Shown: positions 1 through 64,000 of the stretch, one piece after another | Position numbering within the stretch: the stretch's first letter is position 1 | How the letters are laid out: every line of letters starts with the position of its first letter | From: a candidate division TM6 bacterium GW2011_GWF2_28_16 | Lineage (GTDB): Bacteria; Babelota; Babeliae; Babelales; UASB340 | Reading direction: 5' to 3' | Assembly: GCA_000989185.1 (NCBI GenBank) | Contig: LBNX01000004.1 | Location: 23,797-87,796, forward strand | Length of the DNA: 64,000 bases | The notes under the pieces: generated by a model | Database searches by the model: none | Told to the model about the DNA's origin: nothing | The model's input: the letters and a program-made list of their open reading frames with translations, nothing else | Position numbers and translations under genes: made by a program

Positions 1-239
1 AGGATATTAGCTGTATTACCACTTTTATCCCAACCTGATCTGGCATCGCCATACATGAAATCATCTTCTATCTTCCATGCCCAGTCATCAACTTCATAGT
101 AACGTTCATCATCGAACCAACAAGCTGTTGGATTTCTGTGTAGATTTGCGCTTTTGAAATAATGCGCGTTGTCTTTTGCAGACAAGCCCACACTCAACAA
201 TAAAAGCATGCTGAGTATGCGCATATTTGGTCTTCTCAT
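1..239 (-). CDS. hypothetical secreted protein, N-terminal part (gene runs off window start)
   Basis: Absent from the ORF track because no stop lies in the window. ATG at 239-237 with GAGGAG (rc of 245-250) 5 nt upstream. Reads MRRPNMRILSMLLLLSVGLSAKDNAHYFKSANLHRNPTACWFDDERYYEVDDWAWKIEDDFMYGDARSGWDKSGNTANI, open to position 1. Signal-peptide-like N-terminus, and GC-richer than its neighbours. Confidence 0.55.
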   Translation of the reverse strand, partial: MRRPNMRILSMLLLLSVGLSAKDNAHYFKSANLHRNPTACWFDDERYYEVDDWAWKIEDDFMYGDARSGWDKSGNTANI

Positions 240-467
240 TAAGACTCCTCTCTCGTTATAGTGTTAAACTTACTACCAACTCTTTTGAACATGTTTTTGC
301 GCCACACACGCAAAGTAGTGCCGCAGGCACTGTAGTACCGTGTTCGATACCATGCGATTAGGGTAGATATAAAAAAATATTATTTAAAGTATTTTTTTAA
401 TAATATAGGTTTGTCTTAAAGATAAAGGGTTTTTTGTGATTATAATTAATGTATTATTCTTGTACTT

Positions 468-500
468 GTTATGCTGAATTTGTTTCAGCATTTAGAAATA
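468..500 (+). repeat. F-type hairpin repeat, variant copy
   Basis: GTTATGCTGAA-tttgt-TTCAGCATTTAGAAATA. Same architecture as GTCATCCTGAA-cttgt-TTCAGGATCTAGATA at 59729, with paired stem changes (CC/GG to GC/GC). Confidence 0.55.
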
Positions 501-506
501 TAAATT

Positions 507-700
507 TTTTAACAAATTAATATTTTTTTAATAACAAAGTTCTTCTTTTAACAAAAGAAGAGGCTGTTGGCCTCTCCTTTTGAAATCCTCACCAACAAAA
601 GAGTAAACTCTTTTGAATCTCTTAACGCTTCAAATCGCACCTATCCACCTGTGGTGGAATAGGCGTCTCGATGAAGCTAATAAAGTATTTTATATAAATA
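507..700 (+). repeat. family-1 intergenic repeat, copy 1 (AT-rich leader, two hairpins, module A hairpin)
   Basis: 507-628 is near-identical to 2210-2332. Contains hairpins AGAGGC-tgttg-GCCTCT and AAAAGAG-taaa-CTCTTTT. Module A stem is CCTATCCACC-tgt-GGTGGAATAGG (640-663). Ends in AGCTAATAAAGTA, as the other copies do. Confidence 0.8.
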
Positions 701-707
701 TAATTTC

Positions 708-752
708 AAAAAGAGCCTGCTTTAGCTGGCGTAACTGTGCTAGCGGCAGGCT
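708..752 (-). terminator. putative rho-independent terminator downstream of uppP
   Basis: On the minus strand, stem AGCCTGC (752-746) pairs with GCAGGCT (720-714), followed by CTTTTT. It starts 15 nt after the uppP stop. Confidence 0.45.
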
Positions 753-766
753 AGCGCTTGCTGCGT

Positions 767-1645
767 TTAACGTGAGATAATTAACCAAATTATTAAAATA
801 ATTATTGGTATTGGCATATAATATGCAAATTTATATAATTTGCCAGATTCAGCAATTTGTTTAACTTTTTTGAAAATAAAATAAGAGATAATGCTAGCCC
901 AGCCTACGCACAAGGCTACGGCGGGCATGCTATAATTAGGTGAAATATAATAAATAAAGTTTTTATTTGTCATTATAATTTTATAAACCCCCAACAAAAA
1001 TCCAGCGCAAATAATTGGGAATTGTATTAAAAATGTTATTTCAAAATTTCTTTTTAAATTTTTATTTAATAAACTCGCAAAAAAGAATACTGCTGCAAAT
1101 CTTGATATACCTGGGATTAGTGCAAGCCCCTGCACAAGGCCAAGAAGGGCAAAATTTATCGCAATGTGATTATTCGCCAGGCGATAGCCTGGCTCTACCT
1201 CAATGCCGCCACGCCTTGCGGCGGGCTCAAATGCCAGCAATAAGCCTGTTATACAAAAGCCAGTGAGTAATAAAAAATTAGAATTATAAAAGCTTAAATT
1301 TGTGATATAAAATTTAAATAAAAGCCAGATTAAAACTGTTATGCTGTCAGCAATAAAAATAAGCGATATTATTTTAAAAAATATTTTATATAAATTTTTA
1401 TAAGAATCTTTTAAATATATTTTTTTATTAAGTATGCCTGATAATAATTTTTGTATAGGCCCCCACCAGTTTTTATAAAAAATTATTAATAATATAATTA
1501 TTGTTGGTAAGTGCAAAACGTAATCAAAATATTCTGGAATATTTATACCAAAAAGTTTTTCTGCTAATAAAAAATGGCCAGAGCTCGAGATTGGCAGTGA
1601 TTCTAATATTATTTGTATAAAAATAAATATGATAATATAAAACAT
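767..1645 (-). CDS. uppP: undecaprenyl-diphosphate phosphatase (BacA/UppP family)
   Basis: 292 aa polytopic membrane protein. N-terminal LPISSSGH matches the UppP LPxSSxGH motif, and GLALIPGISR matches the ALxPGxSRSG motif. Confidence 0.85.
   Translation of the reverse strand: MFYIIIFIFIQIILESLPISSSGHFLLAEKLFGINIPEYFDYVLHLPTIIILLIIFYKNWWGPIQKLLSGILNKKIYLKDSYKNLYKIFFKIISLIFIADSITVLIWLLFKFYITNLSFYNSNFLLLTGFCITGLLLAFEPAARRGGIEVEPGYRLANNHIAINFALLGLVQGLALIPGISRFAAVFFFASLLNKNLKRNFEITFLIQFPIICAGFLLGVYKIIMTNKNFIYYISPNYSMPAVALCVGWASIISYFIFKKVKQIAESGKLYKFAYYMPIPIIILIIWLIISR
1175..1228. repeat. GC-rich palindromic segment translated in frame within uppP
   Basis: 54 nt encoding EPAARRGGIEVEPGYRLA. Contains hairpin GCCAGGC-gata-GCCTGGC (1176-1193). 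Also contains GCCGCCACGCCTTGCGGCGGGC, which resembles the intergenic modules at 5291-5318 and 11891-11916. GC rises sharply here in an AT-rich gene. Confidence 0.5.
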
Positions 1646-1691
1646 AAGTTAGCTTTCTTTTTTTATGATATTTACCGTTTTTATTGTTAAG

Positions 1692-1720
1692 TTGCAATGT
1701 ACAATCCAAAATATTATAAA
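1692..1720 (+). promoter_or_regulatory. candidate sigma70-type promoter for the antitoxin/toxin-remnant pair
   Basis: TTGCAA (1692-1697), 17-nt spacer, TATAAA (1715-1720), about 30 nt upstream of the ATG at 1750. Pattern match only. Confidence 0.3.
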
Positions 1721-1749
1721 TATATAGATATTAATTTGAAAGGATAATT

Positions 1750-1956
1750 ATGAAAAATTTCTTAGATGACTTGGCTCCAAATATTATAAAAAATAGTTCA
1801 GGACAAGAGATAGGTGTGTTTTTTGATATTAAAGATTATAATTTGCTTCTTGAGCATTTAGAAGAATTGTATTTGGGCAAAATTGCACAAAAAATTAAAA
1901 AAGAAGAAGGTGATAATTTAAAGAGCTTAGAAGATTTTGAAAAAGATCTTGATTAA
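1750..1956 (+). CDS. putative type II antitoxin (Phd/YefM-like)
   Basis: 68 aa acidic protein. Its stop lies 2 nt before a RelE/ParE-like remnant, which is the typical antitoxin-first arrangement. Confidence 0.5.
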   Translation: MKNFLDDLAPNIIKNSSGQEIGVFFDIKDYNLLLEHLEELYLGKIAQKIKKEEGDNLKSLEDFEKDLD

Positions 1957-1958
1957 AG

Positions 1959-2117
1959 ATGAGTAAAAATAGTTTATTTGGTTACAAAATATTTTTAACT
2001 AATAGAGCACAAAAAGAAATAAAAAAACTTACAAAGATAGATAGAGATAATGTATCTATAATTTTTGTTGGGCATAGAAAAAAAGTATATCAAGAATTTA
2101 AAAATATGTTTGGCTAA
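1959..2117 (+). pseudogene. internally deleted RelE/ParE-family toxin remnant
   Basis: 52-aa ORF not in the track: MSKNSLFGYKIFLTNRAQKEIKKLTKIDRDNVSIIFVGHRKKVYQEFKNMFG. It keeps the family N-terminus (Y-I-F-T..A.KEIKKL) and C-terminus (VSIIFVGHRKKVY). About 40 residues of the core are missing. Confidence 0.55.
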
Positions 2118-2209
2118 TTTTTTTAATACAGATTATAGATTATTTTTATAGTATTAATTTTTATTAAAATTTTAATTTAAAAATAACTTTAATAAAGTAA
2201 TAAAAGATC

Positions 2210-2416
2210 TTTTAACAAATTAATATTTTTTTAATAACAAAGTTTTTCTTTCTACAAAAGAAGAGGCTGTTGGCCTCTCCTTTTGAAATCCTCACCAACA
2301 AAAGAGTAAACTCTTTTGAATCTCTTAACGCTCCAACTCACATTGCCGGTTGCGCACTACGTGCTATCCGGACAAATGTTCGGTGTAGCTAATAAAGTAT
2401 TTTTTATAAATTGTAG
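2210..2416 (+). repeat. family-1 intergenic repeat, copy 2 (alternative inner hairpin cassette)
   Basis: 2210-2332 matches 507-628 with only a few mismatches. The module A hairpin is replaced by a different GC-rich hairpin (ACATTGCCGG...CCGGACAAATGT, inner GCAC-tac-GTGC). The shared end AGCTAATAAAGTATTTTTTATAAATTGTAG is retained. Confidence 0.8.
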
Positions 2417-2467
2417 TTTGAAGTATATATGCGACAAGCAATACTTGTGTTAATAATCTAAAAAAAT

Positions 2468-2757
2468 CTTTATTAGCTTCATCGAGACACCCATTCCACA
2501 AACGGTGGATGGGTGCGATTTGAAGCGACACAAAGGGTTTTAAAAGGGTCGTCCCTTTTATTTGCGGGGATCGCAAAGGGGTTGTCAAAACATAACCCCT
2601 TTGCAAACGAAATAAATATTTTAATTAAAAAAGAGTTTATCCAGCCTTCGCGTAAAGCTTCCAACTTCGCCAAGGCTTCGATGGACAGGACGGCGGACAC
2701 AGTCAGTAAAGATGATTTTCTTATATCTGGATCCTGAAATAAATTCAGGATGACAAA
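2468..2757. repeat. mosaic of GC-rich hairpin modules (A inverted, C, D, E, B inverted, F inverted)
   Basis: 2468-2527 is the rc of module A. AAAAGGG-tcgt-CCCTTTT lies at 2542-2559 and TTTGCG-gggat-CGCAAA at 2561-2577. GCAAAGGGGTT-gtcaaaacat-AACCCCTTTGC lies at 2573-2604. 2641-2699 is the rc of module B (5154-5212). 2725-2756 is an F hairpin. Confidence 0.8.
2725..2756 (-). repeat. F-type hairpin repeat
   Basis: The rc reads GTCATCCTGAA-tttat-TTCAGGATCCAGATAT, with a perfect 8-bp stem. Confidence 0.75.
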
Positions 2758-3237
2758 TGATTTTAAAATAAATAATAATAAAAAATAATAAATAATAAAA
2801 AATAAATAAATTTAAATTAAAAAAATTACATAAAAATATAAAATTTCTACACCCCATTTACCTAGCTTTTAAAAGCTAAAAAACCCTTTATTTTTCAGTA
2901 TAATCTTTGCTTTTTGTCGATCAACAGAGGGTTGCAGAATAAAATTTTTTTTTAAAAAACTTGAAATGTGGATCAAGAGTTGCTAAGTTATAAGGCATAA
3001 TGATTTAGAAAAATAAAAAGTGAGACACAAACAACATAAATGTTAGTATGTTTATCTAGTTAAAGAAAGGAGGAGGCACAAAAACAATCTTTCTTTTTTT
3101 CTACTCGTAAGTTTTTACAAGACGTGTTTATAGTAACGAGTTTAGGTAAGTACTTTTAATTGAGTAAGTGAATTCGTCAATAACAGACATGTTTCATTTA
3201 CAAAATTAAAATCGTTTTTTTATAGGGGAAAGACAGT

Positions 3238-4761
3238 ATGAACAAACTGTTAAAAGGTTTACTTGTCACAGCTTTAGTTGTTGGCACCGTAAACGCAGAT
3301 ACAAACAAAACATTCTTAATGCCTAGATCAGCTGGCGTTAATCTTCCAATGGAATACACAACATTTAATGAATTAATTCAACATAAAAATGGCGACTTCT
3401 TTGGAGCTCATTTCCAAGTAGTTCCATTTTATATGGATTCAACAAATGGTTCTGATATAGGTAAGTATTTTGGTATTGCTGGCAAAAATACATTTGTAAT
3501 TGGTAACTCAACTTTAGTTACAGCAGGTACAGCTGATATGAATTATGGATATATAATTCATAATATAGCAACTGCAGCAACTGCTGGTGTTGCAACATTG
3601 AATTTTGATCCAGAACTACAAGCTTATGGTGCAAGAATTGATTATTATCAAGATTTAGAAAAAATTCTTGATGGTTTATATTTAAAAGTTGCATTACCTA
3701 TAGTTCACACTGAAACAAAGATAAATAGAACAGTTTCATCTGTTACAGCAAGTAACAATTTGACAGAAGCACACTTGAATGAATATTTTGCTGGTACTTA
3801 TTCTCAAGATATTGCAGATGCAAATGCTCAAGCAGTTCTTGAACATGCAAAAAGAGATGGTTCTCATTCAGAAACATCTGTTGCAGACATTGATGTAGTA
3901 TTAGGCTACAAGATTTGGGACAAAGAAAAATACTCTTTTGCATTAAATCTTGGCTTAACAATTCCTGTTGGCAATGATGCTGATGGAGATTGGGCATTTG
4001 AACCAATAGTCGGCAATGGCGATCATTGGGGCTTTGGTGGTGGCTTAGATGCAATGGTAAGACTTTGGAAGAAGAATGATCAAGATATTAAATTAACATT
4101 AGCAGCTAACTATAGATATTTATTCTCTGGTACAGAAAAGAGAACATTGGGCTTAAATGATGTTGATGGTGTAGAAGTTCCTTTTGGCCAATATTATTTA
4201 GCAGCAACAATTGGTGATATACGTAGAACTCAACAATTACAACCTGTTGCAAATCTTTTAACACAAGATGTTAAAGTAGAGACAGGCAGCCAATTGGATG
4301 CAGAGTTATATTTTACATATAACAATGGTGGCTGGAATGTAGAACTTGGCTATAACCTATTCTACAAAGATTCTGAAGATGTAAGTCTTAAGAATGCTTG
4401 GTCAGACGGAGTATATGGTATAGCATTTATAGATCAAACATTTGCTACTGGTGGTGATGGTACTTTCGTAGCATCTGCAGATGGTACTGCCGCTGTTGGT
4501 GCTAATGGTGGTTCTCGTGGTCTTATAAACAATACTCCAACAAATACAGCTTTAGGCCAAACAACCAGAGCTTATGGTATCAATACCCATGTCGCAGAAT
4601 CAGCATCACAATTTACAAACAAGATCTTTGGTGGCGTTGGATATATTTTCAGAGAATGGGAATATCCAATGATGCTAAACATCAGTGGTGCATATGAATT
4701 TGCTGATCGTGATGCAATTGAAAATTGGCAAATCTGGGGTAAGATTGGCGTTAAATTTTAA
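3238..4761 (+). CDS. secreted outer-membrane beta-barrel candidate, OMP family paralogue 1
   Basis: 507 aa with signal peptide MNKLLKGLLVTALVVGTVNA and a C-terminal ...WGKIGVKF ending in Phe. Clear paralogy with 6994-8571 and 13647-15074 (TNKT(F/Y)L..RS, DIGKYFG, LQP.AN.LTQ.VK..(T/P)GS.LD). SD GGGGAAAG upstream. Confidence 0.65.
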   Translation: MNKLLKGLLVTALVVGTVNADTNKTFLMPRSAGVNLPMEYTTFNELIQHKNGDFFGAHFQVVPFYMDSTNGSDIGKYFGIAGKNTFVIGNSTLVTAGTADMNYGYIIHNIATAATAGVATLNFDPELQAYGARIDYYQDLEKILDGLYLKVALPIVHTETKINRTVSSVTASNNLTEAHLNEYFAGTYSQDIADANAQAVLEHAKRDGSHSETSVADIDVVLGYKIWDKEKYSFALNLGLTIPVGNDADGDWAFEPIVGNGDHWGFGGGLDAMVRLWKKNDQDIKLTLAANYRYLFSGTEKRTLGLNDVDGVEVPFGQYYLAATIGDIRRTQQLQPVANLLTQDVKVETGSQLDAELYFTYNNGGWNVELGYNLFYKDSEDVSLKNAWSDGVYGIAFIDQTFATGGDGTFVASADGTAAVGANGGSRGLINNTPTNTALGQTTRAYGINTHVAESASQFTNKIFGGVGYIFREWEYPMMLNISGAYEFADRDAIENWQIWGKIGVKF

Positions 4762-4834
4762 TTGAATAATTAATAATTTAATTTCAATTTACCATGATCC
4801 ATAAAGTAATTTGTGGATTACGATGTAAATCGAT

Positions 4835-4864
4835 GGGGCTCATAGAAATATGAGCCCTTTTTTG
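4835..4864 (+). terminator. rho-independent terminator after OMP paralogue 1
   Basis: GGGCTCATA-gaaa-TATGAGCCC followed by TTTTTT. Confidence 0.7.
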
Positions 4865-4935
4865 TTATATGAATTTTTTATTTATATTTTAATTTTTGAG
4901 TTTTCGTTACTGATTAACTTATTTTAAATATAAAA

Positions 4936-5404
4936 TTTATTTCGTCTTTAGGGGACTTCATTTTGGAAGTCCCCTATAACCCCTGCAAACAAAAGAGTAA
5001 ACTCTTTTGAATCTCTTGACGCTTCAAATCGCACCCCTCCACCGTTGGTGGAACGGGTGTCTCGATGAAGCTAATAAAGTACTTTTTATAAATTGTAGCA
5101 TTATATCTAGTGTTTAATTTAAAGATCTCCATATTAGACTTACCTTGTCTGCCTGTCCGCCGTCCTGTCCATCGAAGCCTTGGCAAAGTTGGAAGCCTTG
5201 TGCAAAGGCTGGAAGTGCCTAATGACGTTAGTCAGGAGGCACGAGTTAAGTCGTAATAAAGGGTTTTAAAAGGGTCTTCCCTTTTGACCTGCCCGCCATA
5301 GCCTTGGCGACGGCTGGGTTTACAGGGGTTATAGGGGACCATTAAATACATCGATGCCCTTTAGGCGTTGAGATGAAATCATGGTCCCCTAAAGACGAAA
5401 TAAA
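4936..5404. mobile_element. 469-bp composite palindromic element bounded by perfect inverted repeats (MITE-like, no ORF)
   Basis: Outer IR is TTTATTTCGTCTTTAGGGGAC (4936-4956) against GTCCCCTAAAGACGAAATAAA (5384-5404), 21/21. Inner IR is GTCCCCTATAACCCCTG (4969-4985) against CAGGGGTTATAGGGGAC (5323-5339), 17/17. The interior carries module A (4986-5099), module B (5154-5212), module C (5258-5286) and a CGCCATAGCCTTGGCGACGGC module. Confidence 0.6.
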
Positions 5405-5489
5405 CTTTTTAAGTAAAAAAGAGTTAGTCAGAAAATATAACTTAGAAATTAAATTTAAATTAAATTTAAATTTTAAGTTATAATTCGTT

Positions 5490-5739
5490 TTAATTTACAA
5501 TTTTATTTTTAAAAATTTTAGCAATTTTATTTTTATCTAGTTTAGAACATGCTATATCAAGGCCTAAATTAACAAGTTCTTCATTTGTAAAATTTACGAT
5601 ATAGCCATTTAATTCTAAAAAGATTATTGCTGTCATAAGGCCAGTTCTTTTATTGCCATCAAAAAATGGATGATTTTTTAATTAATTGATCATGTATTTT
5701 AATAATTTGATTAATAGATAAAAAAATAATTTTAGACAT
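5490..5739 (-). pseudogene. doc: Doc/Fic-family toxin pseudogene (internal deletion plus frameshift)
   Basis: ATG at 5739 gives MSKIIFLSINQIIKIHDQLIKKSSIF then a stop. The adjacent frame reads HPFFDGNKRTGLMTAIIFLELNGYIVNFTNEELVNLGLDIACSKLDKNKIAKIFKNKIVN. HPFxDGNKRT is the Doc/Fic active-site motif. About 40 residues between the N-terminal helix and the motif are missing. Confidence 0.7.
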
Positions 5740-5743
5740 AGCT

Positions 5744-5935
5744 TTATTTATGCGCTAATTCTTTTAAGGCGTTAGAATATTTTTTTATATTTTTTTTAAC
5801 AATTTTATCAAATTTATTCTGATCTTGAATAACAAGGATGACTTTTATTTTACTGTTTTTTAATTTTTGTTTATATTTTTGTGGAATTTTTAAAAAACCA
5901 TTTTCTTCTTGTGTTATAAATTCTATTTTTTCCAT
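5744..5935 (-). CDS. putative antitoxin partner of the doc remnant
   Basis: 63 aa. Its stop lies 4 nt upstream of the doc-remnant ATG on the same strand, the antitoxin-first order. Confidence 0.5.
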   Translation of the reverse strand: MEKIEFITQEENGFLKIPQKYKQKLKNSKIKVILVIQDQNKFDKIVKKNIKKYSNALKELAHK

Positions 5936-5965
5936 ATTTTGTCCTTATAATAATAATTTTTAAAA

Positions 5966-5991
5966 TTATAACTTAAATTTGTTAGTTATAA
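5966..5991. promoter_or_regulatory. inverted repeat upstream of the antitoxin (candidate operator)
   Basis: TTATAACT-N10-AGTTATAA, a perfect 8-bp IR 31-56 nt upstream of the ATG at 5935. Confidence 0.3.
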
Positions 5992-6062
5992 AAATTTAAT
6001 AAAATTTAAATAAATTTAGCGTATTTTGATTATATAAATATTATAATTATTTGTTTTATAAC

Positions 6063-6112
6063 TTTTACTTGGCCTATAATTATACTTATTGCTATATTAA
6101 TTTTATTAAATA
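6063..6112 (+). repeat. 50-bp direct repeat, copy 1 (upstream of the MNT/HEPN pair)
   Basis: TTTTACTTGGCCTATAATTATACTTATTGCTATATTAATTTTATTAAATA. Matches 6875-6924 at 48/50. Confidence 0.85.
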
Positions 6113-6143
6113 TTTAAATGTTAAAAAAAACAGGAACATAAAT

Positions 6144-6458
6144 ATGAAAAATATTTTGGATGAAATAAAAAATAGATTAGTAAAAGTATATAGTCCTACA
6201 AAAATATATTTATTTGGCTCTAGCGCTTGGGGTAAGCAAACACCAGAAAGTGATTTAGACTTATTGATATTAATTCCAGAATCTAACGAAAGAAGTTACA
6301 AACGAGCAATTAAAGGAGAATTAGCTTTAGCAGATTTATTGGTTTCTAGAGATTTACTTGTTTATACAGAAAAAGAATTTGAATCTCTAGCAAGCGATGT
6401 AACTACTTTATGCTATAAAATAAAAAAAGAGGGAAAAGTAATCTATGCAAATGCATGA
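6144..6458 (+). CDS. nucleotidyltransferase-domain protein (MNT-type antitoxin)
   Basis: Start moved to the ATG at 6144, which has an AGGA SD. Contains the GS...D.D minimal nucleotidyltransferase motif (LFGSSAWGKQTPESDLDLLIL). Overlaps the downstream HEPN gene by 14 nt. Confidence 0.75.
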   Translation: MKNILDEIKNRLVKVYSPTKIYLFGSSAWGKQTPESDLDLLILIPESNERSYKRAIKGELALADLLVSRDLLVYTEKEFESLASDVTTLCYKIKKEGKVIYANA

Positions 6459-6864
6459 TGCATGGTTAAAAAAAGCTCATAGTGATTTATTAATAGCAAA
6501 AAAACTTTTTGATTTAAATGAGCTTGATTTATTTGATGGCGCAGCATATCACACTCAACAGTGTGCAGAAAAAGCTTTTAAATCATATTTGGCATATAAA
6601 AAACAAAATATTGAAAAAACACATAATTTAGTTTTATTGGTAAAATTATGTAGTCAGTATGATGCTGAATTTGAATCTTTATTGAATATATCAGCTATCT
6701 TAAATCCATATAGTATTAAATTTAGATATCCAGATGATGTAATGGTTCCAGAAAAGAGTGACTTAAAAGAGGCAATAGACTCTGCAGAAGTTATATTTAA
6801 ATTTATAAAGAAAAAAATTTCTGAGTTTAATACAGGACAGGGTAGTATATTTAGAAAATTATAA
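6445..6864 (+). CDS. HEPN-domain protein (toxin of the HEPN/MNT pair)
   Basis: 139 aa all-helical protein directly coupled to the MNT gene. The layout and size are typical of HEPN partners. Confidence 0.65.
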   Translation: MQMHDAWLKKAHSDLLIAKKLFDLNELDLFDGAAYHTQQCAEKAFKSYLAYKKQNIEKTHNLVLLVKLCSQYDAEFESLLNISAILNPYSIKFRYPDDVMVPEKSDLKEAIDSAEVIFKFIKKKISEFNTGQGSIFRKL

Positions 6865-6874
6865 ACTTTATAAA

Positions 6875-6924
6875 TTTTACTTGGTCTATAAATATACTTA
6901 TTGCTATATTAATTTTATTAAATA
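6875..6924 (+). repeat. 50-bp direct repeat, copy 2 (upstream of OMP paralogue 2)
   Basis: 48/50 identity with 6063-6112. The two copies bracket the complete MNT/HEPN operon. Confidence 0.85.
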
Positions 6925-6926
6925 GG

Positions 6927-6958
6927 ATTAGATCACGGCTCGGCGGCCGGGATGACAT
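6927..6958 (-). repeat. F-type hairpin repeat (GC-stem subtype)
   Basis: The rc reads GTCATCCCGGC-cgccga-GCCGTGATCTAA, with one stem mismatch. Confidence 0.65.
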
Positions 6959-6993
6959 ACTGTGTGATAGTATTTTTAAAAGAAAGAGAGAGT

Positions 6994-8571
6994 ATGAACA
7001 AAATTTCAAAAAATTTTATATTTAAATTTTTATTATTTTTAAATTTATTTTTTATAAATAATATTTATTCGACAGAAACAAATAAAACTTATCTTTTATC
7101 AAGATCTACTGGTGTAAACTTATCAATGGAGTACACGACTTTTAATAATTTTGTAAATTACAGAGATGATAAGCGTGCCCGGGATAATAAAGACAATAGC
7201 TTTGGGGCGCATATACAAGCAACGCCATATTATTTAGAATCGAATAATGGCAAAGATATAGGTAAATATTTTGGTTTTGATGATAAAAATATTTTACGAA
7301 TAGCTAGAAATAATATTGCTGGTTATGATCTAGATTTTAGATATATGGTGCATGATAATGTAAATACAGCAAATACAAATGCAATTGTAAAACTTGATCC
7401 AAAGTTTGAATCGTATGGTTTGCGTCTTGATTATTATCAAAAATTAGAAAAATTTCTCGATGGTTTATATTTTAAAATAGCTATACCAATATCTTATGTT
7501 AAAACAGATGTGCGATTAAATATTGCTGATCAGGCTGGATATTTTGTTGCTGGAACAAACACAGATTTGTATAAATATTTTGATGGCACTTATAATTTAC
7601 CTGTAGGTAATGCCCGAGCTCAAGCTGCTCTTGAATATGCAAAAATTTCTCAACATAAATTTTCAAAGACAAGCGTTGCAGATTTAGATTTAGTTTTAGG
7701 TTGCAAGTTTATAGATAGAGATAAATACTATGCAATAATAAATTTTGCATTAACAATACCAACAAATAACGAAGCTGGTGCCGGATATATGTTTGATGTA
7801 AATGTTGGCAATGGTAGTTATTGGGCTTTGGGTGGTGGGCTCGAAGGTATGATGCGCTTGTTTGGAAAAACAAATGATCATAATTTAAATTTAGTTGCAG
7901 TTGCAAATTATAGATATTTATTCGAAGGCAGAGCTGAGCGAACTATGGGTTTATTAAATCCAGATGGTACACGTGCAAACTGGGGCCAATATTATTTGGT
8001 TGGCGAAATTGGTACAGCTGTAAGTACACAACAGTTACAGCCTGCTGCAAATGTTTTGACACAAAGAGTAAAACTTGCTCCGGGTAGCCAATTAGATTCT
8101 ATGATCTATTTAAATTATAAATATTCTGGATTTACAGCAGAATTAGGTTATAACTTTTTCTGGCGTGATGACGAACAAATTAGTTTAAAAAATGAATGGC
8201 AAAATAATGTTTATGGCGTAGCAATTTTAGATCAAGATATGACTATTGCTGGAGGCGCAACTTTTGCAAACACTGGTTTTGCAGCTACAGCTGTACCTGT
8301 TAACGGTGGCTCTATGGGATATATTAATAATGACCCAGATAACACAGCTTTTACTGCTGCAGGAACAGTTGCAACTAGAGCTTATGGTTTAGATGAAGGT
8401 GTAGGTGCTGCCAGTTCACAAAATACACACAAAATTTTTGCTGGTTTGGGTTATGGCTTTTATGATTTTAAATTTCCCTGCATGCTTGGCATCGGCGGAG
8501 CATATGAATTTAATGGCGATGATGGAATTGAAAATTGGCAAGTTTATGGCAAAGTGGGATTAAAGTTTTAA
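6994..8571 (+). CDS. secreted outer-membrane beta-barrel candidate, OMP family paralogue 2
   Basis: Start moved to the ATG at 6994, after AGAAAGAGAGAG. Has a signal peptide and a C-terminal ...YGKVGLKF. Collinear with paralogue 1 along its whole length. Confidence 0.65.
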   Translation: MNKISKNFIFKFLLFLNLFFINNIYSTETNKTYLLSRSTGVNLSMEYTTFNNFVNYRDDKRARDNKDNSFGAHIQATPYYLESNNGKDIGKYFGFDDKNILRIARNNIAGYDLDFRYMVHDNVNTANTNAIVKLDPKFESYGLRLDYYQKLEKFLDGLYFKIAIPISYVKTDVRLNIADQAGYFVAGTNTDLYKYFDGTYNLPVGNARAQAALEYAKISQHKFSKTSVADLDLVLGCKFIDRDKYYAIINFALTIPTNNEAGAGYMFDVNVGNGSYWALGGGLEGMMRLFGKTNDHNLNLVAVANYRYLFEGRAERTMGLLNPDGTRANWGQYYLVGEIGTAVSTQQLQPAANVLTQRVKLAPGSQLDSMIYLNYKYSGFTAELGYNFFWRDDEQISLKNEWQNNVYGVAILDQDMTIAGGATFANTGFAATAVPVNGGSMGYINNDPDNTAFTAAGTVATRAYGLDEGVGAASSQNTHKIFAGLGYGFYDFKFPCMLGIGGAYEFNGDDGIENWQVYGKVGLKF

Positions 8572-8587
8572 AAATTGCATTTTTTAT

Positions 8588-9988
8588 TTACTTTCCTGCC
8601 AGCTCTTGCGCAATCAAGTTAACTCGTCCAGCGCCGATAGTTAAAAGTAAATCGTTATCTTGTAAAATATTTTGTACATCTTTTGTAATAGATGCATAAT
8701 CAGGATAATAAATTACTTTGATATTTTTATTTTGAGCTTGAATATCTTGTGCAAGTTTATAACTATTAATACCTTCTATAGGTGTTTCGCTTGCAGGATA
8801 AATATCTGTGATATATAAAGTTTTAATTTGTGTATTTTGTGAGAATACATTTACAAAGTCTTGCCATAATTTTTGCGTACGTGTAAATCTATGTGGCTGA
8901 AAGATTACATGTAAATTTTTATTGGCTCTTTTTTGTGCAATCAAAAGAGTATTATAAATTTCTGTAGGGTGATGACCGTAATCATCGAAAATTTCAGCAC
9001 CATTACATGTGCCTTTAAATTCAAAACGTCTTTCGACGCCTTTAAATGTTTCTAGTGCATTTTTTATTTTTTCAAAAGAGAGTTCAAGCTCAAGAGCGAG
9101 TGCAATGGCTGCAAGTGAGTTTAAAATATTGTGATGGCCTGGAACGTTAAGTGTGATTTGTCCTAATAAAAATTTGGGTTTTTTATAAATATTTTTATTA
9201 TTTAAATAAACATTATAAACAGAATTTGCTTTATTAAGTTCTAAAACTTCACAAGTAATATCAGCATCATCAGAAACACCATATTTTATAATATTAATAT
9301 CTGGTAGTGGCAGCATAGAGCGTATATTTTCATTATCTATGCATAAAATTGCTTTACCAAAAAATGGTAGTCTTTCTAAAAAATTTTTAAAAGTATTTTT
9401 TATATCGTCTAAATCTTTATAAGTATCTAAATGTTCTAAGTCTATGTTTGTAACAACAGCTATACATGGGCTTAAAAATAAAAATGATCTATCAGATTCA
9501 TCGGCTTCGGCAATTAAAATATCACTTTTGCCAAGTTTTGCATTTAGCGAAATACTTTTTAATACACCACCAATAATTATCGTTGGATCATAATTCGCTT
9601 CGAGTAATATATGCGAAATCATAGAAGTTGTTGTTGTTTTGCCATGCGCACCGGTAACGGCAATGCCGTGCTTCATACGCATTATTTCTGCAAGCATTTT
9701 GGCTCTTGGTATTACAGGGATATTTTTATTTATTGCTTCTATAACTTCTGGGTTATCGTTGTGTACCGCAGAAGAATAAACTAAAACGTCAGCATCGTTA
9801 ATATGCGTTTTATCATGATCTTTGTAAATTATACAGCCAATATCACGCAAGTGATTTATAATATTTGAGTTTATATCTTTATCGCAACCAGATACTATAT
9901 AGCCTTGCAAACGTAATATTTCTGCAATGCCACTCATGCCTATGCCGCCTATGCCTATAAAATGTATATGCTGATGTTTTTTGTACAT
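8588..9988 (-). CDS. murC: UDP-N-acetylmuramate--L-alanine ligase
   Basis: Start at MYKKHQHIHFIGIGGIGMSGIAE. Mur ligase ATP-binding motif GAHGKTTTTS present. The 12-codon extension in the ORF track is rejected. Confidence 0.9.
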   Translation of the reverse strand: MYKKHQHIHFIGIGGIGMSGIAEILRLQGYIVSGCDKDINSNIINHLRDIGCIIYKDHDKTHINDADVLVYSSAVHNDNPEVIEAINKNIPVIPRAKMLAEIMRMKHGIAVTGAHGKTTTTSMISHILLEANYDPTIIIGGVLKSISLNAKLGKSDILIAEADESDRSFLFLSPCIAVVTNIDLEHLDTYKDLDDIKNTFKNFLERLPFFGKAILCIDNENIRSMLPLPDINIIKYGVSDDADITCEVLELNKANSVYNVYLNNKNIYKKPKFLLGQITLNVPGHHNILNSLAAIALALELELSFEKIKNALETFKGVERRFEFKGTCNGAEIFDDYGHHPTEIYNTLLIAQKRANKNLHVIFQPHRFTRTQKLWQDFVNVFSQNTQIKTLYITDIYPASETPIEGINSYKLAQDIQAQNKNIKVIYYPDYASITKDVQNILQDNDLLLTIGAGRVNLIAQELAGK

Positions 9989-9989
9989 A

Positions 9990-11129
9990 CTAGATTTTCC
10001 CAAAAAAATTATTAATACGATCAAGCCCTTCTATAAGAACTTCTGGATTACGTGCAAAACATAATCTTAAATAACTTTTGCCACTAGCACCAAAATATTT
10101 ACCGGCAATTAAGCCAACTTTTGCTTGGCGTAATATTTGTTCACTTAATACTTCTGCATCAGGATAATCTGTTTTTAAAAAAACAAAAAAACCGCCGGCA
10201 GGTTTTTGGTAGCTAAATATATTTTTGTTAACTAAATTTTGTAATTTGTTTTCAAGAATATTTAAATTATTTTTTACTATTAAACTAAATTCTTGTGTAA
10301 ATTCTGGATGATCAAGTGCAAATAATGCTGCATATTGTGATGGTACATTTGTGCAATTTAATAAAGCATCTTGCATTGCTCCAAGGGGAATATTTAAACT
10401 TTCGGGTATAACCATATAACCTACTCGCCAGCCAGACATGCCCATACTTTTTGAAAAAGTATTAACGTTTATAAAGTAATTACTTTCGTTAACAAATTTT
10501 GCACTAGAATTATAATTATTATTATAAATATAATCGCGATAAGCTTCGTCTATTATTAAATAAATTTTATTCTCTTCGCACCAGCTTAATAATTCTTTAA
10601 TAATATTTTCGGGAATTATAATACCCAAAGGGTTATTTGGGTTAGAAAATATTATAATTTTAGTTTTACTTGTAGTTGCTTGTTTTATTTTTTCTATGTT
10701 TAATTCCCATTTATTATCTTGTGCCATGCTAACAAACACAGCATTTGCTCGAGCGAGTTTTACAAGTTTTTCGTATGCAGGATAAGTTGGTTCTGGAATA
10801 ATAACTTCGTCACCAGCTTCTAGTAAAGTTAAAAATATAGTCGAAAGTGCACCTATAGCACCATGTGTGACTATAATATTATTTATATTTAAATTTATAT
10901 TATTATTTTCGCTAACAACTTGAGCTAATTTTTCACGTAATTTTAAAATTCCCCAAGCGCTTTGATAGTAATCGCTTTTATCTGTTTTTAAAACTTCTTG
11001 TATATAATTTTTGATTTGCTCTGGTATTCCACCAACTTTTAATGCACCCTGTGAAAGTGAAATATATTCGTTACTACTATTAACTATTGCTTCAACTTTT
11101 TTTATTCCAGATAATGGGATATTTAGCAT
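9990..11129 (-). CDS. PLP-dependent aminotransferase, class I/II
   Basis: 379 aa. NTFSKSMGMSGWRVGY matches the PLP-lysine motif (SKxxxxxGxRxG). Confidence 0.75.
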   Translation of the reverse strand: MLNIPLSGIKKVEAIVNSSNEYISLSQGALKVGGIPEQIKNYIQEVLKTDKSDYYQSAWGILKLREKLAQVVSENNNINLNINNIIVTHGAIGALSTIFLTLLEAGDEVIIPEPTYPAYEKLVKLARANAVFVSMAQDNKWELNIEKIKQATTSKTKIIIFSNPNNPLGIIIPENIIKELLSWCEENKIYLIIDEAYRDYIYNNNYNSSAKFVNESNYFINVNTFSKSMGMSGWRVGYMVIPESLNIPLGAMQDALLNCTNVPSQYAALFALDHPEFTQEFSLIVKNNLNILENKLQNLVNKNIFSYQKPAGGFFVFLKTDYPDAEVLSEQILRQAKVGLIAGKYFGASGKSYLRLCFARNPEVLIEGLDRINNFFGKI

Positions 11130-11132
11130 TTG

Positions 11133-11663
11133 TCATCCAGATACGTTAAGTAAAATTATAAATTCGTTATACGATAAATAAGACAAGATAAGAATACTAA
11201 ATAATATTAATATAAATCGCAAGATATAATGTAAATATTTATTATAGAAAAAATTTTGGTATCCAATTATAAATCTATAAAAGGTTGCAAATGCACTTAC
11301 TAAAAGCGCAATCCAGTATGGCCATGGGTTTGTTAAAATTACATAAAACATGTGATTTAACATTGAACAAAAATAAATATTTTCTAAAAAAATTACAGAG
11401 TAAATAGAAAATATTAAAGCCATTGGCCATGCGATTAATTCAGGGTATTTTAAAATTTTACCTGTAATAATTTTATAAGGTAACCCTAAAACTATTTTTC
11501 CATGAAATGCAGGTATGCACAAAACATAAAAAGCCCAAGTTACAAATGTAGATAAAATGGCTGTTTTAAGATTATGATTTGCATAAAAGCTAAAAAATAT
11601 AAAAGAAAAGTTTATTATTGGTATTAAGAATAACCATTTATTTGGCGCTTTATTTTTATTCAC
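11133..11663 (-). CDS. hypothetical polytopic membrane protein
   Basis: 176 aa with several hydrophobic helices and a GTG start. No recognisable motif. Confidence 0.5.
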   Translation of the reverse strand: MNKNKAPNKWLFLIPIINFSFIFFSFYANHNLKTAILSTFVTWAFYVLCIPAFHGKIVLGLPYKIITGKILKYPELIAWPMALIFSIYSVIFLENIYFCSMLNHMFYVILTNPWPYWIALLVSAFATFYRFIIGYQNFFYNKYLHYILRFILILFSILILSYLSYNEFIILLNVSG

Positions 11664-11675
11664 TTACTCTCCATG

Positions 11676-11912
11676 GTTTTTTGCCCAGGGCATTAGAAGC
11701 AAGTCGGTAGCATTCGCGTAGGCAAATTTGAAGCTATCTCAAATATAAAATATTTAAAATTATATTTTCTAGATAGCGTCAAAAAAAACAATATCAATTT
11801 CAGGTCCGCCTTCGTTAAAACTTCGGCGGGACAGCCTACGCAACTGTGCTATTAAAATCTTTTTAAATTATAATACCGGTACTGGCATGCCAGCCGTAGC
11901 CTTGGCGTAGGC
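11676..11912. repeat. GC-rich hairpin modules flanking the 3' side of tRNA-Ala
   Basis: TTTGCC...GGCAAA at 11680-11726. GTCCGCC...GGCGGGAC at 11804-11831. CAACTGTGCTA (11841-11851) differs by one base from TAACTGTGCTA at 732-742. CCAGCCGTAGCCTTGGCGTAGGCTGG (11890-11915) abuts and overlaps the tRNA 3' end. Confidence 0.6.
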
Positions 11913-11988
11913 TGGTGGAGCTAACCGGGGTCGAACCGGTGACCTCATGAATGCCATTCATGCGTTCTACCAACTGAACTATAGCCCC
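11913..11988 (-). tRNA. tRNA-Ala (anticodon GGC), CCA encoded
   Basis: The rc folds as a cloverleaf. Acceptor stem GGGGCTA/TAGCTCC carries the G3:U70 alanine identity pair. D arm is GTTC/GAAC. Anticodon stem CATGA/TCATG has loop ATGGCAT. T arm is ACCGG-TTCGACC-CCGGT, and the 3' end is ACCA. Confidence 0.9.
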
Positions 11989-12126
11989 ATTAATAAATTT
12001 CAAAAATTTATGCATTTATTGCATTTTAAAAATATAACAGATTAAATTGTAAAAAAACTGTGAAAAAATAGCAAATATTTTATACACTTTTTTGTAAATA
12101 AAAGATTTATTTTACGAAAGTCTTTA

Positions 12127-13629
12127 ATGGAAAATTTATTTAAAATAATTAAAAAATTAAACCCAATATTAAAAGAAATAATAAATAATGGTTCTGTACC
12201 GTATCTTGTTGGTGGTAGCGTGCGAGATTTAGTTTTAAATTTAGAAACAAAAGATCTTGATATAGAAGTTCATAAAATATCTATAAAAGATTTAGAAAAA
12301 ATTTTAAAAAAATTTGGACATGTGCGTCTTGTTGGTCAAAAATTTGGTGTTTTAAAAATAGATGGAATAAACGTAGATTGGTCATTACCCAGAAAAGATA
12401 GTATTGGCAGAAAGCCAAAAGTTATAATAAAAAAAGATATTTCTATAAAAGATGCGCTTGTACGGCGTGATTTAACTATTAATGCAATGGCTATAGATTT
12501 GCGGGAGCTTTTAAAAAATAAAAATAATTTTAAAAAAATAATTATTGACCCATTTGGTGGCCTAAAAGATATTAAAAATAAAAAATTAAGAGTTATTGAT
12601 GCTAATTTTTTTGTTCAGGATCCTTTAAGATTATTTAGAGTTATGCAATTTGCAGCACGTTTTAATATGGCGCCAGATAAAAATTTAAATAATATTTGTA
12701 AAACTATGAGTTTGCAGGACCCAGCAACAGGAAAATTAATTTCGCGTGAACGAATTTTTGATGAAATTAAAAAATTATTATTAAAGAGTAAACAACCAAG
12801 TATTGGCTTTAGATGGCTATTAAAAATAAATAGATTAAAAGATATTTTTCCTGAAATTTATAATTTAATTGGTGTTAAACAGAAAAAAGAATATCATCCA
12901 GAGGGTGATGTGTTTGAGCACACTATGCAGTGTATAGATGTTGCTGCAAATCTTGATATTTATGAAACAGAAAACGAAAAATTCTTGATTATTTTAGCGC
13001 TTTTGTGTCACGATTTTGGCAAGCCAAAAGTTACAGATAAAAATTTATCAGCAATAGGGCACGAAAAAGAGGGCGTAGAAATTGCAAAAAAATTTTTAAA
13101 GCGAATTACGCGCGATAAAAATTTGATAAACTCTGTGTGCAAGTTGGTTTTGTATCACATGCAGCCAGCGCAATTATTAAAAAGTAATGCAAAAATTAGT
13201 GCATATAAAAGATTAGCTATAAAACTTGCCACAGATATAAACATGAAACAACTTGGCATTGTTTGGCTTGCGGATAATTTGGGACGGGTAGCGTATCGCT
13301 CGGGTAGACGCTTCGATACACCTCGCGTTGTTCGGCACTCAGCGCGAACGGGAAGTTTGAAAAAACACGCCGTGCAGGCTTTGTCATCCCGGGCAAGGAC
13401 CCGGGATCTAGAAAATAAAATAATAAGTGAGTTTAAACAATATTTAAAAATAATAAAAAATTTAAATATAGAAACAGGTCCGGAAAAGCCAATTTTACTT
13501 GGCCGTGATATTTTGGATAAAGTAAAACCAGGGCCTCAAATGGGTAAAATTTTAAAATGTGCTTATAAAATACAAATAGAGGAGGGTGTTAAAGATAAGG
13601 AGACGTTAAAGAAAAGAGTATTAAAGTAG
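12127..13629 (+). CDS. cca: CCA-adding enzyme / poly(A) polymerase family nucleotidyltransferase with HD domain
   Basis: N-terminal YLVGGSVRD...DLDIEV matches the class II nucleotidyltransferase GGxVRD...DxD motif. The HD-domain motif LLCHDFGK is present. Confidence 0.85.
   Translation: MENLFKIIKKLNPILKEIINNGSVPYLVGGSVRDLVLNLETKDLDIEVHKISIKDLEKILKKFGHVRLVGQKFGVLKIDGINVDWSLPRKDSIGRKPKVIIKKDISIKDALVRRDLTINAMAIDLRELLKNKNNFKKIIIDPFGGLKDIKNKKLRVIDANFFVQDPLRLFRVMQFAARFNMAPDKNLNNICKTMSLQDPATGKLISRERIFDEIKKLLLKSKQPSIGFRWLLKINRLKDIFPEIYNLIGVKQKKEYHPEGDVFEHTMQCIDVAANLDIYETENEKFLIILALLCHDFGKPKVTDKNLSAIGHEKEGVEIAKKFLKRITRDKNLINSVCKLVLYHMQPAQLLKSNAKISAYKRLAIKLATDINMKQLGIVWLADNLGRVAYRSGRRFDTPRVVRHSARTGSLKKHAVQALSSRARTRDLENKIISEFKQYLKIIKNLNIETGPEKPILLGRDILDKVKPGPQMGKILKCAYKIQIEEGVKDKETLKKRVLK
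13282..13413 (+). repeat. composite GC-rich palindromic element translated in frame within cca (ends in an F hairpin)
   Basis: 44 codons (about G386-E429, ...VAYRSGRRFDTPRVVRHSARTGSLKKHAVQALSSRARTRDLE). 13381-13413 is TTGTCATCCCGGG-caagga-CCCGGGATCTAGAA with a perfect stem. The 5' part shares CTCAG(C/G)GCGAACG(G/A)GA with 18462-18540. Confidence 0.75.
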
Positions 13630-13646
13630 TTTTTATAGGAGAAAGT

Positions 13647-15074
13647 ATGAAAAAAAATATTTTGTTATTATTAGTGCTTAGCTTATTTGCAGCTAACATA
13701 TCTGCATATACAAATAAAACATATATGCGCCCACAAGATAGTTCTACGTATTTACCAGATAGATTTAGAGTAAATGATTATTATAAAGCTGATTTTAAAA
13801 TGCCTAGCTTAATAGGTAAATTAGATATTACTGCTTATCATTTTCATTCTATAAGTAAAGATAAAATGGGAAGATATTTTGGTGTGAATGAAAAAAGTGA
13901 ATTTAATTTTATTGGTGATCAAACCAATGATGATATGGATATTGACTACAGATATTTAATTTCAAATTATTCTGCACATACTAATTATTCTGCAAAAATG
14001 AGTCTTGATCCAAAAACACAATATGCAGGCTTTAATGCATCTGTTATATTAGATTTATCTAGAATAAATAAACATTTAGCGTTTAAGATTAATGTTCCAT
14101 ATCAAAGAGTACATACAGATTTGCGTTCAAATTTTTCTTCTTCTAATGCAAGTTTGATTAAAGATTATTTAGCGGGTGATTATTCTTTAAATGTTGCAGC
14201 AGGTACTCGTAATCAAGAAGCATTAAGATATGCAAAAATTACTGATCAACAAGAAAAATTAGGCATTCCATTTATGGATTTTTGTCTTGCATATAACACT
14301 CATAACGAAGATGGTTTAATTAATACAGTAAAACTTGGATTTATTTCAACAGTAGAAAAAAAAGCTACAGCTGAATATCTTTTTGAACCAATATTAGGGA
14401 ACAATAATCACTTTGGTATTGATGTTGGTATTGAAGGTAGCAAAAGACTTTTTGATGGTAATGGTCATAGAAGTTTTGTAGATTTTGTTTGGGATTTAAA
14501 TTATAAATATTTATTCTCTAATACACAGTTTAGAACTTTGGGTATAAAGGGTGCAAACTGGGGACAATATTATTTATTAGGTAAAGAGGGCGTTTCTGGT
14601 GCATTTATTCCTGCTGCCAACGTTTTGACTCAAAATGTAAAAGTTGAACCAGGTAGTCACCTTGATTTAAATTTAGAATTATTATTTGGATATCATGCAT
14701 CTAGAGTTTCTGTTGGTGGTAATATTATTGCAAGACAAGAAGAAGAATTAGATTTTAAAAATAATCTTGCGACTCAAACTTATGGTGTAGTTACACCAGG
14801 AACATCTTCTGCTGTAAACTTTGATTTAAGTACTAATGTTGGACTTGGTAATTATACAACATATGCTTTAAGCAACGATAATATAGATTTAAAAGCTGCT
14901 CAAGCTCCAGGTATATTTGCTTACAAAGTTTATTTGCAGTATGCATATGATTATGTAAAACGAAATACAGAAAGAATGTTTACAGTCGCAACAGGTGTAT
15001 CTCTTAACATTACAGATCAGAATGCTCATTTTGACGGCATTGGGTGTTGGTTTAAGATGGCTGCATATTTTTAA
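13647..15074 (+). CDS. secreted outer-membrane beta-barrel candidate, OMP family paralogue 3 (divergent)
   Basis: 475 aa with signal peptide and TNKTYMRP start of the mature protein. Contains RYFG, NWGQYYLL and PAANVLTQNVKVEPGSHLD, and ends in Phe. Starts 17 nt after cca. Confidence 0.6.
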   Translation: MKKNILLLLVLSLFAANISAYTNKTYMRPQDSSTYLPDRFRVNDYYKADFKMPSLIGKLDITAYHFHSISKDKMGRYFGVNEKSEFNFIGDQTNDDMDIDYRYLISNYSAHTNYSAKMSLDPKTQYAGFNASVILDLSRINKHLAFKINVPYQRVHTDLRSNFSSSNASLIKDYLAGDYSLNVAAGTRNQEALRYAKITDQQEKLGIPFMDFCLAYNTHNEDGLINTVKLGFISTVEKKATAEYLFEPILGNNNHFGIDVGIEGSKRLFDGNGHRSFVDFVWDLNYKYLFSNTQFRTLGIKGANWGQYYLLGKEGVSGAFIPAANVLTQNVKVEPGSHLDLNLELLFGYHASRVSVGGNIIARQEEELDFKNNLATQTYGVVTPGTSSAVNFDLSTNVGLGNYTTYALSNDNIDLKAAQAPGIFAYKVYLQYAYDYVKRNTERMFTVATGVSLNITDQNAHFDGIGCWFKMAAYF

Positions 15075-15103
15075 TTATTTAAAAATATAATTTTTGTCAA
15101 AAT

Positions 15104-15140
15104 AAAAACGGGTAGATTTTTTACGTCTACCCGTTTTTTT
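15104..15140. terminator. bidirectional rho-independent terminator
   Basis: ACGGGTAGA-ttttttacg-TCTACCCGT with an A-run before and a T-run after. Lies between convergent genes. Confidence 0.75.
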
Positions 15141-15172
15141 AAGTTTACTTGTTTTTAAAAATTTAATTATAT

Positions 15173-16603
15173 TTAATTATCTTGATTTAATTTTTTTCTT
15201 GAAAACCAACTTTTAAATTTATTAACTATATTGTTACTTGTTGATAATATAACGTTTGTTCCAACACCAGAAGCAAGAGCTGTTGCTACAGGAACTAGTA
15301 ACATTTGTGGAATTGAATAACCAGAAAGATCACAGTTGTTATATTTTGCATATTGTTCTAATAATTGATAAAAGAACATTGTTTGTCCTGCTGTAATGCC
15401 TGTTATCCAAGAAAATTTACTAATATTGTTTGAAGTATTATCTTCACCAATTCTTGCATTTTGCATAGATAAAACTTTTTTTAGATCTGTATTTTCACCT
15501 GTTATTTTTGTTATGACAGATTTATTTTCTTCGATGGCTTGTTTAAGTTCATCAATTTGTGTTTTATAATTGTTTAATTCTTGAGCTAAATTTTCAATTA
15601 ATTTAGCAAAATCGTTATCTTTAGAATTTATATTTTTTGTATTTATATTAAGTGTTTTAACAATAAATTCTAAAGTTTCTATTTTGTTTTTTAATTCTTG
15701 ATCTTTTTCTTGAAATAGTTTTTCTAAATTGCCATATTTATTTACATAATCAGTTATAGTTTCTTGAGCTGTTTTTACATTTTCTTCTAAAGAATTATTT
15801 AAAGTATTTAATGCTTTTATGGATTCAGATAATTCTTTATTTTCTATTGTTTTAGTATTTAAGTCTTGAGTTATAGATTCTATTGTTTCATTTAAACTTA
15901 AAACTTGTGTTGAAAGTTTTGCATTTTCATTTTGATGTGATTTGTTTGTATTTTCTAATTCTTCAATTTTATTTGGTAAATCTAAATCGTTTAAATTTTT
16001 ATTTAAATTTTGTGCAGCTTCAAGTTCTTTTATAGTTAATATTAATGTTTCATTAAGTCTTTCTATTTCGGCAGATTTAGTTGTATCTAATGTTTTTATT
16101 TCTGTATTTAAGTCAGAAATTTTGGTGTTAAGTTTTACACTTTCTTCTGTTAATGTTTTTATATGATTATTAACACCTTCGATTATCTTTTTTGCATTAT
16201 CGGTTATTACTAAACCAGCTTTAACTAAATCATAAGAAAATGATTCAAATGCAAGTTTTAATTCTTCTTTATAACAGTTTGGAGCACTATTAATTAAGCT
16301 TTCTGTTTCTTTTAAAAATTCAAAAATAGCATTTAAAGTTTCTAATTTTGATTTATCTGTTAAGTTTTTTAATTTATTTTCTAATGTAATAAAAATACTT
16401 TCTTTAAAATTTTTTGTTGTTGTGTAATTGGTTCTTGTTTTAGTATTTTTGAGTCCAGTTGATAATGTATTTGTAAATGTTTCAAATATGCTTTCTATAT
16501 TATTTACTTTCTCGTACATATTATTTGTAAAATCACCAAAAGACTTAACTTGTGTAAATAATATTAACCCCGTTAATATTATTGAGTTTATAATTTTTTT
16601 CAT
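15173..16603 (-). CDS. secreted coiled-coil protein with hydrophobic C-terminal region
   Basis: Start moved to the ATG at 16603, with GGAGGT 7 nt upstream. Signal peptide MKKIINSIILTGLILFTQVKS. Long heptad-like E/K/N/L-rich core and two C-terminal hydrophobic stretches. Confidence 0.55.
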   Translation of the reverse strand: MKKIINSIILTGLILFTQVKSFGDFTNNMYEKVNNIESIFETFTNTLSTGLKNTKTRTNYTTTKNFKESIFITLENKLKNLTDKSKLETLNAIFEFLKETESLINSAPNCYKEELKLAFESFSYDLVKAGLVITDNAKKIIEGVNNHIKTLTEESVKLNTKISDLNTEIKTLDTTKSAEIERLNETLILTIKELEAAQNLNKNLNDLDLPNKIEELENTNKSHQNENAKLSTQVLSLNETIESITQDLNTKTIENKELSESIKALNTLNNSLEENVKTAQETITDYVNKYGNLEKLFQEKDQELKNKIETLEFIVKTLNINTKNINSKDNDFAKLIENLAQELNNYKTQIDELKQAIEENKSVITKITGENTDLKKVLSMQNARIGEDNTSNNISKFSWITGITAGQTMFFYQLLEQYAKYNNCDLSGYSIPQMLLVPVATALASGVGTNVILSTSNNIVNKFKSWFSRKKLNQDN

Positions 16604-16617
16604 ATTTAAAACCTCCA

Positions 16618-17163
16618 TTAATCTTTACCAAAAAAACAACCAGATTTTTCTGTATATGTTCCATTTTCACGAACATTTTTAGCACACTCTTTAACTGTTG
16701 GTTGTTTATATTCTGTAATATTGCATACTGGGCATTTTGTTTCTATTTTATTTATACAATTACCAGGAACTTTAATGTATTCTGTTATTGTTGTGTTTGT
16801 ACAATTAAACGCTGTTGGGTTAGTAGGTGTAATAACTTTTGAATTATGCAAATAATAACCACCAACTCCAGAACCTGTTAATATCATAAGTATTATAACT
16901 AAGTTTGTAGGAGAAATTTTTGAATTATTTTGTGCTTTATTTTTCCATGCACTTGTTAAGTTTAAAATTGCTTCTTCTGTTTTTTTCTTATCTATTTTAT
17001 CTAATTTTCGCATGTTATCTTGTTCTTGACGTTTATCTTTTTTGCAAAAAGTAGATACTGTTGGTTTATAATATCTTAATTCTGCATTAAGATTTTGCAC
17101 AGATAAAGCAACAAGTGTTGATAATATCAAACCTGATATTAAATTTTTTATAGATTTATTCAT
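16618..17163 (-). CDS. hypothetical signal-peptide protein with one TM helix and a Cys-rich C-terminal domain
   Basis: 181 aa with signal peptide, TM helix LVIILMILTGSGVGGYYL and 8 Cys in the last 70 residues. Same strand as 15173-16603; its stop (16618-16620) lies 14 nt before the preferred ATG at 16603. Confidence 0.5.
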   Translation of the reverse strand: MNKSIKNLISGLILSTLVALSVQNLNAELRYYKPTVSTFCKKDKRQEQDNMRKLDKIDKKKTEEAILNLTSAWKNKAQNNSKISPTNLVIILMILTGSGVGGYYLHNSKVITPTNPTAFNCTNTTITEYIKVPGNCINKIETKCPVCNITEYKQPTVKECAKNVRENGTYTEKSGCFFGKD

Positions 17164-17270
17164 GATATAACCCCCAATAAATTTATTTATAACCTCTATT
17201 ATTAATTATAATAAATATACACAATATTTGGGGTTTTAAAAAATGAGTTTTTCGAGTGAATTTTTGATAC

Positions 17271-17310
17271 AAAAAGGGCAAAAAACGTAAAAAAAACGTT
17301 TTTTGCCCTA
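17271..17310 (-). terminator. rho-independent terminator after the VOC-family gene
   Basis: GGGCAAAAAACG (17276-17287) pairs with CGTTTTTTGCCC (17297-17308). A T-run follows on the minus strand. Confidence 0.6.
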
Positions 17311-17328
17311 AAAATCTTTAAATTTGAT

Positions 17329-17913
17329 TTATTTTTGTAGGCTTTTTACCCAATTTTTTGAATATTTTTTAGAAGCTCTACGCAAAATACCTAGTGTTTT
17401 TAGATATTTTATCATTCGTTCAATAACTTGAGCATCTTGGGCAGGATTGCCGGTAATATCTTTTTTGCCAAGACCTGAGTGTAAAAAATGTTCTGGAGCT
17501 TTATAGTTTTCTAACTTTTGAGCAAAAGTTAATTTAATTCCAAATGGATCTTTTACTGCAAAAGTTTTATATCCATAATTTTCATCTTTTAAAGATTGAA
17601 CAATCTGGACTCCTTTTTGTTCACATTTTTTAAAGTATTTTTCTAGTCCTTTTTTCATTTCTATAAAAATACCAACACTTCTGCTAGCACATCTTTTGAT
17701 AAAGCTAAATTCTGCTAGCTCTTCTATGTGAGGAGCTCTAAGCATTAAAAAGCATTTACCTTTGCGTAAATGTGCATATGTAATTTGTTCATCCTCACCA
17801 GGATTTTTTTCTGTTATTAGTTCTACTACATCAAAGGCTAATTTTTCAGTATAAAATTTTGTAGCCTTTTCTACAGATTCTACAACTAAAACAGTTGTTC
17901 CAGACTTCATCAT
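17329..17913 (-). CDS. VOC (glyoxalase/bleomycin-resistance) family protein with C-terminal extension
   Basis: 194 aa. The N-terminal 120 aa follow the beta-alpha-beta-beta-beta pattern (VVESVEKATKFYTEKLAFDV...YGYKTFAVKDPFGIKLTF). Assignment is by pattern only. Confidence 0.45.
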   Translation of the reverse strand: MMKSGTTVLVVESVEKATKFYTEKLAFDVVELITEKNPGEDEQITYAHLRKGKCFLMLRAPHIEELAEFSFIKRCASRSVGIFIEMKKGLEKYFKKCEQKGVQIVQSLKDENYGYKTFAVKDPFGIKLTFAQKLENYKAPEHFLHSGLGKKDITGNPAQDAQVIERMIKYLKTLGILRRASKKYSKNWVKSLQK

Positions 17914-17954
17914 ATCTTTCTCTCCGTCTTGCTTACCGCCAAAATAAAATTTGC

Positions 17955-18221
17955 CTATTTTTGAATGGCAACAAGCTTTTGTACAAGCCTGCTTACTTTG
18001 CGTGAAGCAGTATTTTTCTTAAATAGGCCCTTACCTGCAGCTCTATTAATTTTGCTTTCTGCTAATGCTAATAATTCTTTAGCTGTTTTTGCATCTTTGT
18101 TTTCTATTGCAGAGCTATATTTCTTTATAATAGATTTAATCTCTGTTTTTCTAGCTAAATTAATTTCTCTTCTTTTTTCGTTGGTTTTTGCTCTTTTTTT
18201 TGATGACTTTAAATTTGCCAT
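17955..18221 (-). CDS. rpsT: 30S ribosomal protein S20
   Basis: 88 aa, MANLKSSKKRAKTNEKRREINLARK..., a typical S20. Confidence 0.9.
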   Translation of the reverse strand: MANLKSSKKRAKTNEKRREINLARKTEIKSIIKKYSSAIENKDAKTAKELLALAESKINRAAGKGLFKKNTASRKVSRLVQKLVAIQK

Positions 18222-18253
18222 ATTTTATTTAATCCCAAAATATTTATAATAAT

Positions 18254-18451
18254 TTAAACAACTTTTTCTATTTTTCCAGATTTTAAGCATTTAGTACAAA
18301 CTGCACCACGTTTAACATTTTTTTGACCTTTTAATGTAAAACGTATTGTGTGAACATTTGGGTAAACCCAACGTTTGGTTCTATTGTTTGCATTACTTAC
18401 ATTGTTTGCGACTTGTGGTCTTTTGTCGCATATAACACATATATTTGCCAT
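18254..18451 (-). CDS. rpmB: 50S ribosomal protein L28
   Basis: 65 aa, MANICVICDKRPQVANNVSNANNRTKRWVYPNV, a typical L28. Confidence 0.9.
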   Translation of the reverse strand: MANICVICDKRPQVANNVSNANNRTKRWVYPNVHTIRFTLKGQKNVKRGAVCTKCLKSGKIEKVV

Positions 18452-18461
18452 TTTATCATGT

Positions 18462-18540
18462 CCCTTAGGTTATGCTCGTTCGAGTTCCCTTTGACTACGC
18501 TCAGGGCGAACGAGACGCTCCTGTTCAAGTCTTACCCTTT
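18462..18540. repeat. GC-rich palindromic element between ftsH and rpmB
   Basis: CTCGTTCG (18475-18482) pairs with CGAACGAG (18507-18514). Shares the core CTCAGGGCGAACGAGA with the cca insert. GC is clearly elevated against the AT-rich spacer. Confidence 0.6.
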
Positions 18541-18640
18541 TATGGGTATTAATAAATAACATTATACAATTTTATTATGTTTATAATAACAAAAATTTTA
18601 TTTTTTAAAACACTTATAATACTAAAATTATTAACTAATT

Positions 18641-20509
18641 TTAATTTTCTTTCCATGCATGTGTAATTCTAGGCTTAATATTTAATAATTCATAAACCTG
18701 TTCAGCCTGCAAAGTCTCTTCTAGTATTAATTTTTGCGCTAACAATTCGAGTTTTTCTTTGTTTTCTATTAGTAAATTTTGGGCTTTAGTATAACATTCT
18801 TGTATAATTTTTTCTATTTGTTCATCTACTAATTGTGCTGTTTTTTCCGAATGTCTTGGAGCTGCTTGTATATCTCGGCCAAGATATGGGTGTTCTTTTG
18901 TATCATCAAATGTAATAGGTCCCAATTCTGACATGCCAAAACGGGTTACCATTTTGCGGGCAATATTTGTTGCAACTTCTATGTCGTTACTTGCGCCACT
19001 GGTTTGTTCATTGAATTTTAATTTTTCAGCAAGCATTCCGCCCTGTAAAACCATAATTCTAGAAAGCATTTCACTTTTAGTTTCTGAATATTTATCTTTT
19101 TCTGGTAATGACCATGAAACACCCAAAGCTCTTCCTCTAGGGATAATAGAAACTTTATGAAATGGGTCTGTATCTGGTAATAATAAATTTAATAAGGTAT
19201 GACCAGATTCATGATATGCTGTTAACTCTTTTTCTTTATCGCTTAAACCTAGTGTTTTTCTTTCTGAGCCTAGCATAATTTTGTCTCTTGCCATTTCAAA
19301 ATCGTTTATTTCTACGCTTGCTTTGTTTGCTTTTGATGCTATTAAAGTTGCTTCGTTAATTAAGTTTTCTAAATCAGCTCCAGAAAAACCTGGTGTTCCA
19401 CGAGCGATTTTTTCTAGATCCATAGTAGGGCTTAGTTTTACATTTTTGACATGTACTTGTAATATTTTAAACCTACTGTCTAAGTCTGGATAAGGTACTT
19501 CAATAATTCTGTCAAAACGTCCTGGTCTTAATAATGCTTTATCTAAAACATCAGGTCTATTTGTTGCTGCTAAAATTATAACAGCACCATGTTCTGTTGA
19601 AAACCCATCCATTTCTGCTAATAATTGGTTTAATGTCTGTTCACGTTCGTCGTTACCGCCACCAAGGCCAATACCACGTTGTCTGCCAACAGCATCAATT
19701 TCATCTATAAAAACAATGCAAGGTGCATTTTTTTTGGCTTGAGCAAATAAATCACGAACTCGTGATGCGCCAACGCCTACAAAAACTTCAACAAAATCTG
19801 AACCTGAAATACTAAAAAATGGACAGTTAGCTTCACCTGCAACTGCTTTTGCCAAAAGAGTTTTGCCATTTCCTGGTGCACCTGTTAATAGAATACCTTT
19901 AGGAATTTTTGCACCTAAGCGTTCAAATTTTGCAGGGTTTTTTAAAAACTCTACAATATCTTTTAAATCTTCCTTGGCTTCTTGAACACCGGCTACATCT
20001 TTAAAATTTACATTTATAGTATTGGGTGAAAAAAATCTGGCTTTGCTTTTACCAACGTTAAATATTTTGCCAGCACCACTTGAACCGTTTTGTCCTTGAC
20101 GCATGTACATAAGCCATAAAAATATTAATAACAAAGGCAATAATGAGAAAAATAATAACCCGCCCCAGCCTTGTTTTTCGGCTGGTATTATGTTTGTTAT
20201 TATATTTTTTTCTTTAGCTAAATCACAAATTTTTTCTGGTGAGACTATATAAGTTTCAAATATTTTGCCATTTTTTAGTTTGCCTTGCACATGTTGATCT
20301 TGAATAGCAATAGATTCAACTTTATCTGTGCTTATTAATTCAATTAAATTTGTATAATTAATTTGTTCTATTTGTCTGTTGCCACTATTGTACCAAAACA
20401 AATAAACAAGTCCCATTGCGAGTAATACAAAAAGTAACCAGACGGCATTTGGTCCTTTTTTGTTAAAACCCGTTTTTTTTTCGTTTGTTGGTTTTTTTTT
20501 ATTTATCAT
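18641..20509 (-). CDS. ftsH: ATP-dependent zinc metalloprotease FtsH
   Basis: 622 aa with Walker A GAPGNGKT, the second region of homology, and the zinc motif HESGH. Confidence 0.95.
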
Positions 20510-20540
20510 AATTAAAGCCTCTTAATATTTATATTAATAA

Positions 20541-21869
20541 TTACGCAATAATTGGGGTTTTGCTCCATTTTGGAAAACTCTTTGGTGCAGTTGTTTGTGT
20601 TAATACTCTAATTCGTCCACTGTTGATATTTAATACTGCTATTTGCTGAGTCTGAGCCCCCTTCTTGTATTCAAAGTCATAAGAGAATAACACAAAACGG
20701 CCACATTGTGAAATATCCGGTTCATGTTTATTTCCAAAATTAAATGTAAGTTGTTTTTCTTCTAAATTTTCTAAATTACTTAAATTTAACGAAAATAACT
20801 GAAATGTTCCATTAACGCTTCTGGTATAGGTAATAGAGTTAGTTTTTTCACAATATGTTGGTGCGGCACAATAGCCTGTTCCATTGGTCAGTCTTGTTGT
20901 TTTATTATTTTTAATATCGAGTAAATATATTTGTGGTAACCCTGTCTGAAAATCTGAACAAAATATTAAATTGCCATTATCAAGTAGGCATGGCGAGACG
21001 TTGTTACCATTATTTTTCGTTAATTGTTTGAACACTTTTTTATTTAATTTTTTATTAGTTGCAGCATCATATAAATAAATTTCTGTATTTTTGCCACCAG
21101 ACATGCATAATGCTACTTTAGAACCATCTTTAGAAAATGAAGGTTGCATGTTAATGCCGTCATAGGAGCATATTGTGTTACTATTTTTATTTGAAAAATT
21201 AAATGATTTAAGATTTATTTTTTCTGTTGCGAGTTGAGAATAATAAATTATTGGCAATTTTGTATGCCAGCTTGGTGCAATATTAATTGTTCTGGCAGCA
21301 GAAATTATTGTATTTTCAAAATTGCAGGCATAATCTGCTAGACATACATTTTTTTGTTTATTATTTATCATTTTTGAGTATGCAACGTAATATTGGCTTA
21401 TTGGCATTTCGCCGGTTAATATTGGTAATAATTTTGCCGATATATTATGTCCTGTTTTTATTAAATTATCTTTATTTAGTGTTATATTTTCTGTATATAA
21501 AGTTTTTGCACAAGATAAATCTTTAAGCGTTATATTAATATTATTATTGGTATTATCTAAAATATATAAACATAAGCTTGTATCTTTACTAAATAAATTT
21601 TTTTCTATTTCTGGCGTTGGCATAGTAATGGTTTTTTTTAGATTTAATTCTAGTTGATCTGTAAATTCAAGGTCATATTTTAATGTTTTGCTAAATTTAA
21701 TTAAATCTTGATTATTGTCTTTACTTATTATTAGTTCAAGACAATTTATTTTTGCATTTGTTAAATCATTGCTGTCAACGCTAAAGCTTAAATCTGTTAC
21801 AGCGTATAAATTTATATTTAATAAAATATTTATTATTAATATTAAATATTTTTTAAAAAAATTATTCAT
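20541..21869 (-). CDS. tolB: TolB-like periplasmic beta-propeller protein
   Basis: 442 aa with signal peptide. Has repeated P.FSKDG/..IY motifs, and sits after tolQ-tolR-tolA. Confidence 0.7.
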   Translation of the reverse strand: MNNFFKKYLILIINILLNINLYAVTDLSFSVDSNDLTNAKINCLELIISKDNNQDLIKFSKTLKYDLEFTDQLELNLKKTITMPTPEIEKNLFSKDTSLCLYILDNTNNNINITLKDLSCAKTLYTENITLNKDNLIKTGHNISAKLLPILTGEMPISQYYVAYSKMINNKQKNVCLADYACNFENTIISAARTINIAPSWHTKLPIIYYSQLATEKINLKSFNFSNKNSNTICSYDGINMQPSFSKDGSKVALCMSGGKNTEIYLYDAATNKKLNKKVFKQLTKNNGNNVSPCLLDNGNLIFCSDFQTGLPQIYLLDIKNNKTTRLTNGTGYCAAPTYCEKTNSITYTRSVNGTFQLFSLNLSNLENLEEKQLTFNFGNKHEPDISQCGRFVLFSYDFEYKKGAQTQQIAVLNINSGRIRVLTQTTAPKSFPKWSKTPIIA

Positions 21870-21877
21870 AAATTCCT

Positions 21878-22714
21878 CTATTGTCTAAAATCGATAGTAA
21901 AAATTTTACCACATAAAAAACCATAAAATTTAAATTGTTTAATAGCATTTATTATACTTAGATCATAAATTAAAATATTTGATTTTTCTGTAAAATTAAA
22001 TTCTGTTACATTACCATTACTGTCTGTAGCTAATTTTAATTTGCATTCGGTTCCTTTTGGTACGCCTACTGGTGGGTGCCAAGTTGTTTTTACGATTCCT
22101 TTAATTTGTTCTCCAGCTGCTTTAAGGTTAGGATCTTGCTCTCCTGTTTCTTCTAGATTAAATACTAGTTCTTGATTTTCTTGGATATTATTTTCTGGAG
22201 TTATTTCTGGTTCTAATTCTTTTTCTGGTTCTGGGGCCTGTTCAGGTTCTTGGGCTTTTTCTTTTTTTTGGTCTATTTTTTTAGGTTTTTCTTCTTTTTT
22301 TTGTTTAACTTTTTTCTTTTTTTTCTCTTGTGATTCTTTTATTTTAGACTCTTGTTCGAGCTTTTTTTGTTTTGCGAGTTCTAGATCACGGGTCTTAGCC
22401 TGGGATGACAATATCTTTGCCTTTTTTTGTGCTTCTATTTTTGCCTTGCGAGCTTTTTCGGCTTTAATTTTTGCATTTCGTTTTTCTTTTAATTCTTTTT
22501 CTTGAGCGATTCTTTTTGCATACCAGTTAGTTTGTTTATTTTCTTTATTAGATTTAAATAATGCTTGAGTTGGGATTTTAGAGTGAGCTCCATATACTAA
22601 AAAATGTTTGTCTATTTTTTTATTATATAGTCCTGTAAAAAGGGCAATAAGTATTATTGTTATATGTATCCAAAAAGAACGTATTATATATTTTTTTAGT
22701 ATTTTATCTTCCAT
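21878..22714 (-). CDS. tolA: TolA-like protein (N-terminal anchor, K/E-rich spacer, C-terminal globular domain)
   Basis: 278 aa with TM helix IIRSFWIHITIILIALFTGL and a long KEKxxAK-rich region. Called mainly by its position in the tol cluster. Confidence 0.55.
   Translation of the reverse strand: MEDKILKKYIIRSFWIHITIILIALFTGLYNKKIDKHFLVYGAHSKIPTQALFKSNKENKQTNWYAKRIAQEKELKEKRNAKIKAEKARKAKIEAQKKAKILSSQAKTRDLELAKQKKLEQESKIKESQEKKKKKVKQKKEEKPKKIDQKKEKAQEPEQAPEPEKELEPEITPENNIQENQELVFNLEETGEQDPNLKAAGEQIKGIVKTTWHPPVGVPKGTECKLKLATDSNGNVTEFNFTEKSNILIYDLSIINAIKQFKFYGFLCGKIFTIDFRQ
22379..22411 (-). repeat. F-type hairpin repeat translated in frame within tolA-like gene
   Basis: The sense strand reads TTGTCATCCCAGG-ctaaga-CCCGTGATCTAGAA and encodes LSSQAKTRDLE. 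Orientation and reading frame match the cca copy, which encodes LSSRARTRDLE. Confidence 0.7.
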
Positions 22715-22738
22715 GTCATTCCAGACCCTGATTAAATA

Positions 22739-23158
22739 TTAACTGTTTGGCCTTGTTGACATGGCAACATATTTTACACCGGCAAACTTTAATTGGTCTA
22801 CAATTTCTATAACTTTTCCATAAGCTATAGATTCGTCTGCTTTTATATATACAGGTAAATCATCCTTTTGTACTAGAGCTTTTTTTATTGAATCTACAAG
22901 AGTCTCTTTGCTTGTTGGGTAGCTATTAAAGTATATTTTATTATCTTTGCTTAATGTTACTACTAGCTCTTGTTGACTTGCAGCTTCTTTACTTTTTCCA
23001 AATGGCAAGTCTACTTTTATACCATTTTGAACAATAGGAGCTGTAATCATAAATATAACTAGCAAGTTTAACGCTGTATCTATAAGTGGCGTTAAAGTTA
23101 AACTTGTTATTTCTGAATGTTTTCTTTTTCTATTTTTAAAATCTCTAAATCTTGACAC
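22739..23158 (-). CDS. tolR: TolR/ExbD family protein
   Basis: 139 aa. LTPLIDTALNLLVIFMITAP is the ExbD/TolR TM signature. Confidence 0.85.
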   Translation of the reverse strand: MSRFRDFKNRKRKHSEITSLTLTPLIDTALNLLVIFMITAPIVQNGIKVDLPFGKSKEAASQQELVVTLSKDNKIYFNSYPTSKETLVDSIKKALVQKDDLPVYIKADESIAYGKVIEIVDQLKFAGVKYVAMSTRPNS

Positions 23159-23173
23159 AATATACTCCCATTT

Positions 23174-23857
23174 TTATTTTAAATATTTATTTTTTAAAAT
23201 TACCATATATCTGTCTGTGATATGAGATAATAATTGTTCATGCTTTCTTATTTCGTTAGCATAATAGTTGTAAGCAATCATGGCAGGAATAGCAACAATT
23301 AAACCTGCAAGTGTTGTTACCAAAGCTTCTGCAATACCAGGAGCTACAATGGCAATATCCGCAGATTTTTCTTGGCTTATATTTACAAAAGAATGTATTA
23401 GTCCCCAAATGGTTCCAAATAAACCAATTAATGGCGAAACAGAAGCACTTGTATTTAAAATGTGCAAATATTTTTCTGAATCTACAAGAATTTGGTCTAT
23501 ATTTTGAAAAGACATAAGCTCTAAATTTTCCATATTTTGTAAAGATAATTCGGGGCTGTTTTTGTTTTCTATAACTTCTTTTAAATATATTAAATTATTA
23601 GATAAAAATTCTTGAGCAACAGAAGATTTTTCTTTTTGTGCTAATTCTATTAAATTTTCAAAATTTTTTATTTTTTTTAATTTATTTAATAAATTTTCAA
23701 GATCAAGTTTTTGTTTTTTTAATTCTTTAGATTTTAATAGTACTATTGCAAAACATATAACAGAAAGAAAGAATAAACCGAGTAAAATAAACTTTGTCAT
23801 CCAGTCAGATTGTGCAACCAATGCCCAAGCTGGTGATTTAAATATAAAATCGAACAT
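23174..23857 (-). CDS. tolQ: TolQ/ExbB/MotA family proton-channel protein
   Basis: 227 aa with three TM helices and the conserved C-terminal GIAEALVTTLAGLIVAIP. Confidence 0.85.
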   Translation of the reverse strand: MFDFIFKSPAWALVAQSDWMTKFILLGLFFLSVICFAIVLLKSKELKKQKLDLENLLNKLKKIKNFENLIELAQKEKSSVAQEFLSNNLIYLKEVIENKNSPELSLQNMENLELMSFQNIDQILVDSEKYLHILNTSASVSPLIGLFGTIWGLIHSFVNISQEKSADIAIVAPGIAEALVTTLAGLIVAIPAMIAYNYYANEIRKHEQLLSHITDRYMVILKNKYLK

Positions 23858-23970
23858 GATTAACCCTTTTTTTATTATTTAAAATATTATTTAAAACTAA
23901 AATTATAAAAATTAATTATAAATAAAAAAGCTTATTTAATAAATATAAATAAAAATAAATATTTATTTGC

Positions 23971-24726
23971 CTATATTTTTGTTAATAAAATATTTGAGTT
24001 AATTAATTTGCTTTCTATATCTTGTATATTTTTTAAATTATCGAGATTTATAGCATCTTTTATATTTATATTACCAATTTTTGTGCGAGTTAGTTTATAA
24101 CAAGTAGCATGTGTATTTAATTTTTGTGCTATATCATCTACAAGAGATCTAATATAAGTTCCCTTAGATACATGTGCTTTTATAGTAAAAAAAGGGTAAT
24201 TATAATCTATTAATTTTATATTATAAATTTCACATTCACGTGTTTTATCTTTTATTATTGTATTTAATTCTTGTTCTGTTAATTTTTTTTCTCTTGCTAA
24301 CTTATATAGAGGCTCGCCGTTATATTTTAATGCAGAGTATATTGGTGGTGTTTGAAGGTATTTACCTGTAAAATTTTTTATAGTATCTGTAAGAGTATCA
24401 AGAGTTATATTATTATTATTATTATTATTATTTAAAATAATATTTCCTGTATTATCTAGTGTATCCGTTAGTTCGTGCAATTTACCAGTAGCGATATATT
24501 CTTTATCTGTATTTAAAAATAAATCTATTTGTTTTGTTGCTTTACCTATAGCTATTATTAATAATCCGGTGGCAAAATTGTCTAAGGTTCCTGTGTGGCC
24601 TATTTTTAATTTATTTTTAATAATTTTTTTGATAACTCTTATGCAATCGTAAGAGCTTAAGCTTTCAGGTTTATTTATTAATAAAAAGCCATTTAATTTA
24701 TCGTTTATATTATTCGTATCTGTCAT
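23971..24726 (-). CDS. truB: tRNA pseudouridine(55) synthase
   Basis: 251 aa. Catalytic motif GHTGTLDNFATGLL matches TruB GHxGTLDPxAxG. Confidence 0.85.
   Translation of the reverse strand: MTDTNNINDKLNGFLLINKPESLSSYDCIRVIKKIIKNKLKIGHTGTLDNFATGLLIIAIGKATKQIDLFLNTDKEYIATGKLHELTDTLDNTGNIILNNNNNNNNITLDTLTDTIKNFTGKYLQTPPIYSALKYNGEPLYKLAREKKLTEQELNTIIKDKTRECEIYNIKLIDYNYPFFTIKAHVSKGTYIRSLVDDIAQKLNTHATCYKLTRTKIGNINIKDAINLDNLKNIQDIESKLINSNILLTKI
24409..24432 (-). repeat. (AAT)8 microsatellite encoding Asn8 inside truB
   Basis: Eight consecutive ATT triplets on the plus strand, giving NNNNNNNN in the truB frame. Confidence 0.9.
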
Positions 24727-24820
24727 TTTTTTAATTTATTTTAAATTATTTTTATATTTAATTTTACAAAATATTCGCTAAATTATATTTTATAACAAAA
24801 GTTTAAAATATAGGGAATTT

Positions 24821-25522
24821 ATGAAAAAGACAAAAGTTTTAAGTATAGTAGTAATTTTTTTTGTATCTTTATTTTTAATTTTACCTGGATGTAGAACTAT
24901 ATTTAAAGATTATTTTGTTTTTTTGCAGGCCTATTTTTTAAAACCATCTAGTATTGGAGCTATTGTACCTAGTACAGCTTTTTTGGCAAATGCAGTGACT
25001 AAGCATATAGATATTAATAATCAAAATAATTTAGAATCTGTAAAAATATTAGAAGTTGGTGCAGGTACAGGCGTTATGACAGAAAAAATTTTAGAAAAAT
25101 TGAGGCCTCAAGATATCCTTGATGTGGTTGAACTTGATCCTGAATTTTGCAAAATTTTGAAAGATAAGTTTAAGAAATATAAAAATATAAAAATATATAA
25201 TATTTCTATATTAGATTGGAATCCTAATTATTCTTATAATTATATTATATCAGGCTTACCTTTTAATTCTTTTAATCATGATTTTTTAAAATCAGTGTTA
25301 AACAAATATAAAACGCTAGTCGTTCCAGGTGGTATAATTTCTTATTTTGAATATATAGCTCTTGCAAAAATAAAATTGTTTTTCTTAACCGGCCAAGAAA
25401 AAACACAGTTTTCGCAAACTATAACTACAACAGATCAATTTGTAAACCAATATGAATTTGACAATGAAAAGGTTTTTGCAAATATACCACCAGCACAAGT
25501 ACATCATCTAACGGTAAGTTAA
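24821..25522 (+). CDS. class I SAM-dependent methyltransferase with N-terminal membrane anchor
   Basis: 233 aa. SAM motif I is ILEVGAGTGVMT, with the acidic residue VVELD after beta-2. Confidence 0.6.
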   Translation: MKKTKVLSIVVIFFVSLFLILPGCRTIFKDYFVFLQAYFLKPSSIGAIVPSTAFLANAVTKHIDINNQNNLESVKILEVGAGTGVMTEKILEKLRPQDILDVVELDPEFCKILKDKFKKYKNIKIYNISILDWNPNYSYNYIISGLPFNSFNHDFLKSVLNKYKTLVVPGGIISYFEYIALAKIKLFFLTGQEKTQFSQTITTTDQFVNQYEFDNEKVFANIPPAQVHHLTVS

Positions 25523-25524
25523 AA

Positions 25525-25938
25525 TTATAATCTTTGTTGTAAATTAATTAATTGTTTTTTAAGCACTTCGAGTTTTTCGTTTATTATTTGATAATTATTT
25601 TTGAATTCTTCTTGTGCTTTCATATTTTCTTGAATTAAAGCTTCTTCTGTTACATTGCTTGTAAAATTTTCTGTTATCGCTGGAGTTATTTCGTTCATAT
25701 TTTTTAATTGATTTTTTGCACCAGGTATAGTGAATTTTTGTTCATATAAAAGTGATTTTATTAAAGCAAATTTATTAAAATCATCTTGGGAATAAAACCT
25801 TTGTCCGCCGCCAGATCTATCTGAGCGTAAGCCAAATTCTTTTTCCCAAAATCTTATTACAAATTTTTTGACATTAAGTTGTTCGGCAAGTTCACCTATC
25901 CGGAACTTTCGTTGGTCCATTTTTATTTTTTGTTCCAT
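25525..25938 (-). CDS. MerR-family transcriptional regulator
   Basis: 137 aa. N-terminal HTH FRIGELAEQLNVKKFVIRFWEKEFGL is typical of MerR, and a C-terminal coiled coil follows. Confidence 0.75.
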   Translation of the reverse strand: MEQKIKMDQRKFRIGELAEQLNVKKFVIRFWEKEFGLRSDRSGGGQRFYSQDDFNKFALIKSLLYEQKFTIPGAKNQLKNMNEITPAITENFTSNVTEEALIQENMKAQEEFKNNYQIINEKLEVLKKQLINLQQRL

Positions 25939-26386
25939 TACTATTTTCTCCCTCTTTAGAAAAACTCATCAATATCTCATCTTGTTTTACCAAACTGGAC
26001 TCGAAAATGTGAATAGTTTTTATAAAACAATCACTTATGGCTTTAATTTCATTCTCCATTTTCATAGATTCTATTGTTATAAGTGTTTGGTTTTTTTTAA
26101 CAAAATCGTTTTCTTTAAAATATATTTTGAGTATTTTTCCAGAAATAGGGCATTTAAGTTGTTCTTGAAAGTTATTTTCAAAATTATTTAAAGTAGCAAG
26201 TTTTGCAGGAGATATTTTTTTGTTTAAATTATTTTTTAATATTATAGTTTTATTAAAATTATAAATATAAATTTTAAATTCTTCGTCCGTATTATTAATA
26301 ATTTTAGCTTTATATAATTTATTATTAATTTCAAGAATTAATATATTATTTATAGTATTATTTATAGCCAAGATTTGCGCCCCCAA
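25892..26386 (-). CDS. biotin carboxyl carrier (biotinyl/lipoyl) domain protein, no ATG start
   Basis: 164 aa. The biotinylation motif ESMKME (consensus E(A/S)MKM) lies near the C-terminus. The only start upstream of the domain is TTG at 26386, inside the end of the BC gene. Confidence 0.6.
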   Translation of the reverse strand: MGAQILAINNTINNILILEINNKLYKAKIINNTDEEFKIYIYNFNKTIILKNNLNKKISPAKLATLNNFENNFQEQLKCPISGKILKIYFKENDFVKKNQTLITIESMKMENEIKAISDCFIKTIHIFESSLVKQDEILMSFSKEGENSNGTKNKNGPTKVPDR

Positions 26387-27858
26387 TTTTTTATATTTTT
26401 ATAATTATTAATATTAAATTTATTACTATTTATATTTTTATCTTGTATAAATTTTAAAAAAATATTAGCTATTTCTAGTTCATGTGTATTTATAAAATTA
26501 TTATTATTTAAAAAATTTAAAATATTACTTTCTATTAATTGTGTGTGAATATCACCAGAATTAAATTCAGGTGAATTTAATATGTTTATTAAAAAATTAA
26601 TATTATTTTTAATGCCCGAGATTTCTGTTTGATTTAATATAGTAAGCATATTTTTAATGGCAATATTCCTGGTTGTTCCAGAACATGTAATTTTTGCAAG
26701 CATAGGGTCAAAAAAAGCTGTGATTTCTTGATCTTGTTCTAGATTGCTATCTATTCTTGTATTTGGTGTATTCGGCAAAATTAAATTAATTATTTTACCT
26801 GTGCTGGGCATAAAGCTATTATTTGGATCTTCTGCGTAAATACGACATTCAATCGCATGATTTTTTATATTTATATTTTCTTGTTTTAAATTTAAATTTT
26901 TTTCTTGAGCAAGACTAATTTGCAATAATACTAAATCTATTCCAGTAATACTTTCTGTTACAGAGTGTTCAACTTGTAATCTTGTATTTATTTCTAGAAA
27001 ATAAAAATTATTATCTGGTGTGACTATAAATTCGACAGTGCCTATATTATCGTAATTAATAATAGAAATGGCTTTTATTGCTGCATTATAAATATTATTT
27101 AAAATATTTTTGTCTAAAAAATTACATGGGGCTTCTTCGATTATTTTTTGATGTCTTCTTTGGATAGAACATTCTCGTTCGTATAAGTGTACAAAATTTT
27201 TTCCATCACCTGCAACTTGAACTTCTATGTGTCTGCCTTTTTGTATATATTTTTCTATTAAAATATTGTTAGAACTGGTTAATCTGGAACTTTCAGATTT
27301 TATTGTATTAAAAGCTGATTCTAGTTCTTCAGGGTTAAAGACTTTTTTAATGCCTTTCCCTCCGCCACCAAGAGGGTCTTTTAAAATTACAGGGTAGCCA
27401 ATATTTATATTAATTAAATTTAATAGTTTATTTATTTCTATATCATGCGATACAAAAACTGCTGGAATAGTTGGTACTCCAGCTTTTAGCATTATATTTT
27501 TAGCATTTATTTTATCACCCATTAATTTGATAATTTCTGGGCTTGGGCCTATCCAGTTAATTCCTGCAGCAATAACTTTTTGAGCAAAATCGCTATTTTC
27601 AGATAAAAAGCCATATCCTGGGTGAATAGCTTCGACGTTAAATTTTTTAGCGATATTTATAATTTCTTCTTGATTTAAATAAGCACTAGCTCCAGAGCCA
27701 GAAAGTTTATGATTTTCGTCAGCTTGAAAGACATATGGCAAACTTTTGTCCTGTTCATAGTAAATAGCAACAGTTTTTATATTTAAACTTTTGCATGCAA
27801 ATATTATTCTACTTGCAATTTCGCCTCTATTAGCTATTAAAATTTTGTTAAATATCAT
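26362..27858 (-). CDS. biotin carboxylase (ATP-grasp) component of a biotin-dependent carboxylase
   Basis: 498 aa. MIFNKILIANRGEIA is the BC N-terminus, with an ATP-grasp glycine-rich loop LGGGGKGI and EINTRLQVEH. Confidence 0.85.
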   Translation of the reverse strand: MIFNKILIANRGEIASRIIFACKSLNIKTVAIYYEQDKSLPYVFQADENHKLSGSGASAYLNQEEIINIAKKFNVEAIHPGYGFLSENSDFAQKVIAAGINWIGPSPEIIKLMGDKINAKNIMLKAGVPTIPAVFVSHDIEINKLLNLININIGYPVILKDPLGGGGKGIKKVFNPEELESAFNTIKSESSRLTSSNNILIEKYIQKGRHIEVQVAGDGKNFVHLYERECSIQRRHQKIIEEAPCNFLDKNILNNIYNAAIKAISIINYDNIGTVEFIVTPDNNFYFLEINTRLQVEHSVTESITGIDLVLLQISLAQEKNLNLKQENINIKNHAIECRIYAEDPNNSFMPSTGKIINLILPNTPNTRIDSNLEQDQEITAFFDPMLAKITCSGTTRNIAIKNMLTILNQTEISGIKNNINFLINILNSPEFNSGDIHTQLIESNILNFLNNNNFINTHELEIANIFLKFIQDKNINSNKFNINNYKNIKNWGRKSWL

Positions 27859-27984
27859 GTTTTTAAAATTATAAATTTATACTTGTAATAAATAAAATAA
27901 GCCCTTTGACTTGCTATATTATATATTTAAAATTAGTTATATAAAGCATAAAAGTTTATATTTTGGGGTCTAGGGATTATAATT

Positions 27985-28647
27985 GTGAAATTTAATAAAA
28001 AAATATTTATATTTATATTTATATTTATATTTATATTTGGGCATCTTAATGCTTTTAATGTTAGTAAAACAATAGATAAATCTATATACGCTTATACTAA
28101 GCATTTATTATATGCTTCGGCTATACACGAAGCTGCACATATAATTATAGCTAAAAATTTGGGAAATAAAGTAAATAATGTTTCTGTAGTCAAAAAAAAT
28201 GTAAATGGTGTTGTCTGGGATGGTTTTGCAGATACTAATTTTTCGACATTTAAAAAAGAAATAGAAGTTCTTTTGGCTGGGTATATGGCTGAAAGTATTT
28301 TATTAAAAAAAGAATATAATTTTTTAAATAATAATAACTTAGATAATATAATAAAAGAATATATTAATAATAGTGATCATGATTTTTCTAAAGCTATAAA
28401 ATATATAATTTTAGATAATAATTTAATTAATAATAAATCACAAAATTGGGTTCAAGAATTAAAAAATAATTTAAATTTAGTTTTGCCTAAAATTAAAGCA
28501 ATATATTTAGAAAATTTAGCTTTAACTAAAAACTTAATTTTAGAAAATCAAGAAATTATAAAAAAATTAGCAGAGAAACTTTTGCATGTAAAAGAGTTTA
28601 ACGAACAAGAGCTCTCTGCTTTTTTTGATTCTATAAAAGTTAATTAA
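27985..28647 (+). CDS. stand-alone FtsH-like M41 peptidase domain with N-terminal hydrophobic anchor
   Basis: 220 aa with a GTG start. IHEAAHIIIA aligns with FtsH HEAGHA, LLAGYMAESILL with GGRAAEE, and SDHDFSKAI with the SNDL..AT region. There is no AAA module. Confidence 0.55.
   Translation: MKFNKKIFIFIFIFIFIFGHLNAFNVSKTIDKSIYAYTKHLLYASAIHEAAHIIIAKNLGNKVNNVSVVKKNVNGVVWDGFADTNFSTFKKEIEVLLAGYMAESILLKKEYNFLNNNNLDNIIKEYINNSDHDFSKAIKYIILDNNLINNKSQNWVQELKNNLNLVLPKIKAIYLENLALTKNLILENQEIIKKLAEKLLHVKEFNEQELSAFFDSIKVN
28003..28038 (+). repeat. (ATATTT)6 hexanucleotide repeat encoding (IF)6 in the signal/anchor region
   Basis: Six perfect tandem ATATTT units, in frame. Confidence 0.9.
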
Positions 28648-28650
28648 AAT

Positions 28651-29088
28651 TTATTTTTTTGTATAAACTTTTACTAAATCAATTTTTTCGTTATAAATAT
28701 TTACTATTATTTTTTCTAAATAATTGGTACCCAAAGCTAAGTTTAAATAGCATGGGTATTCTGCTATTTCGTCAACTTTAAAGCCTTCTTTATTATATTT
28801 AACTTGTACTCTGGCTATTCTGCCGTCTTTTTTAAGTTTGATTTCTTTTTTTGCATTAGGGGCTAATTCTGGACTAAATTCTAATTTTTTATCTTTTAAT
28901 ACTCCAAGGGTTTTTCTAAGGTCAAAATCAATAAATTTTAATTTATAACTAGATTTATTATAAATTTCTACAAGTATAGAATTTTGGCTTTTTACTTTGT
29001 TTTCAGTTTTTTTAGCTGCAAAACTTCCATGTATTCCTAAAAATATTACAAACAGTACGATACTTAGACCTATATTTTTTATATTCAT
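28651..29088 (-). CDS. hypothetical secreted protein
   Basis: 145 aa with signal peptide MNIKNIGLSIVLFVIFLGIHGSFA. No recognisable motif. Confidence 0.5.
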   Translation of the reverse strand: MNIKNIGLSIVLFVIFLGIHGSFAAKKTENKVKSQNSILVEIYNKSSYKLKFIDFDLRKTLGVLKDKKLEFSPELAPNAKKEIKLKKDGRIARVQVKYNKEGFKVDEIAEYPCYLNLALGTNYLEKIIVNIYNEKIDLVKVYTKK

Positions 29089-29185
29089 AAAATCTTCCCT
29101 TCTAGGCTTATTTATTTTTATTTGTTAAAATACCAGCTTATTATTCTGTTTATATAAAATATATTTTAAAAGGGTTTTAAAAATC

Positions 29186-30739
29186 ATGGACAAAAAGCTT
29201 ATATTTTTAATGGTAATGTCGTTAGGTACTTTTTGGCTTGTTAATTATTTTGGTAAAAAACCAGATGTGCAAGATTTACAAAACATACAACAAGGTCAAA
29301 GTTATAATGTGCCATCTATAAAAGATTTAGCAAAACCAATAAATGCAGAAATTGATTTTGTAGATAAAAAAATTGCAGCACAAGAAGAAGAAAAGAATTT
29401 TGAAACAGAAAAGTATTCGATTTCTTTTTCTAATTATGGTGGTGTAATATCAGGATTAAAATTTAAAAATTATTTAGGCAAAAATAATATTCCATTAAAT
29501 AGTATAAGCAATAAGGGCTTTTATAAGAGAGAAGAAAGTGCTTTTTTGCTTGCATTAGAAAAAGAAACTCCATATTTTTATAAATTTGAAAATAGTGTAA
29601 CTGATAATGATAAAATTACCGTAATTTATTCTACGCAAAATGCAGGTTGGTTAATTAAAAAAAATTATAATATTTATAAAAATTTATACAAAATAGATTT
29701 AGATATTAATTTTATAAAACAAGATAATAATGCAAGTTCTATAAATCCAAGATTATTTATACCTGCACCTGTTGTAAGTGAACTTGAAGATGATAGTTAT
29801 ACAGCTATTACAGGTAGTCTGGATAATAAATCTATAGAAAAAATTAGTGATAGTAAGTTAACTCAGGCATGGGTTGCTCCAAAATTGTTTGGTTCTTACG
29901 ATAAATATTTTTTAAATGTTTTAATTAGTGACACAAATAATTTTGCTAATAGAGGCTTTTTTAAAAAAATAGATAATAATTTATTTGCTGTTTTAGAAGG
30001 CAGAGAAATAACAGAGTCGAGTAATATAAATTTATCATTTTATGTAGGGCCTAAAAATATAGAAAATATTGTTGCAGTAGATAAACGACTAGAAGGAGCG
30101 CTTGATTTTGGATGGTTTTCTTGGTTGTGTAAATTATTATTAAAATTACTTGAGTATTTATATTCTATATTTAATAACTTTGGTGTAGCAATTATAGTTA
30201 TGGCTATATTACTAAAATTGCCATTTACCCCATTTACTATTACAGGTCGTAAAAAGCTTGAAGAATATAATAAATATACTCCAACAATAAACAGAATAAG
30301 ACAAAAATATAAAAATGATCCTGTTGCTCTAAACACAGAATTAGCAAAATTTCATAAAGATCATAATATTTCGCCTATGACAAATTTTTCTGCAGGTTGT
30401 TTACCAATGTTAATACAGATGCCAATTATGTTTGCTTTGTATCGAGTGCTTGTTAATCATATAGATTTATATAATGCTCCATTTATGTTTTGGATAAAAG
30501 ATTTATCTGCAAAAGATCCATATTATATATTGCCAATTTTAATGGCTGTTACAATGTTTATAACTCAGGCTATGAACAAAACAGATGCAGGTGCTGCTCA
30601 AAATATGATGTTGTTATTTATGCCATTAATTATGCTAGCTATGTTTATAAGATTTCCTGCAGGACTTGTATTATATTGGTTTGTAAATAATTTATTAACT
30701 ATTGGCGAAGATTTATTAAGAAAAAGATATTTTAATTAA
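29186..30739 (+). CDS. yidC: membrane protein insertase YidC
   Basis: 517 aa with an N-terminal TM helix and a large periplasmic domain. The C-terminal 60-kDa insertase core includes GCLPMLIQMPIMFALY. Confidence 0.9.
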   Translation: MDKKLIFLMVMSLGTFWLVNYFGKKPDVQDLQNIQQGQSYNVPSIKDLAKPINAEIDFVDKKIAAQEEEKNFETEKYSISFSNYGGVISGLKFKNYLGKNNIPLNSISNKGFYKREESAFLLALEKETPYFYKFENSVTDNDKITVIYSTQNAGWLIKKNYNIYKNLYKIDLDINFIKQDNNASSINPRLFIPAPVVSELEDDSYTAITGSLDNKSIEKISDSKLTQAWVAPKLFGSYDKYFLNVLISDTNNFANRGFFKKIDNNLFAVLEGREITESSNINLSFYVGPKNIENIVAVDKRLEGALDFGWFSWLCKLLLKLLEYLYSIFNNFGVAIIVMAILLKLPFTPFTITGRKKLEEYNKYTPTINRIRQKYKNDPVALNTELAKFHKDHNISPMTNFSAGCLPMLIQMPIMFALYRVLVNHIDLYNAPFMFWIKDLSAKDPYYILPILMAVTMFITQAMNKTDAGAAQNMMLLFMPLIMLAMFIRFPAGLVLYWFVNNLLTIGEDLLRKRYFN

Positions 30740-30748
30740 GATTATAAA

Positions 30749-31354
30749 ATGTTTAGAGATCTGCCAGCGTTACAAAAGATAATAAGACAATTGCAAAAAG
30801 TGCCATACTTGGCATCAAAAAATGTTTATAGGGTGGCATTATACTTTTTGCAGGAAAAAAATAGTGACATAGAATTATTATTTGATTCTATATTAGATGC
30901 AAAAAAAGTAATAAAAAATTGTAGCACTTGTTTTAATTTAACTGAAAACAATAACACATGTTCTATATGTTCTCAAAATATTAGAGATAAATCTGTAATC
31001 TGTGTAGTTGAAACATGGTATGATCTTAATGCAATAGAAAGAGCTGGTGGATTTAACGGTGTTTATCATGTTCTTGGTGGCGCTCTTTGCCCATTAGAAG
31101 GCATAAGCGCAGATGATTTAAATATAGAATCTCTTTTTAAAAGAATAGATAATAATGTAAGTGAAATAATTTTTGCAACAAATTCTACTCCAGAGGGAGA
31201 AGCGACGGCTAGTTATATTTCATCTAAAGTTGAACAGTTAAATTTAAATGTAAAAATTTCACGGTTAGCAAGTGGCGTACCTATAGGATCAAGTCTTGAA
31301 TATATGGATAGAGTTACTATTTACAAAGCTTTATCTGGCAGACGCCCATTTTAA
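30749..31354 (+). CDS. recR: recombination protein RecR
   Basis: 201 aa with the C4 zinc finger CSTCFNLTENNNTCSICS and a Toprim domain. Confidence 0.9.
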   Translation: MFRDLPALQKIIRQLQKVPYLASKNVYRVALYFLQEKNSDIELLFDSILDAKKVIKNCSTCFNLTENNNTCSICSQNIRDKSVICVVETWYDLNAIERAGGFNGVYHVLGGALCPLEGISADDLNIESLFKRIDNNVSEIIFATNSTPEGEATASYISSKVEQLNLNVKISRLASGVPIGSSLEYMDRVTIYKALSGRRPF

Positions 31355-31358
31355 AAAC

Positions 31359-33740
31359 ATGTATGCAAAAATTAATCAAAAAATAAAATATTTTTTATTT
31401 TTATTAATAATATTAAATTTTAATTTTTCTGGATTTTTATTTTCTGGCGTAAAAGATTTAATTGAATCTGTAAAAGTTATTAAAGTTAATAGTATTGAAC
31501 AAAAAATAGATAATTTTAATAAATTAACACTTACAGGAAATGTCGAAGTATTAGTAGATAATAAATTGCATATATTGGCTGATACGATAGAAATAGATAA
31601 AGAAAAACAATTTTTAATTGCAAAAAAAGATATTTCTGGCGCTGTTGTAATAGAAAGTGATGATTTATTAATTTTAGCAGATGAATTTTTTTTAAATATT
31701 AAAGATAAATCTGGTCATGCAAAGAATTTAAATATTTCTATACCTCAGGGTTATATTAGTGCAGCTGTTGCACAAAGAATAGATGATTATAATTGGAAAA
31801 TGCAAGATGTAACATTTACATCTTGTGATGGTGATATTCCTCATTGGTCTTTAAGCGCTAAAAAGGCGCATTTATATAATAATTATTTAATAAAGATAAA
31901 TGGCGCTTTGTTTAAAATTGGTTTAATGCCATTTTTTGCATTACCGTATTTTGTTTTGCCGTTACAAAAAAGTTCATCTTCTGGATTTTTGTTACCCAAA
32001 ATTGCTTATGATAATGACCTTGGCTTTGGAATAAAACAAGAATTTTATTGGTCTATTGCTCCAAGATTTGATAGTACAATTGGTCTTGATTGGAGAGATA
32101 AAAAAGGGTTGGCTTTATTAGATGAATTTAGATGGGCTAGATCAACAGAATCGTTTACTCTAGTAAATTTAAGATATGCCTTAGAAAAAAATGCTTTTGT
32201 AAAAAAGAAAGATAGAATTTTACTTGATACGTATAAACATTATTGGATAGATGGGCAAGATTTTAGATCGATAAAATCTGTTTCTGGTAAAGATATAAAA
32301 GCATTAACTAGAGTAGATTTTGGTACAGATAAAAAAATAGGGTATCAATTTTTTGATAATTATTTAAACGTAGATGATACTTTTTTGAATTCTGCAATTT
32401 TGCGATATTTTAATAATTATAATATTTATAATATTTATTTTGATAGTACTCAAACAAGAAGAAGTAAATTTACAGATTTGACAGAGCAGGAAAAACAAGA
32501 TCTTTTGGTAGTTTTGCCAGAAAAAGATAAGGCTAATATTGCAAATGCTCAAAAAGAAATAGAAGACAAATTTAGCTTAATATTATTACCAAGATTTGAC
32601 TTTAATACTATTAATAAAAAAATATTTAAAAATTTATATATCAGACATGATTTTTTTGTTGATCAGGCACTTTCTAGAGAAAAAAAACAAGAAAAATTTT
32701 ATTTAAATTCTAAAGTTGTAAAAGAAAATGAATTGTCTGTATTTTCTAAAGCAGATAGTTTTAGACTTTTTTATAATATGGACATTTTGGCGAATTTAAA
32801 GGTTAAAGAACAAGATTTTGTAATTTTTTTAGATCCAAATTTTCAATTAAGATCAAAAGTAAAAAATCATGATCAGGATGTTAATGTAAATATTTTAGAA
32901 GGTAGTTTTTTGCATGATGGTGCTTATAGATTTTTATTAAGTGGTGGTTCAGAATGGGTTATGCCGGAATTGTTTTTTGTAAATAATGATTTGTATCATT
33001 ATTATTTACAGCCAAATTTAAAATGGCATTATATTCCAAAGTTTAAACAGGATAATTGGTACCATTCAGATTTGTGGGATAGAATTTATCCTAAAAATGA
33101 AATACAGCTTAATTTAAAAAATAGTTGGTCCATAGATAAAGTTAATATAGATTTAAACTTATATCAGTCGATAGATTTTTATAATAGTTCAGATAGATTT
33201 TATTTAACAAGAACTCCAAGTGAAAAAAATATATTTCCATTAAATTTTGATTTAACTATAGATTGTGATGTTTTAGATTTATTTTTAAAACAAGAATATG
33301 ATTGGAAAAATTTTCAATTATTAACATCTCAAATAGATTTATCTTTTAATTTAAAAGATTTTAATTTTTATATATCTTCAGTTTTTCAGCATAAAAAATT
33401 GCAACAAGCTCGAGAGTTGCTTTCGGATATTCCAAATTTTTTAATTTTATCTTTATCTGTACCTTTAATTAAAAACACAAAGTTTAGCTATGAAGGACAG
33501 TTTTATTCAAAAAAAAGCTCTTCTGTTTTGCCTATGGAAGGGCTTAAACCTTTGCAGCATGCTTTAAAATTGCATTACAATGGACATTGTTGGGGGTTTT
33601 CCTTAGGTTATGAAGAAAAAAGATATAAAGAGTACGGTAATTGGAAGAGTGATAAAGCATTTACTTTATTTTTAAGATTAGATTCTTTAGGCTCATTTGC
33701 AAGAAAGTTTAAGCGTCCTGCTATTTTAAGCAAAACATAA
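31359..33740 (+). CDS. lptD: LPS-assembly protein LptD (OstA family)
   Basis: Start moved to the ATG at 31359 (MYAKINQKIKYFLFLL... signal). Has an OstA-like N-terminal domain (LTGNVEVLVDNKLHILADTIEID) and a large C-terminal beta-barrel. Confidence 0.75.
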   Translation: MYAKINQKIKYFLFLLIILNFNFSGFLFSGVKDLIESVKVIKVNSIEQKIDNFNKLTLTGNVEVLVDNKLHILADTIEIDKEKQFLIAKKDISGAVVIESDDLLILADEFFLNIKDKSGHAKNLNISIPQGYISAAVAQRIDDYNWKMQDVTFTSCDGDIPHWSLSAKKAHLYNNYLIKINGALFKIGLMPFFALPYFVLPLQKSSSSGFLLPKIAYDNDLGFGIKQEFYWSIAPRFDSTIGLDWRDKKGLALLDEFRWARSTESFTLVNLRYALEKNAFVKKKDRILLDTYKHYWIDGQDFRSIKSVSGKDIKALTRVDFGTDKKIGYQFFDNYLNVDDTFLNSAILRYFNNYNIYNIYFDSTQTRRSKFTDLTEQEKQDLLVVLPEKDKANIANAQKEIEDKFSLILLPRFDFNTINKKIFKNLYIRHDFFVDQALSREKKQEKFYLNSKVVKENELSVFSKADSFRLFYNMDILANLKVKEQDFVIFLDPNFQLRSKVKNHDQDVNVNILEGSFLHDGAYRFLLSGGSEWVMPELFFVNNDLYHYYLQPNLKWHYIPKFKQDNWYHSDLWDRIYPKNEIQLNLKNSWSIDKVNIDLNLYQSIDFYNSSDRFYLTRTPSEKNIFPLNFDLTIDCDVLDLFLKQEYDWKNFQLLTSQIDLSFNLKDFNFYISSVFQHKKLQQARELLSDIPNFLILSLSVPLIKNTKFSYEGQFYSKKSSSVLPMEGLKPLQHALKLHYNGHCWGFSLGYEEKRYKEYGNWKSDKAFTLFLRLDSLGSFARKFKRPAILSKT

Positions 33741-33749
33741 GGGGAGTTT

Positions 33750-35060
33750 ATGCAAATTAATCTTGATATAGATTATTCTTTATTTAAGTCTAGACGAGAA
33801 CAAGTAATAGATTTTTTAAAAGAAAAAAATAAAAATATAGAAAATGGGCTAGTTATTTTATTTTCAGACTTTGAAAGCGAAAGATATTTATTTAGACCAG
33901 AAAGTTCTTTTTATTATTTAACAGGTGTAAGTGAGCCTGGGGCTGTTTTGTTATTGTATTTTGATGGACGACAATATTTATATTTGCCAAATTACGGTGG
34001 TATTCGTGAAAAATGGGTTACAAGTGAAATAAATATAAATAATAATGTCGAAGAAATTTCTCAAAAAATGGGATTTACAGAGATAAAATATTTGGGTTCA
34101 AGTATTAATAGTTTTTCTTTTAATTCTTTATTTTCACAAGAAAAATATTTTAATTTATTGTTAGATATAGATATATTTTTAAAAAATTTTGAAAAAAAAG
34201 AAATTTATACTCTTTTAGATTTAGAAAATAATAATAAATATTTTACGCAAATAAATATTTATAAAAATATTCTTGAGTTATACCCAGAAATGGCAAACAT
34301 AACTGGTGATATTGCTCCACTAGTACATTTTTTACGTAGATTTAAATCTGAAGTTGAGATAGATTTAATTTATAAAGCTATACAAATAACAAATATAGCA
34401 CATGATGCTGCTGCAAAAGTTATTGCTCCAGGTAGAATTGAGCGAGAAGTGCAGGCGATAATAGAATCTGTATTTATACAAACAGGTGCAGTTAGACCTG
34501 CATTTCCAAGTATTGTTGCAACAGGTAAAAATACAACTATTTTGCATTATACAAAAAAGGATCAAGAATTAATGCCAGGAGATTTAGTTGTTGTTGATAT
34601 TGGTGCAGAGTATGGCATGTATGCTGCAGATTTAACTCGCACTTATCCCGTATCAGGTCAGTTTACAGAGCGACAAAAAGAAATTTATAATATAGTTTTA
34701 GAAACGCAGGTTTATGTAGAATCTATAGCTAAGCCTGGTATGTATTTAAATAACAAAAATTTCCCAGAAAAATCGTTAAATTATTTAGCACATAAATTTT
34801 TAGAAAGTTATGGCTTAGGGCAATACTTTGCGCATAATATAGGACACTTTTTGGGCTTAGATGTGCATGATGTTGGTGATAATAATTATGAATTACAACC
34901 AGGTGATGTATTTACAATAGAGCCTGGAATTTATATTCCAGAAGAAAATTTGGGTATAAGAATAGAAGATGATTTTTTAATGGTAGAAGATGGAGTGGTT
35001 TGTTTGAGCTTTGGCTTGCCAAAGAGTTGTGATGAAATAGAAAAATTAATGAAAGAATAA
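33750..35060 (+). CDS. pepP: Xaa-Pro aminopeptidase (M24B)
   Basis: 436 aa. M24 metal ligands appear in VVDIGAEYGMYAADLTR, HNIGHFLGLDVHD, EPGIY and IRIEDD. Confidence 0.85.
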   Translation: MQINLDIDYSLFKSRREQVIDFLKEKNKNIENGLVILFSDFESERYLFRPESSFYYLTGVSEPGAVLLLYFDGRQYLYLPNYGGIREKWVTSEININNNVEEISQKMGFTEIKYLGSSINSFSFNSLFSQEKYFNLLLDIDIFLKNFEKKEIYTLLDLENNNKYFTQINIYKNILELYPEMANITGDIAPLVHFLRRFKSEVEIDLIYKAIQITNIAHDAAAKVIAPGRIEREVQAIIESVFIQTGAVRPAFPSIVATGKNTTILHYTKKDQELMPGDLVVVDIGAEYGMYAADLTRTYPVSGQFTERQKEIYNIVLETQVYVESIAKPGMYLNNKNFPEKSLNYLAHKFLESYGLGQYFAHNIGHFLGLDVHDVGDNNYELQPGDVFTIEPGIYIPEENLGIRIEDDFLMVEDGVVCLSFGLPKSCDEIEKLMKE

Positions 35061-35097
35061 AGCCGGGTTTTATCCCGGCTTTATTCTTTCATTAATT
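35044..35097. terminator. perfect 24-bp-stem palindrome overlapping the pepP stop (probable bidirectional terminator)
   Basis: AATTAATGAAAGAATAAAGCCGGG-ttttat-CCCGGCTTTATTCTTTCATTAATT. The left arm includes the last four pepP codons (LMKE) and the TAA. Confidence 0.6.
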
Positions 35098-35110
35098 AGA
35101 TTGAGTGCTA

Positions 35111-36139
35111 TTAATTATATAAAGATGTTTCTAGTTCTTTAGCTATATTAAGTTTTATTTCTGAATTAAAGAAATTTTGATCTAATTTTTCTAAATAATC
35201 TATAGCTTCTTTATTAAGAATTTCTTTTAATTGTCCTAGTCCACAACTTTTTAATCTTTTTTTACGTTCATCAGATTTAAGATAAAATGATTCGTCACTA
35301 TAAATGTATTCAAACATACTACCGCTGATTCCATCCAACTGTGTATCTGTACAAATTATTTGTTTTTTATTGCCATTTATTTTTAAATACATATTACTAA
35401 AATCGTTTATTTGCCATAAATAACATTCTGTAATTAATATTCTTATTGTTAAAAGCATTTGTAAATCATCAATATTTTTTTCTGGTTCTAAGTTTTGAAA
35501 ATTTATTTTATTATTATCAGGAGATGGTAATTCTGGTACAAAAGAAGAAATAATTAGATAGTTTTCATCTATTAATTCATCAGGTTGTCCAGGAATATGG
35601 TAGAACCATTTTTCTATAGGGAATACATTATTTAATTTTTTATCTTGAACTTGTTCATTGCCTAAAATTCTACTGATATTTTGATATTTTGAAGGCCATT
35701 TTGCTCCATTAATTTTTATTAAATATTCTGGCATTTCATTAAAACGCAGAATAAAACTACATGGTAAATTAAAAAATATATTAAGATTATATTTGGTTTT
35801 TAATTCTTCTAATGAATTTTTATAATCTTCTTTATTCCAGGACTCTCTTAAATTATTATTTTTATTTGTAATATCTTCTATTGTTTTGCCATACAATTCT
35901 TCTGTGCGTGGCTTATATTGTGGATATACTTTATCAGCCCTACTTAATATTATATATTCTCTTGAAAGAAATAATTTTTTAGCTGTTTCATTTTCGAATA
36001 AAGAATCTAATTTTTCTGTTATATCTTTTGGTGCTATATATTTTTTTATGAGCATTTCTTGCTCATTTTTAGTTAAATCAGCTTTAATATTTATAGATGA
36101 TAACATTGATATAAATGTTAATAATAAAATTTTTTTCAT
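35111..36139 (-). CDS. hypothetical secreted protein
   Basis: Start moved to the ATG at 36139, with GGAGG 5-6 nt upstream. Signal peptide MKKILLLTFISMLSSINIKA. No secure family assignment. Confidence 0.5.
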   Translation of the reverse strand: MKKILLLTFISMLSSINIKADLTKNEQEMLIKKYIAPKDITEKLDSLFENETAKKLFLSREYIILSRADKVYPQYKPRTEELYGKTIEDITNKNNNLRESWNKEDYKNSLEELKTKYNLNIFFNLPCSFILRFNEMPEYLIKINGAKWPSKYQNISRILGNEQVQDKKLNNVFPIEKWFYHIPGQPDELIDENYLIISSFVPELPSPDNNKINFQNLEPEKNIDDLQMLLTIRILITECYLWQINDFSNMYLKINGNKKQIICTDTQLDGISGSMFEYIYSDESFYLKSDERKKRLKSCGLGQLKEILNKEAIDYLEKLDQNFFNSEIKLNIAKELETSLYN

Positions 36140-36355
36140 AAAAACCTCCATTTTTAAAATTATATTAACCTAATAAATTTTAACTTTTATAATGTTTTGC
36201 ATCAAATGCAGATAGAAAAGAAGGCTACTTTTTAAACTAAAATGGCCTATTTTTTATAAAAACAGAGAAAATTTAAATTTTTTGATAAAAAGTTATAATA
36301 AAATATTATAAAAATATGCAAAAAACGTGATTTTTAAATTAAATCAGGAGAAAAT

Positions 36356-37999
36356 GTGGATAATATAAAGCTTCTAGAAAAAGTAAAAAAGCAAAAAACA
36401 AAATTTATTATAGTTACAGGTGGGGTTTGTTCATCTTTGGGTAAAGGTATTTTAGTATCCTCTTTGGGTGTACTTTTAAAAAATTCTGGATATACAGTAT
36501 CTGTTGCAAAATGGGATCCATATTTAAATGTTGATCCAGGAACAATGTCTCCATTAGTTCATGGTGAAGTTTTTGTTACAGATGATGGAGCAGAGACTGA
36601 TTTAGATTTAGGTCATTATGAACGTATTTTAGATATACGATTAAATAAAGATTCTTCTGTATCTTCGGGCCAAATATATCAAGAAGTTTTAAATGGTGAG
36701 CGTGAAGGCAAATATTTAGGCAAAGATATTCAAGTTATACCCGATGTTATAAATATTATAAAAAATAGATTATTTAATTTTGCCATAAACCATAATACAG
36801 ATTTTGTTTTAATAGAAATTGGTGGCACTGTAGGTGATATCGAAGGTGGTATTTTTTTAGAAGCAGTAAGACAAATAAAAATTGATTTAGATGAACATAA
36901 ATTAATGCATGCACATTTAAGTTTAGTGCCATATTTAGAATGGGCACACGAAATTAAAACAAAACCAACACAACATAGTGTTATAGCTTTAAAGCATTTG
37001 GGTCTTATACCTGATACACTTTTTTTAAGAACAGATTATCCAACAACAGATAAAATAAAAGAAAAGTTATCGATAGGTTGTGGTGTAAAAAAAGAATTAA
37101 TCTTTGATGCTTTAACAGTTAAAAATATTCCAGAAATATTTGTTAATTTAAATAATCAAGATGTAAATACTAGAATTCAAGAATTTTTTAATATCAAAAA
37201 AATTAAACAGGCAAATTTAAAAGATTGGCAAAATTTACTAAATATAATTAAGAGTGAAAAAAAGTTAGTTAATATTGCTCTTGTTGCTAAATACGTGGGC
37301 AATAATGACCCTTATATTAGTATTATAAAAGCCTTAGAATCTGCTGGTAATTATAATAAAGTTAAAATAAATCTAGAAATTCTTGAAGCCGAAAAGCTTG
37401 AAAAGTTAAGCGAAAAAGAAATAAAAAAAGTATTTAGTAAAATAGATGGCATAGTTGTTCCTGGTGGTTTTGACAAGCGTGGTATAGAAGGCAAAATTTT
37501 AGCTGCAAAATATGCCAGAGAAAATAATATCCCATATTTGGGATTATGTTTAGGTATGCAAATAATGCTTATAGAATTTGCAAGAAATATATTAAAATTA
37601 AAAGATGCATCTAGTACTGAATTTGATAAAAATACCAAAAATCCTGTTATATGCTTAATTGAAGAACAAAAAAATATAAAAAATAAGGGCGGGACTATGC
37701 GGCTTGGGGCATATAAGTGTGATTTATTATTAGGTAGTATGGCCCAAAAAATTTATAATAAAAAAGATATCTTAGAAAGACATAGACATAGATACGAGTT
37801 TAATAATAAATATAAAAAAGAGTTTGAAAATAAGGGTATAATATTCTCTGGAACTTATAAAAAAGAGAATTTAGTTGAAATTTCAGAAATAAAAGATCAT
37901 AAATTTATGATCGGCAGCCAGTTTCATCCTGAATTTTTATCAACGTTTTTGCATCCACATCCATTATTTAGAGAGTTTATAAAAGTGGCAAAAGAGTAA
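36356..37999 (+). CDS. pyrG: CTP synthase
   Basis: 547 aa with a GTG start after AGGAG. Has the N-terminal KFIIVTGGVCSSLGKG and the glutaminase motif GLCLGMQ. Confidence 0.95.
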   Translation: MDNIKLLEKVKKQKTKFIIVTGGVCSSLGKGILVSSLGVLLKNSGYTVSVAKWDPYLNVDPGTMSPLVHGEVFVTDDGAETDLDLGHYERILDIRLNKDSSVSSGQIYQEVLNGEREGKYLGKDIQVIPDVINIIKNRLFNFAINHNTDFVLIEIGGTVGDIEGGIFLEAVRQIKIDLDEHKLMHAHLSLVPYLEWAHEIKTKPTQHSVIALKHLGLIPDTLFLRTDYPTTDKIKEKLSIGCGVKKELIFDALTVKNIPEIFVNLNNQDVNTRIQEFFNIKKIKQANLKDWQNLLNIIKSEKKLVNIALVAKYVGNNDPYISIIKALESAGNYNKVKINLEILEAEKLEKLSEKEIKKVFSKIDGIVVPGGFDKRGIEGKILAAKYARENNIPYLGLCLGMQIMLIEFARNILKLKDASSTEFDKNTKNPVICLIEEQKNIKNKGGTMRLGAYKCDLLLGSMAQKIYNKKDILERHRHRYEFNNKYKKEFENKGIIFSGTYKKENLVEISEIKDHKFMIGSQFHPEFLSTFLHPHPLFREFIKVAKE

Positions 38000-38007
38000 A
38001 ATATTGT

Positions 38008-38036
38008 TTGACCTGATTGTTTTTTTAATTTAAACT
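38008..38036 (+). promoter_or_regulatory. candidate sigma70-type promoter for rplM
   Basis: TTGACC (38008-38013), 17-nt spacer, TAAACT (38031-38036). Pattern match only. Confidence 0.35.
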
Positions 38037-38079
38037 CAAAATTCGTTAAAACATTAGTAATTATAAAGGTTTAATAATC

Positions 38080-38517
38080 ATGGATATGAATAAAGCTTAT
38101 TTTGTTTCAAAGCAAACTGCAACTCCAAAGTGGCATGTTATCGATGCCAATGGTAAAATTTTGGGTCGTCTTGCAACACAGATAGCAGACATTTTAAGAG
38201 GTAAAGACAAAGTTACATATACCCCTCATGCAGATGGTGGAGATTATGTAGTTGTTATTAATTGCGAAAAGATAGTTTTGACCGGTAATAAATTAGAAGG
38301 CAAAATTTATCCATTCTTCTCTGGTTGGAGAAGTGGTTTAAAAGAAATAGCCGCAAAAGATATGATGGTCAAAAAACCAGAAAAAATAATAGAACTTGCA
38401 GTTAAAAGAATGTTGCCTAAAAATAAGTTAAGCGATAAAGTATTTACCAAATTAAAAGTTTACACAGGGGATAAGCATCCTCATGCTGCACAAATTGCAG
38501 GTTTTAAACCAGAATAG
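38080..38517 (+). CDS. rplM: 50S ribosomal protein L13
   Basis: 145 aa containing WHVIDANGKILGRLATQIA. Confidence 0.9.
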   Translation: MDMNKAYFVSKQTATPKWHVIDANGKILGRLATQIADILRGKDKVTYTPHADGGDYVVVINCEKIVLTGNKLEGKIYPFFSGWRSGLKEIAAKDMMVKKPEKIIELAVKRMLPKNKLSDKVFTKLKVYTGDKHPHAAQIAGFKPE

Positions 38518-38547
38518 TTAAATATTTTATTAAATTAAAAATAAACA

Positions 38548-38586
38548 AAAAAAGCAGGATAGTTTTACACGATCCTGCTTTTTTTA
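38548..38586 (+). terminator. rho-independent terminator after rplM
   Basis: AAAGCAGGAT-agttttacacg-ATCCTGCTTT followed by a T-run. Confidence 0.75.
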
Positions 38587-38601
38587 TTGGGTATATTAAT
38601 T

Positions 38602-39474
38602 ATGTTTGAACGTACTATAAACAAAAAAATAGAATTTAGTGGTATTGGAGTTCATACAGGATTAAAGACTACTGTTGCTTTAGATCCTGCTCCAGCTGGG
38701 CACGGAATAGTTTTTGTAAATCCAAAATTTGCGCAAGAATGTATAAAATTGGGTACAGTAATTCCTGAAATTGCATTGCATGCATCTGTTTTAAAATCTA
38801 AGTCTTATATAATTAGTACAATAGAGCATTTAATGGCAGCTATTAATGCTTTTAAAATAGATAATATTTTAATAGAAATTTCTGGCATTGAAGTGCCTAT
38901 ATTAGATGGTAGTAGTATAAATTTTGTTAATTTGATTAATAATGCAGGCATAAAAGAGTTAGAAGCAAAAAAAACGTATTTAACTCCAGTAAAAACTTTA
39001 TATTTTAAAGATGAAAAAAGTGATAGAGAAATTATTATTGAGCCTGCTAATTTCGATAAAGAAACAAATAGTTTTGATACAAATTTATATTTTGATTATT
39101 TTGCTGAATTTGAGCATGCATTGGTTGGCAAAAGTTCTATTGTGGGCGAATTTAATATAGATTTTTTTGAGCACGAAATAGCTCCAGCTAGAACATTTGG
39201 ATTTTTAGAGCAGTTACCATATTTAAGAAGCAAAGGCTTGGCCAAAGGTACATCTTTGGGAAATACTGTTGTAATTGGCGAAGATGAATATCTAAATGAG
39301 CCTAGATTTGAAAATGAATTTGTACGGCATAAATTATTAGACTTATTGGGTGATATTGGTTTGCTTGGTAAAAATTTAGCTGGAAAAATAGTTGCAAAAA
39401 AGACAGGTCATAGTTTTAATAGGCTTGTTGTTCAAGATTATATAAATAACCCAGAGAACTGGAAGTTGATATAA
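38602..39474 (+). CDS. lpxC: UDP-3-O-acyl-N-acetylglucosamine deacetylase
   Basis: Start at the ATG at 38602 (MFERTINKKIEFSGIGVHTG). EFVRHKLLDLLGD is the LpxC signature. Confidence 0.9.
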   Translation: MFERTINKKIEFSGIGVHTGLKTTVALDPAPAGHGIVFVNPKFAQECIKLGTVIPEIALHASVLKSKSYIISTIEHLMAAINAFKIDNILIEISGIEVPILDGSSINFVNLINNAGIKELEAKKTYLTPVKTLYFKDEKSDREIIIEPANFDKETNSFDTNLYFDYFAEFEHALVGKSSIVGEFNIDFFEHEIAPARTFGFLEQLPYLRSKGLAKGTSLGNTVVIGEDEYLNEPRFENEFVRHKLLDLLGDIGLLGKNLAGKIVAKKTGHSFNRLVVQDYINNPENWKLI

Positions 39475-39482
39475 AAAATGTG

Positions 39483-39543
39483 GTAGCCCAGCGATGTCCG
39501 TCGAAGCCTGTGGCGAAGACTGGATGCGCAAGCGCTGGGCTAC
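39483..39543. repeat. GC-rich clamp hairpin containing a module B-like core, between convergent lpxC and rseP
   Basis: GTAGCCCAGCG (39483-39493) pairs with CGCTGGGCTAC (39533-39543), 11/11. The interior TGTCCGTCGAAGCCTGTGGCGAAGACTGGATGC resembles module B TGTCCATCGAAGCCTTGGCGAAGTTGGAAGC. Confidence 0.65.
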
Positions 39544-39560
39544 ATGATAACTTATATTAG

Positions 39561-40670
39561 CTATTTAACAAAAATATTTAAAATATCTTTATAAGTTAAG
39601 TATAAAATTAAACTTAATAACAAAACCCAAGATGCAATATTGATCGAAGCTTTTATAATTTCTGGAATTTCACGTCTTATTACAGCTTCTATGCCAGCAA
39701 ATAAAAGTTGGCCGCCATCAAGTGCGCCTAATGGTAATATATTAATTATTGCTAAATTTATACTTATAAAAGCTAAAAATAATAATAATGGTATAAAACC
39801 CTTTTGAGCTGTCTCAAATGTTTTTGAAAGTATCATGATTGGGCCGCCGGCACCACTTAGGCTTTTTGATTTTATTAAGTAAATTATGCCCATGAACATT
39901 TGTTTGATCCAGTTATTGGTTGTCTCGATGCCTTTAATTACAGAATCTATTAAATTATACTTTTCGAATTCTCCTGGAATATCTTGTGATTTAAGTTCTA
40001 ATAATTTTAAAATATTTTCACTTGATTCTTTATCTTGTGAAGATACTGTTATATTTATATTTTTATTATCTCTTAAAATTACAAGTTGAATAGAATCTTT
40101 TTGTAATTTATTAAGTGGAATAATTAACTGTTCTTTAAGTATTTTAAGTGCATTATTTGGCTCAGGGCTTAATTCCTGATTATTTATAGATATAATTTGG
40201 TCTTTTGCCTGTAAATTAAATGTTTGGGCTATTTGGGAGTATTTTTTTTGTTCTGTGATTAATATAGTTACAGATTTTTTTGGTATACCAACAAAAAATA
40301 AGCTTGAATATACTATATATGCAAATAATAGGTTAAAAACAACGCCACCAGTTAAAACAAAAAACTTTTGCCAAAATGGTTTTTGAGCAAAAGAGCCTTC
40401 ACCTGTTAAGGTTGCCATTTTTTGCTCGCCCTGACCAACTTCAGAAAGCCCTGCAATTTCTACATATCCGCCAATTGGTATTAAAGATAGCCTAAAATTA
40501 GTTTGACCTATCTTGCGTTCTAGAATTTTGGGGCCCATTCCAATAGAAAATGTTGGTGTATTAATATTAAATATTTTACAAAATATAAAGTGTCCAAATT
40601 CATGTACTGTTATTAATAGACCAAAGCCGATAAGTGCGTATAATAATGCGAATACATTGTTTGTTATCAT
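39561..40670 (-). CDS. rseP: RIP metalloprotease RseP (M50 site-2 protease)
   Basis: 369 aa with HEFGHF in TM1, a central PDZ-like region, and a C-terminal LPLGALDGG motif. Confidence 0.85.
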   Translation of the reverse strand: MITNNVFALLYALIGFGLLITVHEFGHFIFCKIFNINTPTFSIGMGPKILERKIGQTNFRLSLIPIGGYVEIAGLSEVGQGEQKMATLTGEGSFAQKPFWQKFFVLTGGVVFNLLFAYIVYSSLFFVGIPKKSVTILITEQKKYSQIAQTFNLQAKDQIISINNQELSPEPNNALKILKEQLIIPLNKLQKDSIQLVILRDNKNINITVSSQDKESSENILKLLELKSQDIPGEFEKYNLIDSVIKGIETTNNWIKQMFMGIIYLIKSKSLSGAGGPIMILSKTFETAQKGFIPLLLFLAFISINLAIINILPLGALDGGQLLFAGIEAVIRREIPEIIKASINIASWVLLLSLILYLTYKDILNIFVK

Positions 40671-40969
40671 AAATTCTCCCGAAAAATATTAAAAGTTTTT
40701 TATAAATTTTTTTATATTTAAGTAAAGTATATACTTTTTTTGTTAGTTTTGCTTGAAAAAAAATAAATAAAATATAAAATTATATCTGCTATTAGTTCAT
40801 TTTTGAGCACGTAAATCTTTATTTTTTGTTAAAGTAAAAGAAAATTTTATAAAAAAATTTAAAATTTTGGTGTGCTACACAGCAGGAATTGTGTATGAAT
40901 TAATCGCTGTATTTAATTGGTTTTTATTAATTTATTAATTTTTAGGTTAGATATTGTAGGAAAGATTTT

Positions 40970-41350
40970 ATGCCAACAATTAATCAGCTAGTCCGTTCAA
41001 AGCGTACAGCACCAAAGTATAAAACAAAATCACCAGCTTTGAATGGTGCCCCTCAAAAAAGAGGCGTTTGTGTTCGTGTATATACAGTGACACCAAAAAA
41101 ACCAAACTCAGCATTACGTAAAGTTGCTCGTGTAAAATTGGTATCAGGCAAAGAGGTTACAGCATATATCCCAGGTGAAGGCCATAATTTGCAAGAACAC
41201 TCTGTTGTTCTTATTCGTGGTGGCAGGGTAAAAGACTTGCCTGGTGTAAAATATCATATTATTCGTGGTGTTCTTGATACTCAAGGTGTTGCAAATAGAG
41301 CACAAAGTAGATCTTTGTATGGTGCTAAGCGTAAGAAAGGTGGTGCATAA
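40970..41350 (+). CDS. rpsL: 30S ribosomal protein S12
   Basis: MPTINQLVR... and [10 protein letters not shown]. Confidence 0.95.
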
Positions 41351-41829
41351 TGCCTAGACGTAAGTCGGTTAATGCAATCAGAGAAATAGGAACTGATTCA
41401 AGATTTAATTCATATGTTGTTCAAAAATTAATAAATATGATTATGGAGCGTGGTAAAAAAGATTTAGCCCGTTCTATAGTATATCAAGCATTTGATATAG
41501 TTTCAGAAAAAGTTGGCGGCGAAGATAAGGCTTATGCTGCTTTTGAAAAAGCAATTACTTCAATAAAACCATCAGTAGAGGTTAAGTCTAGAAGAGTTGG
41601 TGGCGGTGTTTATCAAATTCCAACAGAAGTTCGTCCAAGAAGAGCATTGGCTCTTGCAATGCGTTGGTTGATTGAGTCTGCTTCAGAGCGCTCAGATAAA
41701 ACTATGGGACAACGTTTAGCTGTTGAAATTTTAGAAGCATCCCAGGGTAGAGGTAATGCGTTTAAAAAACGTGCAGACGTTCATAGAATGGCAGAAGCAA
41801 ATAGAGCTTTCTCTCATTATGCTTGGTAA
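41350..41829 (+). CDS. rpsG: 30S ribosomal protein S7
   Basis: 159 aa. TAATG overlap with rpsL. Ends ...ANRAFSHYAW. Confidence 0.95.
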   Translation: MPRRKSVNAIREIGTDSRFNSYVVQKLINMIMERGKKDLARSIVYQAFDIVSEKVGGEDKAYAAFEKAITSIKPSVEVKSRRVGGGVYQIPTEVRPRRALALAMRWLIESASERSDKTMGQRLAVEILEASQGRGNAFKKRADVHRMAEANRAFSHYAW

Positions 41830-41841
41830 TTGGGGGTTTTA

Positions 41842-43917
41842 ATGAGTGATATTAAAGTTGATTTAAAAAGATATAGAAATATGGGCATTATGGCTCATAT
41901 AGATGCCGGCAAAACTACAGTTTCAGAACGAATTTTGTTTTATACTGGTGTTTCGCATAAAATAGGTGAAGTTCACGAAGGCGCTGCCATAATGGACTGG
42001 ATGGAGCAGGAACAAGAGCGTGGAATTACAATTACATCTGCTGCAACAACCTGTTTTTGGAAAGATCATAGAATAAATTTAATAGACACTCCGGGCCACG
42101 TGGATTTTACTATAGAAGTAGAAAGATCTTTACGTGTTTTGGATGGTTGCGTTGCAGTATTTTGTGGCGTAGGTGGTGTTGAGCCTCAATCAGAAACTGT
42201 TTGGCGTCAAGCTGACAGATATAAAGTTCCAAGATTAGCTTTTGTTAATAAATTAGATAGAATTGGCGCAGATTATTTTTCCGTAGTAGGTGAAGTAGAA
42301 TCTAAATTGCATGGTAATCCATTGGCAATGCAAATTCCTGTGGGCCAATCTGAAGATTTTTATGGAATAATAGATTTGATAACTCAAAAAATGGCTACTT
42401 TTGATGAAGAATCAAAAGGTTCTAAAGTAAATTGGGTAGAGATTCCAGAAGAATTTAGAGAAAAAGCTACAGAATTACGTTCTCACGTTGTAGAAAGAGC
42501 TTGTGATTTTGACGATCAATTGGCAGAAGATTATTTAGATGGAAAAGAAATTTCTATAGAAAGAATTAAAGCAGCTCTTAGAAAAGGTGTTTTAGATCAA
42601 AAAGTAACCCCAGTTTTTTGTGGTTCAGCATTTAAAAACAAAGGCGTACAGTTGTTATTGGATGCCGTAGTTGATTATTTGCCATCACCATTGGATGTTC
42701 CAGCTATTGAAGGAACAAATCCAGATACAGATGCAAAAGAATTTCGTAAAGCAGATTCAAATGAGCCTTTCAGCGCCTTGGCATTTAAGATTATGACAGA
42801 TCCATTTGTAGGATCTTTAACATTTACAAGAATTTATTCAGGACATTTGGAAGCTGGCTCTTATATTTATAACTCATCAAAAGGCAAAAAAGAGCGTGTA
42901 AGTAGATTAGTTAAAATGCATGCAAATAAACGAGAAGAAGTTGATGCTGTTACTGCTGGTGATATTGTTGCGGTTGTTGGTGTAAAAGATGTAACAACTG
43001 GTGATACGTTTTGTGATGAAAATCATCCAATATTATTAGAATCAATACAATTTCCAGAACCAGTTGTTAGCGTTGCAATAGAACCTAAGGGTAAAGGCGA
43101 TTATGAAAAGATGACAATTGCGTTAAGAAAATTAATGCAAGAAGATCCATCTTTTAGATTTACATTTAATAATGAAACTGGTCAGACAGTTATTTCTGGA
43201 ATGGGTGAATTGCATCTAGAAATTATTGTTGATCGAATGCTTAGAGAACATAAAGTTGAAGCAAATGTAGGTAAGCCTCAGGTTGCATTTAAAGAAACAA
43301 TTCAAGCAACAGCGCAAGCTCAAGGTAAATTTATTCGTCAGTCTGGCGGTAGAGGCCAATACGGAGACGTATGGCTTAACGTTATGCCTTTAGAGCGTGG
43401 TACTGGGTTTCAGTTTGCTAATAAAGTTGTTGGTGGTACTATTCCAAAAGAATATATTCCTGCAATAGAAAAGGGTGTAAACGAAGCTTTAACTACTGGT
43501 GTTTTGGCAGGGTATCCTGTTGTAGATATGAGAGTTGAAGTATTTGATGGATCTTTTCACGAAGTTGACTCTTCAGAAATAGCATTTAAGATAGCAGCTT
43601 CTATGGCATTTAAAGATGCTGTAAAAAGTGCTTCCCCTGTAATTTTGGAACCAATTTTTAAAATAGAAGTTGTTACTCCAGAAGAATACATGGGTGATGT
43701 TATGGGAGATTTAAACTCTAGACGAGGAAAAATTTTAGGAATGGAAGAGCGTAAAGGTGTTCAGATAATTTCAGCTCATGTTCCATTGGCTGAGATGTTT
43801 GGTTACACTACAGATTTGCGTTCTATGACTAAAGGTAGAGCAAGTTCTTCTATGCAATTTGAAGTTTACAAGGAAGTTCCTAGAAACGTTCAAGATGCAA
43901 TAGTAAATAGTAAGTAA
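41842..43917 (+). CDS. fusA: elongation factor G
   Basis: Start at the ATG at 41842, after GGGGG. Contains AHIDAGKTT and DTPGHVDF. The TTG extension in the ORF track is rejected. Confidence 0.95.
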
Positions 43918-43965
43918 TAAATAGTAGTTTGTGGGTAAATTTTAGACACATAAAGGATATACAAA

Positions 43966-45156
43966 ATGGCAAAAGGTATATTTGAAAGAAAAAAACCGCA
44001 TTGTAATATTGGTACAATAGGTCACGTTGACCACGGTAAGACATCTTTGACTGCTGCAATAACAAAATATTTAGCATCAAAGGGTTTAGCAAATTTTAGA
44101 GCATTCGATCAAATCGATAACGCTCCAGAAGAAAAAGCTAGAGGTATTACAATTGCAGTATCTCACGTAGAATACGAAACAGAAAAAAGACACTATGCAC
44201 ACGTAGACTGTCCAGGCCACGCTGACTATGTTAAAAACATGATCACCGGTGCGGCTCAAATGGATGGTGCAATATTGGTAGTATCAGCATCTGATGGACC
44301 AATGCCTCAAACAAGAGAGCATATTATTTTGGCTAGACAGGTTGGTGTTCCTGCTATAGTCGTCTTTTTAAATAAAGTTGACATGGTTGATGATGAAGGA
44401 TTAATCGAACTTGTAGAAGAAGAAGTAAGAGATCTTTTATCACAATATGGTTTCCCTGGTAAGGATATTCCTATTATCAGAGGTTCAGCATTAAAAGTTT
44501 TAGAAGGCGATACATCAGAAATAGGTGCACCATCAATTCAAAGATTAATGGATGCAGTTGATAGCTATATTCCAACACCAACAAGAGATTTAGATAAAGC
44601 ATTCTTGATGCCAGTAGAAGACGTATTTTCTATTTCTGGTAGAGGTACAGTTGCTACAGGTCGTGTAGAACGTGGTGTTGTCAAATTAGGTGAAGAAGTA
44701 GAAATTGTAGGCTTTAAAGATACAGTTAAAACAGCTATCACCGGTATCGAAATGTTTAACAAAGAGCTTAAAGATGCTCAACCAGGCGATAACGTAGGTA
44801 TATTGCTTCGTGGTGTTAAAAAAGAAGATATTGAAAGAGGTCAAGTTATTGCTAAAGTTGGTTCAATAACTCCTCATAAAAAATTTAAGGCTAAAATTGT
44901 TACATTAACCAAAGATGAAGGTGGAAGACATACCCCATTCTTTGATGGTTATAGACCACAATTTTACTTTAGAACAACAGACGTAACAGGAAATATTGCT
45001 TTACCTGCAGGTAGAGAAATGGTTATGCCTGGTGACGAAGTTGAAGTAACAGTTCAGCTTGTAAGCAAAATAGCTATGGATAAAGAGCTAAAGTTTGCTG
45101 TTCGTGAAGGCGGAAGAACTGTTGGTGCTGGTATTGTTACTGAAATTATAGAATAA
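43966..45156 (+). CDS. tuf: elongation factor Tu
   Basis: 396 aa with [17 protein letters not shown] and NKVD. Confidence 0.97.
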
Positions 45157-45173
45157 AATATTTGAGTTTGTTA

Positions 45174-45479
45174 ATGAAAAAACAGAAAATACGTTTGACA
45201 TTAAAGTCTTATGACCATCGTTTATTAGATAGTGCTGTTAAGCAAATAGTATTGACTGTAAAAAGAACGGGGTCCCAGTTATTGGGGCCTGTTCCTCTTC
45301 CAAACAGGAAGCAGTGTTTTACAGTATTAAAGTCTCCTCATATAGATAAGAAAGCTAGAGAACAGTTTGAGTTGACAACACATAAGCGTATTTTAGACAT
45401 AATATCACCGTCTGAACAAACAATGGACGCTCTTATGAAATTGAATATTTCTGCAGGCGTTGATGTCGAAATTAAATAA
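45174..45479 (+). CDS. rpsJ: 30S ribosomal protein S10
   Basis: Start at the ATG at 45174 ([19 protein letters not shown]). Confidence 0.93.
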
Positions 45480-45502
45480 GAATTAGAACAAGAGGCTGTA
45501 TA

Positions 45503-46132
45503 ATGCTAAGTAGTTTTTTTGGCAAAAAGATTGGAATGACTCAAATTTTTACAGAAGACGGAAATGTTCTTCCTGTTACAGTGGTAGATGCTGCAAATTG
45601 GTTTGTTACTCAAATTAAAACATCCAAAACAGATGGCTACAGTGCTGTGCAGCTAGGATTATTAAAGAAAAAATATGAGTCTGAGACTTTAGGCGCAAAT
45701 TGGGTAAATAATAAAAATAACTATTGTTATTTTTTCAAAGAGGTTCGTGTAAACGAATCAGATTTAGGTAATTTTAAATTAGGCCAAAAAATTGGTCTTG
45801 AAAATACTCTTTTATCCGAAAAAGATATTGTCAAAGTTACTGGTAAGAGTAAAGGTTTAGGGTTCCAGGGTGTTGTAAAACGTTGGGGCTTTTCAGGCGG
45901 ACCAAGTGGTCACGGCTCTACATTTCATAGAATTCCTGGCTCTATTGGTAATATGCGCTCTCAAGGTGAAGTTTTAAAAGGTAAAAAATTGCCTGGTCAT
46001 GCTGGTGATAGAACTTTTACTATAAAAAATTTAGAAATAGTTAAAATAGATAAAGATGGCAATGTTTTATTTATCAAAGGCGCTGTCCCTGGTAAAAAAG
46101 AATCATTGGTCTTTATTAGCAGACAAGGGTAA
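45503..46132 (+). CDS. rplC: 50S ribosomal protein L3
   Basis: [10 protein letters not shown] and [10 protein letters not shown]. Confidence 0.93.
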
Positions 46133-46137
46133 TTTTT

Positions 46138-46782
46138 ATGAATCAGATTGTTGTATATAATGCTGCAGGCGAAATACAAGATAAATTAAATCTTGATATT
46201 GCAATTATAGAAAAAGAATTAAGTCCTAAAACTTATTCTTATGCAATAAAAGCCTTGCGATTAAATTGGCGCCAGGGAACTGCTGCTTGTAAGGATAGAG
46301 GTGAAGTGGCTTTTTCTAACAAAAAGCCATGGAAACAAAAAGGAACTGGTCGAGCAAGAGCAAGTTCACTAAGATCTCCATTATGGAGAAAAGGTGGTGT
46401 AACGTTTGGGCCACAACCAAGAACTAGAACTCTTTCTATTAACAAAAAACAAGTAAAATTTGCTATGAATAATATATTTACAGAATTTATAAATCAAGAT
46501 AATAAAATATATTGTTCAGATTTTGATAGTTCAAAAGATGGAAAACCTAATACAAAACAAGCTTATTCTTTATTAAAAGGATTAGGTCTTGAAAATAAAA
46601 AAGTTGTATTTTTTCTACCATTTGAAGATGAAATGAACTTTGTATCTTTTAGAAATATACCTAATGTTTTTGTAGTAAGTTTTAGTCAGCCAAATGCTTA
46701 TGATTTGGCCAATTGCGATTGTTGGTTGTTTTTAAAAAAAGATTTGGATTTGTTTAAGAAAATGGTTAGCGCATGGAATTAA
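46138..46782 (+). CDS. rplD: 50S ribosomal protein L4
   Basis: [27 protein letters not shown]. Confidence 0.93.
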
Positions 46783-47126
46783 GTGTTTATGACATTATAA
46801 AAAGACGAGTAATGACTACAAAAAGTTTGGATATCTTCAAAAAAGAAGGCAAAATAACTTTTGAAGTTCATATAAAGTCTAACAAAATAATGATAAAGCA
46901 GGCTGTAGAAAAGATTTGGAATGTTAAGGTTGATAATGTTCGTGTTATTTCTATTCCGGGAAAAACAAAGTCTTTTGGTAGACGTCCATTTGTTGGTTCG
47001 GATAGGAAAAAAGCAATAGTATCTTTAAAAAAAGGTTATACTATTGATTTGCCAGGACATTTTGAAACTATGGGTATAAATCCTGCGGCTGCAAAAGAAA
47101 AAGAAATACCTCTAGAGGGAAAATAA
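46773..47126 (+). CDS. rplW: 50S ribosomal protein L23
   Basis: Lies between L4 and L2. Has a KITFEV..K..IKQAVEK.. pattern. Confidence 0.85.
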
Positions 47127-47127
47127 A

Positions 47128-47943
47128 ATGGCTATTATAACAAGAAGACCTATAACATCGTCTTTAAGAGGACAACAATTTTTGTCTCATAAAGATTTAA
47201 CAAAAAAAAGACCGGAAAAAAGTTTGCTTGCTCCACTAAGTAAAACTGGTGGTCGTAATGCATACGGTAGAATTACAACAAGACATATTGGTGGTGGCGC
47301 TAAGAGAAGATATAGAATTGTAGATTTTAACTGGGAAAGCCGTGAAATTCCAGGTAAAGTCGTTGCATTTGAATATGATCCAAACAGAAACGTATCAATT
47401 GCCTTAGTCGTTTATAAAAACGGTTCTAAAAAATATATTTTAAGACCGGATGGTTTAAATATAGGCGATATAGTGTTTGCCAGTTTAAAGGCTGAAGCTA
47501 AAACTGGAAATAGCTTGCCATTACGTAATATTCCTGTTGGCTTTTTTATTCACAATGTAGAACTTGTTCCTAGTAAAGGTGCTAAATTGGCCAGAAGTGC
47601 TGGTGGTGCTATTCAGTTACTTGGAAAAGAAGGTGAATTAGCAATATTAAAAATGCCTTCTGGTGAAACAAGAACAGTTTCTGTAAATTGTTGGGCAACA
47701 GTTGGAAGACTTTCTAACTCAGAGTATAAAAACGTTACTCTTGGAAAAGCAGGAAGAACAAGACACAGAGGAATACGTCCTACAGTAAGAGGTATGGCTA
47801 TGAACCCTGTCGATCACCCTCATGGTGGTGGTGAAGGTAGGTCTAAGTCTGGCTCACATCCTGTTACTCCTTGGGGTAAAGGTTGCAAAGGCACAAGAAC
47901 AAGAACTCGTAAGAGCACAGCAATTTTAAAAAGACGCAAGTAG
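47128..47943 (+). CDS. rplB: 50S ribosomal protein L2
   Basis: GGGAKRRYRIVDF and HPHGGGEGR. Confidence 0.95.
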   Translation: MAIITRRPITSSLRGQQFLSHKDLTKKRPEKSLLAPLSKTGGRNAYGRITTRHIGGGAKRRYRIVDFNWESREIPGKVVAFEYDPNRNVSIALVVYKNGSKKYILRPDGLNIGDIVFASLKAEAKTGNSLPLRNIPVGFFIHNVELVPSKGAKLARSAGGAIQLLGKEGELAILKMPSGETRTVSVNCWATVGRLSNSEYKNVTLGKAGRTRHRGIRPTVRGMAMNPVDHPHGGGEGRSKSGSHPVTPWGKGCKGTRTRTRKSTAILKRRK

Positions 47944-47997
47944 TATATAATGGTTTTAAGAATAGAAAAGTTTGTTGTTGAAATTAAAAGGACATAG

Positions 47998-48306
47998 ATG
48001 GCCAGATCTACAAAAAAGGGTCCATACGTTGATCCTACATTGCTAGAAAAAATAGAAGCAGCTAAAGAAGCTGGTTCTAGACAGGCAATAAAGACATGGA
48101 AGCGAAATAGCGTAATTATTCCTGATATGGTGGGATTAACTATAGCTGTTCATGATGGACGAAAATTTATTTCTGTGTTTGTTACAGAAAATATGGTTGG
48201 GCATAGATTAGGTGAATTTGCTCCATCCAGAACATTTAGAATGCATAGTGGACAGAGAAAAACAGCTGCCCCAGAAGCTGCTCCAGCTCCTGCTGCAAAA
48301 AAGTAG
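47998..48306 (+). CDS. rpsS: 30S ribosomal protein S19 (Ala/Pro-rich C-terminal tail)
   Basis: [12 protein letters not shown] and HDGRKF. The tail reads [14 protein letters not shown]. Confidence 0.93.
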
Positions 48307-48368
48307 TTATGCAAACAGAATAGTTAAATGTTATTAATTGATATTATTTAAAAGCTAAAGGTTTTAAG

Positions 48369-48731
48369 ATGCTTGTAAGAGCTGTGAGTAAATACATTAG
48401 AGTTTCCCCGTATAAATTGCGTCCAGTAATAGACGTAATAAGAGGTTATTCGGTAGATAAAGCTCTTGCCTGGTTGCAAACAACTTCATTAAGAAAAGTT
48501 GTTCCTATAAAAAAGACTCTTTTGTCTGCATATGCAAACGGCAAGAATGTTTTAGCTGCTGATGTTCCTATGAATCAATTTTTTATAAAAGAAATAAAAG
48601 TTGATCAAGGTCCTATTATTAAATATTTTAAGCCGGGCGCACAGGGTAGAGCTAATGTGCAACGTAAAAGATTAAGTCATATATATATAGTTTTGGAAAA
48701 AAAAGAAATAACCAATAAAACTAAAAATTAA
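48369..48731 (+). CDS. rplV: 50S ribosomal protein L22
   Basis: Called by position plus RVSPYKLRPVIDVIRG. Confidence 0.9.
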   Translation: MLVRAVSKYIRVSPYKLRPVIDVIRGYSVDKALAWLQTTSLRKVVPIKKTLLSAYANGKNVLAADVPMNQFFIKEIKVDQGPIIKYFKPGAQGRANVQRKRLSHIYIVLEKKEITNKTKN

Positions 48732-48752
48732 AATATTATATAGAGGTGATTT

Positions 48753-49373
48753 GTGGGACAGAAAGTTCATCCTGTAGGATTTAGAATCGGTGTCTTTGAA
48801 GATTGGAGAGCCCGTTGGTTTTCTAAAAAATCTTATGGCAAAGAATTGTTAGAAGATTTAGAAATTAGAAGATACTTAAAATACAGCTTAAATTTTGAAG
48901 ATATAGATAAAATAGTTATAGAAAAAGCTGGTGAAAATATTCGTGTAATATTACATTCATCCAGACCTGGTTTTATTATTGGTAAAAAAGGTATGGGTAT
49001 AGAAAAACTTAAAAGTGATTTCTATGCTAAGTTTAAAAAGAATGTTGATATTTCTGTTCAAGAAGTTAAAAATCCAGATTTGAGTGCTGCTATATTAGCA
49101 AAAAGTATTGCTGATCAACTCATAAAGCGTGTTAGTTTTAAGCGTGCTATGAAAAGAGCAGGTTTTGCAGCTATGAAAAGTGGTGCAAAAGGAATTAAAG
49201 TATGTTGCTCTGGACGTTTAGATGGAGCTGAAATTGCAAGAACCGAATGGTTAAGACTTGGTTCTGTTCCATTGCATACATTGCGTTCTAATATTGATTA
49301 TTCGTTAGCAGAAGCAAAAACTACTTACGGTATAATTGGTGTTAAGGTTTGGATTTGCAAAGGTTCTTATTAA
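48753..49373 (+). CDS. rpsC: 30S ribosomal protein S3
   Basis: GTG start, then GQKVHPVGFRIG. Confidence 0.93.
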   Translation: MGQKVHPVGFRIGVFEDWRARWFSKKSYGKELLEDLEIRRYLKYSLNFEDIDKIVIEKAGENIRVILHSSRPGFIIGKKGMGIEKLKSDFYAKFKKNVDISVQEVKNPDLSAAILAKSIADQLIKRVSFKRAMKRAGFAAMKSGAKGIKVCCSGRLDGAEIARTEWLRLGSVPLHTLRSNIDYSLAEAKTTYGIIGVKVWICKGSY

Positions 49374-49388
49374 TAGAGAGATTAAATC

Positions 49389-49826
49389 ATGTTGATGCCG
49401 AAAAAAACTAAATATAGAAAAATCCAAAGAGGTAGGATGAAGGGGAAATCTAAAGCCGGCAATTTAGTTTTTGGTACTATTGGTTTGGCTGCAGTTGAAC
49501 CAGGTTGGTTAACAGCAAGACAAATAGAAGCTGCAAGAGTAGCTATAAGCCGAAATCTAAAAAAAGAAGGCGAAATGTTTTTAAGAGTTTTCCCTGACAA
49601 ACCTGTTACCAAAAAACCAGCAGAAACTCGTATGGGTAAAGGTAAGGGTACACCAGAATTTTGGGTATGCGTTATTAAGCGTGAGAAAATGTTGATAGAA
49701 CTTAAAGATATCAACATAGACTTAGCAAAAAAGATTTTAAAATCTGCTGCTTACAAAATCCCAATGAAGACTAAGATTATTTTAAAAGATAATAATATTG
49801 TAGCCAGAAAACAAATAGATAAATAA
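49389..49826 (+). CDS. rplP: 50S ribosomal protein L16
   Basis: MLMPKKTKYRK. Confidence 0.93.
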   Translation: MLMPKKTKYRKIQRGRMKGKSKAGNLVFGTIGLAAVEPGWLTARQIEAARVAISRNLKKEGEMFLRVFPDKPVTKKPAETRMGKGKGTPEFWVCVIKREKMLIELKDINIDLAKKILKSAAYKIPMKTKIILKDNNIVARKQIDK

Positions 49827-49839
49827 CTCAGGGATTGAT

Positions 49840-50028
49840 ATGAAAAAAGAAGATTTAAAAAAGCTAAGTGAAACAGAAATAAATAAAGAATTAAAGCAAC
49901 TTAAAAAAGAAATTTTTGATTTAAGATTGAGTCTTGATGGCGGTGAGGTTAAAGATTACTCTCAATTTGGCAAGATTCGTAAAAATATTGCAAGATGTTT
50001 AACTTTTTTAAGACAAAAACAATCATAA
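49840..50028 (+). CDS. rpmC: 50S ribosomal protein L29
   Basis: 62 aa. Called by position plus the helical L29 pattern. Confidence 0.85.
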   Translation: MKKEDLKKLSETEINKELKQLKKEIFDLRLSLDGGEVKDYSQFGKIRKNIARCLTFLRQKQS

Positions 50029-50112
50029 GTGCTAATATTTTCTTAAAAATATGTTAAAGTATTACTTAAGCTTTTGCTTTAAAAATTTAGTTAGTTGCTA
50101 ATTGAGGTAAAA

Positions 50113-50394
50113 ATGACAAACGGTAAAAAAGAAACAAATATAAAGCCTTCCAAAGGGCAAGTACTTACAGGAGAAGTTATTTCCTGTAGTATGGACAAAA
50201 CTGTGGTTGTCAAAGTTTTAAGAACTTTTAAACATCCATTATTGGGTAAAACAATAAAACAAGCTAAAAAATATAAAGCCCATGATGAAAAAGAAGTTGC
50301 AAAACTTGGTGATGTGGTCGAAATTGCTGAATGTAGACCAGTTTCTAAAACAAAGCACATGGTCCTAAATCGCGTTTTAAGGGCGGCTGTTTAA
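50113..50394 (+). CDS. rpsQ: 30S ribosomal protein S17
   Basis: Start at the ATG at 50113, after GAGGT. Contains [14 protein letters not shown] and KYKAHDE. Confidence 0.9.
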
Positions 50395-50406
50395 GAAAGG
50401 TAACTC

Positions 50407-50775
50407 ATGATACAAAAGCAAACAATGTTAAACGTTGCGGATAATTCAGGCGCAAAAAAAGCGATGGTTATTCATATTATAGGTGGCACCCGTAAACGCT
50501 ATGCATACCTTGGTGATGTAGTTAAGGTTGCAGTCAAAAAGGCTATTGTTGGTGGTACTGTAAAAAAAAGTGACGTTCTTACAGCTGTTATTGTTAGAAC
50601 AAGAAAAGAAGTAAAAAGAGCTGATGGTAGCTATATAAGATTTAGCGATAATGCTGCTGTTATTATTGATAAAGAAAAACAACCAGTAGGAACACGTATA
50701 TTTGGTCCTATTGCAAGAGAATTAAGAGCAGAAGGATATGTAAAAATTATATCTTTGGCTCCAGAAGTTTTATAG
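50407..50775 (+). CDS. rplN: 50S ribosomal protein L14
   Basis: [18 protein letters not shown]. Confidence 0.95.
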
Positions 50776-50782
50776 GATTTAT

Positions 50783-51097
50783 ATGTTAAGTCGAATAAAA
50801 AAAGATGATAATGTTGTTGTCATATCTGGAAAAGATAAGGGCAAACAAGGTGTAGTTATAAAAGTTGCACCAAAAGATGGACAGGCTTTGGTTAAGGGCA
50901 TAGCTATAATGACAAGGCATGCAAAGGCTAAAAAATCTGGAGAAACCAGTAGAATAGTTAAAGAAGAAGCTTTTATTTCCTTATCTAAAATTATGCCGGT
51001 ATGTAAGTCTTGTAAAAAAGCTTGTAGAATATCAACCAAAGTTTTAGACAATGATAATAAAGTTAGAGTTTGTCATCGTTGTCACGAAGCTTTTTAG
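50783..51097 (+). CDS. rplX: 50S ribosomal protein L24 (Cys-containing C-terminal tail)
   Basis: KOW motif GKDKGKQGVV. The C-terminus contains CKSC...CHRC. Confidence 0.9.
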   Translation: MLSRIKKDDNVVVISGKDKGKQGVVIKVAPKDGQALVKGIAIMTRHAKAKKSGETSRIVKEEAFISLSKIMPVCKSCKKACRISTKVLDNDNKVRVCHRCHEAF

Positions 51098-51107
51098 CTA
51101 GGGTTTA

Positions 51108-51656
51108 ATGTTTATGAAAGCACGTTTAGAAACTTTATATAAAGATAAAATTTGTAAAGATTTAAAAAAAGAATTAGCCCTAGGCAATATAATGGAAGTG
51201 CCAAAAGTCACTAAAATTGTATTAAATATGGGTGTAAAGGATTCAGTTGCTGATAGCAAAGTTTTGAATTTAGTAAAAGATATTTTTGGTAAAATATCTG
51301 GTCAATCAGCAGTTAGGACCTATGCAAAAAAATCTATTGCAGGTTTTAAATTGCGTGAAGGTATGCCTATAGGAGTTATGGTTACATTAAGAGGTCGAAA
51401 AATGTACGATTTTCTCGACAAATTAATAAATATCTCAATTCCTCGAGTAAAAGATTTTCATGGTCTTAACTCAAAACTTGATGGTAATGGAAATTATAAT
51501 ATAGGGCTAAAAGACTGGATGGTTTTTCCTGAAGTAGATTATGATTCTGTTGATAAATCAAGAGGCATGAATATTACGATTCACACTTCAGCAAAAAATG
51601 ATGATCATGCTATTGCATTGTTAAAAAGTTTTAATATGCCATTTAAGCAAGATTAA
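51108..51656 (+). CDS. rplE: 50S ribosomal protein L5
   Basis: Called by position plus VPKVTKIVLNMGV. Confidence 0.92.
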   Translation: MFMKARLETLYKDKICKDLKKELALGNIMEVPKVTKIVLNMGVKDSVADSKVLNLVKDIFGKISGQSAVRTYAKKSIAGFKLREGMPIGVMVTLRGRKMYDFLDKLINISIPRVKDFHGLNSKLDGNGNYNIGLKDWMVFPEVDYDSVDKSRGMNITIHTSAKNDDHAIALLKSFNMPFKQD

Positions 51657-51680
51657 TGGTTTTGTAAGGGTAAATTAATT

Positions 51681-51866
51681 ATGGCAAAAAAAGCGTTAAT
51701 TGAAAAAGCAAATAGAACTCCAAAGTTTTCTACAAGACAAAGAAATAGATGCAAATCTTGTGGAAGACCTAGAGGATTTTTGCGTGACTTTTTGTTATGT
51801 AGAATTTGTTTTAGAAAGTATGCATTAGAAGGGCTTCTGCCAGGTGTTAAAAAAACAAGCTGGTAG
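51681..51866 (+). CDS. rpsN: 30S ribosomal protein S14, zinc-ribbon (type Z) form
   Basis: 61 aa with [10 protein letters not shown]...CRICFR. Confidence 0.92.
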
Positions 51867-51883
51867 AATTTAGAAGGATTAAT

Positions 51884-52279
51884 ATGTCAGTTGATGTCGT
51901 TGGAAATTTTTTAACTGTTATCAGAAACGCATTAATGGTTTATAAGCGTTCTATTAAAGTTCCTTACTCAAATTTAAAAGCTGAAATTGCAAGAGTGTTA
52001 AAAGAAGAAGGTTTTATTAAGGATTTTAGCAAAGAAACTGACGCTAATGGACATTTTGTATTAACAGTAATGTTAAAATATGTCGATGGACAGTCGGCAA
52101 TAAATGAAATTACAAGAATAAGTAAGCCGGGCTGTCGTTTTTATGAGAGAACAAGTAAAATTACACCTGTTATAGGTGGTTTAGGTGTTGCAATATTAAC
52201 AACCAGTTCTGGCATTATGACTGATCAACAGGCAAGAAAACTTTCTGTTGGTGGCGAAGTTATTTGTCACGTTTGGTAA
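51884..52279 (+). CDS. rpsH: 30S ribosomal protein S8
   Basis: Called by position plus DVVGNFLTVIRNA. Confidence 0.92.
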   Translation: MSVDVVGNFLTVIRNALMVYKRSIKVPYSNLKAEIARVLKEEGFIKDFSKETDANGHFVLTVMLKYVDGQSAINEITRISKPGCRFYERTSKITPVIGGLGVAILTTSSGIMTDQQARKLSVGGEVICHVW

Positions 52280-52289
52280 GGATTAAAAC

Positions 52290-52832
52290 ATGTCGAAGAT
52301 AGGTAGAAAACCAATTGAACTTTTGGCTACAAAAGTTGAAATAAAAGGGCAAGAACTTTTGATAAGTGGTCCAAAAGCTAAATTTACACATACATTGCCT
52401 GTTGAATTAAAAGCAAAATTAGTAGATGGTACACTTGTTATTGCACCAGAAAAAGATGCAAAAGAACATGCGGCTATGTGGGGTTTGCATAGAGCTTTGG
52501 TTGCAAATAAAATAATGGGCGCACGTCAATTTTTTGAAAAAAAAGTTACAATTGTTGGGTTGGGATTTAAAGCACAACTTTCTGGTAAAAAAATGGTTTT
52601 TTCTCTTGGATATAGCCATAAAATTGATTTTAATATTCCAGTTGGTGTGGAAGTTGACGTTGATAAATCAGGACAACAATTAGTATTTAAATCTAGCGAT
52701 AAGCTTTTGTTGGGCAATGCTTGTGACAAAGTAAGAAGCTTTCGTTTACCTGAGCCTTACAAAGGTACCGGTATTATTGTTGAGGGTGAAGTTATTATTC
52801 GTAAGGCTGGAAAAGCTAAGGCTAGTGCTTAA
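52290..52832 (+). CDS. rplF: 50S ribosomal protein L6
   Basis: MSKIGRKPI. Confidence 0.92.
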   Translation: MSKIGRKPIELLATKVEIKGQELLISGPKAKFTHTLPVELKAKLVDGTLVIAPEKDAKEHAAMWGLHRALVANKIMGARQFFEKKVTIVGLGFKAQLSGKKMVFSLGYSHKIDFNIPVGVEVDVDKSGQQLVFKSSDKLLLGNACDKVRSFRLPEPYKGTGIIVEGEVIIRKAGKAKASA

Positions 52833-52859
52833 TTGCAGATTTAATGAAAGGTTTTTCGC

Positions 52860-53228
52860 GTGAGTTATCTTAAAAGAAGCCAGAAAAAAATAGAAAAAAG
52901 ATCTAAAAGAAGAGCATTTAGAGTTAAAAATAAACAGCAAAGTTGGGGATTATTCCCAAGAGTTGCTGTGTTTAGAAGTTTAAATCATATATATGCTCAA
53001 ATAATAGACGACTCTATTGGATCTACAATAGTAAGTTTTTCTTCTTTGAATTTAAAAGAGAAAAAAGCAGATAAAAAAGCAATAGCAAAAGAAGTTGGTT
53101 TGCAATTAGGAAAACTTGCTTTAGGTAAATCTTTAGAAAAAGTATTTTTTGATCGTGGTCGTTATTTGTATCACGGAAGAGTTAAAGCTCTTGCTGAAGG
53201 TTTACGTGAAGGTGGCTTAAAATTTTAA
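52860..53228 (+). CDS. rplR: 50S ribosomal protein L18
   Basis: GTG start. Contains [17 protein letters not shown] and [18 protein letters not shown]. Confidence 0.9.
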
Positions 53229-53269
53229 TAACTATTGATTCAAGAGTTTATTAGGAAAGATTAAGTATT

Positions 53270-53833
53270 ATGGCAGAATTAAAAGGGAAAAAAAATATTC
53301 CCGTAGCAGCAGAAGAATATGCAGAGACAGTTTTAAATGTACGAAGAGTTGCCAAGGTAATAAAAGGTGGCAAGCGCTTTGCATTTTCTGCATTGGTTGC
53401 TGTTGGTGATAAAAACGGGAAAGTTGGCATAGCATTGGGTAAGGGACGTGAAGTTTCTGCTGCAATAGCAAAAGCCTTAAAAAGAGCTAAAAAAAGTATG
53501 TTTGCTGTTCCATTATATAAAACTACTATACCATTTACAGTAAAAGCAAAACATGGTTCTAGTTTAGTTTTATTAAGATCTGCATCAAAAGGTACAGGTG
53601 TTATTGCTGGTGGTGCTGTACGTTCTGTAATGGAAGTTTTGGGTATAAAAGATGTTTTGGCAAAGTCGTTGGGCTCTGGCAATCCTCAAAACGTTGTAAA
53701 AGCAACATTAAAAGCATTAAAAAAATTAAAATCTGCTAAACAGATTGCAGCAATTAGAAATAAAAAGTTAAGTGAAATTATAAGTACAAGAACAATAACA
53801 ACTAAGACTGGGGAAAAAGATGTTATCGCTTAA
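53270..53833 (+). CDS. rpsE: 30S ribosomal protein S5
   Basis: VRRVAKVIKGGKRFAFSALV. Confidence 0.92.
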   Translation: MAELKGKKNIPVAAEEYAETVLNVRRVAKVIKGGKRFAFSALVAVGDKNGKVGIALGKGREVSAAIAKALKRAKKSMFAVPLYKTTIPFTVKAKHGSSLVLLRSASKGTGVIAGGAVRSVMEVLGIKDVLAKSLGSGNPQNVVKATLKALKKLKSAKQIAAIRNKKLSEIISTRTITTKTGEKDVIA

Positions 53834-54269
53834 TAATTTAAAATCCACTTCTAAAAAAAGAAAAAGAATTGGACGTGGTGGTGACAAAGGTGGAACTTCT
53901 GGAAAAGGACATAAAGGTCAAATAGCAAGATCTGGATCTCCTGGAGAATTAAAAGCCTGGTTTGAAGGCGGACAAATGAATATTACAAGACGTCTGCCAA
54001 AAAGAGGTTTTAATAATAGATTTAAAAAAGATTTTAGAATTGTTAATTTGCAAGATATTGAAGAAAGATTTTCTTCTGGAGATACAGTTAATACTCAAAG
54101 TTTGATTGAAAAAAATTTAATAAAAACAGGTGGCAAATTTTTTGTTAAAATTTTGGGCACTGGTAAATTAACTAAAAAGTTAACAGTCTGTGCTGATAAA
54201 TTAAGTAAATCTGCTGTTGAACAAATAGAAAAGGCCGGAGGCAAGGTAGAGTTAGTTAGAGAGGCGTAA
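53820..54269 (+). CDS. rplO: 50S ribosomal protein L15
   Basis: GRGGDKGGTSGKGHKGQ. It follows S5 directly, with no L30 gene between them. Confidence 0.92.
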   Translation: MLSLNNLKSTSKKRKRIGRGGDKGGTSGKGHKGQIARSGSPGELKAWFEGGQMNITRRLPKRGFNNRFKKDFRIVNLQDIEERFSSGDTVNTQSLIEKNLIKTGGKFFVKILGTGKLTKKLTVCADKLSKSAVEQIEKAGGKVELVREA

Positions 54270-54270
54270 G

Positions 54271-55596
54271 GTGATTGTATTACTAAAAAACTTTAAAAAT
54301 ATTTTTTTAGTTCCTGAATTAAGAAAAAAATTGGGTTTTACACTGGGTGTTTTGGCTGTGTTTAGATTTGGAGCACATATACCTGTTCCTGGTGTAAATT
54401 TATCAGCACTGCAAGCATTGATGAGTTCAAAATTTGCAGGAGGATTATTATCTTATTTAGATCTTTTTTCGGGTGGAGCATTAAAGCAATTTGCAATTTT
54501 TGCATTGGGTATTAGCCCTTATATTACTGCTTCTATTATGATGCAATTACTTACTATGATGGTTCCATCTCTTGAAATGCTTTCAAAAGAGGGTGAATAT
54601 GGTAGAAAGATTATTAATCAGTATACCAGATATTTAACCCTTGGTTTAAGTCTTGTTCAGGGGTTTATGCTTTCGATATTTATAGAAAGCCAACCAGGTG
54701 TAGTTTTAAACCCTGGCTTTGGATTTAAATTGTTGACAGTATTAATATTGAGCGTTGGTTCAATATTTGTAATGTGGCTTGGTGAGCAAATAAATGCGCA
54801 TGGTCTTGGAAATGGAAGTTCGATTATTATTTTTGCAGGTATAGTTGTTAACTTGCCTGGAGCAATAATTAAACTTGTAAGTTTGATAAACTTAGGACAA
54901 ACAGATCCATTAGTAGCAATATTTTTATTGTTAATATCTATTGCTGTTGTTGCCATGATAGTATTTTTGGAAAAAGGTGAGCGTCGAGTTGTTGTTCAAT
55001 ACGCTAAAAGAGTTGTTGGACAAAAAGTTTATGGTGGCCAAAGCTCATATATTCCATTTAAAATTAATCCATCTGGTGTTATTCCTGTAATATTTGCAAG
55101 TACAATAGGCCAGTTGCCTGTAATGCTTACAAGGTTTTTGGCAACAAGTTTTCCATCAACAATTACTAATTCTATTGCAGATTTATTTAATTATGGTGGA
55201 TTTTTGTTTTTTATAATACAAACAGGGTTAATAATATTTTTTGCATTTTTTTATACAGCAATAATTTTTAATCCGGTAGAACTTGCAGATAATATAAGAA
55301 AATCTGGAGGCTTTATTCCTGGAATTAGACCTGGTAAAAGAACATCAGAATTTTTTGATTATTTGTTAACAAGAATTGGTCTTCCTGGAGCTATATATTT
55401 AGCTTCGTTAGCATTAGTACCAAGTTTATTACAAATTGCTTTTAATTTTCCAGTAATGTTTAGCGGCATAAGCTTGTTAATTGTTATTGGTGTTGCAATG
55501 GATATGTCTGCACAAATTGAATCGCATTTAATAGAACGCAGATATGAAGGATTTTTAACTTCTGGTAGATTAAAAGGAAGATTGGGACGATATTAA
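54271..55596 (+). CDS. secY: preprotein translocase subunit SecY
   Basis: 441 aa with a GTG start, 10 TM helices, and a typical SecY position. Confidence 0.93.
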   Translation: MIVLLKNFKNIFLVPELRKKLGFTLGVLAVFRFGAHIPVPGVNLSALQALMSSKFAGGLLSYLDLFSGGALKQFAIFALGISPYITASIMMQLLTMMVPSLEMLSKEGEYGRKIINQYTRYLTLGLSLVQGFMLSIFIESQPGVVLNPGFGFKLLTVLILSVGSIFVMWLGEQINAHGLGNGSSIIIFAGIVVNLPGAIIKLVSLINLGQTDPLVAIFLLLISIAVVAMIVFLEKGERRVVVQYAKRVVGQKVYGGQSSYIPFKINPSGVIPVIFASTIGQLPVMLTRFLATSFPSTITNSIADLFNYGGFLFFIIQTGLIIFFAFFYTAIIFNPVELADNIRKSGGFIPGIRPGKRTSEFFDYLLTRIGLPGAIYLASLALVPSLLQIAFNFPVMFSGISLLIVIGVAMDMSAQIESHLIERRYEGFLTSGRLKGRLGRY

Positions 55597-55617
55597 GTTC
55601 CTATCTATGGTGTCCAG

Positions 55618-56370
55618 GTGATAGTCATTAAAAATAAAAGTGCAATAGATAAAATGAGAGCAGCTGGGCATAATTTGGCTATTATAATGCAAGATGTAAA
55701 AGCTATAGTAAAAGAGGGTGTTACAACCCTAGAAATAGATAGTTTTATTGAAGACAAAATTCGTAAATTTGAAATGATTCCGGAATGCAAAGGATACGCT
55801 GGATATAAGTATGCAACATGTATTTCGTTAAATGATACGGTTATTCATGGCGTTCCATCTAACAAAATCGTTTTAAAATCTGGAGATTTTGTTAAGATAG
55901 ATGTAGTTGCTTCTTACAAAGGCTACTGTGCAGATTTGACTAGATTCTTTTTTATCGGGACTGTGACTCCAGAAATTAAGCATATAGCACAAACGGCACA
56001 ATTTGCTTTAGATTCGGCTATTAAACTGGCTGTTGAAGGTACGCATCTTTCGGATATATCCTCTTGCATACAAGAAATAGTAGAAAAAGAGGGTTTTGGG
56101 GTGGTAAGAAAATTTGCGGGACATGGGATTGGGCGTAATCTTCATGAAGATCCTGAAATTCCAAATTTTGGGAAACCAGGTTTGGGGCCGGTACTTCGCA
56201 GTGGAATGACCTTGGCTATCGAGCCTATGATTACGCAGCGAAGTTTTGATATAAAAGTTATGGATGATGGTTGGACAACTAAAACAGTTGATGGCGGCAT
56301 TGCGGCTCATGTTGAAGATACTATTTTAGTTACAACAGGAAGTCCTGAAATATTAACTAGGCTTTCATAA
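55618..56370 (+). CDS. map: methionine aminopeptidase type I
   Basis: GTG start. M24A ligands appear in DVVASYKGYCADLTR, GHGIG, EPM and HVED. Confidence 0.9.
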   Translation: MIVIKNKSAIDKMRAAGHNLAIIMQDVKAIVKEGVTTLEIDSFIEDKIRKFEMIPECKGYAGYKYATCISLNDTVIHGVPSNKIVLKSGDFVKIDVVASYKGYCADLTRFFFIGTVTPEIKHIAQTAQFALDSAIKLAVEGTHLSDISSCIQEIVEKEGFGVVRKFAGHGIGRNLHEDPEIPNFGKPGLGPVLRSGMTLAIEPMITQRSFDIKVMDDGWTTKTVDGGIAAHVEDTILVTTGSPEILTRLS

Positions 56371-56391
56371 ATATGAAAGTTGAAGGATAAA

Positions 56392-56616
56392 ATGAAGAAT
56401 AAAAAAGATGTGATAGTTGTTGATGGTGTCGTCGAGAAGGCTTTGCCAAATGCAATGTTTCATGTAAGAATAGAAGGCGGACACTTGGTTTTAGCACATG
56501 TTTCTGGTAAAATGCGAATGTATTACATTAAGCTTTTGCCTGGAGACAAAGTGGCAGTTGAGTTATCTGCCTATGATTTGACAAAAGGTCGAATTATTTC
56601 GAGATATAAAGCTTGA
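56392..56616 (+). CDS. infA: translation initiation factor IF-1
   Basis: ATG at 56392. [25 protein letters not shown] aligns with E. coli IF-1. Confidence 0.92.
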
Positions 56617-56640
56617 TTTTAAAGATTGAAAGAATTTGCG

Positions 56641-56757
56641 ATGAAAGTAAGAACATCTATAAAAAAGATTTGCATGTATTGCAAAATAATTAGACGTGGC
56701 AAAACTGTTAGAGTTATTTGTAACAAAAATCCAAGACATAAACAACGTCAAGGTTAA
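56641..56757 (+). CDS. rpmJ: 50S ribosomal protein L36
   Basis: 38-aa ORF not in the track: [38 protein letters not shown]. Confidence 0.92.
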
Positions 56758-56776
56758 GATTTAGAGAGGTTTTTAA

Positions 56777-57166
56777 ATGGCTCGTATTGAAGGTGTAAAT
56801 TTACCAGGTGGTAAGCGTGTTGAAGTTGGTCTAACGTACCTTTTTGGTATTGGTCTTAAAAGATCACAAGATATTTTGCATGCTACAAAAATTAGTCCTG
56901 ATACAAGAATAAAAGATTTGACACATGAGCAAGTTGGTGCGATTTCAAGATTTATCTCTGAAAGCTATACAGTAGAAGGCGATTTGAGAAAAGAGATAAC
57001 ATTAAATATTAAAAGACTTCAAGAAATTGGCTCTTATAGAGGTTTAAGACACAAGAGGTCATTACCTGTAAGAGGCCAGCGTACAAAAACAAATGCTAGA
57101 ACTCGTAAGGGACCTAGAAAAGCTGGAAGTCAGATCACGTTGAAAAAAGCTGTAACTAAAAAATAA
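56777..57166 (+). CDS. rpsM: 30S ribosomal protein S13
   Basis: [10 protein letters not shown]. Confidence 0.93.
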
Positions 57167-57188
57167 TAGTCGGTGATTAGAGGTAAAG

Positions 57189-57572
57189 ATGGCTTATAAG
57201 AAAAATAAAAAACGACAAGTAAAAAATGTGGACACTGTAGTTGCTCACGTACAATCGACTTTTAACAATACTATTGTTTCTATTTCTACAACAGATGGCG
57301 ATGTTCTTTTAAGGGGCAGCGCAGGAGCATTAGGTTTTAAGGGCGCTAGAAAAGGTACACCATTTGCTGCAACTCAAATAGCTACAAATTTGGCTAAAGA
57401 GATGCTTAATATGGGTGTTAGAGTTGTGGAAGTCAACATGAAAGGGCCTGGATCTGGAAGAGACTCTGTTGTTAGAGCATTACAATCTTCTGGAATTACT
57501 GTTTCTGTATTAAGAGACGTAACCCCATTGCCTCATAATGGCTGTCGTCCTCCAAAAAAGAGAAGAATTTAG
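57189..57572 (+). CDS. rpsK: 30S ribosomal protein S11
   Basis: VAHVQSTFNNTIVSI and PHNGCRPPKKRR. Confidence 0.93.
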   Translation: MAYKKNKKRQVKNVDTVVAHVQSTFNNTIVSISTTDGDVLLRGSAGALGFKGARKGTPFAATQIATNLAKEMLNMGVRVVEVNMKGPGSGRDSVVRALQSSGITVSVLRDVTPLPHNGCRPPKKRRI

Positions 57573-57647
57573 TTGTAATTATTGTATATATTGTGGCTTT
57601 AAAATTATTAATTTAATTTAAAAATTTTATTTAAATAGGTAAAAAAT

Positions 57648-58286
57648 ATGGCATCAAATTTGGCGATTTGCAGAAGATGTAGACGCGCTGGTGATAAGTT
57701 GTTTCTAAAGGGCTCAAAATGCCGTACAGCTAAATGCCCAATGGAAAGACGAGCAACAACTCCAGGTCAACATCCTAAAAAACAGGGAACATTAAAACTT
57801 TCTGAGTATGGTAAGCAATTAGCAGAAAAACAAAAAGTTAAATTAATGTACGGATCTTTAGAAAAACAATTTAGACGTATATTCGAAATAGCTTCTGCAA
57901 CAAAAGGTATTACAGGCGAAAGCTTATTATCTTTATTAGAGCGAAGAATAGACAACGTAGTATTCCGTTTAAAAATGGCATATTCCAGAGAACAGGCTAG
58001 ACAGTTTGTTGTTCATGGACATATAAATGTTAATGGCAAACGTGTTACATCTCCATCTTATATTGTAAAACTTGGTGATGTAATTTCTTTATCAGGCACA
58101 ACTCTTAAAAATAAAGAGTTCGTTGAAGGAACTATTGATAAACGTTTGAACATTGGCATAAAATTACCTGAATGGTTAGAGTTAGATAAAAAAGAACGTA
58201 AAGGTACAGTATTACGTTTACCTATTCGTTCAGATGTTGCTGCTCCAATAGAAGAGCATTTAATTGTTGAGTTGTATTCTAAGTAA
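57648..58286 (+). CDS. rpsD: 30S ribosomal protein S4
   Basis: N-terminal Cys cluster CRRCRR...CRTAKC and an S4 RNA-binding domain. Confidence 0.92.
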   Translation: MASNLAICRRCRRAGDKLFLKGSKCRTAKCPMERRATTPGQHPKKQGTLKLSEYGKQLAEKQKVKLMYGSLEKQFRRIFEIASATKGITGESLLSLLERRIDNVVFRLKMAYSREQARQFVVHGHINVNGKRVTSPSYIVKLGDVISLSGTTLKNKEFVEGTIDKRLNIGIKLPEWLELDKKERKGTVLRLPIRSDVAAPIEEHLIVELYSK

Positions 58287-58316
58287 GATTTTATTGACAT
58301 GCTGTGGAGGCGCTTA

Positions 58317-59375
58317 ATGCTAGATATGGTATATAAACCGCTAACAATTCCAACTGTGAAGTGGGAAAAAAATAGATTAACAGATACATTGGGAGAATTG
58401 GTTGTACAACCTTTGGAACCTGGTTTTGGAGTTACTTTAGGCAACGCATTGCGTCGCACTATTTTGTCTTCAGTAGAAGGCTCTGCTGTAACTAGTGTTG
58501 TTATAAACGGAGTTAATAATGAATTTTCTACAATGAAGGGTATTATAGAAGATACATTGCAAATTTTGCTTAATATTAAACAGATTTCTATAAAAAATAG
58601 AACAGGCTTGCCTGGAAAAATGAAATTAAGTATTGCCGGTGAAAATGTTGCAAGAGTTGCAAATATTGCAGCTGATGAACATCTTGAATTATTAAATCAG
58701 GATCATATAATTGCTCATTTGGCTCATGATGGCAAACTTGACATAGAATTTTTTGTAGAAACAGGTAGAGGTTATTTACCTGCACAGTGGCCATTAGGTC
58801 AGGCATTGCAACCAGATGGTAGAATTTACTTAGATGCAATGTTTTCTCCTGTAAAAAAAGTTGAAATTCATGTTGAAAAAACTCGTGTTGGTCAATCTAT
58901 AGATTATGATAAATTAAAAATGGTCATAGATACTAACGGCGCAATTTCTCCAATTGATGCAATGCATTATGCTGCATCAGTTTTGAGAACTCAATTTGAG
59001 CATTTTTTACATACAGATGAAATTCCATTTAATCAAATTTCTCAGGAAAAAGTAGAAGAGACTGATAATCAAACTACTTTTGATGTACAAGGTCCAACAA
59101 AAGGTTTACCAGTAGATTTATTCTTGAAACCTATTGATGAATTAGAATTTTCTGTTAGAGCTCATAATTGTTTGGTAGTTGCAGGTATTAAGCGTGTCAT
59201 TGATTTAGTAAATCTTACAGATGATGATCTATTAAAAATTAAAAATTTTGGTAGAAAGTCTTTAAGAGAAGTTAAAGAAATTCTTAGTGCATTTAGCCTT
59301 CAATTGGGCATGAATGTAAAAGAATTAGATCTTAAAAAAGTTATTAAAAAACAAGAGGATAGCTTAAAATCATGA
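58317..59375 (+). CDS. rpoA: DNA-directed RNA polymerase subunit alpha
   Basis: ATG at 58317, after GGAGG. PLEPGFGVTLGNALRRTILSS aligns with the RpoA N-terminal domain. Confidence 0.93.
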   Translation: MLDMVYKPLTIPTVKWEKNRLTDTLGELVVQPLEPGFGVTLGNALRRTILSSVEGSAVTSVVINGVNNEFSTMKGIIEDTLQILLNIKQISIKNRTGLPGKMKLSIAGENVARVANIAADEHLELLNQDHIIAHLAHDGKLDIEFFVETGRGYLPAQWPLGQALQPDGRIYLDAMFSPVKKVEIHVEKTRVGQSIDYDKLKMVIDTNGAISPIDAMHYAASVLRTQFEHFLHTDEIPFNQISQEKVEETDNQTTFDVQGPTKGLPVDLFLKPIDELEFSVRAHNCLVVAGIKRVIDLVNLTDDDLLKIKNFGRKSLREVKEILSAFSLQLGMNVKELDLKKVIKKQEDSLKS

Positions 59376-59728
59376 AACATCAAAATGGTAGAAGAAAGCT
59401 GAGCGTAAAGCCGGCTCATAAAAAGGCTTTAGTCAGAAATCAGGCTATACATTTTATTAAAAATGGTGTTTTGCAAACAACCAAAACAAGAGCTAAAGAA
59501 GTACAGACTTTTGTAGAAAAAACAGTAACTATTGCAAGACAAGGCCAAGATTTTAATACAATAAGAAGAATTAAACAAATATTACCATACGATCAAGATA
59601 CAGTAATGAAACTTATAAAAGAAGTTGCTCCTAAGTATGTTGACCGTCCAGGTGGATATACAAGATTAATTTCTCTTGGACAAAGAGAAGGTGATACTGC
59701 AAAAGTAGCACGTCTTGAATGGGTTTAA
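59372..59728 (+). CDS. rplQ: 50S ribosomal protein L17
   Basis: ATGA overlap with rpoA, typical L17 position, and GGYTRLISLG. Confidence 0.92.
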   Translation: MKHQNGRRKLSVKPAHKKALVRNQAIHFIKNGVLQTTKTRAKEVQTFVEKTVTIARQGQDFNTIRRIKQILPYDQDTVMKLIKEVAPKYVDRPGGYTRLISLGQREGDTAKVARLEWV

Positions 59729-59762
59729 TTGTCATCCTGAACTTGTTTCAGGATCTAGATAT
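59729..59762 (+). repeat. F-type hairpin repeat (reference copy), immediately after the rplQ stop
   Basis: TTGTCATCCTGAA-cttgt-TTCAGGATCTAGATAT with a perfect 8-bp stem. It begins on the nucleotide after the TAA. Confidence 0.8.
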
Positions 59763-59783
59763 ATAAAGTTAAACCAATAAATT

Positions 59784-59822
59784 AAAAAAAAGACTCGTGA
59801 AAATATCACGAGTCTTTTTTTT
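59784..59822. terminator. bidirectional rho-independent terminator ending the ribosomal cluster
   Basis: A-run, AGACTCGTGA-aaata-TCACGAGTCT, T-run. Confidence 0.8.
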
Positions 59823-59834
59823 GTTTATATATTT

Positions 59835-60659
59835 TTATTTATTCATTAATGGTAACTGTATTGCTCTGCCTATAGCAAAATTCTCGAATGCTGGAGTGCT
59901 TGTTCTGGAGCTCCATTTGCTGTATTTAATTTCACCTGCAGAATTTACACCAAAGTACATATCACCACATCCAACACCTTGACCTGTTAAATTTGTAGGT
60001 AAATTTCTTGTATCTTGATAGTGTGTACTACTTGAAGAATCTATTATTCTTACTTTATATTCCCAATATTTTATATTATTTATAGTTACACTTTCTGTAA
60101 ATTTTTCTACAAGATTTACAAGTATTACAACATGTCCAGTGTTTTCTTTTGTATCATCTTTATAATCCCAAACAATAATATCTCCAGGTAAAGCATTTCT
60201 TAAATATTGTATTTTCATCCAGCCTGTAGGGTTTAAAGTAGTATCACTAGTTGTTAGGCAATTATTAAAAAAGTTATAAAAATCTGTTGCTAATGGTCTT
60301 GTTGTGCCTACTATTTTTGCAGCATCTATTGGTAAATAATGCGTATTTAATGCATATTTTAAAACATATCCAACAAGTCCAGAACAATCTGTATTATAAA
60401 TTCCATTATATTCGTCTATAGTTGTTGTATGCTCATATAAAGAACTTTTTAAATTTGCCATAATTCTTTGAGCTTCTAAAAATATTACTTGTGATGGGTA
60501 TAAAAGAGCAAATTCTGGTGTGAATAAATTAAAAATTTCTGGTCTTATTACTTCGTATTTTGTTTCGTTACCTTCGCGTGTTTGTGTAATAATGTTTGTA
60601 TTATCAGCTAAAATATTTTGTGTAAATAAAATAATAAATAAAAATAATAATTTTTTCAT
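59835..60659 (-). CDS. secreted NlpC/P60-like (papain-fold) protein
   Basis: 274 aa with a signal peptide. The candidate catalytic Cys is in NTDCSGLVGYV and the His in NTGHVVILV, an order typical of NlpC/P60. Confidence 0.5.
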   Translation of the reverse strand: MKKLLFLFIILFTQNILADNTNIITQTREGNETKYEVIRPEIFNLFTPEFALLYPSQVIFLEAQRIMANLKSSLYEHTTTIDEYNGIYNTDCSGLVGYVLKYALNTHYLPIDAAKIVGTTRPLATDFYNFFNNCLTTSDTTLNPTGWMKIQYLRNALPGDIIVWDYKDDTKENTGHVVILVNLVEKFTESVTINNIKYWEYKVRIIDSSSSTHYQDTRNLPTNLTGQGVGCGDMYFGVNSAGEIKYSKWSSRTSTPAFENFAIGRAIQLPLMNK

Positions 60660-60827
60660 GACTATCTCCTAAATTAATAAAAAATTAATTAACGCAAAAT
60701 TACTAACTTAACTTTAAAATTTTTACATTTATTAAGTATATTAATTTTTAAAAAATTTAAATTTATTGATTTAGCCTTATTTTTATTTTTATAAATTAAG
60801 CCTGAATAAAAATTTTAGGAGAAATTT

Positions 60828-61787
60828 ATGAGTATTAATTCTGTTAATAATTTTTTAAATAATAAAATAGCAATAATAGGTACAGGTTTTGTTGGTAGTA
60901 CAGCTGCGTATGCTCTTATGTTAGATGGTATTGTAAGTCAGATTGCTTTAATAGATCAAGATGCAAAAGTTGCAAATGGACATGCGCTTGATCTTGTGCA
61001 TGGTATGCAATTTACTAATTCAACAAAAATAATTTCTGGTGATTCATATGAACTTGTTGCAGATGCCAAGATTGTAATAATAACAGCAGGCCATGCTCAA
61101 AAAACAGGAGAATCAAGATCTGAATTATTAAAAGCGAATTTTAAAATTTATAAAAATATAATTCCAGAAATTATAAAGCATAATAAAAACTGTATTTTAT
61201 TAGTTGTTACAAATCCATTAGACGTCATGACTTATATAACTTATAAATTATCAGGCTTTGATCCCTGCCGTGTATTTGGTACAGGTACAGTGCTTGATAC
61301 CTCCAGATTAAGATATTTAATGGGACAAGAATTTAAAGTAAGTCCAAAAGATATTAATGCATTTATTTTGGGTGAACATGGTGATTCGCAATTTGTGTGG
61401 TGGAGCCATGCTAATATTGCTGGAGTGCCAATAAATAAATTTTCTGGATATAGCCCTGAGTTACTGGAAAAATTACATAAAAAAGTTCGTGATTTAGTTT
61501 ACGAAGTTATAAATAAAAAAGGCGCTACTTATTTTGCCATTGCAACAGTAATATCAAAAATAGTAAGAGCTATACTAACAGATCAGGCTAGAGTTTTTTC
61601 TGTTTCTTCTGTCTTGCATAATAAAAATTATGGTGATTTGTGTATAAGCCAGCCAACTATAGTTAGATCTAAAGGTATTTGTAGCGTGCTTGAAATAGAT
61701 TTAGATGAACAAGAAAAAGTTTTATGGCAGAATTCTGTTAATAAAATAAAAAAAGAAATAGAGATAATAAAAGAACTAGGGTTTTAA
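60828..61787 (+). CDS. ldh: L-lactate dehydrogenase
   Basis: 319 aa with a Rossmann motif IAIIGTGFVGS. AGHAQKTGESR carries Gln at the LDH/MDH discriminating position. GEHGDS present. Confidence 0.8.
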   Translation: MSINSVNNFLNNKIAIIGTGFVGSTAAYALMLDGIVSQIALIDQDAKVANGHALDLVHGMQFTNSTKIISGDSYELVADAKIVIITAGHAQKTGESRSELLKANFKIYKNIIPEIIKHNKNCILLVVTNPLDVMTYITYKLSGFDPCRVFGTGTVLDTSRLRYLMGQEFKVSPKDINAFILGEHGDSQFVWWSHANIAGVPINKFSGYSPELLEKLHKKVRDLVYEVINKKGATYFAIATVISKIVRAILTDQARVFSVSSVLHNKNYGDLCISQPTIVRSKGICSVLEIDLDEQEKVLWQNSVNKIKKEIEIIKELGF

Positions 61788-61885
61788 ATTTCTTTACAAA
61801 AGAAATCATACAGATTAAAATTCTTTAGATATTATTTTAAAGGTAATATCGGGAGAGTAGTAATGAAGAAAAGGAGCTTGATTTG

Positions 61886-63352
61886 ATGGAGAGAAAATCA
61901 ACACTGTTGTCATATTTGTTTTTAGGGTCATTTTTTTTATTCATAAAAATTTTACCAGAAAATTTAGCACCAGAAGAAACTGTAGATCAAGAACAAGTTT
62001 TGCAAGATCAGGAGAATAATCAAGATTTTTTGCCACAAGAATTTAGAGATCAAAATTTAAAAGATAATAATTCGCAAGATAATTTTAATAAAAAAGTAAC
62101 AGCATTGCATTTGCAATATCAAAAAGAACGTGAAAAATTTAATATACTTTCAAAAAAACAAAAAGAGCGTGAAAAAAATAAAAATAATTCAAGAACTATT
62201 ATTCCACCGGATCCAACAAAAAAAAGAACTGAATATACGGATATTAGAAATATAGATTTATCTGGCTTAACTGGTAATGTCATATTGACCGGAACTTCCG
62301 GTGATAAGTTTTCTGTAGATGCTGCCGGGGCTGACGTTTTAAACTTAACATTAAAAGAAGGTTCTAATTTAAATATAAAAAACGAAGTTGTAACACTAAG
62401 AGATGGAGATATTATAAATATTGTTGGCAAAAACAATACTTTTTATATTTCAAATACTTTTATTGTAGAAGGTGATTTGCTCTTTGATACAGATTCGCAA
62501 TTAACAATAAATTTTATTACAGATGATGCGCAATTTGTTTTAAGTGAAAGTAATATTATAGATTTAGAATCTAATGTTGAATTTAAATTTATTGGTCAGG
62601 GAGTAGTTTTACTAAAAAATAATGCGACCATAAATTTAAAAGGTGCCACAGCAAATCCTGAATTATATCCATCATTTATTTTGCAAGATTATGCAACACT
62701 TAATGTTGATGCTTCTTCTACAGGTTTAATTAAGGGTGTAGGTAAAGTTATAGCCCAAAACGGTGGCATAATAGATATTCGTGGTTATAGCAATACTAAA
62801 CATTTAAATTTTGGCAACTCTGTTAATGATGATATTGAACTTTACGTAAGAGGTAAAGCTATGCTGCGTGTAGATGGTGGTGTTACACCATACAGAGCAC
62901 ATCCATATAGCACTGTGCCACCAACTGGTAATTATGGCAGCATTTCTTTTGGTACTGGAAAATTCAGCTTATTCTTTAGACAGGGCGGCATTATGTACAT
63001 TGGCCCTGGTGGCTGGATAGAGTTTAACTCGAACTTGGCTGTTCCTACAGATATGGGGCATCTTAAAAAAATTGATTTTGGTCCAGATGGTTGCTTTGAT
63101 TTGCAAACTGGTGGTTATTTATCTTTTGCAGATAATGATTATTCTGCGTCTGTTGAACTTAATACTATTTGGATTGCAGATGACTCTGTAGTTTTTGGTG
63201 ATAATGGCGGTCAGGTTGAATATGTTTGTGCTGCTCCATTATGCGGTGCAACTTATCAGGGTTTTATTGGTACATTTAGCCCTACTGGTTTTATGTTTAA
63301 AGATATAGTTGGTTTAACGCCAAAAGAAATATCTAGAAAGTTAATAACATGA
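61886..63352 (+). CDS. hypothetical secreted protein (Gly/Asn/Ile-rich, possibly beta-solenoid)
   Basis: ATG at 61886, after AAGGAG. Has a hydrophobic N-terminus and a low-complexity Q/N/D/K linker. A repetitive G-rich region follows (NGGIIDIRG, QGGIMYIGPGG, FGDNGG). Confidence 0.5.
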   Translation: MERKSTLLSYLFLGSFFLFIKILPENLAPEETVDQEQVLQDQENNQDFLPQEFRDQNLKDNNSQDNFNKKVTALHLQYQKEREKFNILSKKQKEREKNKNNSRTIIPPDPTKKRTEYTDIRNIDLSGLTGNVILTGTSGDKFSVDAAGADVLNLTLKEGSNLNIKNEVVTLRDGDIINIVGKNNTFYISNTFIVEGDLLFDTDSQLTINFITDDAQFVLSESNIIDLESNVEFKFIGQGVVLLKNNATINLKGATANPELYPSFILQDYATLNVDASSTGLIKGVGKVIAQNGGIIDIRGYSNTKHLNFGNSVNDDIELYVRGKAMLRVDGGVTPYRAHPYSTVPPTGNYGSISFGTGKFSLFFRQGGIMYIGPGGWIEFNSNLAVPTDMGHLKKIDFGPDGCFDLQTGGYLSFADNDYSASVELNTIWIADDSVVFGDNGGQVEYVCAAPLCGATYQGFIGTFSPTGFMFKDIVGLTPKEISRKLIT

Positions 63353-64000
63353 AAAAATTTGTAATTTTTTTAATATTAATTTTTTTTAATAATTTAAATG
63401 CAATAAATTATCCTAATAGCACTACAGAGACAGATAGAATAACAAATGTTTTAACGGTTCTTCAGGGGCTAAATGCAGGAGACACTGTTAGTACTGCTGT
63501 TCAGGGTTTATGTTGGTTTAAAGCAGGTTTGAGTGTGGATGGAGCATCGGCTGGGCGAGTGAATTTTTCTTGCCCTATACCGGTAGACAGAGAAATATAT
63601 CTTAACGAAGATGTCGTTTTAGACTTGCATAAAGATTTAGTATTTTCTGGTAGTGTGCGTTTAGCAAGATCTGGAAATATAATTGCAGGTTCTGCTACAA
63701 GGCTTGAAAGCTCTATAATTTTAACTGGTCCGTTTGACCTTGGTTCTAAAACATTAACATGTACCTATGGTCCAATGTTTATAAATGGCAATGGTAATGT
63801 TATAGATTTTAGAAAAGGTGGACGAATTTTTTATGATAGTCGTAATACAAATGATGCTGGTCGAACTGCTGCGACAATTAGAAACTGTGAATTACGTGGG
63901 GTAAAATTTGAAACTGAAGCAGATTCTCGTTTATGGTTGCGCAATTACAGTGCTTTTAATTGGGATAATGTATTATTGCGTTTAGACGGTGATTATTTAA
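63349..64000 (+). CDS. hypothetical secreted protein, N-terminal part (runs off window end)
   Basis: Absent from the ORF track. The ATG at 63349 overlaps the upstream TGA (ATGA). Reads MKKFVIFLILIFFNNLNAINYPNSTTETDR..., open to position 64000. Confidence 0.55.
   Translation, partial: MKKFVIFLILIFFNNLNAINYPNSTTETDRITNVLTVLQGLNAGDTVSTAVQGLCWFKAGLSVDGASAGRVNFSCPIPVDREIYLNEDVVLDLHKDLVFSGSVRLARSGNIIAGSATRLESSIILTGPFDLGSKTLTCTYGPMFINGNGNVIDFRKGGRIFYDSRNTNDAGRTAATIRNCELRGVKFETEADSRLWLRNYSAFNWDNVLLRLDGDYL

Follow-up and report, generated by a model that had tools for sequence, protein, structure and literature searches.

An alien-composition, in-frame double-hairpin segment in uppP of a Dependentiae bacterium, a candidate relic of REP- or IS200-end-like DNA

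The uppP gene and its product

The window (the whole stretch of DNA analysed here, 64,000 nucleotides) contains an intact uppP (bacA) gene in which two GC-rich patches, designated block E and block D, lie in frame. Coordinates of the gene, of the features found within it and of the modules to which these were compared are given in Table 1. The product belongs to PF02673: the match is full-length, the catalytic motifs ESLPISSSGH and PGISR are intact and, in an alignment of homologues, every invariant residue of the family is present. It shares 100% identity with the undecaprenyl-diphosphatase of GW2011_GWF2_28_16, a bacterium of candidate division TM6 (Dependentiae), and the nearest homologues of that protein are 46–50% identical to it. 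A search with the 507-aa protein encoded next to uppP returned orthologues from other Dependentiae only. The nucleotide sequence of uppP is the same in the ENA assembly and in the Logan assembly, which comes from a different sequencing run; block E is therefore not an assembly artefact.

The E. coli enzyme, BacA, is built of an N-repeat (residues 1–150) and a C-repeat (residues 151–273), with both termini in the periplasm, and its loop L6-7 corresponds to L168–R174 (PMC5852022). The segment QGLALIPGISR of the protein studied here aligns with QCLALWPGFSR of E. coli (HMMER, 5OON). An AlphaFold2 (AF2) model generated from the homologue alignment (A1) has a mean pLDDT of 90.

Table 1. Positions of uppP, of the features within it and of the modules used for comparison (window coordinates unless a locus is named)
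Feature	Position	Strand	Description and basis
uppP (bacA)	767–1645	−	ORF, undecaprenyl-diphosphatase, 292 aa; PF02673, E = 7e-30
Block D	891–933	−	Second in-frame GC-rich patch of uppP, encodes SMPAVALCVGWAS, residues 239–251; core 897–926; BLAST, profile
QGLALIPGISR	1100–1132	−	Residues 172–182; end of re-entrant helix h6 and catalytic loop L6-7; Q172, G179, S181 and R182 invariant
Block E	1175–1228	−	18 in-frame GC-rich codons encoding EPAARRGGIEVEPGYRLA, residues 140–157; translation of ORF 767–1645
Hairpin 1	1176–1193		GCCAGGC-GATA-GCCTGGC; perfect 7-bp stem, 4-nt loop; sequence, fold, hairpin scan
GTAG tetranucleotide	1195–1198	−	One base 5' of hairpin 1 on the coding strand; read from sequence
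Hairpin 2	1208–1226	−	GCCCGCC-GCAA-GGCG(U)GGC; 7-bp stem, one bulge, GCAA tetraloop; minimum-free-energy structure
Comparator module copy	5285–5317	−	Intergenic; profile E = 2.2e-9
Comparator module copy	11888–11919	−	Starts with the terminal CCA of tRNA-Ala(GGC), 11913–11988 (−); profile E = 7.7e-10
IS200/IS605-end modules, locus L123	11009–11068, 11099–11154, 11620–11679		
IS200/IS605-end modules, locus L124	12734–12792, 12975–13034		Source genome, just outside the window; inverted pair; 52-nt profile

Composition and hairpins of block E

The initial annotation had described a GC-rich, in-frame block of 18 codons inside uppP, situated just upstream of the ALIPGISR motif. The block is indeed there, ending 14 codons before QGLALIPGISR, and it reads on the coding strand GAG CCC GCC GCA AGG CGT GGC GGC ATT GAG GTA GAG CCA GGC TAT CGC CTG GCG. 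A sliding-window plot gave a GC content of 0.70 at 1175–1224 (50-nt window), to be compared with 0.28 for the uppP gene and 0.297 for the whole window. Codon usage is similarly aberrant. The GC3 of the window is 16.8% (18,317 codons) and block E falls within the top 0.2% of 12-codon windows ranked by this measure; at least eight GC-ending codons are found in 39 of about 17,600 such windows, which include block E and the second patch of uppP. When 16,971 windows of 18 codons were ranked by synonymous-codon likelihood, residues 140–157 came out as the second most atypical, ranks 1 and 3 being occupied by an in-frame GC island inside the ORF of a CCA-adding enzyme. Rare codons cluster at both hairpins of block E (CCC 2.6%, GCC 8%, AGG 3%, CGC 5%, CTG 1% and GCG 5%), and both of its ends are alien by codon usage. 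Block E is thus alien in composition and lies in frame within an intact essential enzyme.

The island of the CCA-adding enzyme has the HD domain on one side and, on the other, a weak match (below the Pfam cut-off) to the C-terminal domain tRNA_NucTran2_2. PDB alignments of this ORF, made in an attempt to show that the island is an insertion, end before reaching it.

The perfect 7-bp hairpin announced by the initial annotation was recovered (hairpin 1), as was the string GCCGCCACGCCTTGCGGCGGGC, previously compared with intergenic modules; it occupies positions 1205–1226 and is overlapped by hairpin 2. Perfect GC-rich hairpins of at least 7 bp are scarce: there are just three in the 64 kb, hairpin 1 included, and two of the three are inside GC-rich in-frame coding patches, the second one in the CCA-enzyme island. 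The GTAG found next to hairpin 1 gives, together with the 18-nt palindrome, a REP-like layout that is weakly suggestive. The same succession of GTAG and palindrome is shared by modules at 899–922, at 39483–39543 and at 12975–13034 of L124. For a sequence having the composition of block E, a 7-bp hairpin is mildly unusual (P = 0.042, dinucleotide shuffles) and the fold energy is unexceptional (z = −1.5 for the mRNA strand and z = −2.0 for the plus strand, in comparison to shuffles). The anomaly is therefore one of alien composition, and the shuffle tests of hairpin and fold energy gave no evidence of selection for structure in block E.

Block D and a module family found in several phyla

The intergenic modules to which block E had been likened, at 5293–5313 and 11890–11915, are truly related to each other. 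The pattern CCAGCC NN CGC (N) CAAGGCTA N GGC has three occurrences in the window, none being expected, and the third (899–922) lies in uppP itself. It belongs to block D, a patch 250 nt from block E that the initial annotation had overlooked. Block D matches the copy adjacent to tRNA-Ala (11885–11915) at 30 of 32 positions (BLAST E = 2e-6) and is detected by a profile of the module with E-values ranging from 8.5e-8 (window) to 1.2e-9 (gene alone). These alignments identify it as a genuine copy of the CCAGCC..CGC(N)CAAGGCTA.GGC module, called below the AGCCTTGGCG module. One extra T relative to the tRNA-Ala copy removes an otherwise in-frame TAG. In the AF2 model, block D forms the start of helix 240–266, right after a low-confidence segment (231–240).

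The distribution of the module was also surveyed. Its pattern, which has 20 specified bases, is present at 119 loci at least in the genome collection; the matches listed come from Verrucomicrobiota, Acidobacteriota, candidate phyla radiation (CPR) lineages, Dependentiae, Nitrospira and others, and several of the genomes listed carry it more than once. For 9 of 121 listed copies (~8%), the start coincides exactly with the terminal CCA of a tRNA or tmRNA gene, which supplies the first three bases; the tRNA-Ala copy of the window likewise begins at a CCA end. Copies in AT-rich genomes are mostly intergenic. Variants are known in which the stems are of the CCGCC/GGCGG type and the centres are variable. 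The viral collection contained three matches only, so phages are no obvious vehicle. The part of the literature that was searched contained no match to the family, and Rfam, used with gathering and with permissive thresholds, returned no match for block D, block E or the modules.

Relationship of block E to the module family

According to the initial annotation, block E resembles the modules at 5293–5313 and 11890–11915. This resemblance did not withstand alignment. BLAST found nothing beyond 11-mers. Local alignment to each of three modules gave scores that 5–35% of dinucleotide shuffles equalled; for the highest of the three scores the proportion was 17%. A profile HMM built from 121 module copies (nhmmer) recovers the three copies of the window at E = 8e-10 to 8.5e-8 and misses block E both in the 64-kb window (E ≤ 100) and in the 879-nt gene alone (E ≤ 50); this profile gives weak matches even to unrelated GC-rich bits. 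What block E does have in common with the family, i.e. being a short GC-rich hairpin in an AT-rich context, is a generic property that does not discriminate.

There are nevertheless points that would fit block E being a diverged copy of the AGCCTTGGCG module: (i) its CCGCCA-(C)-GCCTTG-..-GGCGG lines up with CCGCCATAGCCTTGGCGACGG at ~63–75% identity with gaps, (ii) family variants with CCGCC/GGCGG stems exist, (iii) a true copy, block D, is close by in the same gene and (iv) family-like modules occupy the same loop in homologue P0010 and, as judged from its peptide, in homologue P0040. However, an alignment score so readily attained by shuffles, and a profile that misses block E yet scores block D at 1e-9, make this origin unlikely.

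A relative of block E was sought more widely. The window and the 9 kb upstream of it (L124), 73 kb of the source genome in total, contain no second copy: the best local alignment has a score of 23, which 59% of shuffles equal. BLAST against ~0.9 Mb of other loci gave no match either. The alignment of block E with L124:12976–13006 (AGCCCG...TTGAGGTAG, 25 of 33 columns) is not significant; a three-way likeness noticed by eye, AGCCCGC...TTGAGGTAG...GGCG with the same 53-nt length, has a score of 20, and 59% of shuffles reach the best score of 23. The listed metagenome matches to the pattern GCCAGGC-N3-6-GCCTGGC-N6-16-GCCGCC are attributable to chance, nearly all being from loci of 50–80% GC, and the source contig is absent among them, which renders this search uninformative. 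As far as these comparisons go, block E stands alone as an orphan, and they lend no support to placing it in the AGCCTTGGCG module family.

Position of block E in the protein and length of the loop

We infer that block E lies within the linker that joins the two inverted-topology repeats, between H5 and re-entrant helix h6, on the cytoplasmic face of the membrane. It aligns near residues ~141–160 of E. coli BacA (5OON), where the E. coli loop is four residues shorter by HMMER alignment, in agreement with the similar length stated in the initial annotation. A match between YRLA of block E and YRQA of E. coli was dismissed as coincidental since it is eight residues out of register from the G..Q anchor. 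In the AF2 model, block E adopts a short helix (140–146) followed by low-confidence coil (147–159). The mean pLDDT is 57 for residues 151–160, falling below 50 at 154–157, and 60 for residues 231–240; the only weak parts of the model are 147–159, within or just after block E, and 231–240, just before block D.

One may ask whether block E could simply be native loop, its GC content and hairpins having been selected for the sake of the peptide or of an mRNA structure slowing the ribosome after H5 emerges. Its three arginines are what the positive-inside rule leads one to expect in a cytoplasmic loop, the mRNA strand has two stable hairpins and the block is the same in two samples. However, the EPAARRGGIEVEPGYRLA peptide needs only ~43% GC if encoded with genome-preferred codons, as against the 70% observed with codons used at 1–8% frequency; its fold is no steadier than that of shuffles (z = −1.5, above); AF2 confidence is low in the region; and in a protein-level comparison with orthologues the block E peptide was conserved in none of 78 homologues. 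Selection acting on a native loop is therefore quite improbable.

The distance between T133 and Q172, measured in about 55 homologues where both anchors were found, is 26–33 residues in most of them (mode 29–31); it is 38 residues here. Removal of all 18 codons of block E would leave a loop of 20 residues, below every relative, so replacement is more likely than simple addition. The net growth of the loop is only 5–9 residues, which means that simple insertion does not suffice and that a second step has to be assumed. In addition, orthologues from Dependentiae have a Lys-rich stretch after H5 (LKSLNKK, LKKDFKKE and LKFKENN) which is missing here, AARRGG being found instead. The suggestion of the initial annotation that native loop sequence had been replaced rather than merely added to is accordingly the better fit to loop-length arithmetic and to the lost Lys-rich stretch. 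Either block E displaced ~6–13 native codons, or only a part of it is new, for example its first 33 nt, which are flanked by GAGCC. Displacement could have come about by insertion then deletion, or by a repair patch templated elsewhere. No orthologue with an empty site was encountered among the homologues, of which the nearest are 46–50% identical. Possible target-site duplications, namely the GAGCC just mentioned and a TAGCAT flanking block D, are short and confounded by palindromes, and were not relied on.

The same 33 nt raise the question of whether block E is partly left untranslated, ribosomes hopping from GAG (E140) to GAG (E151). Identical GAG CC(C/A) strings flank the putative gap, a hairpin lies inside it and rare codons follow the take-off site; the hop would yield LLLAFEPGYRLA, that is, a 27-residue loop, within the normal range. 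However, the gap is in frame and stop-free, neither a stop nor a frameshift follows the take-off codon, and nothing requires a hop; a 5-nt direct repeat is weak evidence. Bypassing is hardly credible in our opinion. Since block E is open and in frame, ordinary read-through suffices, and block E is presumably translated.

The linker in homologous proteins

The H5–h6 linker is expanded to 39–141 residues in 10 of about 55 other homologues measured, most or all of them from Dependentiae. In the four expanded homologues that were examined as DNA, the extra residues correspond to patches of at least 55% GC in genes of 32–44% GC; comparison at the nucleotide level revealed no relation of block E to the GC-rich inserts of these four. 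Homologue P0010 has CAGCCTTCGCATAAAGCTTCGGCG in the same loop, a variant of the module family as judged by eye (profile E = 0.33 only), and homologue P0040 has there GFAKATPDK, a typical translation of the module, judged from the peptide alone. A family-like module is also present in homologue P0008, in a different loop (E = 0.002, gene-only search). The UppP H5–h6 linker is structurally permissive and has been recurrently invaded.

GC-rich uppP homologues could themselves have served as donors of a short recombination patch. BLASTP alignments, with positions counted from Q172, place EPGYR of block E at the position of EPGER, IPGER and PPGDR in three GC-rich homologues (P0067, P0078 and P0077), and AFEP recurs in these three proteins. 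However, the match is limited to 4–5 residues, and P, G, E and R are expected from GC-rich DNA anyway; AT-rich native flanks reach right up to block E, the conserved QGLALIPGISR next to it is without sign of conversion and 54 nt without flanking homology are an unlikely product of recombination. We regard such a patch as highly improbable.

IS200/IS605-type ends next to a related uppP

The locus of the nearest relative (L123) displays synteny with the window (its 507-aa neighbour protein is 69% identical), and its uppP has inserts of its own, which are different. A gene for a Y1 (IS200/IS605 TnpA) transposase adjoins this uppP orthologue (PF01797, E = 1e-27). The transposase scores 83 bits on the NCBIfam model NF033573 and 29 bits, below the cut-off, on the RAYT model. 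On either side of the gene lie GC-rich modules of 52 nt, inverted relative to each other, which bear GTAG, contain GGTAGCCC and are 96% identical; a third copy makes up the last ten codons, at the 3' end, of the L123 uppP. The profile of this 52-nt module detects another pair in locus L122, in addition to the source-genome pair lying just beyond the window (Table 1), and has no match to block E. With tblastn, no Y1_Tnp was found in the window and L124 (73 kb). Block E shares with these ends the layout hairpin–spacer–GTAG–hairpin, a resemblance in sequence organization that falls short of demonstrated membership. The IS200-type transposase of L123 is a plausible engine for inserts of this kind.

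Origin of block E

In our view, block E is probably what remains of GC-rich, hairpin-forming DNA of the REP or IS200-end type, a relic that replaced a portion of the native linker and that the protein tolerates as a disordered loop. The proposed course of events is as follows: (i) a mini-element resembling a REP or an IS200/IS605 end, or else a repair patch for which such an element was the template, would have landed in the linker between H5 and h6, opposite the periplasm-facing active site; (ii) the frame would have been kept and no stop codon introduced; (iii) some 6–13 native codons, from the Lys-rich stretch after H5, would have been displaced, at once or by later deletion; (iv) the ribosome would read block E through as an 18-residue, largely disordered linker, three arginines of which would stand in for the lost lysines; and (v) block E would persist without a useful role because the linker tolerates almost any sequence. 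We infer from the above a mobile or templated origin of block E and displacement of native codons. A further argument for this explanation is that the same gene carries, on the strength of its alignment, a proven insertion of a module, block D.

A broader hypothesis, which we advance tentatively while taking it seriously, is that Dependentiae possess an undescribed system similar to Rickettsia palindromic elements, in which several families of GC-rich hairpin mini-elements repeatedly invade essential genes at permissive loops while preserving the frame; the UppP linker would be a hot spot and block E a decayed or orphan member. Within that hypothesis, some families may be related to IS200/IS605 ends and one may be the ~30-nt module found across phyla. 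Overwriting of the basic linker by block E would then point to integration by templated-patch replacement, not by simple insertion.

Comparison with known systems

Rickettsia palindromic elements (RPEs), credited to Ogata and colleagues in 2000, are reportedly hairpin repeats that lie in frame inside Rickettsia protein genes and are translated, at surface or loop sites where the fold is left undisturbed. With a length of 100–150 bp, RPEs fall into recognisable, multi-copy families, represent pure insertions and are known only from Rickettsia. Further literature on RPEs includes PMC1166351 and PMC10969869. Block E is like them in lying in frame in an intact gene, at a structurally tolerant site, in an AT-rich intracellular host. 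It differs from them by its size (54 nt), by its Dependentiae host, by the seeming displacement of native codons and by the lack of a second copy in the 73 kb of its own genome or the 0.9 Mb of other loci.

REPs are extragenic, high-copy, imperfect palindromes of 20–40 nt with a GTAG/CTAC head. A short GC-rich palindrome after GTAG, as in block E, is found in REP/REPIN–RAYT systems, in the terminal hairpins of IS200/IS605 elements and in MITE derivatives (PATEs). In contrast to REP/REPIN–RAYT systems, block E is a single intragenic copy and no Y1_Tnp accompanies it in the 73 kb.

The DHEs of Allomyces are double-hairpin elements of fungal mitochondria. The GC clusters of yeast mitochondria are hairpin modules of 30–60 nt in an AT-rich genome, occasionally located in coding sequence (var1) (PMC4478555). 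Block E resembles both in being a GC-rich hairpin or double-hairpin module that produces a sharp GC spike in AT-rich sequence; however, they are organellar and multi-copy, with defined families and target sites. The byps of Magnusiomyces capitatus mitochondria and the gap of T4 gene 60 are GC-rich hairpin inserts of 27–55 nt with matching codon flanks (PMC5009743; 10.1101/2022.08.31.505936). Block E likewise has matched GAG codons and is located in an essential gene of an AT-rich genome. However, byps disrupt the reading frame or contain stop codons and have to be bypassed, whereas block E is open and in frame. By analogy, the phenomenon exemplified by block E appears to be that of Rickettsia palindromic elements and of mitochondrial GC clusters. 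In the part of the literature that was searched, no description of such inserts was found for Dependentiae.

Significance

Taken alone, block E is a modest and largely explained curiosity, and the module found across phyla is the more interesting lead. If the reading proposed here is true, uppP would be a compact natural experiment in which a single essential membrane enzyme has received two alien GC-rich segments: block D, a copy of a repeat that now starts a transmembrane helix, and block E, an orphan double hairpin in the linker between the repeats. In relatives, this linker has received inserts independently. The UppP H5–h6 linker would be marked as freely engineerable. There would also be a warning in it, since, in metagenome-assembled genomes, such patches inflate and distort both the alignment of proteins and the annotation of loops. 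Finally, selfish DNA inside proteins would be extended from Rickettsia to Dependentiae, intracellular parasites of protists.

An in-frame copy of a widespread GC-rich module in uppP

Besides the block at 1175-1228, the uppP gene contains a second GC-rich patch (block D), and this one genuinely belongs to the CCAGCC..CAAGGCTA..GGC module family. It is identical at 30 of 32 positions to the module copy adjacent to tRNA-Ala and is detected by the module profile with E = 1e-9. One extra T in block D abolishes what would otherwise be an in-frame TAG, and in the model the patch forms the start of a transmembrane helix. The approximately 30-nt module (consensus CCAGCCTTCGCCAAGGCTACGGCtGGCAgGCc) is conserved in many bacterial phyla, at no fewer than 119 loci (L001-L119). 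In 9 of the 121 copies among the matches listed, its first bases coincide precisely with the terminal CCA of a tRNA or tmRNA gene, as do those of the copy at 11888-11919, which abuts a tRNA gene. An Rfam search with the module matched no family, and no paper matching it was found in the part of the literature covered.

Features of the uppP region, the remainder of the window and related loci (window coordinates unless a locus is named)
Feature	Position (strand)	Remarks
Block D, in-frame GC-rich patch of uppP	891-933, core 897-926 (minus-strand coding)	encodes SMPAVALCVGWAS
Module copies in the window	11888-11919 (-), 5285-5317 (-), 897-926 (+)	
IS200/IS605 TnpA gene	L123 11166-11543 (-)	adjoins uppP orthologue in nearest relative
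52-nt GC-rich modules with GTAG	L123 11009-11068, 11099-11154, 11620-11679	
GC-rich in-frame island, 137 nt	13278-13414	inside ORF 12127-13629 (+); …VAYRSGRRFDTPRVVRHSARTGSLKKHAVQALSSRARTRD…
Long intergenic repeat, ~140-200 nt	504-700, 2207-2420, 4988-5093, 2459-2530 (inverted); L124 16439-16495	
60-nt GC-rich module, two inverted copies	2640-2699, 5154-5213	92% complementary
GC-rich palindrome, 70 nt, GTAG/CTAC heads	39478-39547	GTAGCCCAGCG...CGCTGGGCTAC
Paralogous proteins, 507 and 539 aa	3238-4761 (+), 6952-8571 (+)	
Pair of neighbouring short ORFs (68 and 52 aa)	1750-1956 (+), 1959-2117 (+)	beside uppP

IS200/IS605 modules beside the uppP orthologue

In the nearest relative (L123), the TnpA gene is bracketed by 52-nt GTAG-bearing modules in inverted orientation, and a third copy of this module encodes the C-terminal ten residues of UppP. 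Related inverted pairs were found at L124: 12734-12792/12975-13034, a part of the source genome that lies immediately upstream of the window, and in another locus (L122: 17237-17289/17327-17376). At the 3' end of uppP in the window, a GC-rich segment (722-774) spans the last codons and the stop, extends just downstream and contains the palindrome GCTAGC-GGCAG-GCTAGC; its match to a profile of the modules flanking TnpA is weak (E = 1.9).

Neighbouring genes and other repeats

No Pfam domain was found in the two paralogues. Their family comprises more than 237 homologues, most of which seem to come from Dependentiae/Babeliales; in the nearest relative the 507-aa paralogue is syntenic with uppP. 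The layout of the two small ORFs, which independent assemblies also call as genes, resembles a toxin-antitoxin pair.

Five copies of the long intergenic repeat cluster near uppP. Copies are 87-95% identical to one another, and their core hairpin (GCTTCAAATCGCACC..CCACC-loop-GGTGG..GGTGTCTCGATGAAGC) seems to vary compensatorily; the repeat could represent either a structured RNA or a MITE. The 60-nt module carries two AGCCTTG-type half-motifs and is matched weakly by the module profile. The REP-like palindrome separates convergent genes (38587-39474 (+) and 39561-40670 (-)) and could double as a terminator.

A GC-rich island in an ORF of the CCA-adding-enzyme/poly(A)-polymerase family

The ORF containing the 137-nt island belongs to the CCA-adding-enzyme/poly(A)-polymerase family, and the island lies after the HD domain and before the C-terminal tRNA_NucTran2_2 domain (a weak match, below the Pfam cut-off). 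It includes a perfect hairpin (ATCCCGGG-CAAGGA-CCCGGGAT) and both the first and the third most atypical codon windows of the whole window. The island is probably another translated repeat insertion.

What the first reader, a model, noticed from the sequence alone, without database searches (positions are those of the whole stretch)
2210..2757. Head-to-head mosaic of hairpin modules, with a compensatory change in the module A stem
A family-1 repeat (2210-2416, plus strand) faces an inverted module A (2468-2527). A chain of at least five more hairpins follows, ending with inverted module B and an inverted F hairpin. Module A stems differ between copies in a paired way. The stems are CCTATCCACC/GGTGGAATAGG (640-663), CCCATCCAC/GTGGAATGGG (2486-2516, rc) and CCCCTCCACC/GGTGGAACGGG (5034-5057). 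The third base pair is T-A in one copy and C-G in the other two, and the bulged A is conserved. The shuffled order and orientation of modules between loci recalls E. coli BIME mosaics.
Basis: seen in the sequence. Interest (0 to 1): 0.6.

Follow-up and report, generated by a model that had tools for sequence, protein, structure and literature searches.

The report
Mosaic of nested hairpin DNA repeats
This stretch upstream of a porin gene in an uncultured TM6/Dependentiae bacterium is a pile-up of small hairpin-forming repeats nested in and beside each other. It resembles the REP/BIME and NIME repeat mosaics of E. coli and Neisseria, and there is no sign that it is a gene or a structured RNA.

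Summary
Window 2196-2757 carries two convergent copies of a ~210-bp unit with a fixed hairpin order (X-H2-A). These are followed by module B and hairpin F. The region folds far better than shuffles (z -7.7 and -9.6) and is identical in an independent assembly.

The module A "compensatory change" is real but weak. Across four copies, one pair is compensated and two are broken; 115 of 500 shuffles reach the observed covariation.

The modules are dispersed repeats:
- **F** belongs to the published Ssn-related motif (NTS/dRS3-like) hairpin class. Twelve distinct copies are 100% paired, with double changes at 4 of 8 pairs. The exact variant occurs in more than 120 genomes of many phyla.
- **B** is a ~30-nt "S" element with a second S element in its loop. 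Filled-versus-empty comparisons show S insertions of 29-33 nt, including insertions into REP hairpin loops.
- **RAYT.** The same genome (candidate division TM6 GW2011_GWF2_28_16) encodes a RAYT transposase flanked by inverted GTAG-REP doublets.

The 210-bp unit is lineage-specific. All six copies lie within about 10 kb.

Verdict: a REP/BIME- and NIME-like nested repeat mosaic, a new variant of a known kind. The BIME analogy is partly supported.

The parts
2196..2416 (+). Family-1 unit, type I. It is a three-hairpin repeat: X 2256-2284, H2 2300-2317, and slot A at 2330-2389, occupied here by a different hairpin (A').
   Evidence: 93% identical to 494-639 and 91% to 668-699; alignment A1; folds.
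2417..2458 (.). 42-nt AT-rich spacer between the two convergent units, with a small hairpin ACAAG-CAATA-CTTGT at 2434-2448.
   Evidence: Sequence; fold. The flanking GCTAATAAAG...T-rich right ends of the two units pair across it.
2459..2641 (-). Family-1 unit, type II, inverted: module A 2476-2526 (inner stem 2490-2513), H2 2542-2559, X 2573-2604, and an AT-rich left end to 2641.
   Evidence: 70% identity to 523-694, 75% to 4912-5088, 87% to L001:1889-2007; alignments A1 and A8.
2640..2698 (-). Module B. This is an S-family element with arms GTCCGCC/GGCTGGA, an extrahelical T and the core AGCTTTACGCG.
   Evidence: 92% complementary to 5154-5213. A short form without the inner insert is at L001:2104-2141. 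That short form is a 33-nt insertion relative to the empty site at 5418-5430, with GACT on both sides. S-family table.
2660..2691 (-). Nested S-family element G (32 nt, core AGCCTTGGCG) sitting in the loop of module B.
   Evidence: Absent from the short B at L001:2104-2141. Present alone at L001:5546-5590. A variant sits in a REP loop at 39490-39522.
2722..2756 (-). F hairpin: TTGTCAT-CCTGAA-loop-TTCAGG-ATCCAG. It is a hairpin of the Ssn-related-motif (NTS/dRS3-like) class.
   Evidence: Covariance model hit of 53.7 bits. Family covariation. Flanks match the NTS/SRM consensus of PMC11893778. Sibling 13382-13411 matches the SRM pattern exactly.
466..705 (+). Related locus 1: F hairpin (466-500, stem ATGCTGAA/TTCAGCAT) directly followed by a family-1 type I unit carrying module A (inner stem 640-663).
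4900..5441 (.). Related locus 3, a convergent pair downstream of the porin gene. It holds family-1 (+) 4912-5098 with module A, B with nested G at 5154-5213, and family-1 (-) 5242-5425 without A. The last carries an extra S element (P) at 5289-5321.
   Evidence: P is a 33-nt insertion relative to L001:1990-2000.
39479..39546 (+). R-family REP hairpin (GTAGCCCAG...CTGGGCTAC) with an S-type element (about 39490-39522) inserted in its loop.
   Evidence: Alignment to the empty REP beside the RAYT gene, L006:9586-9641.
59729..59763 (+). F hairpin starting on the base after the rplQ stop codon and upstream of a canonical terminator.
13382..13411 (+). F/SRM hairpin lying in frame inside the CCA-adding/poly(A) polymerase-like ORF. 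It is part of a 135-nt GC-rich island at 13279-13413.

Best explanation
Window 2196-2757 is non-coding repeat DNA. It is a mosaic built by repeated insertion, duplication and recombination of small hairpin-forming dispersed elements. These are of the same general kind as REP/BIME (E. coli) and dRS3/NIME (Neisseria).

**Composition**
- Two convergent copies of a lineage-specific ~210-bp three-hairpin unit (X-H2-A).
- At the outer end of the second copy, a ~30-nt S-type imperfect palindrome (module B) with a second S element nested in its loop.
- Then one hairpin of the Ssn-related-motif class (F).

**Proposed mechanism.** The elements are propagated as folded single-stranded DNA by hairpin-specific enzymes acting in trans. 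Candidates are the genome's RAYT (HUH Y1 transposase) and possibly a GIY-YIG Ssn-type nuclease. Existing hairpins and their loops are preferred landing sites, so arrays grow by nesting in a few permissive intergenic regions. Stems stay paired, and bulges stay conserved, because the enzymes read the folded DNA.

**Shown**
- Repetition and hairpin potential.
- Nested filled-versus-empty sites.
- Absence of the mosaic from the orthologous spacer of the nearest relative.
- A RAYT with its own flanking REPs in the same genome.
- Membership of F in the SRM class by its flanks.
- Watson-Crick-only covariation in F.

**Inferred**
- Which enzyme moves which family.
- ssDNA as the substrate.
- Loop targeting as a rule.
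For: 1. **Repeats.** Six family-1 units (494-705, 2196-2416, 2459-2641, 4912-5098, 5242-5425, L001:1889-2110) lie in four unrelated intergenic contexts and both orientations.
2. **Nesting shown by paralogous filled and empty sites.**
   - B is a 33-nt insertion with GACT on both sides.
   - G is a 32-nt insertion in B's loop.
   - P is a 33-nt insertion between H2 and X.
   - An S element sits in the loop of a REP at 39.5 kb.
   - S elements sit in loops of RAYT-flanking REPs in two other Dependentiae. In L139 the upstream REP is empty and the downstream one is filled.
3. **RAYT.** P0172 of the same organism is flanked by inverted GTAG-hairpin doublets. In relative L003 a RAYT with the same kind of flanks sits next to bacA, in the spacer that here holds F + family-1.
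4. **F hairpin.**
   - Twelve distinct copies from 4 genomes give 95 of 95 cells Watson-Crick paired.
   - Four of 8 pairs have double changes, and there are no single-sided (G.U-type) intermediates.
   - The covariation score is 0.455 against 0.177 for shuffles, reached by 0 of 500.
   - Copies occur in both orientations.
   - This fits a constraint at the DNA level better than one on RNA.
5. **F matches published NTS/SRM features.** It has GTCAT 5' of the palindrome and ATC-YRG 3' of it. The exact variant occurs in more than 120 genome stretches of many phyla, where about 1 is expected by chance. Of these, 11% lie in open frames against 64% of random positions.
6. **Orthologous spacer.** The mosaic has no counterpart in the relative, while the adjacent porin upstream region 2867-3237 is conserved at 71-78%.
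7. **Composition.** Modules are 45-70% GC islands in spacers that are otherwise 8-20% GC. Only 7 of 30 spacers of at least 60 nt carry them.
8. **Bulges.** Conserved extrahelical bases (A in module A, T in S arms) parallel the stem irregularity that TnpA-REP needs for binding (PMC3333891).
Against: - No enzyme is linked directly to family-1, S or F in this genome. The RAYT is flanked by the R family only. No Y1 or GIY-YIG gene lies in the window or L001. No RAYT lies within 861 kb of F-bearing loci from other genomes.
- All six family-1 units lie within about 10.3 kb, and none is found in the other ~73 kb read from this genome. Local duplication and recombination could explain them without transposition.
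- No target-site rule or terminal repeats could be defined for family-1 in the AT-rich flanks.
- Module A covariation is not significant.
- The filled/empty comparisons are between paralogous copies, not between strains. Deletion cannot be formally excluded in favour of insertion.
- The covariance-model alignment used for F leans towards the structure.
Confidence: 0.6

Rival explanations
1. The mosaic functions as a recombination substrate or variation promoter, as proposed for NIME arrays. It grew mainly by local duplication and gene conversion, not transposition. The repeat arrays flank outer-membrane porin genes and provide homology or nuclease sites that promote exchange of the adjacent surface-protein genes.
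For: - All six family-1 units cluster within about 10 kb, around a porin gene that has two paralogues nearby.
- Unit 4912-5098 is chimeric. Its X is of type II, while its H2-A part is 91% identical to the type I unit, which suggests recombination between copies.
- The array shows a G+C wave of GC-rich hairpins and AT-rich spacers, as in NIMEs (PMC1797815).
- F is of the dRS3/NTS class.
Against: - Only one F hairpin is present per mosaic, not one between every unit.
- There is no evidence of transformation or porin allele exchange in this organism.
- The other two porin paralogues (6952-8571, 13647-15074) are not flanked by family-1 units.
- S elements show discrete insertions of 29-33 nt, which duplication alone does not explain.
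- The association rests on a single locus.
Confidence: 0.2
2. The family-1 units are small RNA genes or cis-acting RNA elements, such as 3'-UTR stabilisers or regulators of porin expression. On this reading the hairpins are kept by selection on RNA structure.
For: - Each unit has a fixed order of three stable hairpins (z -6.1 and -7.1).
- H2 shows a compensated A-T to G-C change.
- The units lie near porin genes, which are often sRNA targets.
- One F hairpin sits directly after the rplQ stop codon.
Against: - No Rfam family matches. The best hits are far below gathering scores.
- No terminator-like T run follows hairpin A, although this genome uses canonical terminators elsewhere. The scan finds none in the units.
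- Units tolerate insertions of about 33 nt, replacement of hairpin A by an unrelated hairpin, and loss of A.
- Units and F hairpins occur in both orientations relative to neighbouring genes.
- F shows no G.U pairs in 95 cells.
- Units are absent from relatives.
- The mosaic lies upstream of the conserved porin upstream region and so is probably outside the porin mRNA.
Confidence: 0.12
3. The pattern is due to chance or to an assembly artefact in a repeat-rich metagenome contig.
For: A short Logan contig (L002) breaks inside the locus 3 repeat, which shows that assemblers struggle here.
Against: - An independent ENA assembly is identical to the window over 14.7 kb.
- The folding z-scores are -7.7 and -9.6.
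- F and S occur with the same architecture in other genomes.
Confidence: 0.02

Closest known systems
REP/BIME with RAYT (TnpA-REP), E. coli and Pseudomonas (PMC3333891; REPINs)
   Same: - Short imperfect palindromes with conserved stem irregularities.
- They cluster into intergenic mosaics.
- Units occur as inverted pairs.
- The same genome encodes a RAYT-type Y1 transposase flanked by inverted GTAG-hairpin doublets.
   Different: - The modules inside 2196-2757 lack the GTAG foot.
- They are not the repeats that flank the RAYT.
- The main unit is a ~210-bp hairpin triplet, not a 30-40-nt REP.
- Some family members lie in frame inside ORFs.
Neisserial intergenic mosaic elements (NIME: dRS3 hairpins + RS units), PMC1797815
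   Same: - Arrays of GC-rich short hairpins and AT-richer repeat units with a G+C wave.
- The arrays lie next to surface-protein genes.
- F shares the flanks of the NTS form of dRS3 (GTCAT...ATC-YRG).
- Other repeat types insert opportunistically into the arrays.
   Different: - Only one F hairpin is present per mosaic, whereas a dRS3 bounds every RS unit in a NIME.
- The stems differ in sequence.
- The phylum is different. In 2007 NIMEs were said not to occur outside Neisseria.
Ssn-related motifs (NTS/SRM) and GIY-YIG ssDNA nuclease Ssn, PMC11893778
   Same: - The F family has the oriented flanks: GTC upstream, which is important for cleavage, and C right after the palindrome, which is important for binding.
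- Copy 13382-13411 and copies in L003 and L007 match the published degenerate pattern exactly.
- The distribution is pan-bacterial.
   Different: - The copy in the finding (stem CCTGAA/TTCAGG) fails the published pattern at two degenerate stem positions.
- No Ssn gene could be looked for outside the ~84 kb of this genome that I could read.
Rickettsia palindromic elements (RPE)
   Same: Palindromic repeats that also insert in frame into protein-coding genes of an AT-rich intracellular bacterium. Here that applies to bacA and the CCA-enzyme-like gene.
   Different: RPEs are 100-150 bp and share no sequence with these modules. The finding itself is intergenic.
IS1397/ISKpn1 insertion into REP loops; GC clusters of yeast mitochondrial DNA
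   Same: Mobile DNA that targets the loops of palindromic repeats, and GC-rich hairpin modules scattered in very AT-rich spacers. Both comparisons come from memory.
   Different: The S elements are only ~30 nt and encode nothing. No homology was tested.

Membership tests
REP/BIME (RAYT-associated) | The unit is a 30-40-nt imperfect palindrome with a conserved GTAG at the 5' foot (PMC3333891). | tested here: not met
   Modules A, A', B/G and F in 2196-2757 have no GTAG foot; F has GTCAT and S has TG. The separate R family (39479-39546, L006:9049-9103 and 9586-9641) does have GTAG + hairpin.
REP/BIME (RAYT-associated) | [quoted passage not shown] | tested here: inconclusive
   Two family-1 units are convergent and 42 nt apart here. 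A second convergent pair lies at 4912-5425. However, the units are ~210-bp hairpin triplets that are only 60-70% alike.
REP/BIME (RAYT-associated) | The genome encodes a RAYT flanked by the same repeats (REPtron). | tested here: not met
   RAYT P0172 exists but is flanked by R doublets, not by A, B or F. There is no RAYT in the window or L001.
NIME (Neisseria) | dRS3-type 20-bp inverted repeats bound every RS unit (PMC1797815). | tested here: not met
   There is one F hairpin at one end of this mosaic and one at locus 1, but none at locus 3 or at L001:1889-2145.
NIME (Neisseria) | A G+C wave along the array, and a position next to surface-protein genes. | tested here: met
   GC islands of 62-75% lie in 8-20% GC spacers. 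The arrays flank the porin gene 3238-4761. This is a single case.
Ssn-related motif (SRM/NTS) | Match to HGTCWYN(0-2)YYVSBRHN(0-5)WNVSBRGN(0-2)RNCYNB (PMC11893778). | tested here: inconclusive
   Copy 2722-2756 fails at two stem positions (T for V, A for B). Siblings 13382-13411, L003:8192-8220 and three copies in L007 match exactly. All are joined in one family by covariance model R1.
Ssn-related motif (SRM/NTS) | Oriented flanks: conserved bases upstream of the palindrome and a C right after it. | tested here: met
   TGTCAT...GGATC-YAG is present in all Dependentiae copies. Y precedes GTCAT in 120 of 135 hits from other genomes, and Y follows GGATC in 132 of 135.
Ssn-related motif (SRM/NTS) | An Ssn (GIY-YIG) gene in the genome, often flanked by SRMs. 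| not testable with these tools
   Only ~84 kb of this genome was readable, and no GIY-YIG hit appeared among the window ORFs scanned.
MITE | Terminal inverted repeats plus a target-site duplication. | tested here: inconclusive
   The locus 3 pair has 57-nt inverted ends at 81-85% identity, but these are simply the left ends of two units. No duplication could be called in the AT-rich flanks. B shows GACT on both sides.
Known RNA families (Rfam 15) | Score at or above the family's gathering threshold. | tested here: not met
   Only a tRNA elsewhere in the window passes. In 300-5600 the best hits are 18-29 bits against thresholds of 32-107.

The most novel reading that the evidence does not exclude
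The ~30-nt S elements (TG-YCCGCC-NN-AGCCTTGGCG-NN-GGCTGG, with an extrahelical T) may be a distinct minimal mobile hairpin family. On this reading they preferentially colonise the loops of other hairpin repeats: REPs beside RAYT genes, other S elements and family-1 units. Together with Ssn-type hairpins and a lineage-specific three-hairpin unit, they would build NIME-like arrays next to porin genes in Dependentiae. That would be a case of repeats parasitising repeats, and of NIME-type architecture outside Neisseria.
Probability: 0.25. Interest if true: 0.6.

Novelty: new variant of a known kind. Interest (0 to 1): 0.4.

Why it matters
**What it shows.** A reduced, 28% GC genome of an uncultured intracellular-type bacterium (TM6/Dependentiae) carries at least four hairpin-repeat systems:
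- RAYT-REP doublets;
- Ssn-type hairpins;
- S elements;
- a lineage-specific three-hairpin unit.

These nest inside each other and even inside essential genes.

**Practical use.** It warns annotators that GC-rich "insertions" and odd peptides such as VILNLFQDP in proteins of such genomes are repeat-derived.

**Wider use.** The discrete ~30-nt nested insertions give a natural record of how REP/NIME-like mosaics grow. If the loop-targeting reading holds, they point to an ssDNA insertion activity that has not been characterised.

**Limits.** It does not reveal a new gene system, and the specific covariation claim that motivated the finding is weak.

Tried and rejected
- **Genome scan for the H2 27-mer.** The genome collection gave 0 hits.
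- **Metagenome scan for the 20-mer TCTCGATGAAGCTAATAAAG.** This gave 0 hits. The source genome is not in those collections.
- **Gapped module A pattern in metagenomes.** This gave 8 hits, all chance matches inside coding sequence of 49-64% GC contigs. Rejected.
- **RNA family identity.** Nothing was found at gathering score. A sub-threshold guanidine-II hit at 2544-2603 (21.9 versus 32 bits) was rejected. Only one of the two hairpins has an ACGR loop, and the paralogous copies carry other loops.
- **Promoter/terminator scan.** Promoter-like sites are no more frequent than in shuffles, and no terminator lies in the units.
- **attC (integron) reading of module A.** This was considered because TA cassettes lie nearby. 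It was rejected because no R''/R' core sites (RYYYAAC/GTTRRRY) bracket the hairpin and the units occur in both orientations (sequence).
- **RAYT next to F hairpins in other genomes.** None was found in 861 kb.
- **A gene between the F copies of L077.** Nothing nuclease-like was found.
- **GIY-YIG or Y1 genes in the window.** None was found. The family listing was truncated, so the small ORFs were rescanned.
- **Proving the 135-nt island in the CCA-enzyme-like gene is an insertion.** Solved structures align only to residue ~353, so this failed.
- **Literature search for peptide strings and for Dependentiae repeats.** Nothing relevant was found.
Full report
**Source and setting**

The window is from an uncultured TM6/Dependentiae bacterium. 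Its BacA and porin are 100% identical to proteins named "candidate division TM6 bacterium GW2011_GWF2_28_16". The same DNA is on a 265-kb contig of a Rifle groundwater metagenome. That independent assembly is identical to the window over the 14,761 nt they share.

The genome is about 28% GC. The finding lies in the 1,120-nt spacer between a small RelB-like antitoxin gene pair (1750-2117) and a 507-aa porin-like gene (3238-4761). The porin belongs to a family without a Pfam model that is widespread in Dependentiae.

**Checking the observation**

The coordinates and the quoted stems are correct. Self-comparison shows that 2196-2342 is 93% identical to 494-639. It also shows that 2459-2641 is an inverted, diverged copy (70-75%) of the same kind of unit as 523-694 and 4912-5088. 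Module B (2640-2699) is 92% complementary to 5154-5213, and F (2722-2756) is 91% complementary to 59729-59763.

The region folds much better than dinucleotide shuffles on either strand, with z -7.65 and -9.58.

A multiple alignment and single-unit folds show that "family-1" is a unit of about 210 bp with three hairpins in a fixed order:
- X, a GC-rich hairpin whose sequence differs between copies;
- H2, AAAAGRG-N4-CYCTTTT;
- A, with an outer stem GCTTCA..TCG/CGA.TGAAGC around an inner hairpin.

The unit has AT-rich ends.

I found six units: 494-705, 2196-2416, 2459-2641 (-), 4912-5098, 5242-5425 (-, lacking A), and L001:1889-2110 (-), which lies 4.9 kb upstream of the window. So the order of modules inside the unit is not shuffled. 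What differs is the orientation, which hairpin fills a slot, and which extra small elements are inserted. Two of the four loci hold convergent pairs with the A ends facing each other.

**Module A covariation**

There are four copies. Counting the 19 pairs of the outer and inner stems gives 16 invariant pairs. One pair is compensated (T-A in the 640 copy, C-G in the rest). One pair is C.C in two copies, where both sides changed and pairing was lost. The loop-closing pair is C.U in the 2486 copy. The covariation score is reached by 115 of 500 shuffles.

In the unit at 2196-2416 the A slot holds an unrelated hairpin (2330-2389) inside otherwise 91-93% identical flanks.

**What hairpin F is**

A covariance model built from six copies finds 12 distinct copies in this genome and in three other Dependentiae. 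All read (T)TGTCAT-stem-loop-stem-ATC-YAG.

Every one of 95 pair cells is Watson-Crick. Four of the 8 pairs show changes on both sides, none shows a one-sided change, and no shuffle reaches the score. The alignment is model-fitted, which favours the structure, but the slid controls drop to 19-58% paired.

A text search for such sequences led to Chenal et al. 2025 (PMC11893778). That paper describes:
- the Neisseria NTS (CGTCATTCCCGCGMAVGCGGGAATCYRG), the long form of dRS3;
- a degenerate "Ssn-related motif";
- their association with a GIY-YIG single-strand nuclease, Ssn.

In that work the bases just upstream of the palindrome matter for cleavage, and the C just after it matters for binding. 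F has exactly these flanks.

The published pattern matches 13382-13411, L003:8192-8220 and three L007 sites outright. The AT-richer stem of the copy in the finding misses at two degenerate positions.

My estimate of the chance expectation is about one. The flanks outside Y-GTCAT...GGATC-Y are not conserved. Only 11% of these copies lie in open frames, against 64% of random positions. F is therefore a member of a known, cosmopolitan hairpin class.

**What module B is**

B belongs to a family I call S. Its form is TG-YCCGCC-NN-AGCCTTGGCG-NN-GGCTGG-R, about 30 nt, and the 3' arm carries an extrahelical T in most copies. S copies occur in this genome and in four other Dependentiae loci with the same architecture.

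Comparisons between paralogous copies give filled and empty sites:
- **B.** A short B is a 33-nt insertion, with GACT on both sides, in the left end of the family-1 unit at L001. The same site is empty at 5418-5430.
- **G.** The B copies at 2640 and 5154 carry a further 32-nt S element (G, 2660-2691) in their loop. G also occurs alone at L001:5546-5590.
- **P.** Another S element (P, 5289-5321) sits between H2 and X of the unit at 5242-5425 and is absent from the L001 unit.
- **REP loop.** An S element sits in the loop of a REP hairpin at 39479-39546.

**A RAYT in the same genome**

In the closest relative found (porin 69% identical) the gene next to bacA is a 125-aa Y1 transposase. It is flanked by inverted copies of a two-hairpin repeat. 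Its homologue in the window's own organism is P0172, which is 68% identical and carries the same organism name. P0172 lies on another contig and is flanked by inverted doublets GAGCCTGC-GTCA-GCAGGC...GGTAGCCCAG-loop-CTGGGCTAC. That is a GTAG foot plus hairpin in an inverted arrangement, the hallmark of RAYT/REP systems (PMC3333891).

Copies of this R family are in the window (39479-39546) and at L001:5378-5438 and 5601-5671.

In two further Dependentiae the RAYT-flanking R hairpins carry S elements in their loops. In L139 the upstream R is empty and the downstream one is filled.

**Context and distribution**

Spacers without modules are 8-20% GC. The seven spacers with modules reach 62-75% GC locally.

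The mosaic has no counterpart in the relative's orthologous spacer. The 370 nt just upstream of the porin start are conserved at 71-78%. The mosaic therefore lies outside the conserved, presumably regulatory, part.

Modules also occur inside ORFs:
- Other Dependentiae BacA proteins carry in-frame peptides that are translations of F (VILNLFQDP, LKQVQNDK).
- The window's bacA and its CCA-enzyme-like gene contain GC-rich islands, and one of them includes a perfect SRM hairpin.

Family-1 itself was not found in 52 kb from relatives or in 861 kb from other phyla.

**Interpretation**

The best reading is a nested mosaic of non-autonomous hairpin repeats of the REP/BIME and NIME kind. Several points suggest a constraint on folded DNA read by proteins, not on RNA:
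- F varies only between Watson-Crick pairs.
- Copies occur in both orientations.
- Extrahelical bases are conserved.
- The units tolerate insertions of about 33 nt.

Which enzyme moves which family is inferred, not shown. The RAYT is tied only to R, and Ssn could not be searched for.

The tight clustering of all six family-1 units keeps a local duplication and recombination origin alive. It also keeps alive a NIME-like role beside a surface-protein gene. An RNA role is less likely for four reasons:
- No Rfam family matches.
- No terminator follows the units.
- Hairpins can be replaced or lost.
- The units are absent from relatives.

**Verdict**

The BIME analogy is partly supported: the kind of thing is right, the membership is wrong, and the covariation argument is weak. 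The finding is a new variant of a known kind and of moderate interest.

Noticed in passing
window 892-932, 1172-1241 (bacA, minus strand); 13279-13413 (CCA-enzyme/poly(A) polymerase-like ORF 12127-13629): GC-rich hairpin-repeat sequences lie in frame inside protein-coding genes. One is an S element in bacA. Another is a 135-nt island (45 codons) between the HD domain and the C-terminal domain, and it ends in a perfect SRM hairpin. BacA proteins of other Dependentiae (P0003, P0005) carry different in-frame insertions that translate F hairpins (VILNLFQDP, LKQVQNDK). The behaviour resembles that of Rickettsia palindromic elements.
   Followed up: partly
L018-L137 (genome-contig hits); window 59729-59763: The 25-nt hairpin GTCATCCTGAA-N5-TTCAGGATC is nearly identical in more than 120 genomes. 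These include Sphingomonadaceae, Bacteroidota, Patescibacteria/CPR, Melainabacteria, Treponema, Elusimicrobiota and Rickettsiales. The loops are dominated by CTTGT, TTTAT and CTTGA. Most copies are intergenic. No RAYT gene lies within 861 kb of these loci.
   Followed up: partly
L006:9049-9641; L003:6750-7420; L007:9690-10520; L138; L139: RAYT-type Y1 transposase genes of Dependentiae are flanked by inverted two-hairpin REP doublets with a GTAG foot. In L003 the RAYT sits next to bacA, in the spacer that in the window (240-766) holds F + family-1 + an R-like hairpin.
   Followed up: yes
window 39479-39546; L007:9735-9765, 9885-9915, 10410-10440, 10470-10500; L139 downstream of the RAYT: S elements of about 30 nt are repeatedly found inside the loops of REP hairpins. 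Empty and filled REPs can flank the same RAYT gene.
   Followed up: partly
window 6045-6112 and 6857-6924: 68-nt direct repeats (90% identical) bracket the nucleotidyltransferase/HEPN toxin-antitoxin pair (6051-6864). An F-like hairpin (6926-6964, minus strand) follows. This suggests a cassette-like insertion.
   Followed up: no
window 11886-11915: An S element (CCAGCC-GT-AGCCTTGGCG-TA-GGCTGG) abuts the 3' CCA end of tRNA-Ala(GGC) (11913-11988, minus strand). A second S-like hairpin lies at 11805-11832.
   Followed up: no
window 2867-3237 versus L003:9438-10000: The ~370 nt upstream of the porin start codon are conserved at 71-78% between species whose porins are 69% identical. The stretch includes a TTGAAA-17-TAAGTT promoter-like site near 2962-2995. 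It may be a long regulated leader.
   Followed up: partly
window 3238-4761, 6952-8571, 13647-15074: Three paralogous ~500-aa outer-membrane porin-like genes with no Pfam match lie within 12 kb. The family has hundreds of homologues, almost all in Dependentiae/Babeliales metagenome bins.
   Followed up: partly
window 18470-18530 and 13320-13360: Another hairpin repeat type (GCTCGTTCG...CGAACGAG, with CTCAGGGCGAACG) lies next to rpmB. A similar sequence forms part of the island inside the CCA-enzyme-like gene. It was not classified.
   Followed up: no
L001:5449-5528: Two tandem F-type hairpins lie in the same orientation, 45 nt apart. Their stems differ by compensated changes (CCTCAA/TTGAGG versus CCTCGA/TCGAGG). 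They lie in a spacer that also holds a solo S element and two R doublets.
   Followed up: partly

Follow-up and report, generated by a model that had tools for sequence, protein, structure and literature searches.

The 469-bp non-coding element at positions 4936-5404 is most of a head-to-head inverted doublet, spanning 4910-5431, of an intergenic unit of about 190 nt. Six copies of this unit are found within 10.3 kb, two of them standing singly and four forming a pair of head-to-head inverted doublets, and each is built in the same order: three hairpins (hp1, hp2 and hp3) followed by an AT-rich tail. The explanation towards which we lean is that the unit is a non-autonomous intergenic repeat of the REP/BIME/REPIN/MITE type, dependent on hairpins in single strands, and that the element is an inverted doublet of it carrying REP-like insertions. 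We class it as an ordinary repeat of REPIN/MITE-like form, not as a novel kind of element.

The window, a stretch of 64,000 nucleotides, comes from the genome of the TM6 bacterium GW2011_GWF2_28_16; the proteins of its BacA and outer-membrane-protein (OMP) genes match NCBI entries under that name with 100% identity. The phylum TM6 is now named Dependentiae; its members are protist parasites with reduced genomes and are known almost solely through metagenomes. The window belongs to a groundwater-metagenome contig of 265 kb (ENA ERZ909592, run SRR1658473, project PRJNA268031), of which we read 81 kb (window positions -9234 to 71787). The G+C content of the window is about 29%, and the element is a GC-richer island inside an intergenic gap of 1.3 kb. 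On one side of it is a gene for an OMP-family protein of 507 amino acids (3238-4761, plus strand) with a canonical terminator at 4835-4865; no other consensus terminator occurs in 300-6200. The opposite flank has two short ORFs on the minus strand (5490-5935), neither of which has a Pfam match above the curated cut-off, and beyond them an NTase/HEPN gene pair (6051-6864).

The sequence-only reading saw no credible ORF in the element, and this is correct: the longest one that overlaps it has 70 codons and a TTG start, the rest are shorter, and a pseudo-protein translated in all six frames had no match at E <= 1 among 5.8 billion proteins. When the whole window was compared with Rfam 15, tRNA-Ala was the sole family to pass the gathering threshold; in the region 300-5700, searched at E <= 5, the best matches were all far under threshold and none was credible. 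A group I or group II intron, a tmRNA, RNase P and a riboswitch were ruled out by Rfam and ARAGORN.

Two nested inverted repeats gave the element its first description. Both are perfect and lie exactly where they had been placed, the outer one of 21 nt at 4936-4956 against 5384-5404 and the inner one of 17 nt at 4969-4985 against 5323-5339. The outer repeat extends imperfectly, with 84-89% identity, to about 4907-4956 against 5384-5434, and the inner one becomes 22 nt with one mismatch if widened to 4969-4990 against 5318-5339. The window was shuffled 100 times with its dinucleotides preserved, and perfect inverted repeats within 700 nt then reached a maximum length of 13-17 nt (17 nt in four of the shuffles). 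Since the shuffles never went above 17 nt, a 21-mer enclosing a nested 17-mer is not a product of chance. The outer and inner arms have the core GTCCCCTAWA in common, so that 4936-4990 and 5318-5404 each form a local hairpin. This hairpin is hp3. Its right copy is the left copy inverted, except that the loop measures 44 nt instead of 12 nt, and the repeats are nested because hp3 occurs twice in opposite orientation. The element is indeed non-coding, repeated, modular and strongly palindromic, as had been said of it, but it is not a single element with two independent sets of terminal repeats. The boundaries first drawn are slightly too tight, the span of the repeated sequence being 4910-5431.

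The left half of the doublet, u3L (4910-5095, minus strand), shows the unit in its plain form. Its hp1 is hairpin A2 (5020-5077; GCTTCAAATCGCACCC...GGGTGTCTCGATGAAGC), its hp2 is hairpin A1 (4988-5017; CAAAAGAGTAAACTCTTTTG) and its hp3 is the U hairpin with the 12-nt loop (4936-4990), in which the left outer arm, 4936-4956, and the left inner arm, 4969-4990, pair locally as TTTAGGGGAC / GTCCCCTATA; all three are read on the minus strand, and the tail ends in ...GTTAATCAG. The covariance model of the unit, R1, gives u3L 209.7 bits over the full model and the nhmmer unit profile gives it 180 bits. In terms of the modules that recur in the window, hp1 is the second half of module A (GCTTCAAATCGCACC...TCTCGATGAAGC), hp2 is either the first half of that module or module C, and hp3 is the U hairpin, while module Z (504-593 and 2207-2296) is made up of hp3 and the tail in diverged form. 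The tail of the unit ends in ...GTTAGTCAG or, in the alignment of all copies, ...AAAAAAGAGTTAGTCAG. The two forms of hp2 are homologous variants, AAAAGAG/CTCTTTT versus AAAAGGG/CCCTTTT: A1 aligns with module C through the compensatory change of GGG/CCC to GAG/CTC, and the C profile matches it with E = 4e-7.

The right half, u3R (5113-5431, plus strand), is a diverged but full-length unit with the tail ...GTTAGTCAG. The apex of its hp1 has been replaced or interrupted by module B plus a small hairpin. The base of this hp1, read by eye, is formed by TTAGACTTACC (about 5134-5150) pairing with GAGTTAAGTCGTAA (about 5241-5257), and in comparison with the other copies it has undergone, again by eye, a compensatory change from GCTTCA/TGAAGC to GACTTA/TAAGTC. 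Its hp2 is module C (5258-5286, plus strand; AAAAGGGTCTTCCCTTTT), of which further copies, each with one mismatch, are at 2532-2559 and at 1970-1997 of locus L001. Module D follows, and then hp3 (5318-5404, plus strand), a U hairpin made of the right inner arm, 5318-5339, and the right outer arm, 5384-5404, with the same stem as in u3L and the 44-nt loop; a near-identical long-loop copy of it lies at L001 1996-2084. Although u3R was left out of the training of R1, the model found it over 5113-5431 with 65.8 bits and E of about 2e-9. With filters off, R1 gave 49.5 bits over 5248-5431. The score of the nhmmer profile is 67 bits over 5239-5425.

The nhmmer profile and R1, used independently, recover the identical six copies, and neither finds any in the other approximately 71 kb of the 81 kb read. 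The two copies just described form one doublet. A second, at 2216-2643, has the same architecture with diverged arms: its left half, u2L (2216-2413, minus strand; 180.1 bits with R1, 45 bits over full length with nhmmer), has an hp3 of the Z type and a variant hp1, and its right half, u2R (2452-2643, plus strand; 192.4 bits with R1), has the hp3 stem GGGGTT/AACCCC versus GGGGAC/GTCCCC in the doublet of u3L and u3R, which is a compensatory change. In both doublets the tails are directed outwards and the spacer is 17-38 nt long. The singlet u1 (513-701, minus strand; 213.5 bits with R1, 95 bits with nhmmer), which also has an hp3 of the Z type, sits between the stop codon of BacA and the start of an upstream gene of 441 codons. 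The sixth copy, u0 (L001 1890-2110, plus strand), lies about 4.7 kb upstream of the window. All copies are intergenic, most of them at gene 3' ends or between convergent genes.

The modules of the element had been reported to recur elsewhere in the window, and they do. Module A (4988-5093) matches 594-699 with 91% identity and 2297-2416 with 76%, and in inverted orientation it also matches 2459-2530; module B (5154-5213) recurs inverted at 2640-2699 with 92%; module C (5258-5285) matches 2532-2559 with 96%; and the right end (5395-5425) matches 2607-2637 with 90%. The termini, too, occur in other contexts, as had been suspected from one end. The 21-mer is found with one mismatch (20/21) at L001 2064-2084, about 4.7 kb upstream of the window, where the "terminal" module occurs as a singlet (L001 1996-2107), and a diverged version of the 21-mer end lies at 2594-2637. 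The 81 kb contain no second copy of the entire composite; what recurs are its halves of about 190 nt, also singly.

These observations bear directly on the proposal that the element is a classical MITE, that is, one non-autonomous transposon of about 470-520 bp with terminal inverted repeats, mobilized by a DDE transposase. In its favour, the element is short, lies between genes and codes for nothing, its end sequence is found again elsewhere, and the perfect inverted repeat of 21 nt, imperfect to about 50 nt, gives it ends of the form 5'-CTGA...TCAG-3'. However, what recurs is the half and not the whole, half units occur as singlets, and the supposed terminus is followed by module B after the tails of u0 and u2R. 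No direct repeat of at least 4 bp flanks the element at any plausible boundary (4936/5404, 4911/5430 and 4908/5433, with offsets of 0-6 nt), and no DDE transposase is encoded in the 81 kb; tblastn for Y1/HUH proteins and Pfam scans detected no transposase of any kind there. A 29-mer of A1 and a 21-mer of A2 are without an exact match among GTDB species representatives and JGI metagenomes, from which the source genome is evidently absent; in IMG/VR, which evidently does not include it either, there is no match to this 21-mer or to an 18-mer from the hp3 arm at the outer terminus. The composite, taken as 528 nt, had no blastn match (distant mode) among plasmids and phages. A MITE of the classical kind, having both terminal repeats and target-site duplication, is unsupported by these results, with no duplication, no recurrence of the composite in the 81 kb and no transposase nearby, and we consider it improbable. 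An invertible promoter switch can be rejected: there is no recombinase, the position of the element is on the 3' side of the OMP gene, and the units are also found singly.

The alternative that had been offered alongside it, one very long structured RNA, is unlikely as well. The composite folds with z = -12.4, and about -12 on either strand, but its long-range pairing follows automatically from the inverted duplication, which predicts such folding, so that the value is uninformative beyond it. The structure that is conserved and covaries is that of the local hairpins of each unit, and not the long-range pairing. A single unit folded with DNA parameters, as in u3L taken as single-stranded DNA, gives the same three hairpins with z = -6.6.

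How strongly the hairpins are maintained was measured on the five full-length copies over 47 stem pairs, with two controls: sliding the pairing partners by 1-3 columns, and 500 shuffles. Paired cells amount to 94.9%, versus 38-54% with the partners slid; both sides have changed at 20 of the 47 pairs, versus 3-6 when slid; and none of the 500 shuffles matched the observed values for pairing or compensation. Because the copies differ by many compensatory changes in their stems, the hairpins are shown to be under selection. Some replacements are wholesale. There are three wholly different versions of the hp3 stem, each fully complementary; and hp1 folds into a hairpin in all five copies (5/5), including that of u2L at 2329-2397, where a longer stem of another sequence, with the same fold, stands between flanks almost the same as elsewhere. 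Conservation extends to the single-stranded linkers. In the orientation from hp1 to the tail, a hand count gives G.U/G.T pairs at about eight positions versus one A.C mismatch, and this excess points to the folding of one particular strand.

Compensatory changes are equally compatible with a functional RNA, and the main rival to a mobile repeat is indeed a set of multi-copy genes for a structured small RNA. Each unit of about 190 nt, or its hp1-hp2 part ending at the U-rich hp2, would be transcribed, and a doublet would be two adjacent genes in opposite orientation. The strong covariation in all three hairpins, the conserved linkers, the concentration of G.U pairs in a single orientation and a folding far better than that of shuffled sequence (z of about -12 for the composite, -6.6 for the unit) are what one would expect of such genes, and hp2, an AAAAGRG-loop-CYCTTTT hairpin followed by RTTT, resembles a weak intrinsic terminator. 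We nevertheless regard small-RNA genes as unlikely. Rfam holds no match at the gathering threshold and nothing credible at E <= 5. An inspection of the flanks revealed no conserved promoter upstream of the six copies, and promoter-like sites around the element are no commoner than in shuffled sequence. Transcription in the orientation that G.U pairs favour would have to diverge from a spacer of only 17-38 nt. Moreover, the units tolerate insertions of 30-60 nt (modules D and B) and the replacement of entire hairpins, and they have no homologue in three syntenic relatives, which is unusual for a functional RNA and typical of selfish repeats.

The insertions just mentioned are a second repeat family nested in the first. 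Module D (5288-5318, plus strand; CCTGCCCGCCATAGCCTTGGCGACGGCTGGG) is a GC-rich, REP-like hairpin of about 31 nt between hp2 and hp3. In the alignment it is a 32-column insertion in u3R alone, being missing at that junction in u0 and u2R. Other members of its family are at 11886-11916, where one abuts the 3' end of tRNA-Ala, at 897-930, inside the BacA ORF, and at L001 1838-1875, and a copy 93% identical is found in another species (L005 5161-5194). Module B (5154-5213, plus strand), in the middle of the doublet, is the long, two-hairpin form of the D/B family and is likewise GC-rich and REP-like; it has a core in common with D, seen as a direct repeat and with the D profile. A second copy of B (2640-2699, minus strand) adjoins the tail of u2R with the insertion point ...GTTTATC^...AGTCAG, and a short form is at L001 2108-2140. 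Module B thus stands in reverse orientation directly after the tails of both u0 and u2R, and at the u0 junction AGTC is present on both sides of it. The same position in u3L and u3R has no B, and the sequence ...GTTAGTCAG is uninterrupted. As D is present only in u3R, B follows the tail only in u0 and u2R, and D also occurs in another species, the two modules behave like small insertions that form a REP-like family of their own.

Among described repeats, REPINs are the closest in organisation. They are defined as inverted doublets of REP sequences that form hairpins in single-stranded DNA or in mRNA (PMC3116915). The arrangement as doublets and singlets and the lack of a target-site duplication match this published description (PMC3116915). 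Like REP, BIME and REPIN sequences, the present units are non-coding, intergenic and palindromic, are found both singly and in inverted doublets folding into a single long hairpin, have doublet arms better conserved than the spacer, lack a target-site duplication and form mosaics with other short motifs. The D and B modules resemble REPs in detail, as imperfect GC-rich palindromes of about 30 nt with (G/A)TAG just 5' of the stem. The unit itself is unlike a REP (20-40 nt), since with about 190 nt and three different hairpins it is 5-8 times longer; and, unlike REPINs, its family has been seen in six copies, all clustered within 10.3 kb of the 81 kb. Also, in contrast to REPIN-RAYT systems, the 81 kb read here encodes neither RAYT nor TnpA, the only TnpA being that of the relative L005.

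Doublets and singlets without a target-site duplication fit the single-strand logic of Y1 transposases as well. With PATE, palindrome-associated elements which derive from IS200/IS605, the single units share subterminal hairpins (hp1 near one end, hp3 near the other), the lack of terminal inverted repeats and, again, the lack of a duplication. They differ from PATE in having no short target motif at their ends, and also in that hp1 and hp3 are unrelated in sequence, whereas in IS200/IS605 elements the two ends are related. The flanks of the six copies have no common target motif, only AT-richness.

Other comparisons concern modularity. The pneumococcal BOX elements (boxA-boxB-boxC), the enterobacterial ERIC/IRU sequences, the Rickettsia palindromic elements and the QMITEs of Coxiella are modular, stably folding units of 100-300 nt; they vary by insertion or swap of internal modules, are restricted to species, and some of them lie inside ORFs. 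The present family is likewise modular, foldable, module-swapped and apparently species-restricted, and a D-like sequence lies inside the BacA ORF. Kinship in sequence with those families is not expected, and the head-to-head doublets and the order of the three hairpins are particular to the present one. Correia/NEMIS-type MITEs are similar in their small size, intergenic position and lack of coding sequence, their inverted-repeat ends and their strong fold-back; the units are unlike them in that there is no target-site duplication, the halves are independent, and the ends are not the limit of the repeated sequence in other copies.

If the units are mobile, what moves them? We would suggest that the family consists of selfish DNA, or of DNA that was once mobile, and that it is propagated through hairpins that form in one particular strand as single-stranded DNA. 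This would be the substrate logic of HUH/Y1 transposases such as the TnpA of IS200/IS605 and RAYT. Such enzymes leave no target-site duplication. Inverted doublets might then be the replicative form and singlets its decayed remnants, and local recombination or gene conversion among copies could have produced the mosaic of hairpin variants. Both the mobility and the enzyme are what we infer here. A fact that counts against transposition genome-wide is that all six copies lie within 10.3 kb, which fits local duplication at least as well.

Relatives with the same gene order from BacA to OMP provide some context. The units are missing from all three of them (L005, L008 and L011; nhmmer and R1), whose OMP identities of 69%, 62% and 45%, respectively, make them too distant for an empty site at the level of bases. 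Judging from the exact scans and the blastn search, the repeat family appears to be species-restricted. In the closest relative, L005 (OMP 69% identical), the equivalent intergenic slots are filled by other mobile genes. Among these genes of L005 is a Y1 transposase TnpA of the IS200/IS605 family (83 bits with NCBIfam NF033573, cutoff 55), which scores only 29 bits with the RAYT model, under the cutoff of 80, and which is bracketed by inverted GC-rich palindromes unrelated to the present units. Since L005 has this gene, hairpin-dependent HUH transposition is present in the lineage; its link to the units is a candidate only.

A somewhat different suggestion is that the unit is a strand-specific functional nucleic acid of this Dependentiae lineage, either a multi-copy regulatory small RNA or a module serving for recognition or as a guide in some undescribed mobility system that depends on hairpins (HUH-type or RNA-guided). 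We give it a slim chance. If correct, it would be a case in which the hairpins exchange their sequences and retain their structure.

One may also imagine that the hairpins do not move at all, having been recruited by the host as cis-acting sequences (terminators, insulators or stabilizers of mRNA 3' ends) and spread by local duplication and gene conversion. Cis-acting roles of the terminator, insulator and 3'-end stabilizer kind are documented for REP/BIME elements, and the location of the copies, in one 10-kb neighbourhood and mostly at gene 3' ends or in convergent gaps, would suit such roles. On the other hand, the neighbouring genes own canonical terminators, namely the one after OMP and, by eye, a hairpin with a T-run after BacA; the units point in no consistent direction with respect to the genes beside them; and the syntenic relatives do without them. 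Immobile host hairpins as the whole account are in our opinion doubtful, although roles of this kind are compatible with a REPIN/MITE-like repeat and do not exclude it. The hairpin and T-run after BacA were read from the sequence at about 705-760.

Finally, the presence nearby of genes of the toxin-antitoxin kind (the RelB-like gene at 1750-1956 and the NTase/HEPN pair) raises the question of an integron: the units would be attC-like sites in a cassette array that has no integrase, with toxin-antitoxin genes as the cassettes. Their ends, GATTAAC...GTTAGTC, are loosely like the core sites RYYYAAC...GTTRRRY, and their structure is more conserved than their sequence. Yet neither core motif, GATTAAC or GTTAGTC, fits the consensus, a typical attC site has a length of 57-141 nt and the present elements one of 190-520 nt, the flanked BacA and OMP genes are conserved syntenic core genes and not co-oriented cassettes, and no integrase is encoded in the 81 kb. 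On the grounds of motifs, length, flanking core genes and the missing integrase we rejected the attC array as very improbable.

In the literature that we searched, no description of intergenic repeat families in Dependentiae was found. A REPIN/MITE-like repeat in this phylum is an extension of a known phenomenon and involves no new principle. It means that even the reduced genomes of Dependentiae carry structured, probably mobile repeats with REP-like insertions nested in them, and that these repeats fill intergenic slots which in relatives hold toxin-antitoxin and IS200-like genes. There is a practical side to this as well. The repeats can be mistaken for ORFs, and they interrupt short-read assemblies: two of the Logan contigs, L002 and L010, end within them. 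As a minor observation, a palindrome of 26 nt lies inside the BacA ORF of a relative.

A second small repeat family is present in the window. Directly to the right of the second doublet, the head-to-head pair of three-hairpin units at 2216-2643, lies a perfect palindrome of 26 nt, GGATCCTGAAATAAATTCAGGATGAC (window 2729-2754). A second copy, with 3 mismatches, is found 3' of an rplQ-like gene (59731-59756), and an identical one occurs in a different Dependentiae genome, at 7830-7855 of L005, the locus of the nearest relative, where it lies within the BacA ORF. There it gives rise to an in-frame insert, ...VILNLFQDPV..., which other BacA homologues do not have. The family is common to more than one species and is tolerated within ORFs, as are the ORF-internal copies of Rickettsia palindromic elements.

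The BacA gene of the window has palindromic sequences of its own. One hairpin of the D family (GC-rich, REP-like) lies within its coding sequence at 897-930 and encodes ...MPAVALCVGWA..., but it does not make the protein longer than homologous BacA proteins. Another D-family hairpin (11886-11916) immediately adjoins the 3' end of tRNA-Ala(GGC), which is on the minus strand at 11913-11988. Elsewhere in the BacA ORF, which is on the minus strand, a GC-rich palindromic patch (1180-1240) encodes ...EPAARRGGIEVEPGYRLA... in a loop of the protein, at which each homologue has its own, different insertion. Although the D profile did not match the patch in an nhmmer search, a repeat may have been inserted in frame here too.

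The three-hairpin units themselves coincide with breaks in assembly. Two contigs of the same organism, assembled independently from short reads of another run (SRR3309375), correspond to window 3021-5050 (L002) and ~600-2239 (L010). The former terminates at 5050, within the first hairpin of unit u3L, and the latter at ~600, within u1, and at ~2239, within u2L. Since these ends fall within repeat units, the repeats fragment assemblies.

In the relative genome GCA_030629005.1, L005 also carries, within 6700-7440, a gene for an IS200/IS605-family Y1 transposase of 125 aa. It is bracketed by inverted copies of a GC-rich palindromic repeat of ~55 nt, GCCTGCGTGAGCGGGCGACTTTATGGTAGCCCTGCGCGTAAGCGTTGGGCG, of which a second, tandem copy follows downstream. 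Three AAA_14/DUF4143 ATPase genes are found at the same locus.

Three OMP-like paralogues, 30-48% identical, are encoded in the window (3238-4761, 6952-8571 and 13647-15074), and Pfam assigns no domain to any of them. Their family is large: the protein collection contains at least 235 of its members. Those that are named are almost all from Dependentiae or Babeliales, and tandem arrays beside BacA are frequent. PF13557 is present in 2 of the 120 listed homologues, nearly all others being without an assigned Pfam domain. Between two of the paralogues lies a toxin-antitoxin-like NTase/HEPN gene pair (6051-6864). A direct repeat of 68 nt, 90% identical, brackets the pair (6045-6112 and 6857-6924), which suggests that the whole cassette came to lie between these paralogues by a single insertion or duplication. 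In another relative (L008), the OMP paralogues immediately adjoin each other.

The other two long perfect hairpins of the window, both at gene ends, are presumably strong intrinsic terminators: one at 35044-35097 (24-nt stem, 6-nt loop) and one at 59784-59822 (17-nt stem, 5-nt loop).
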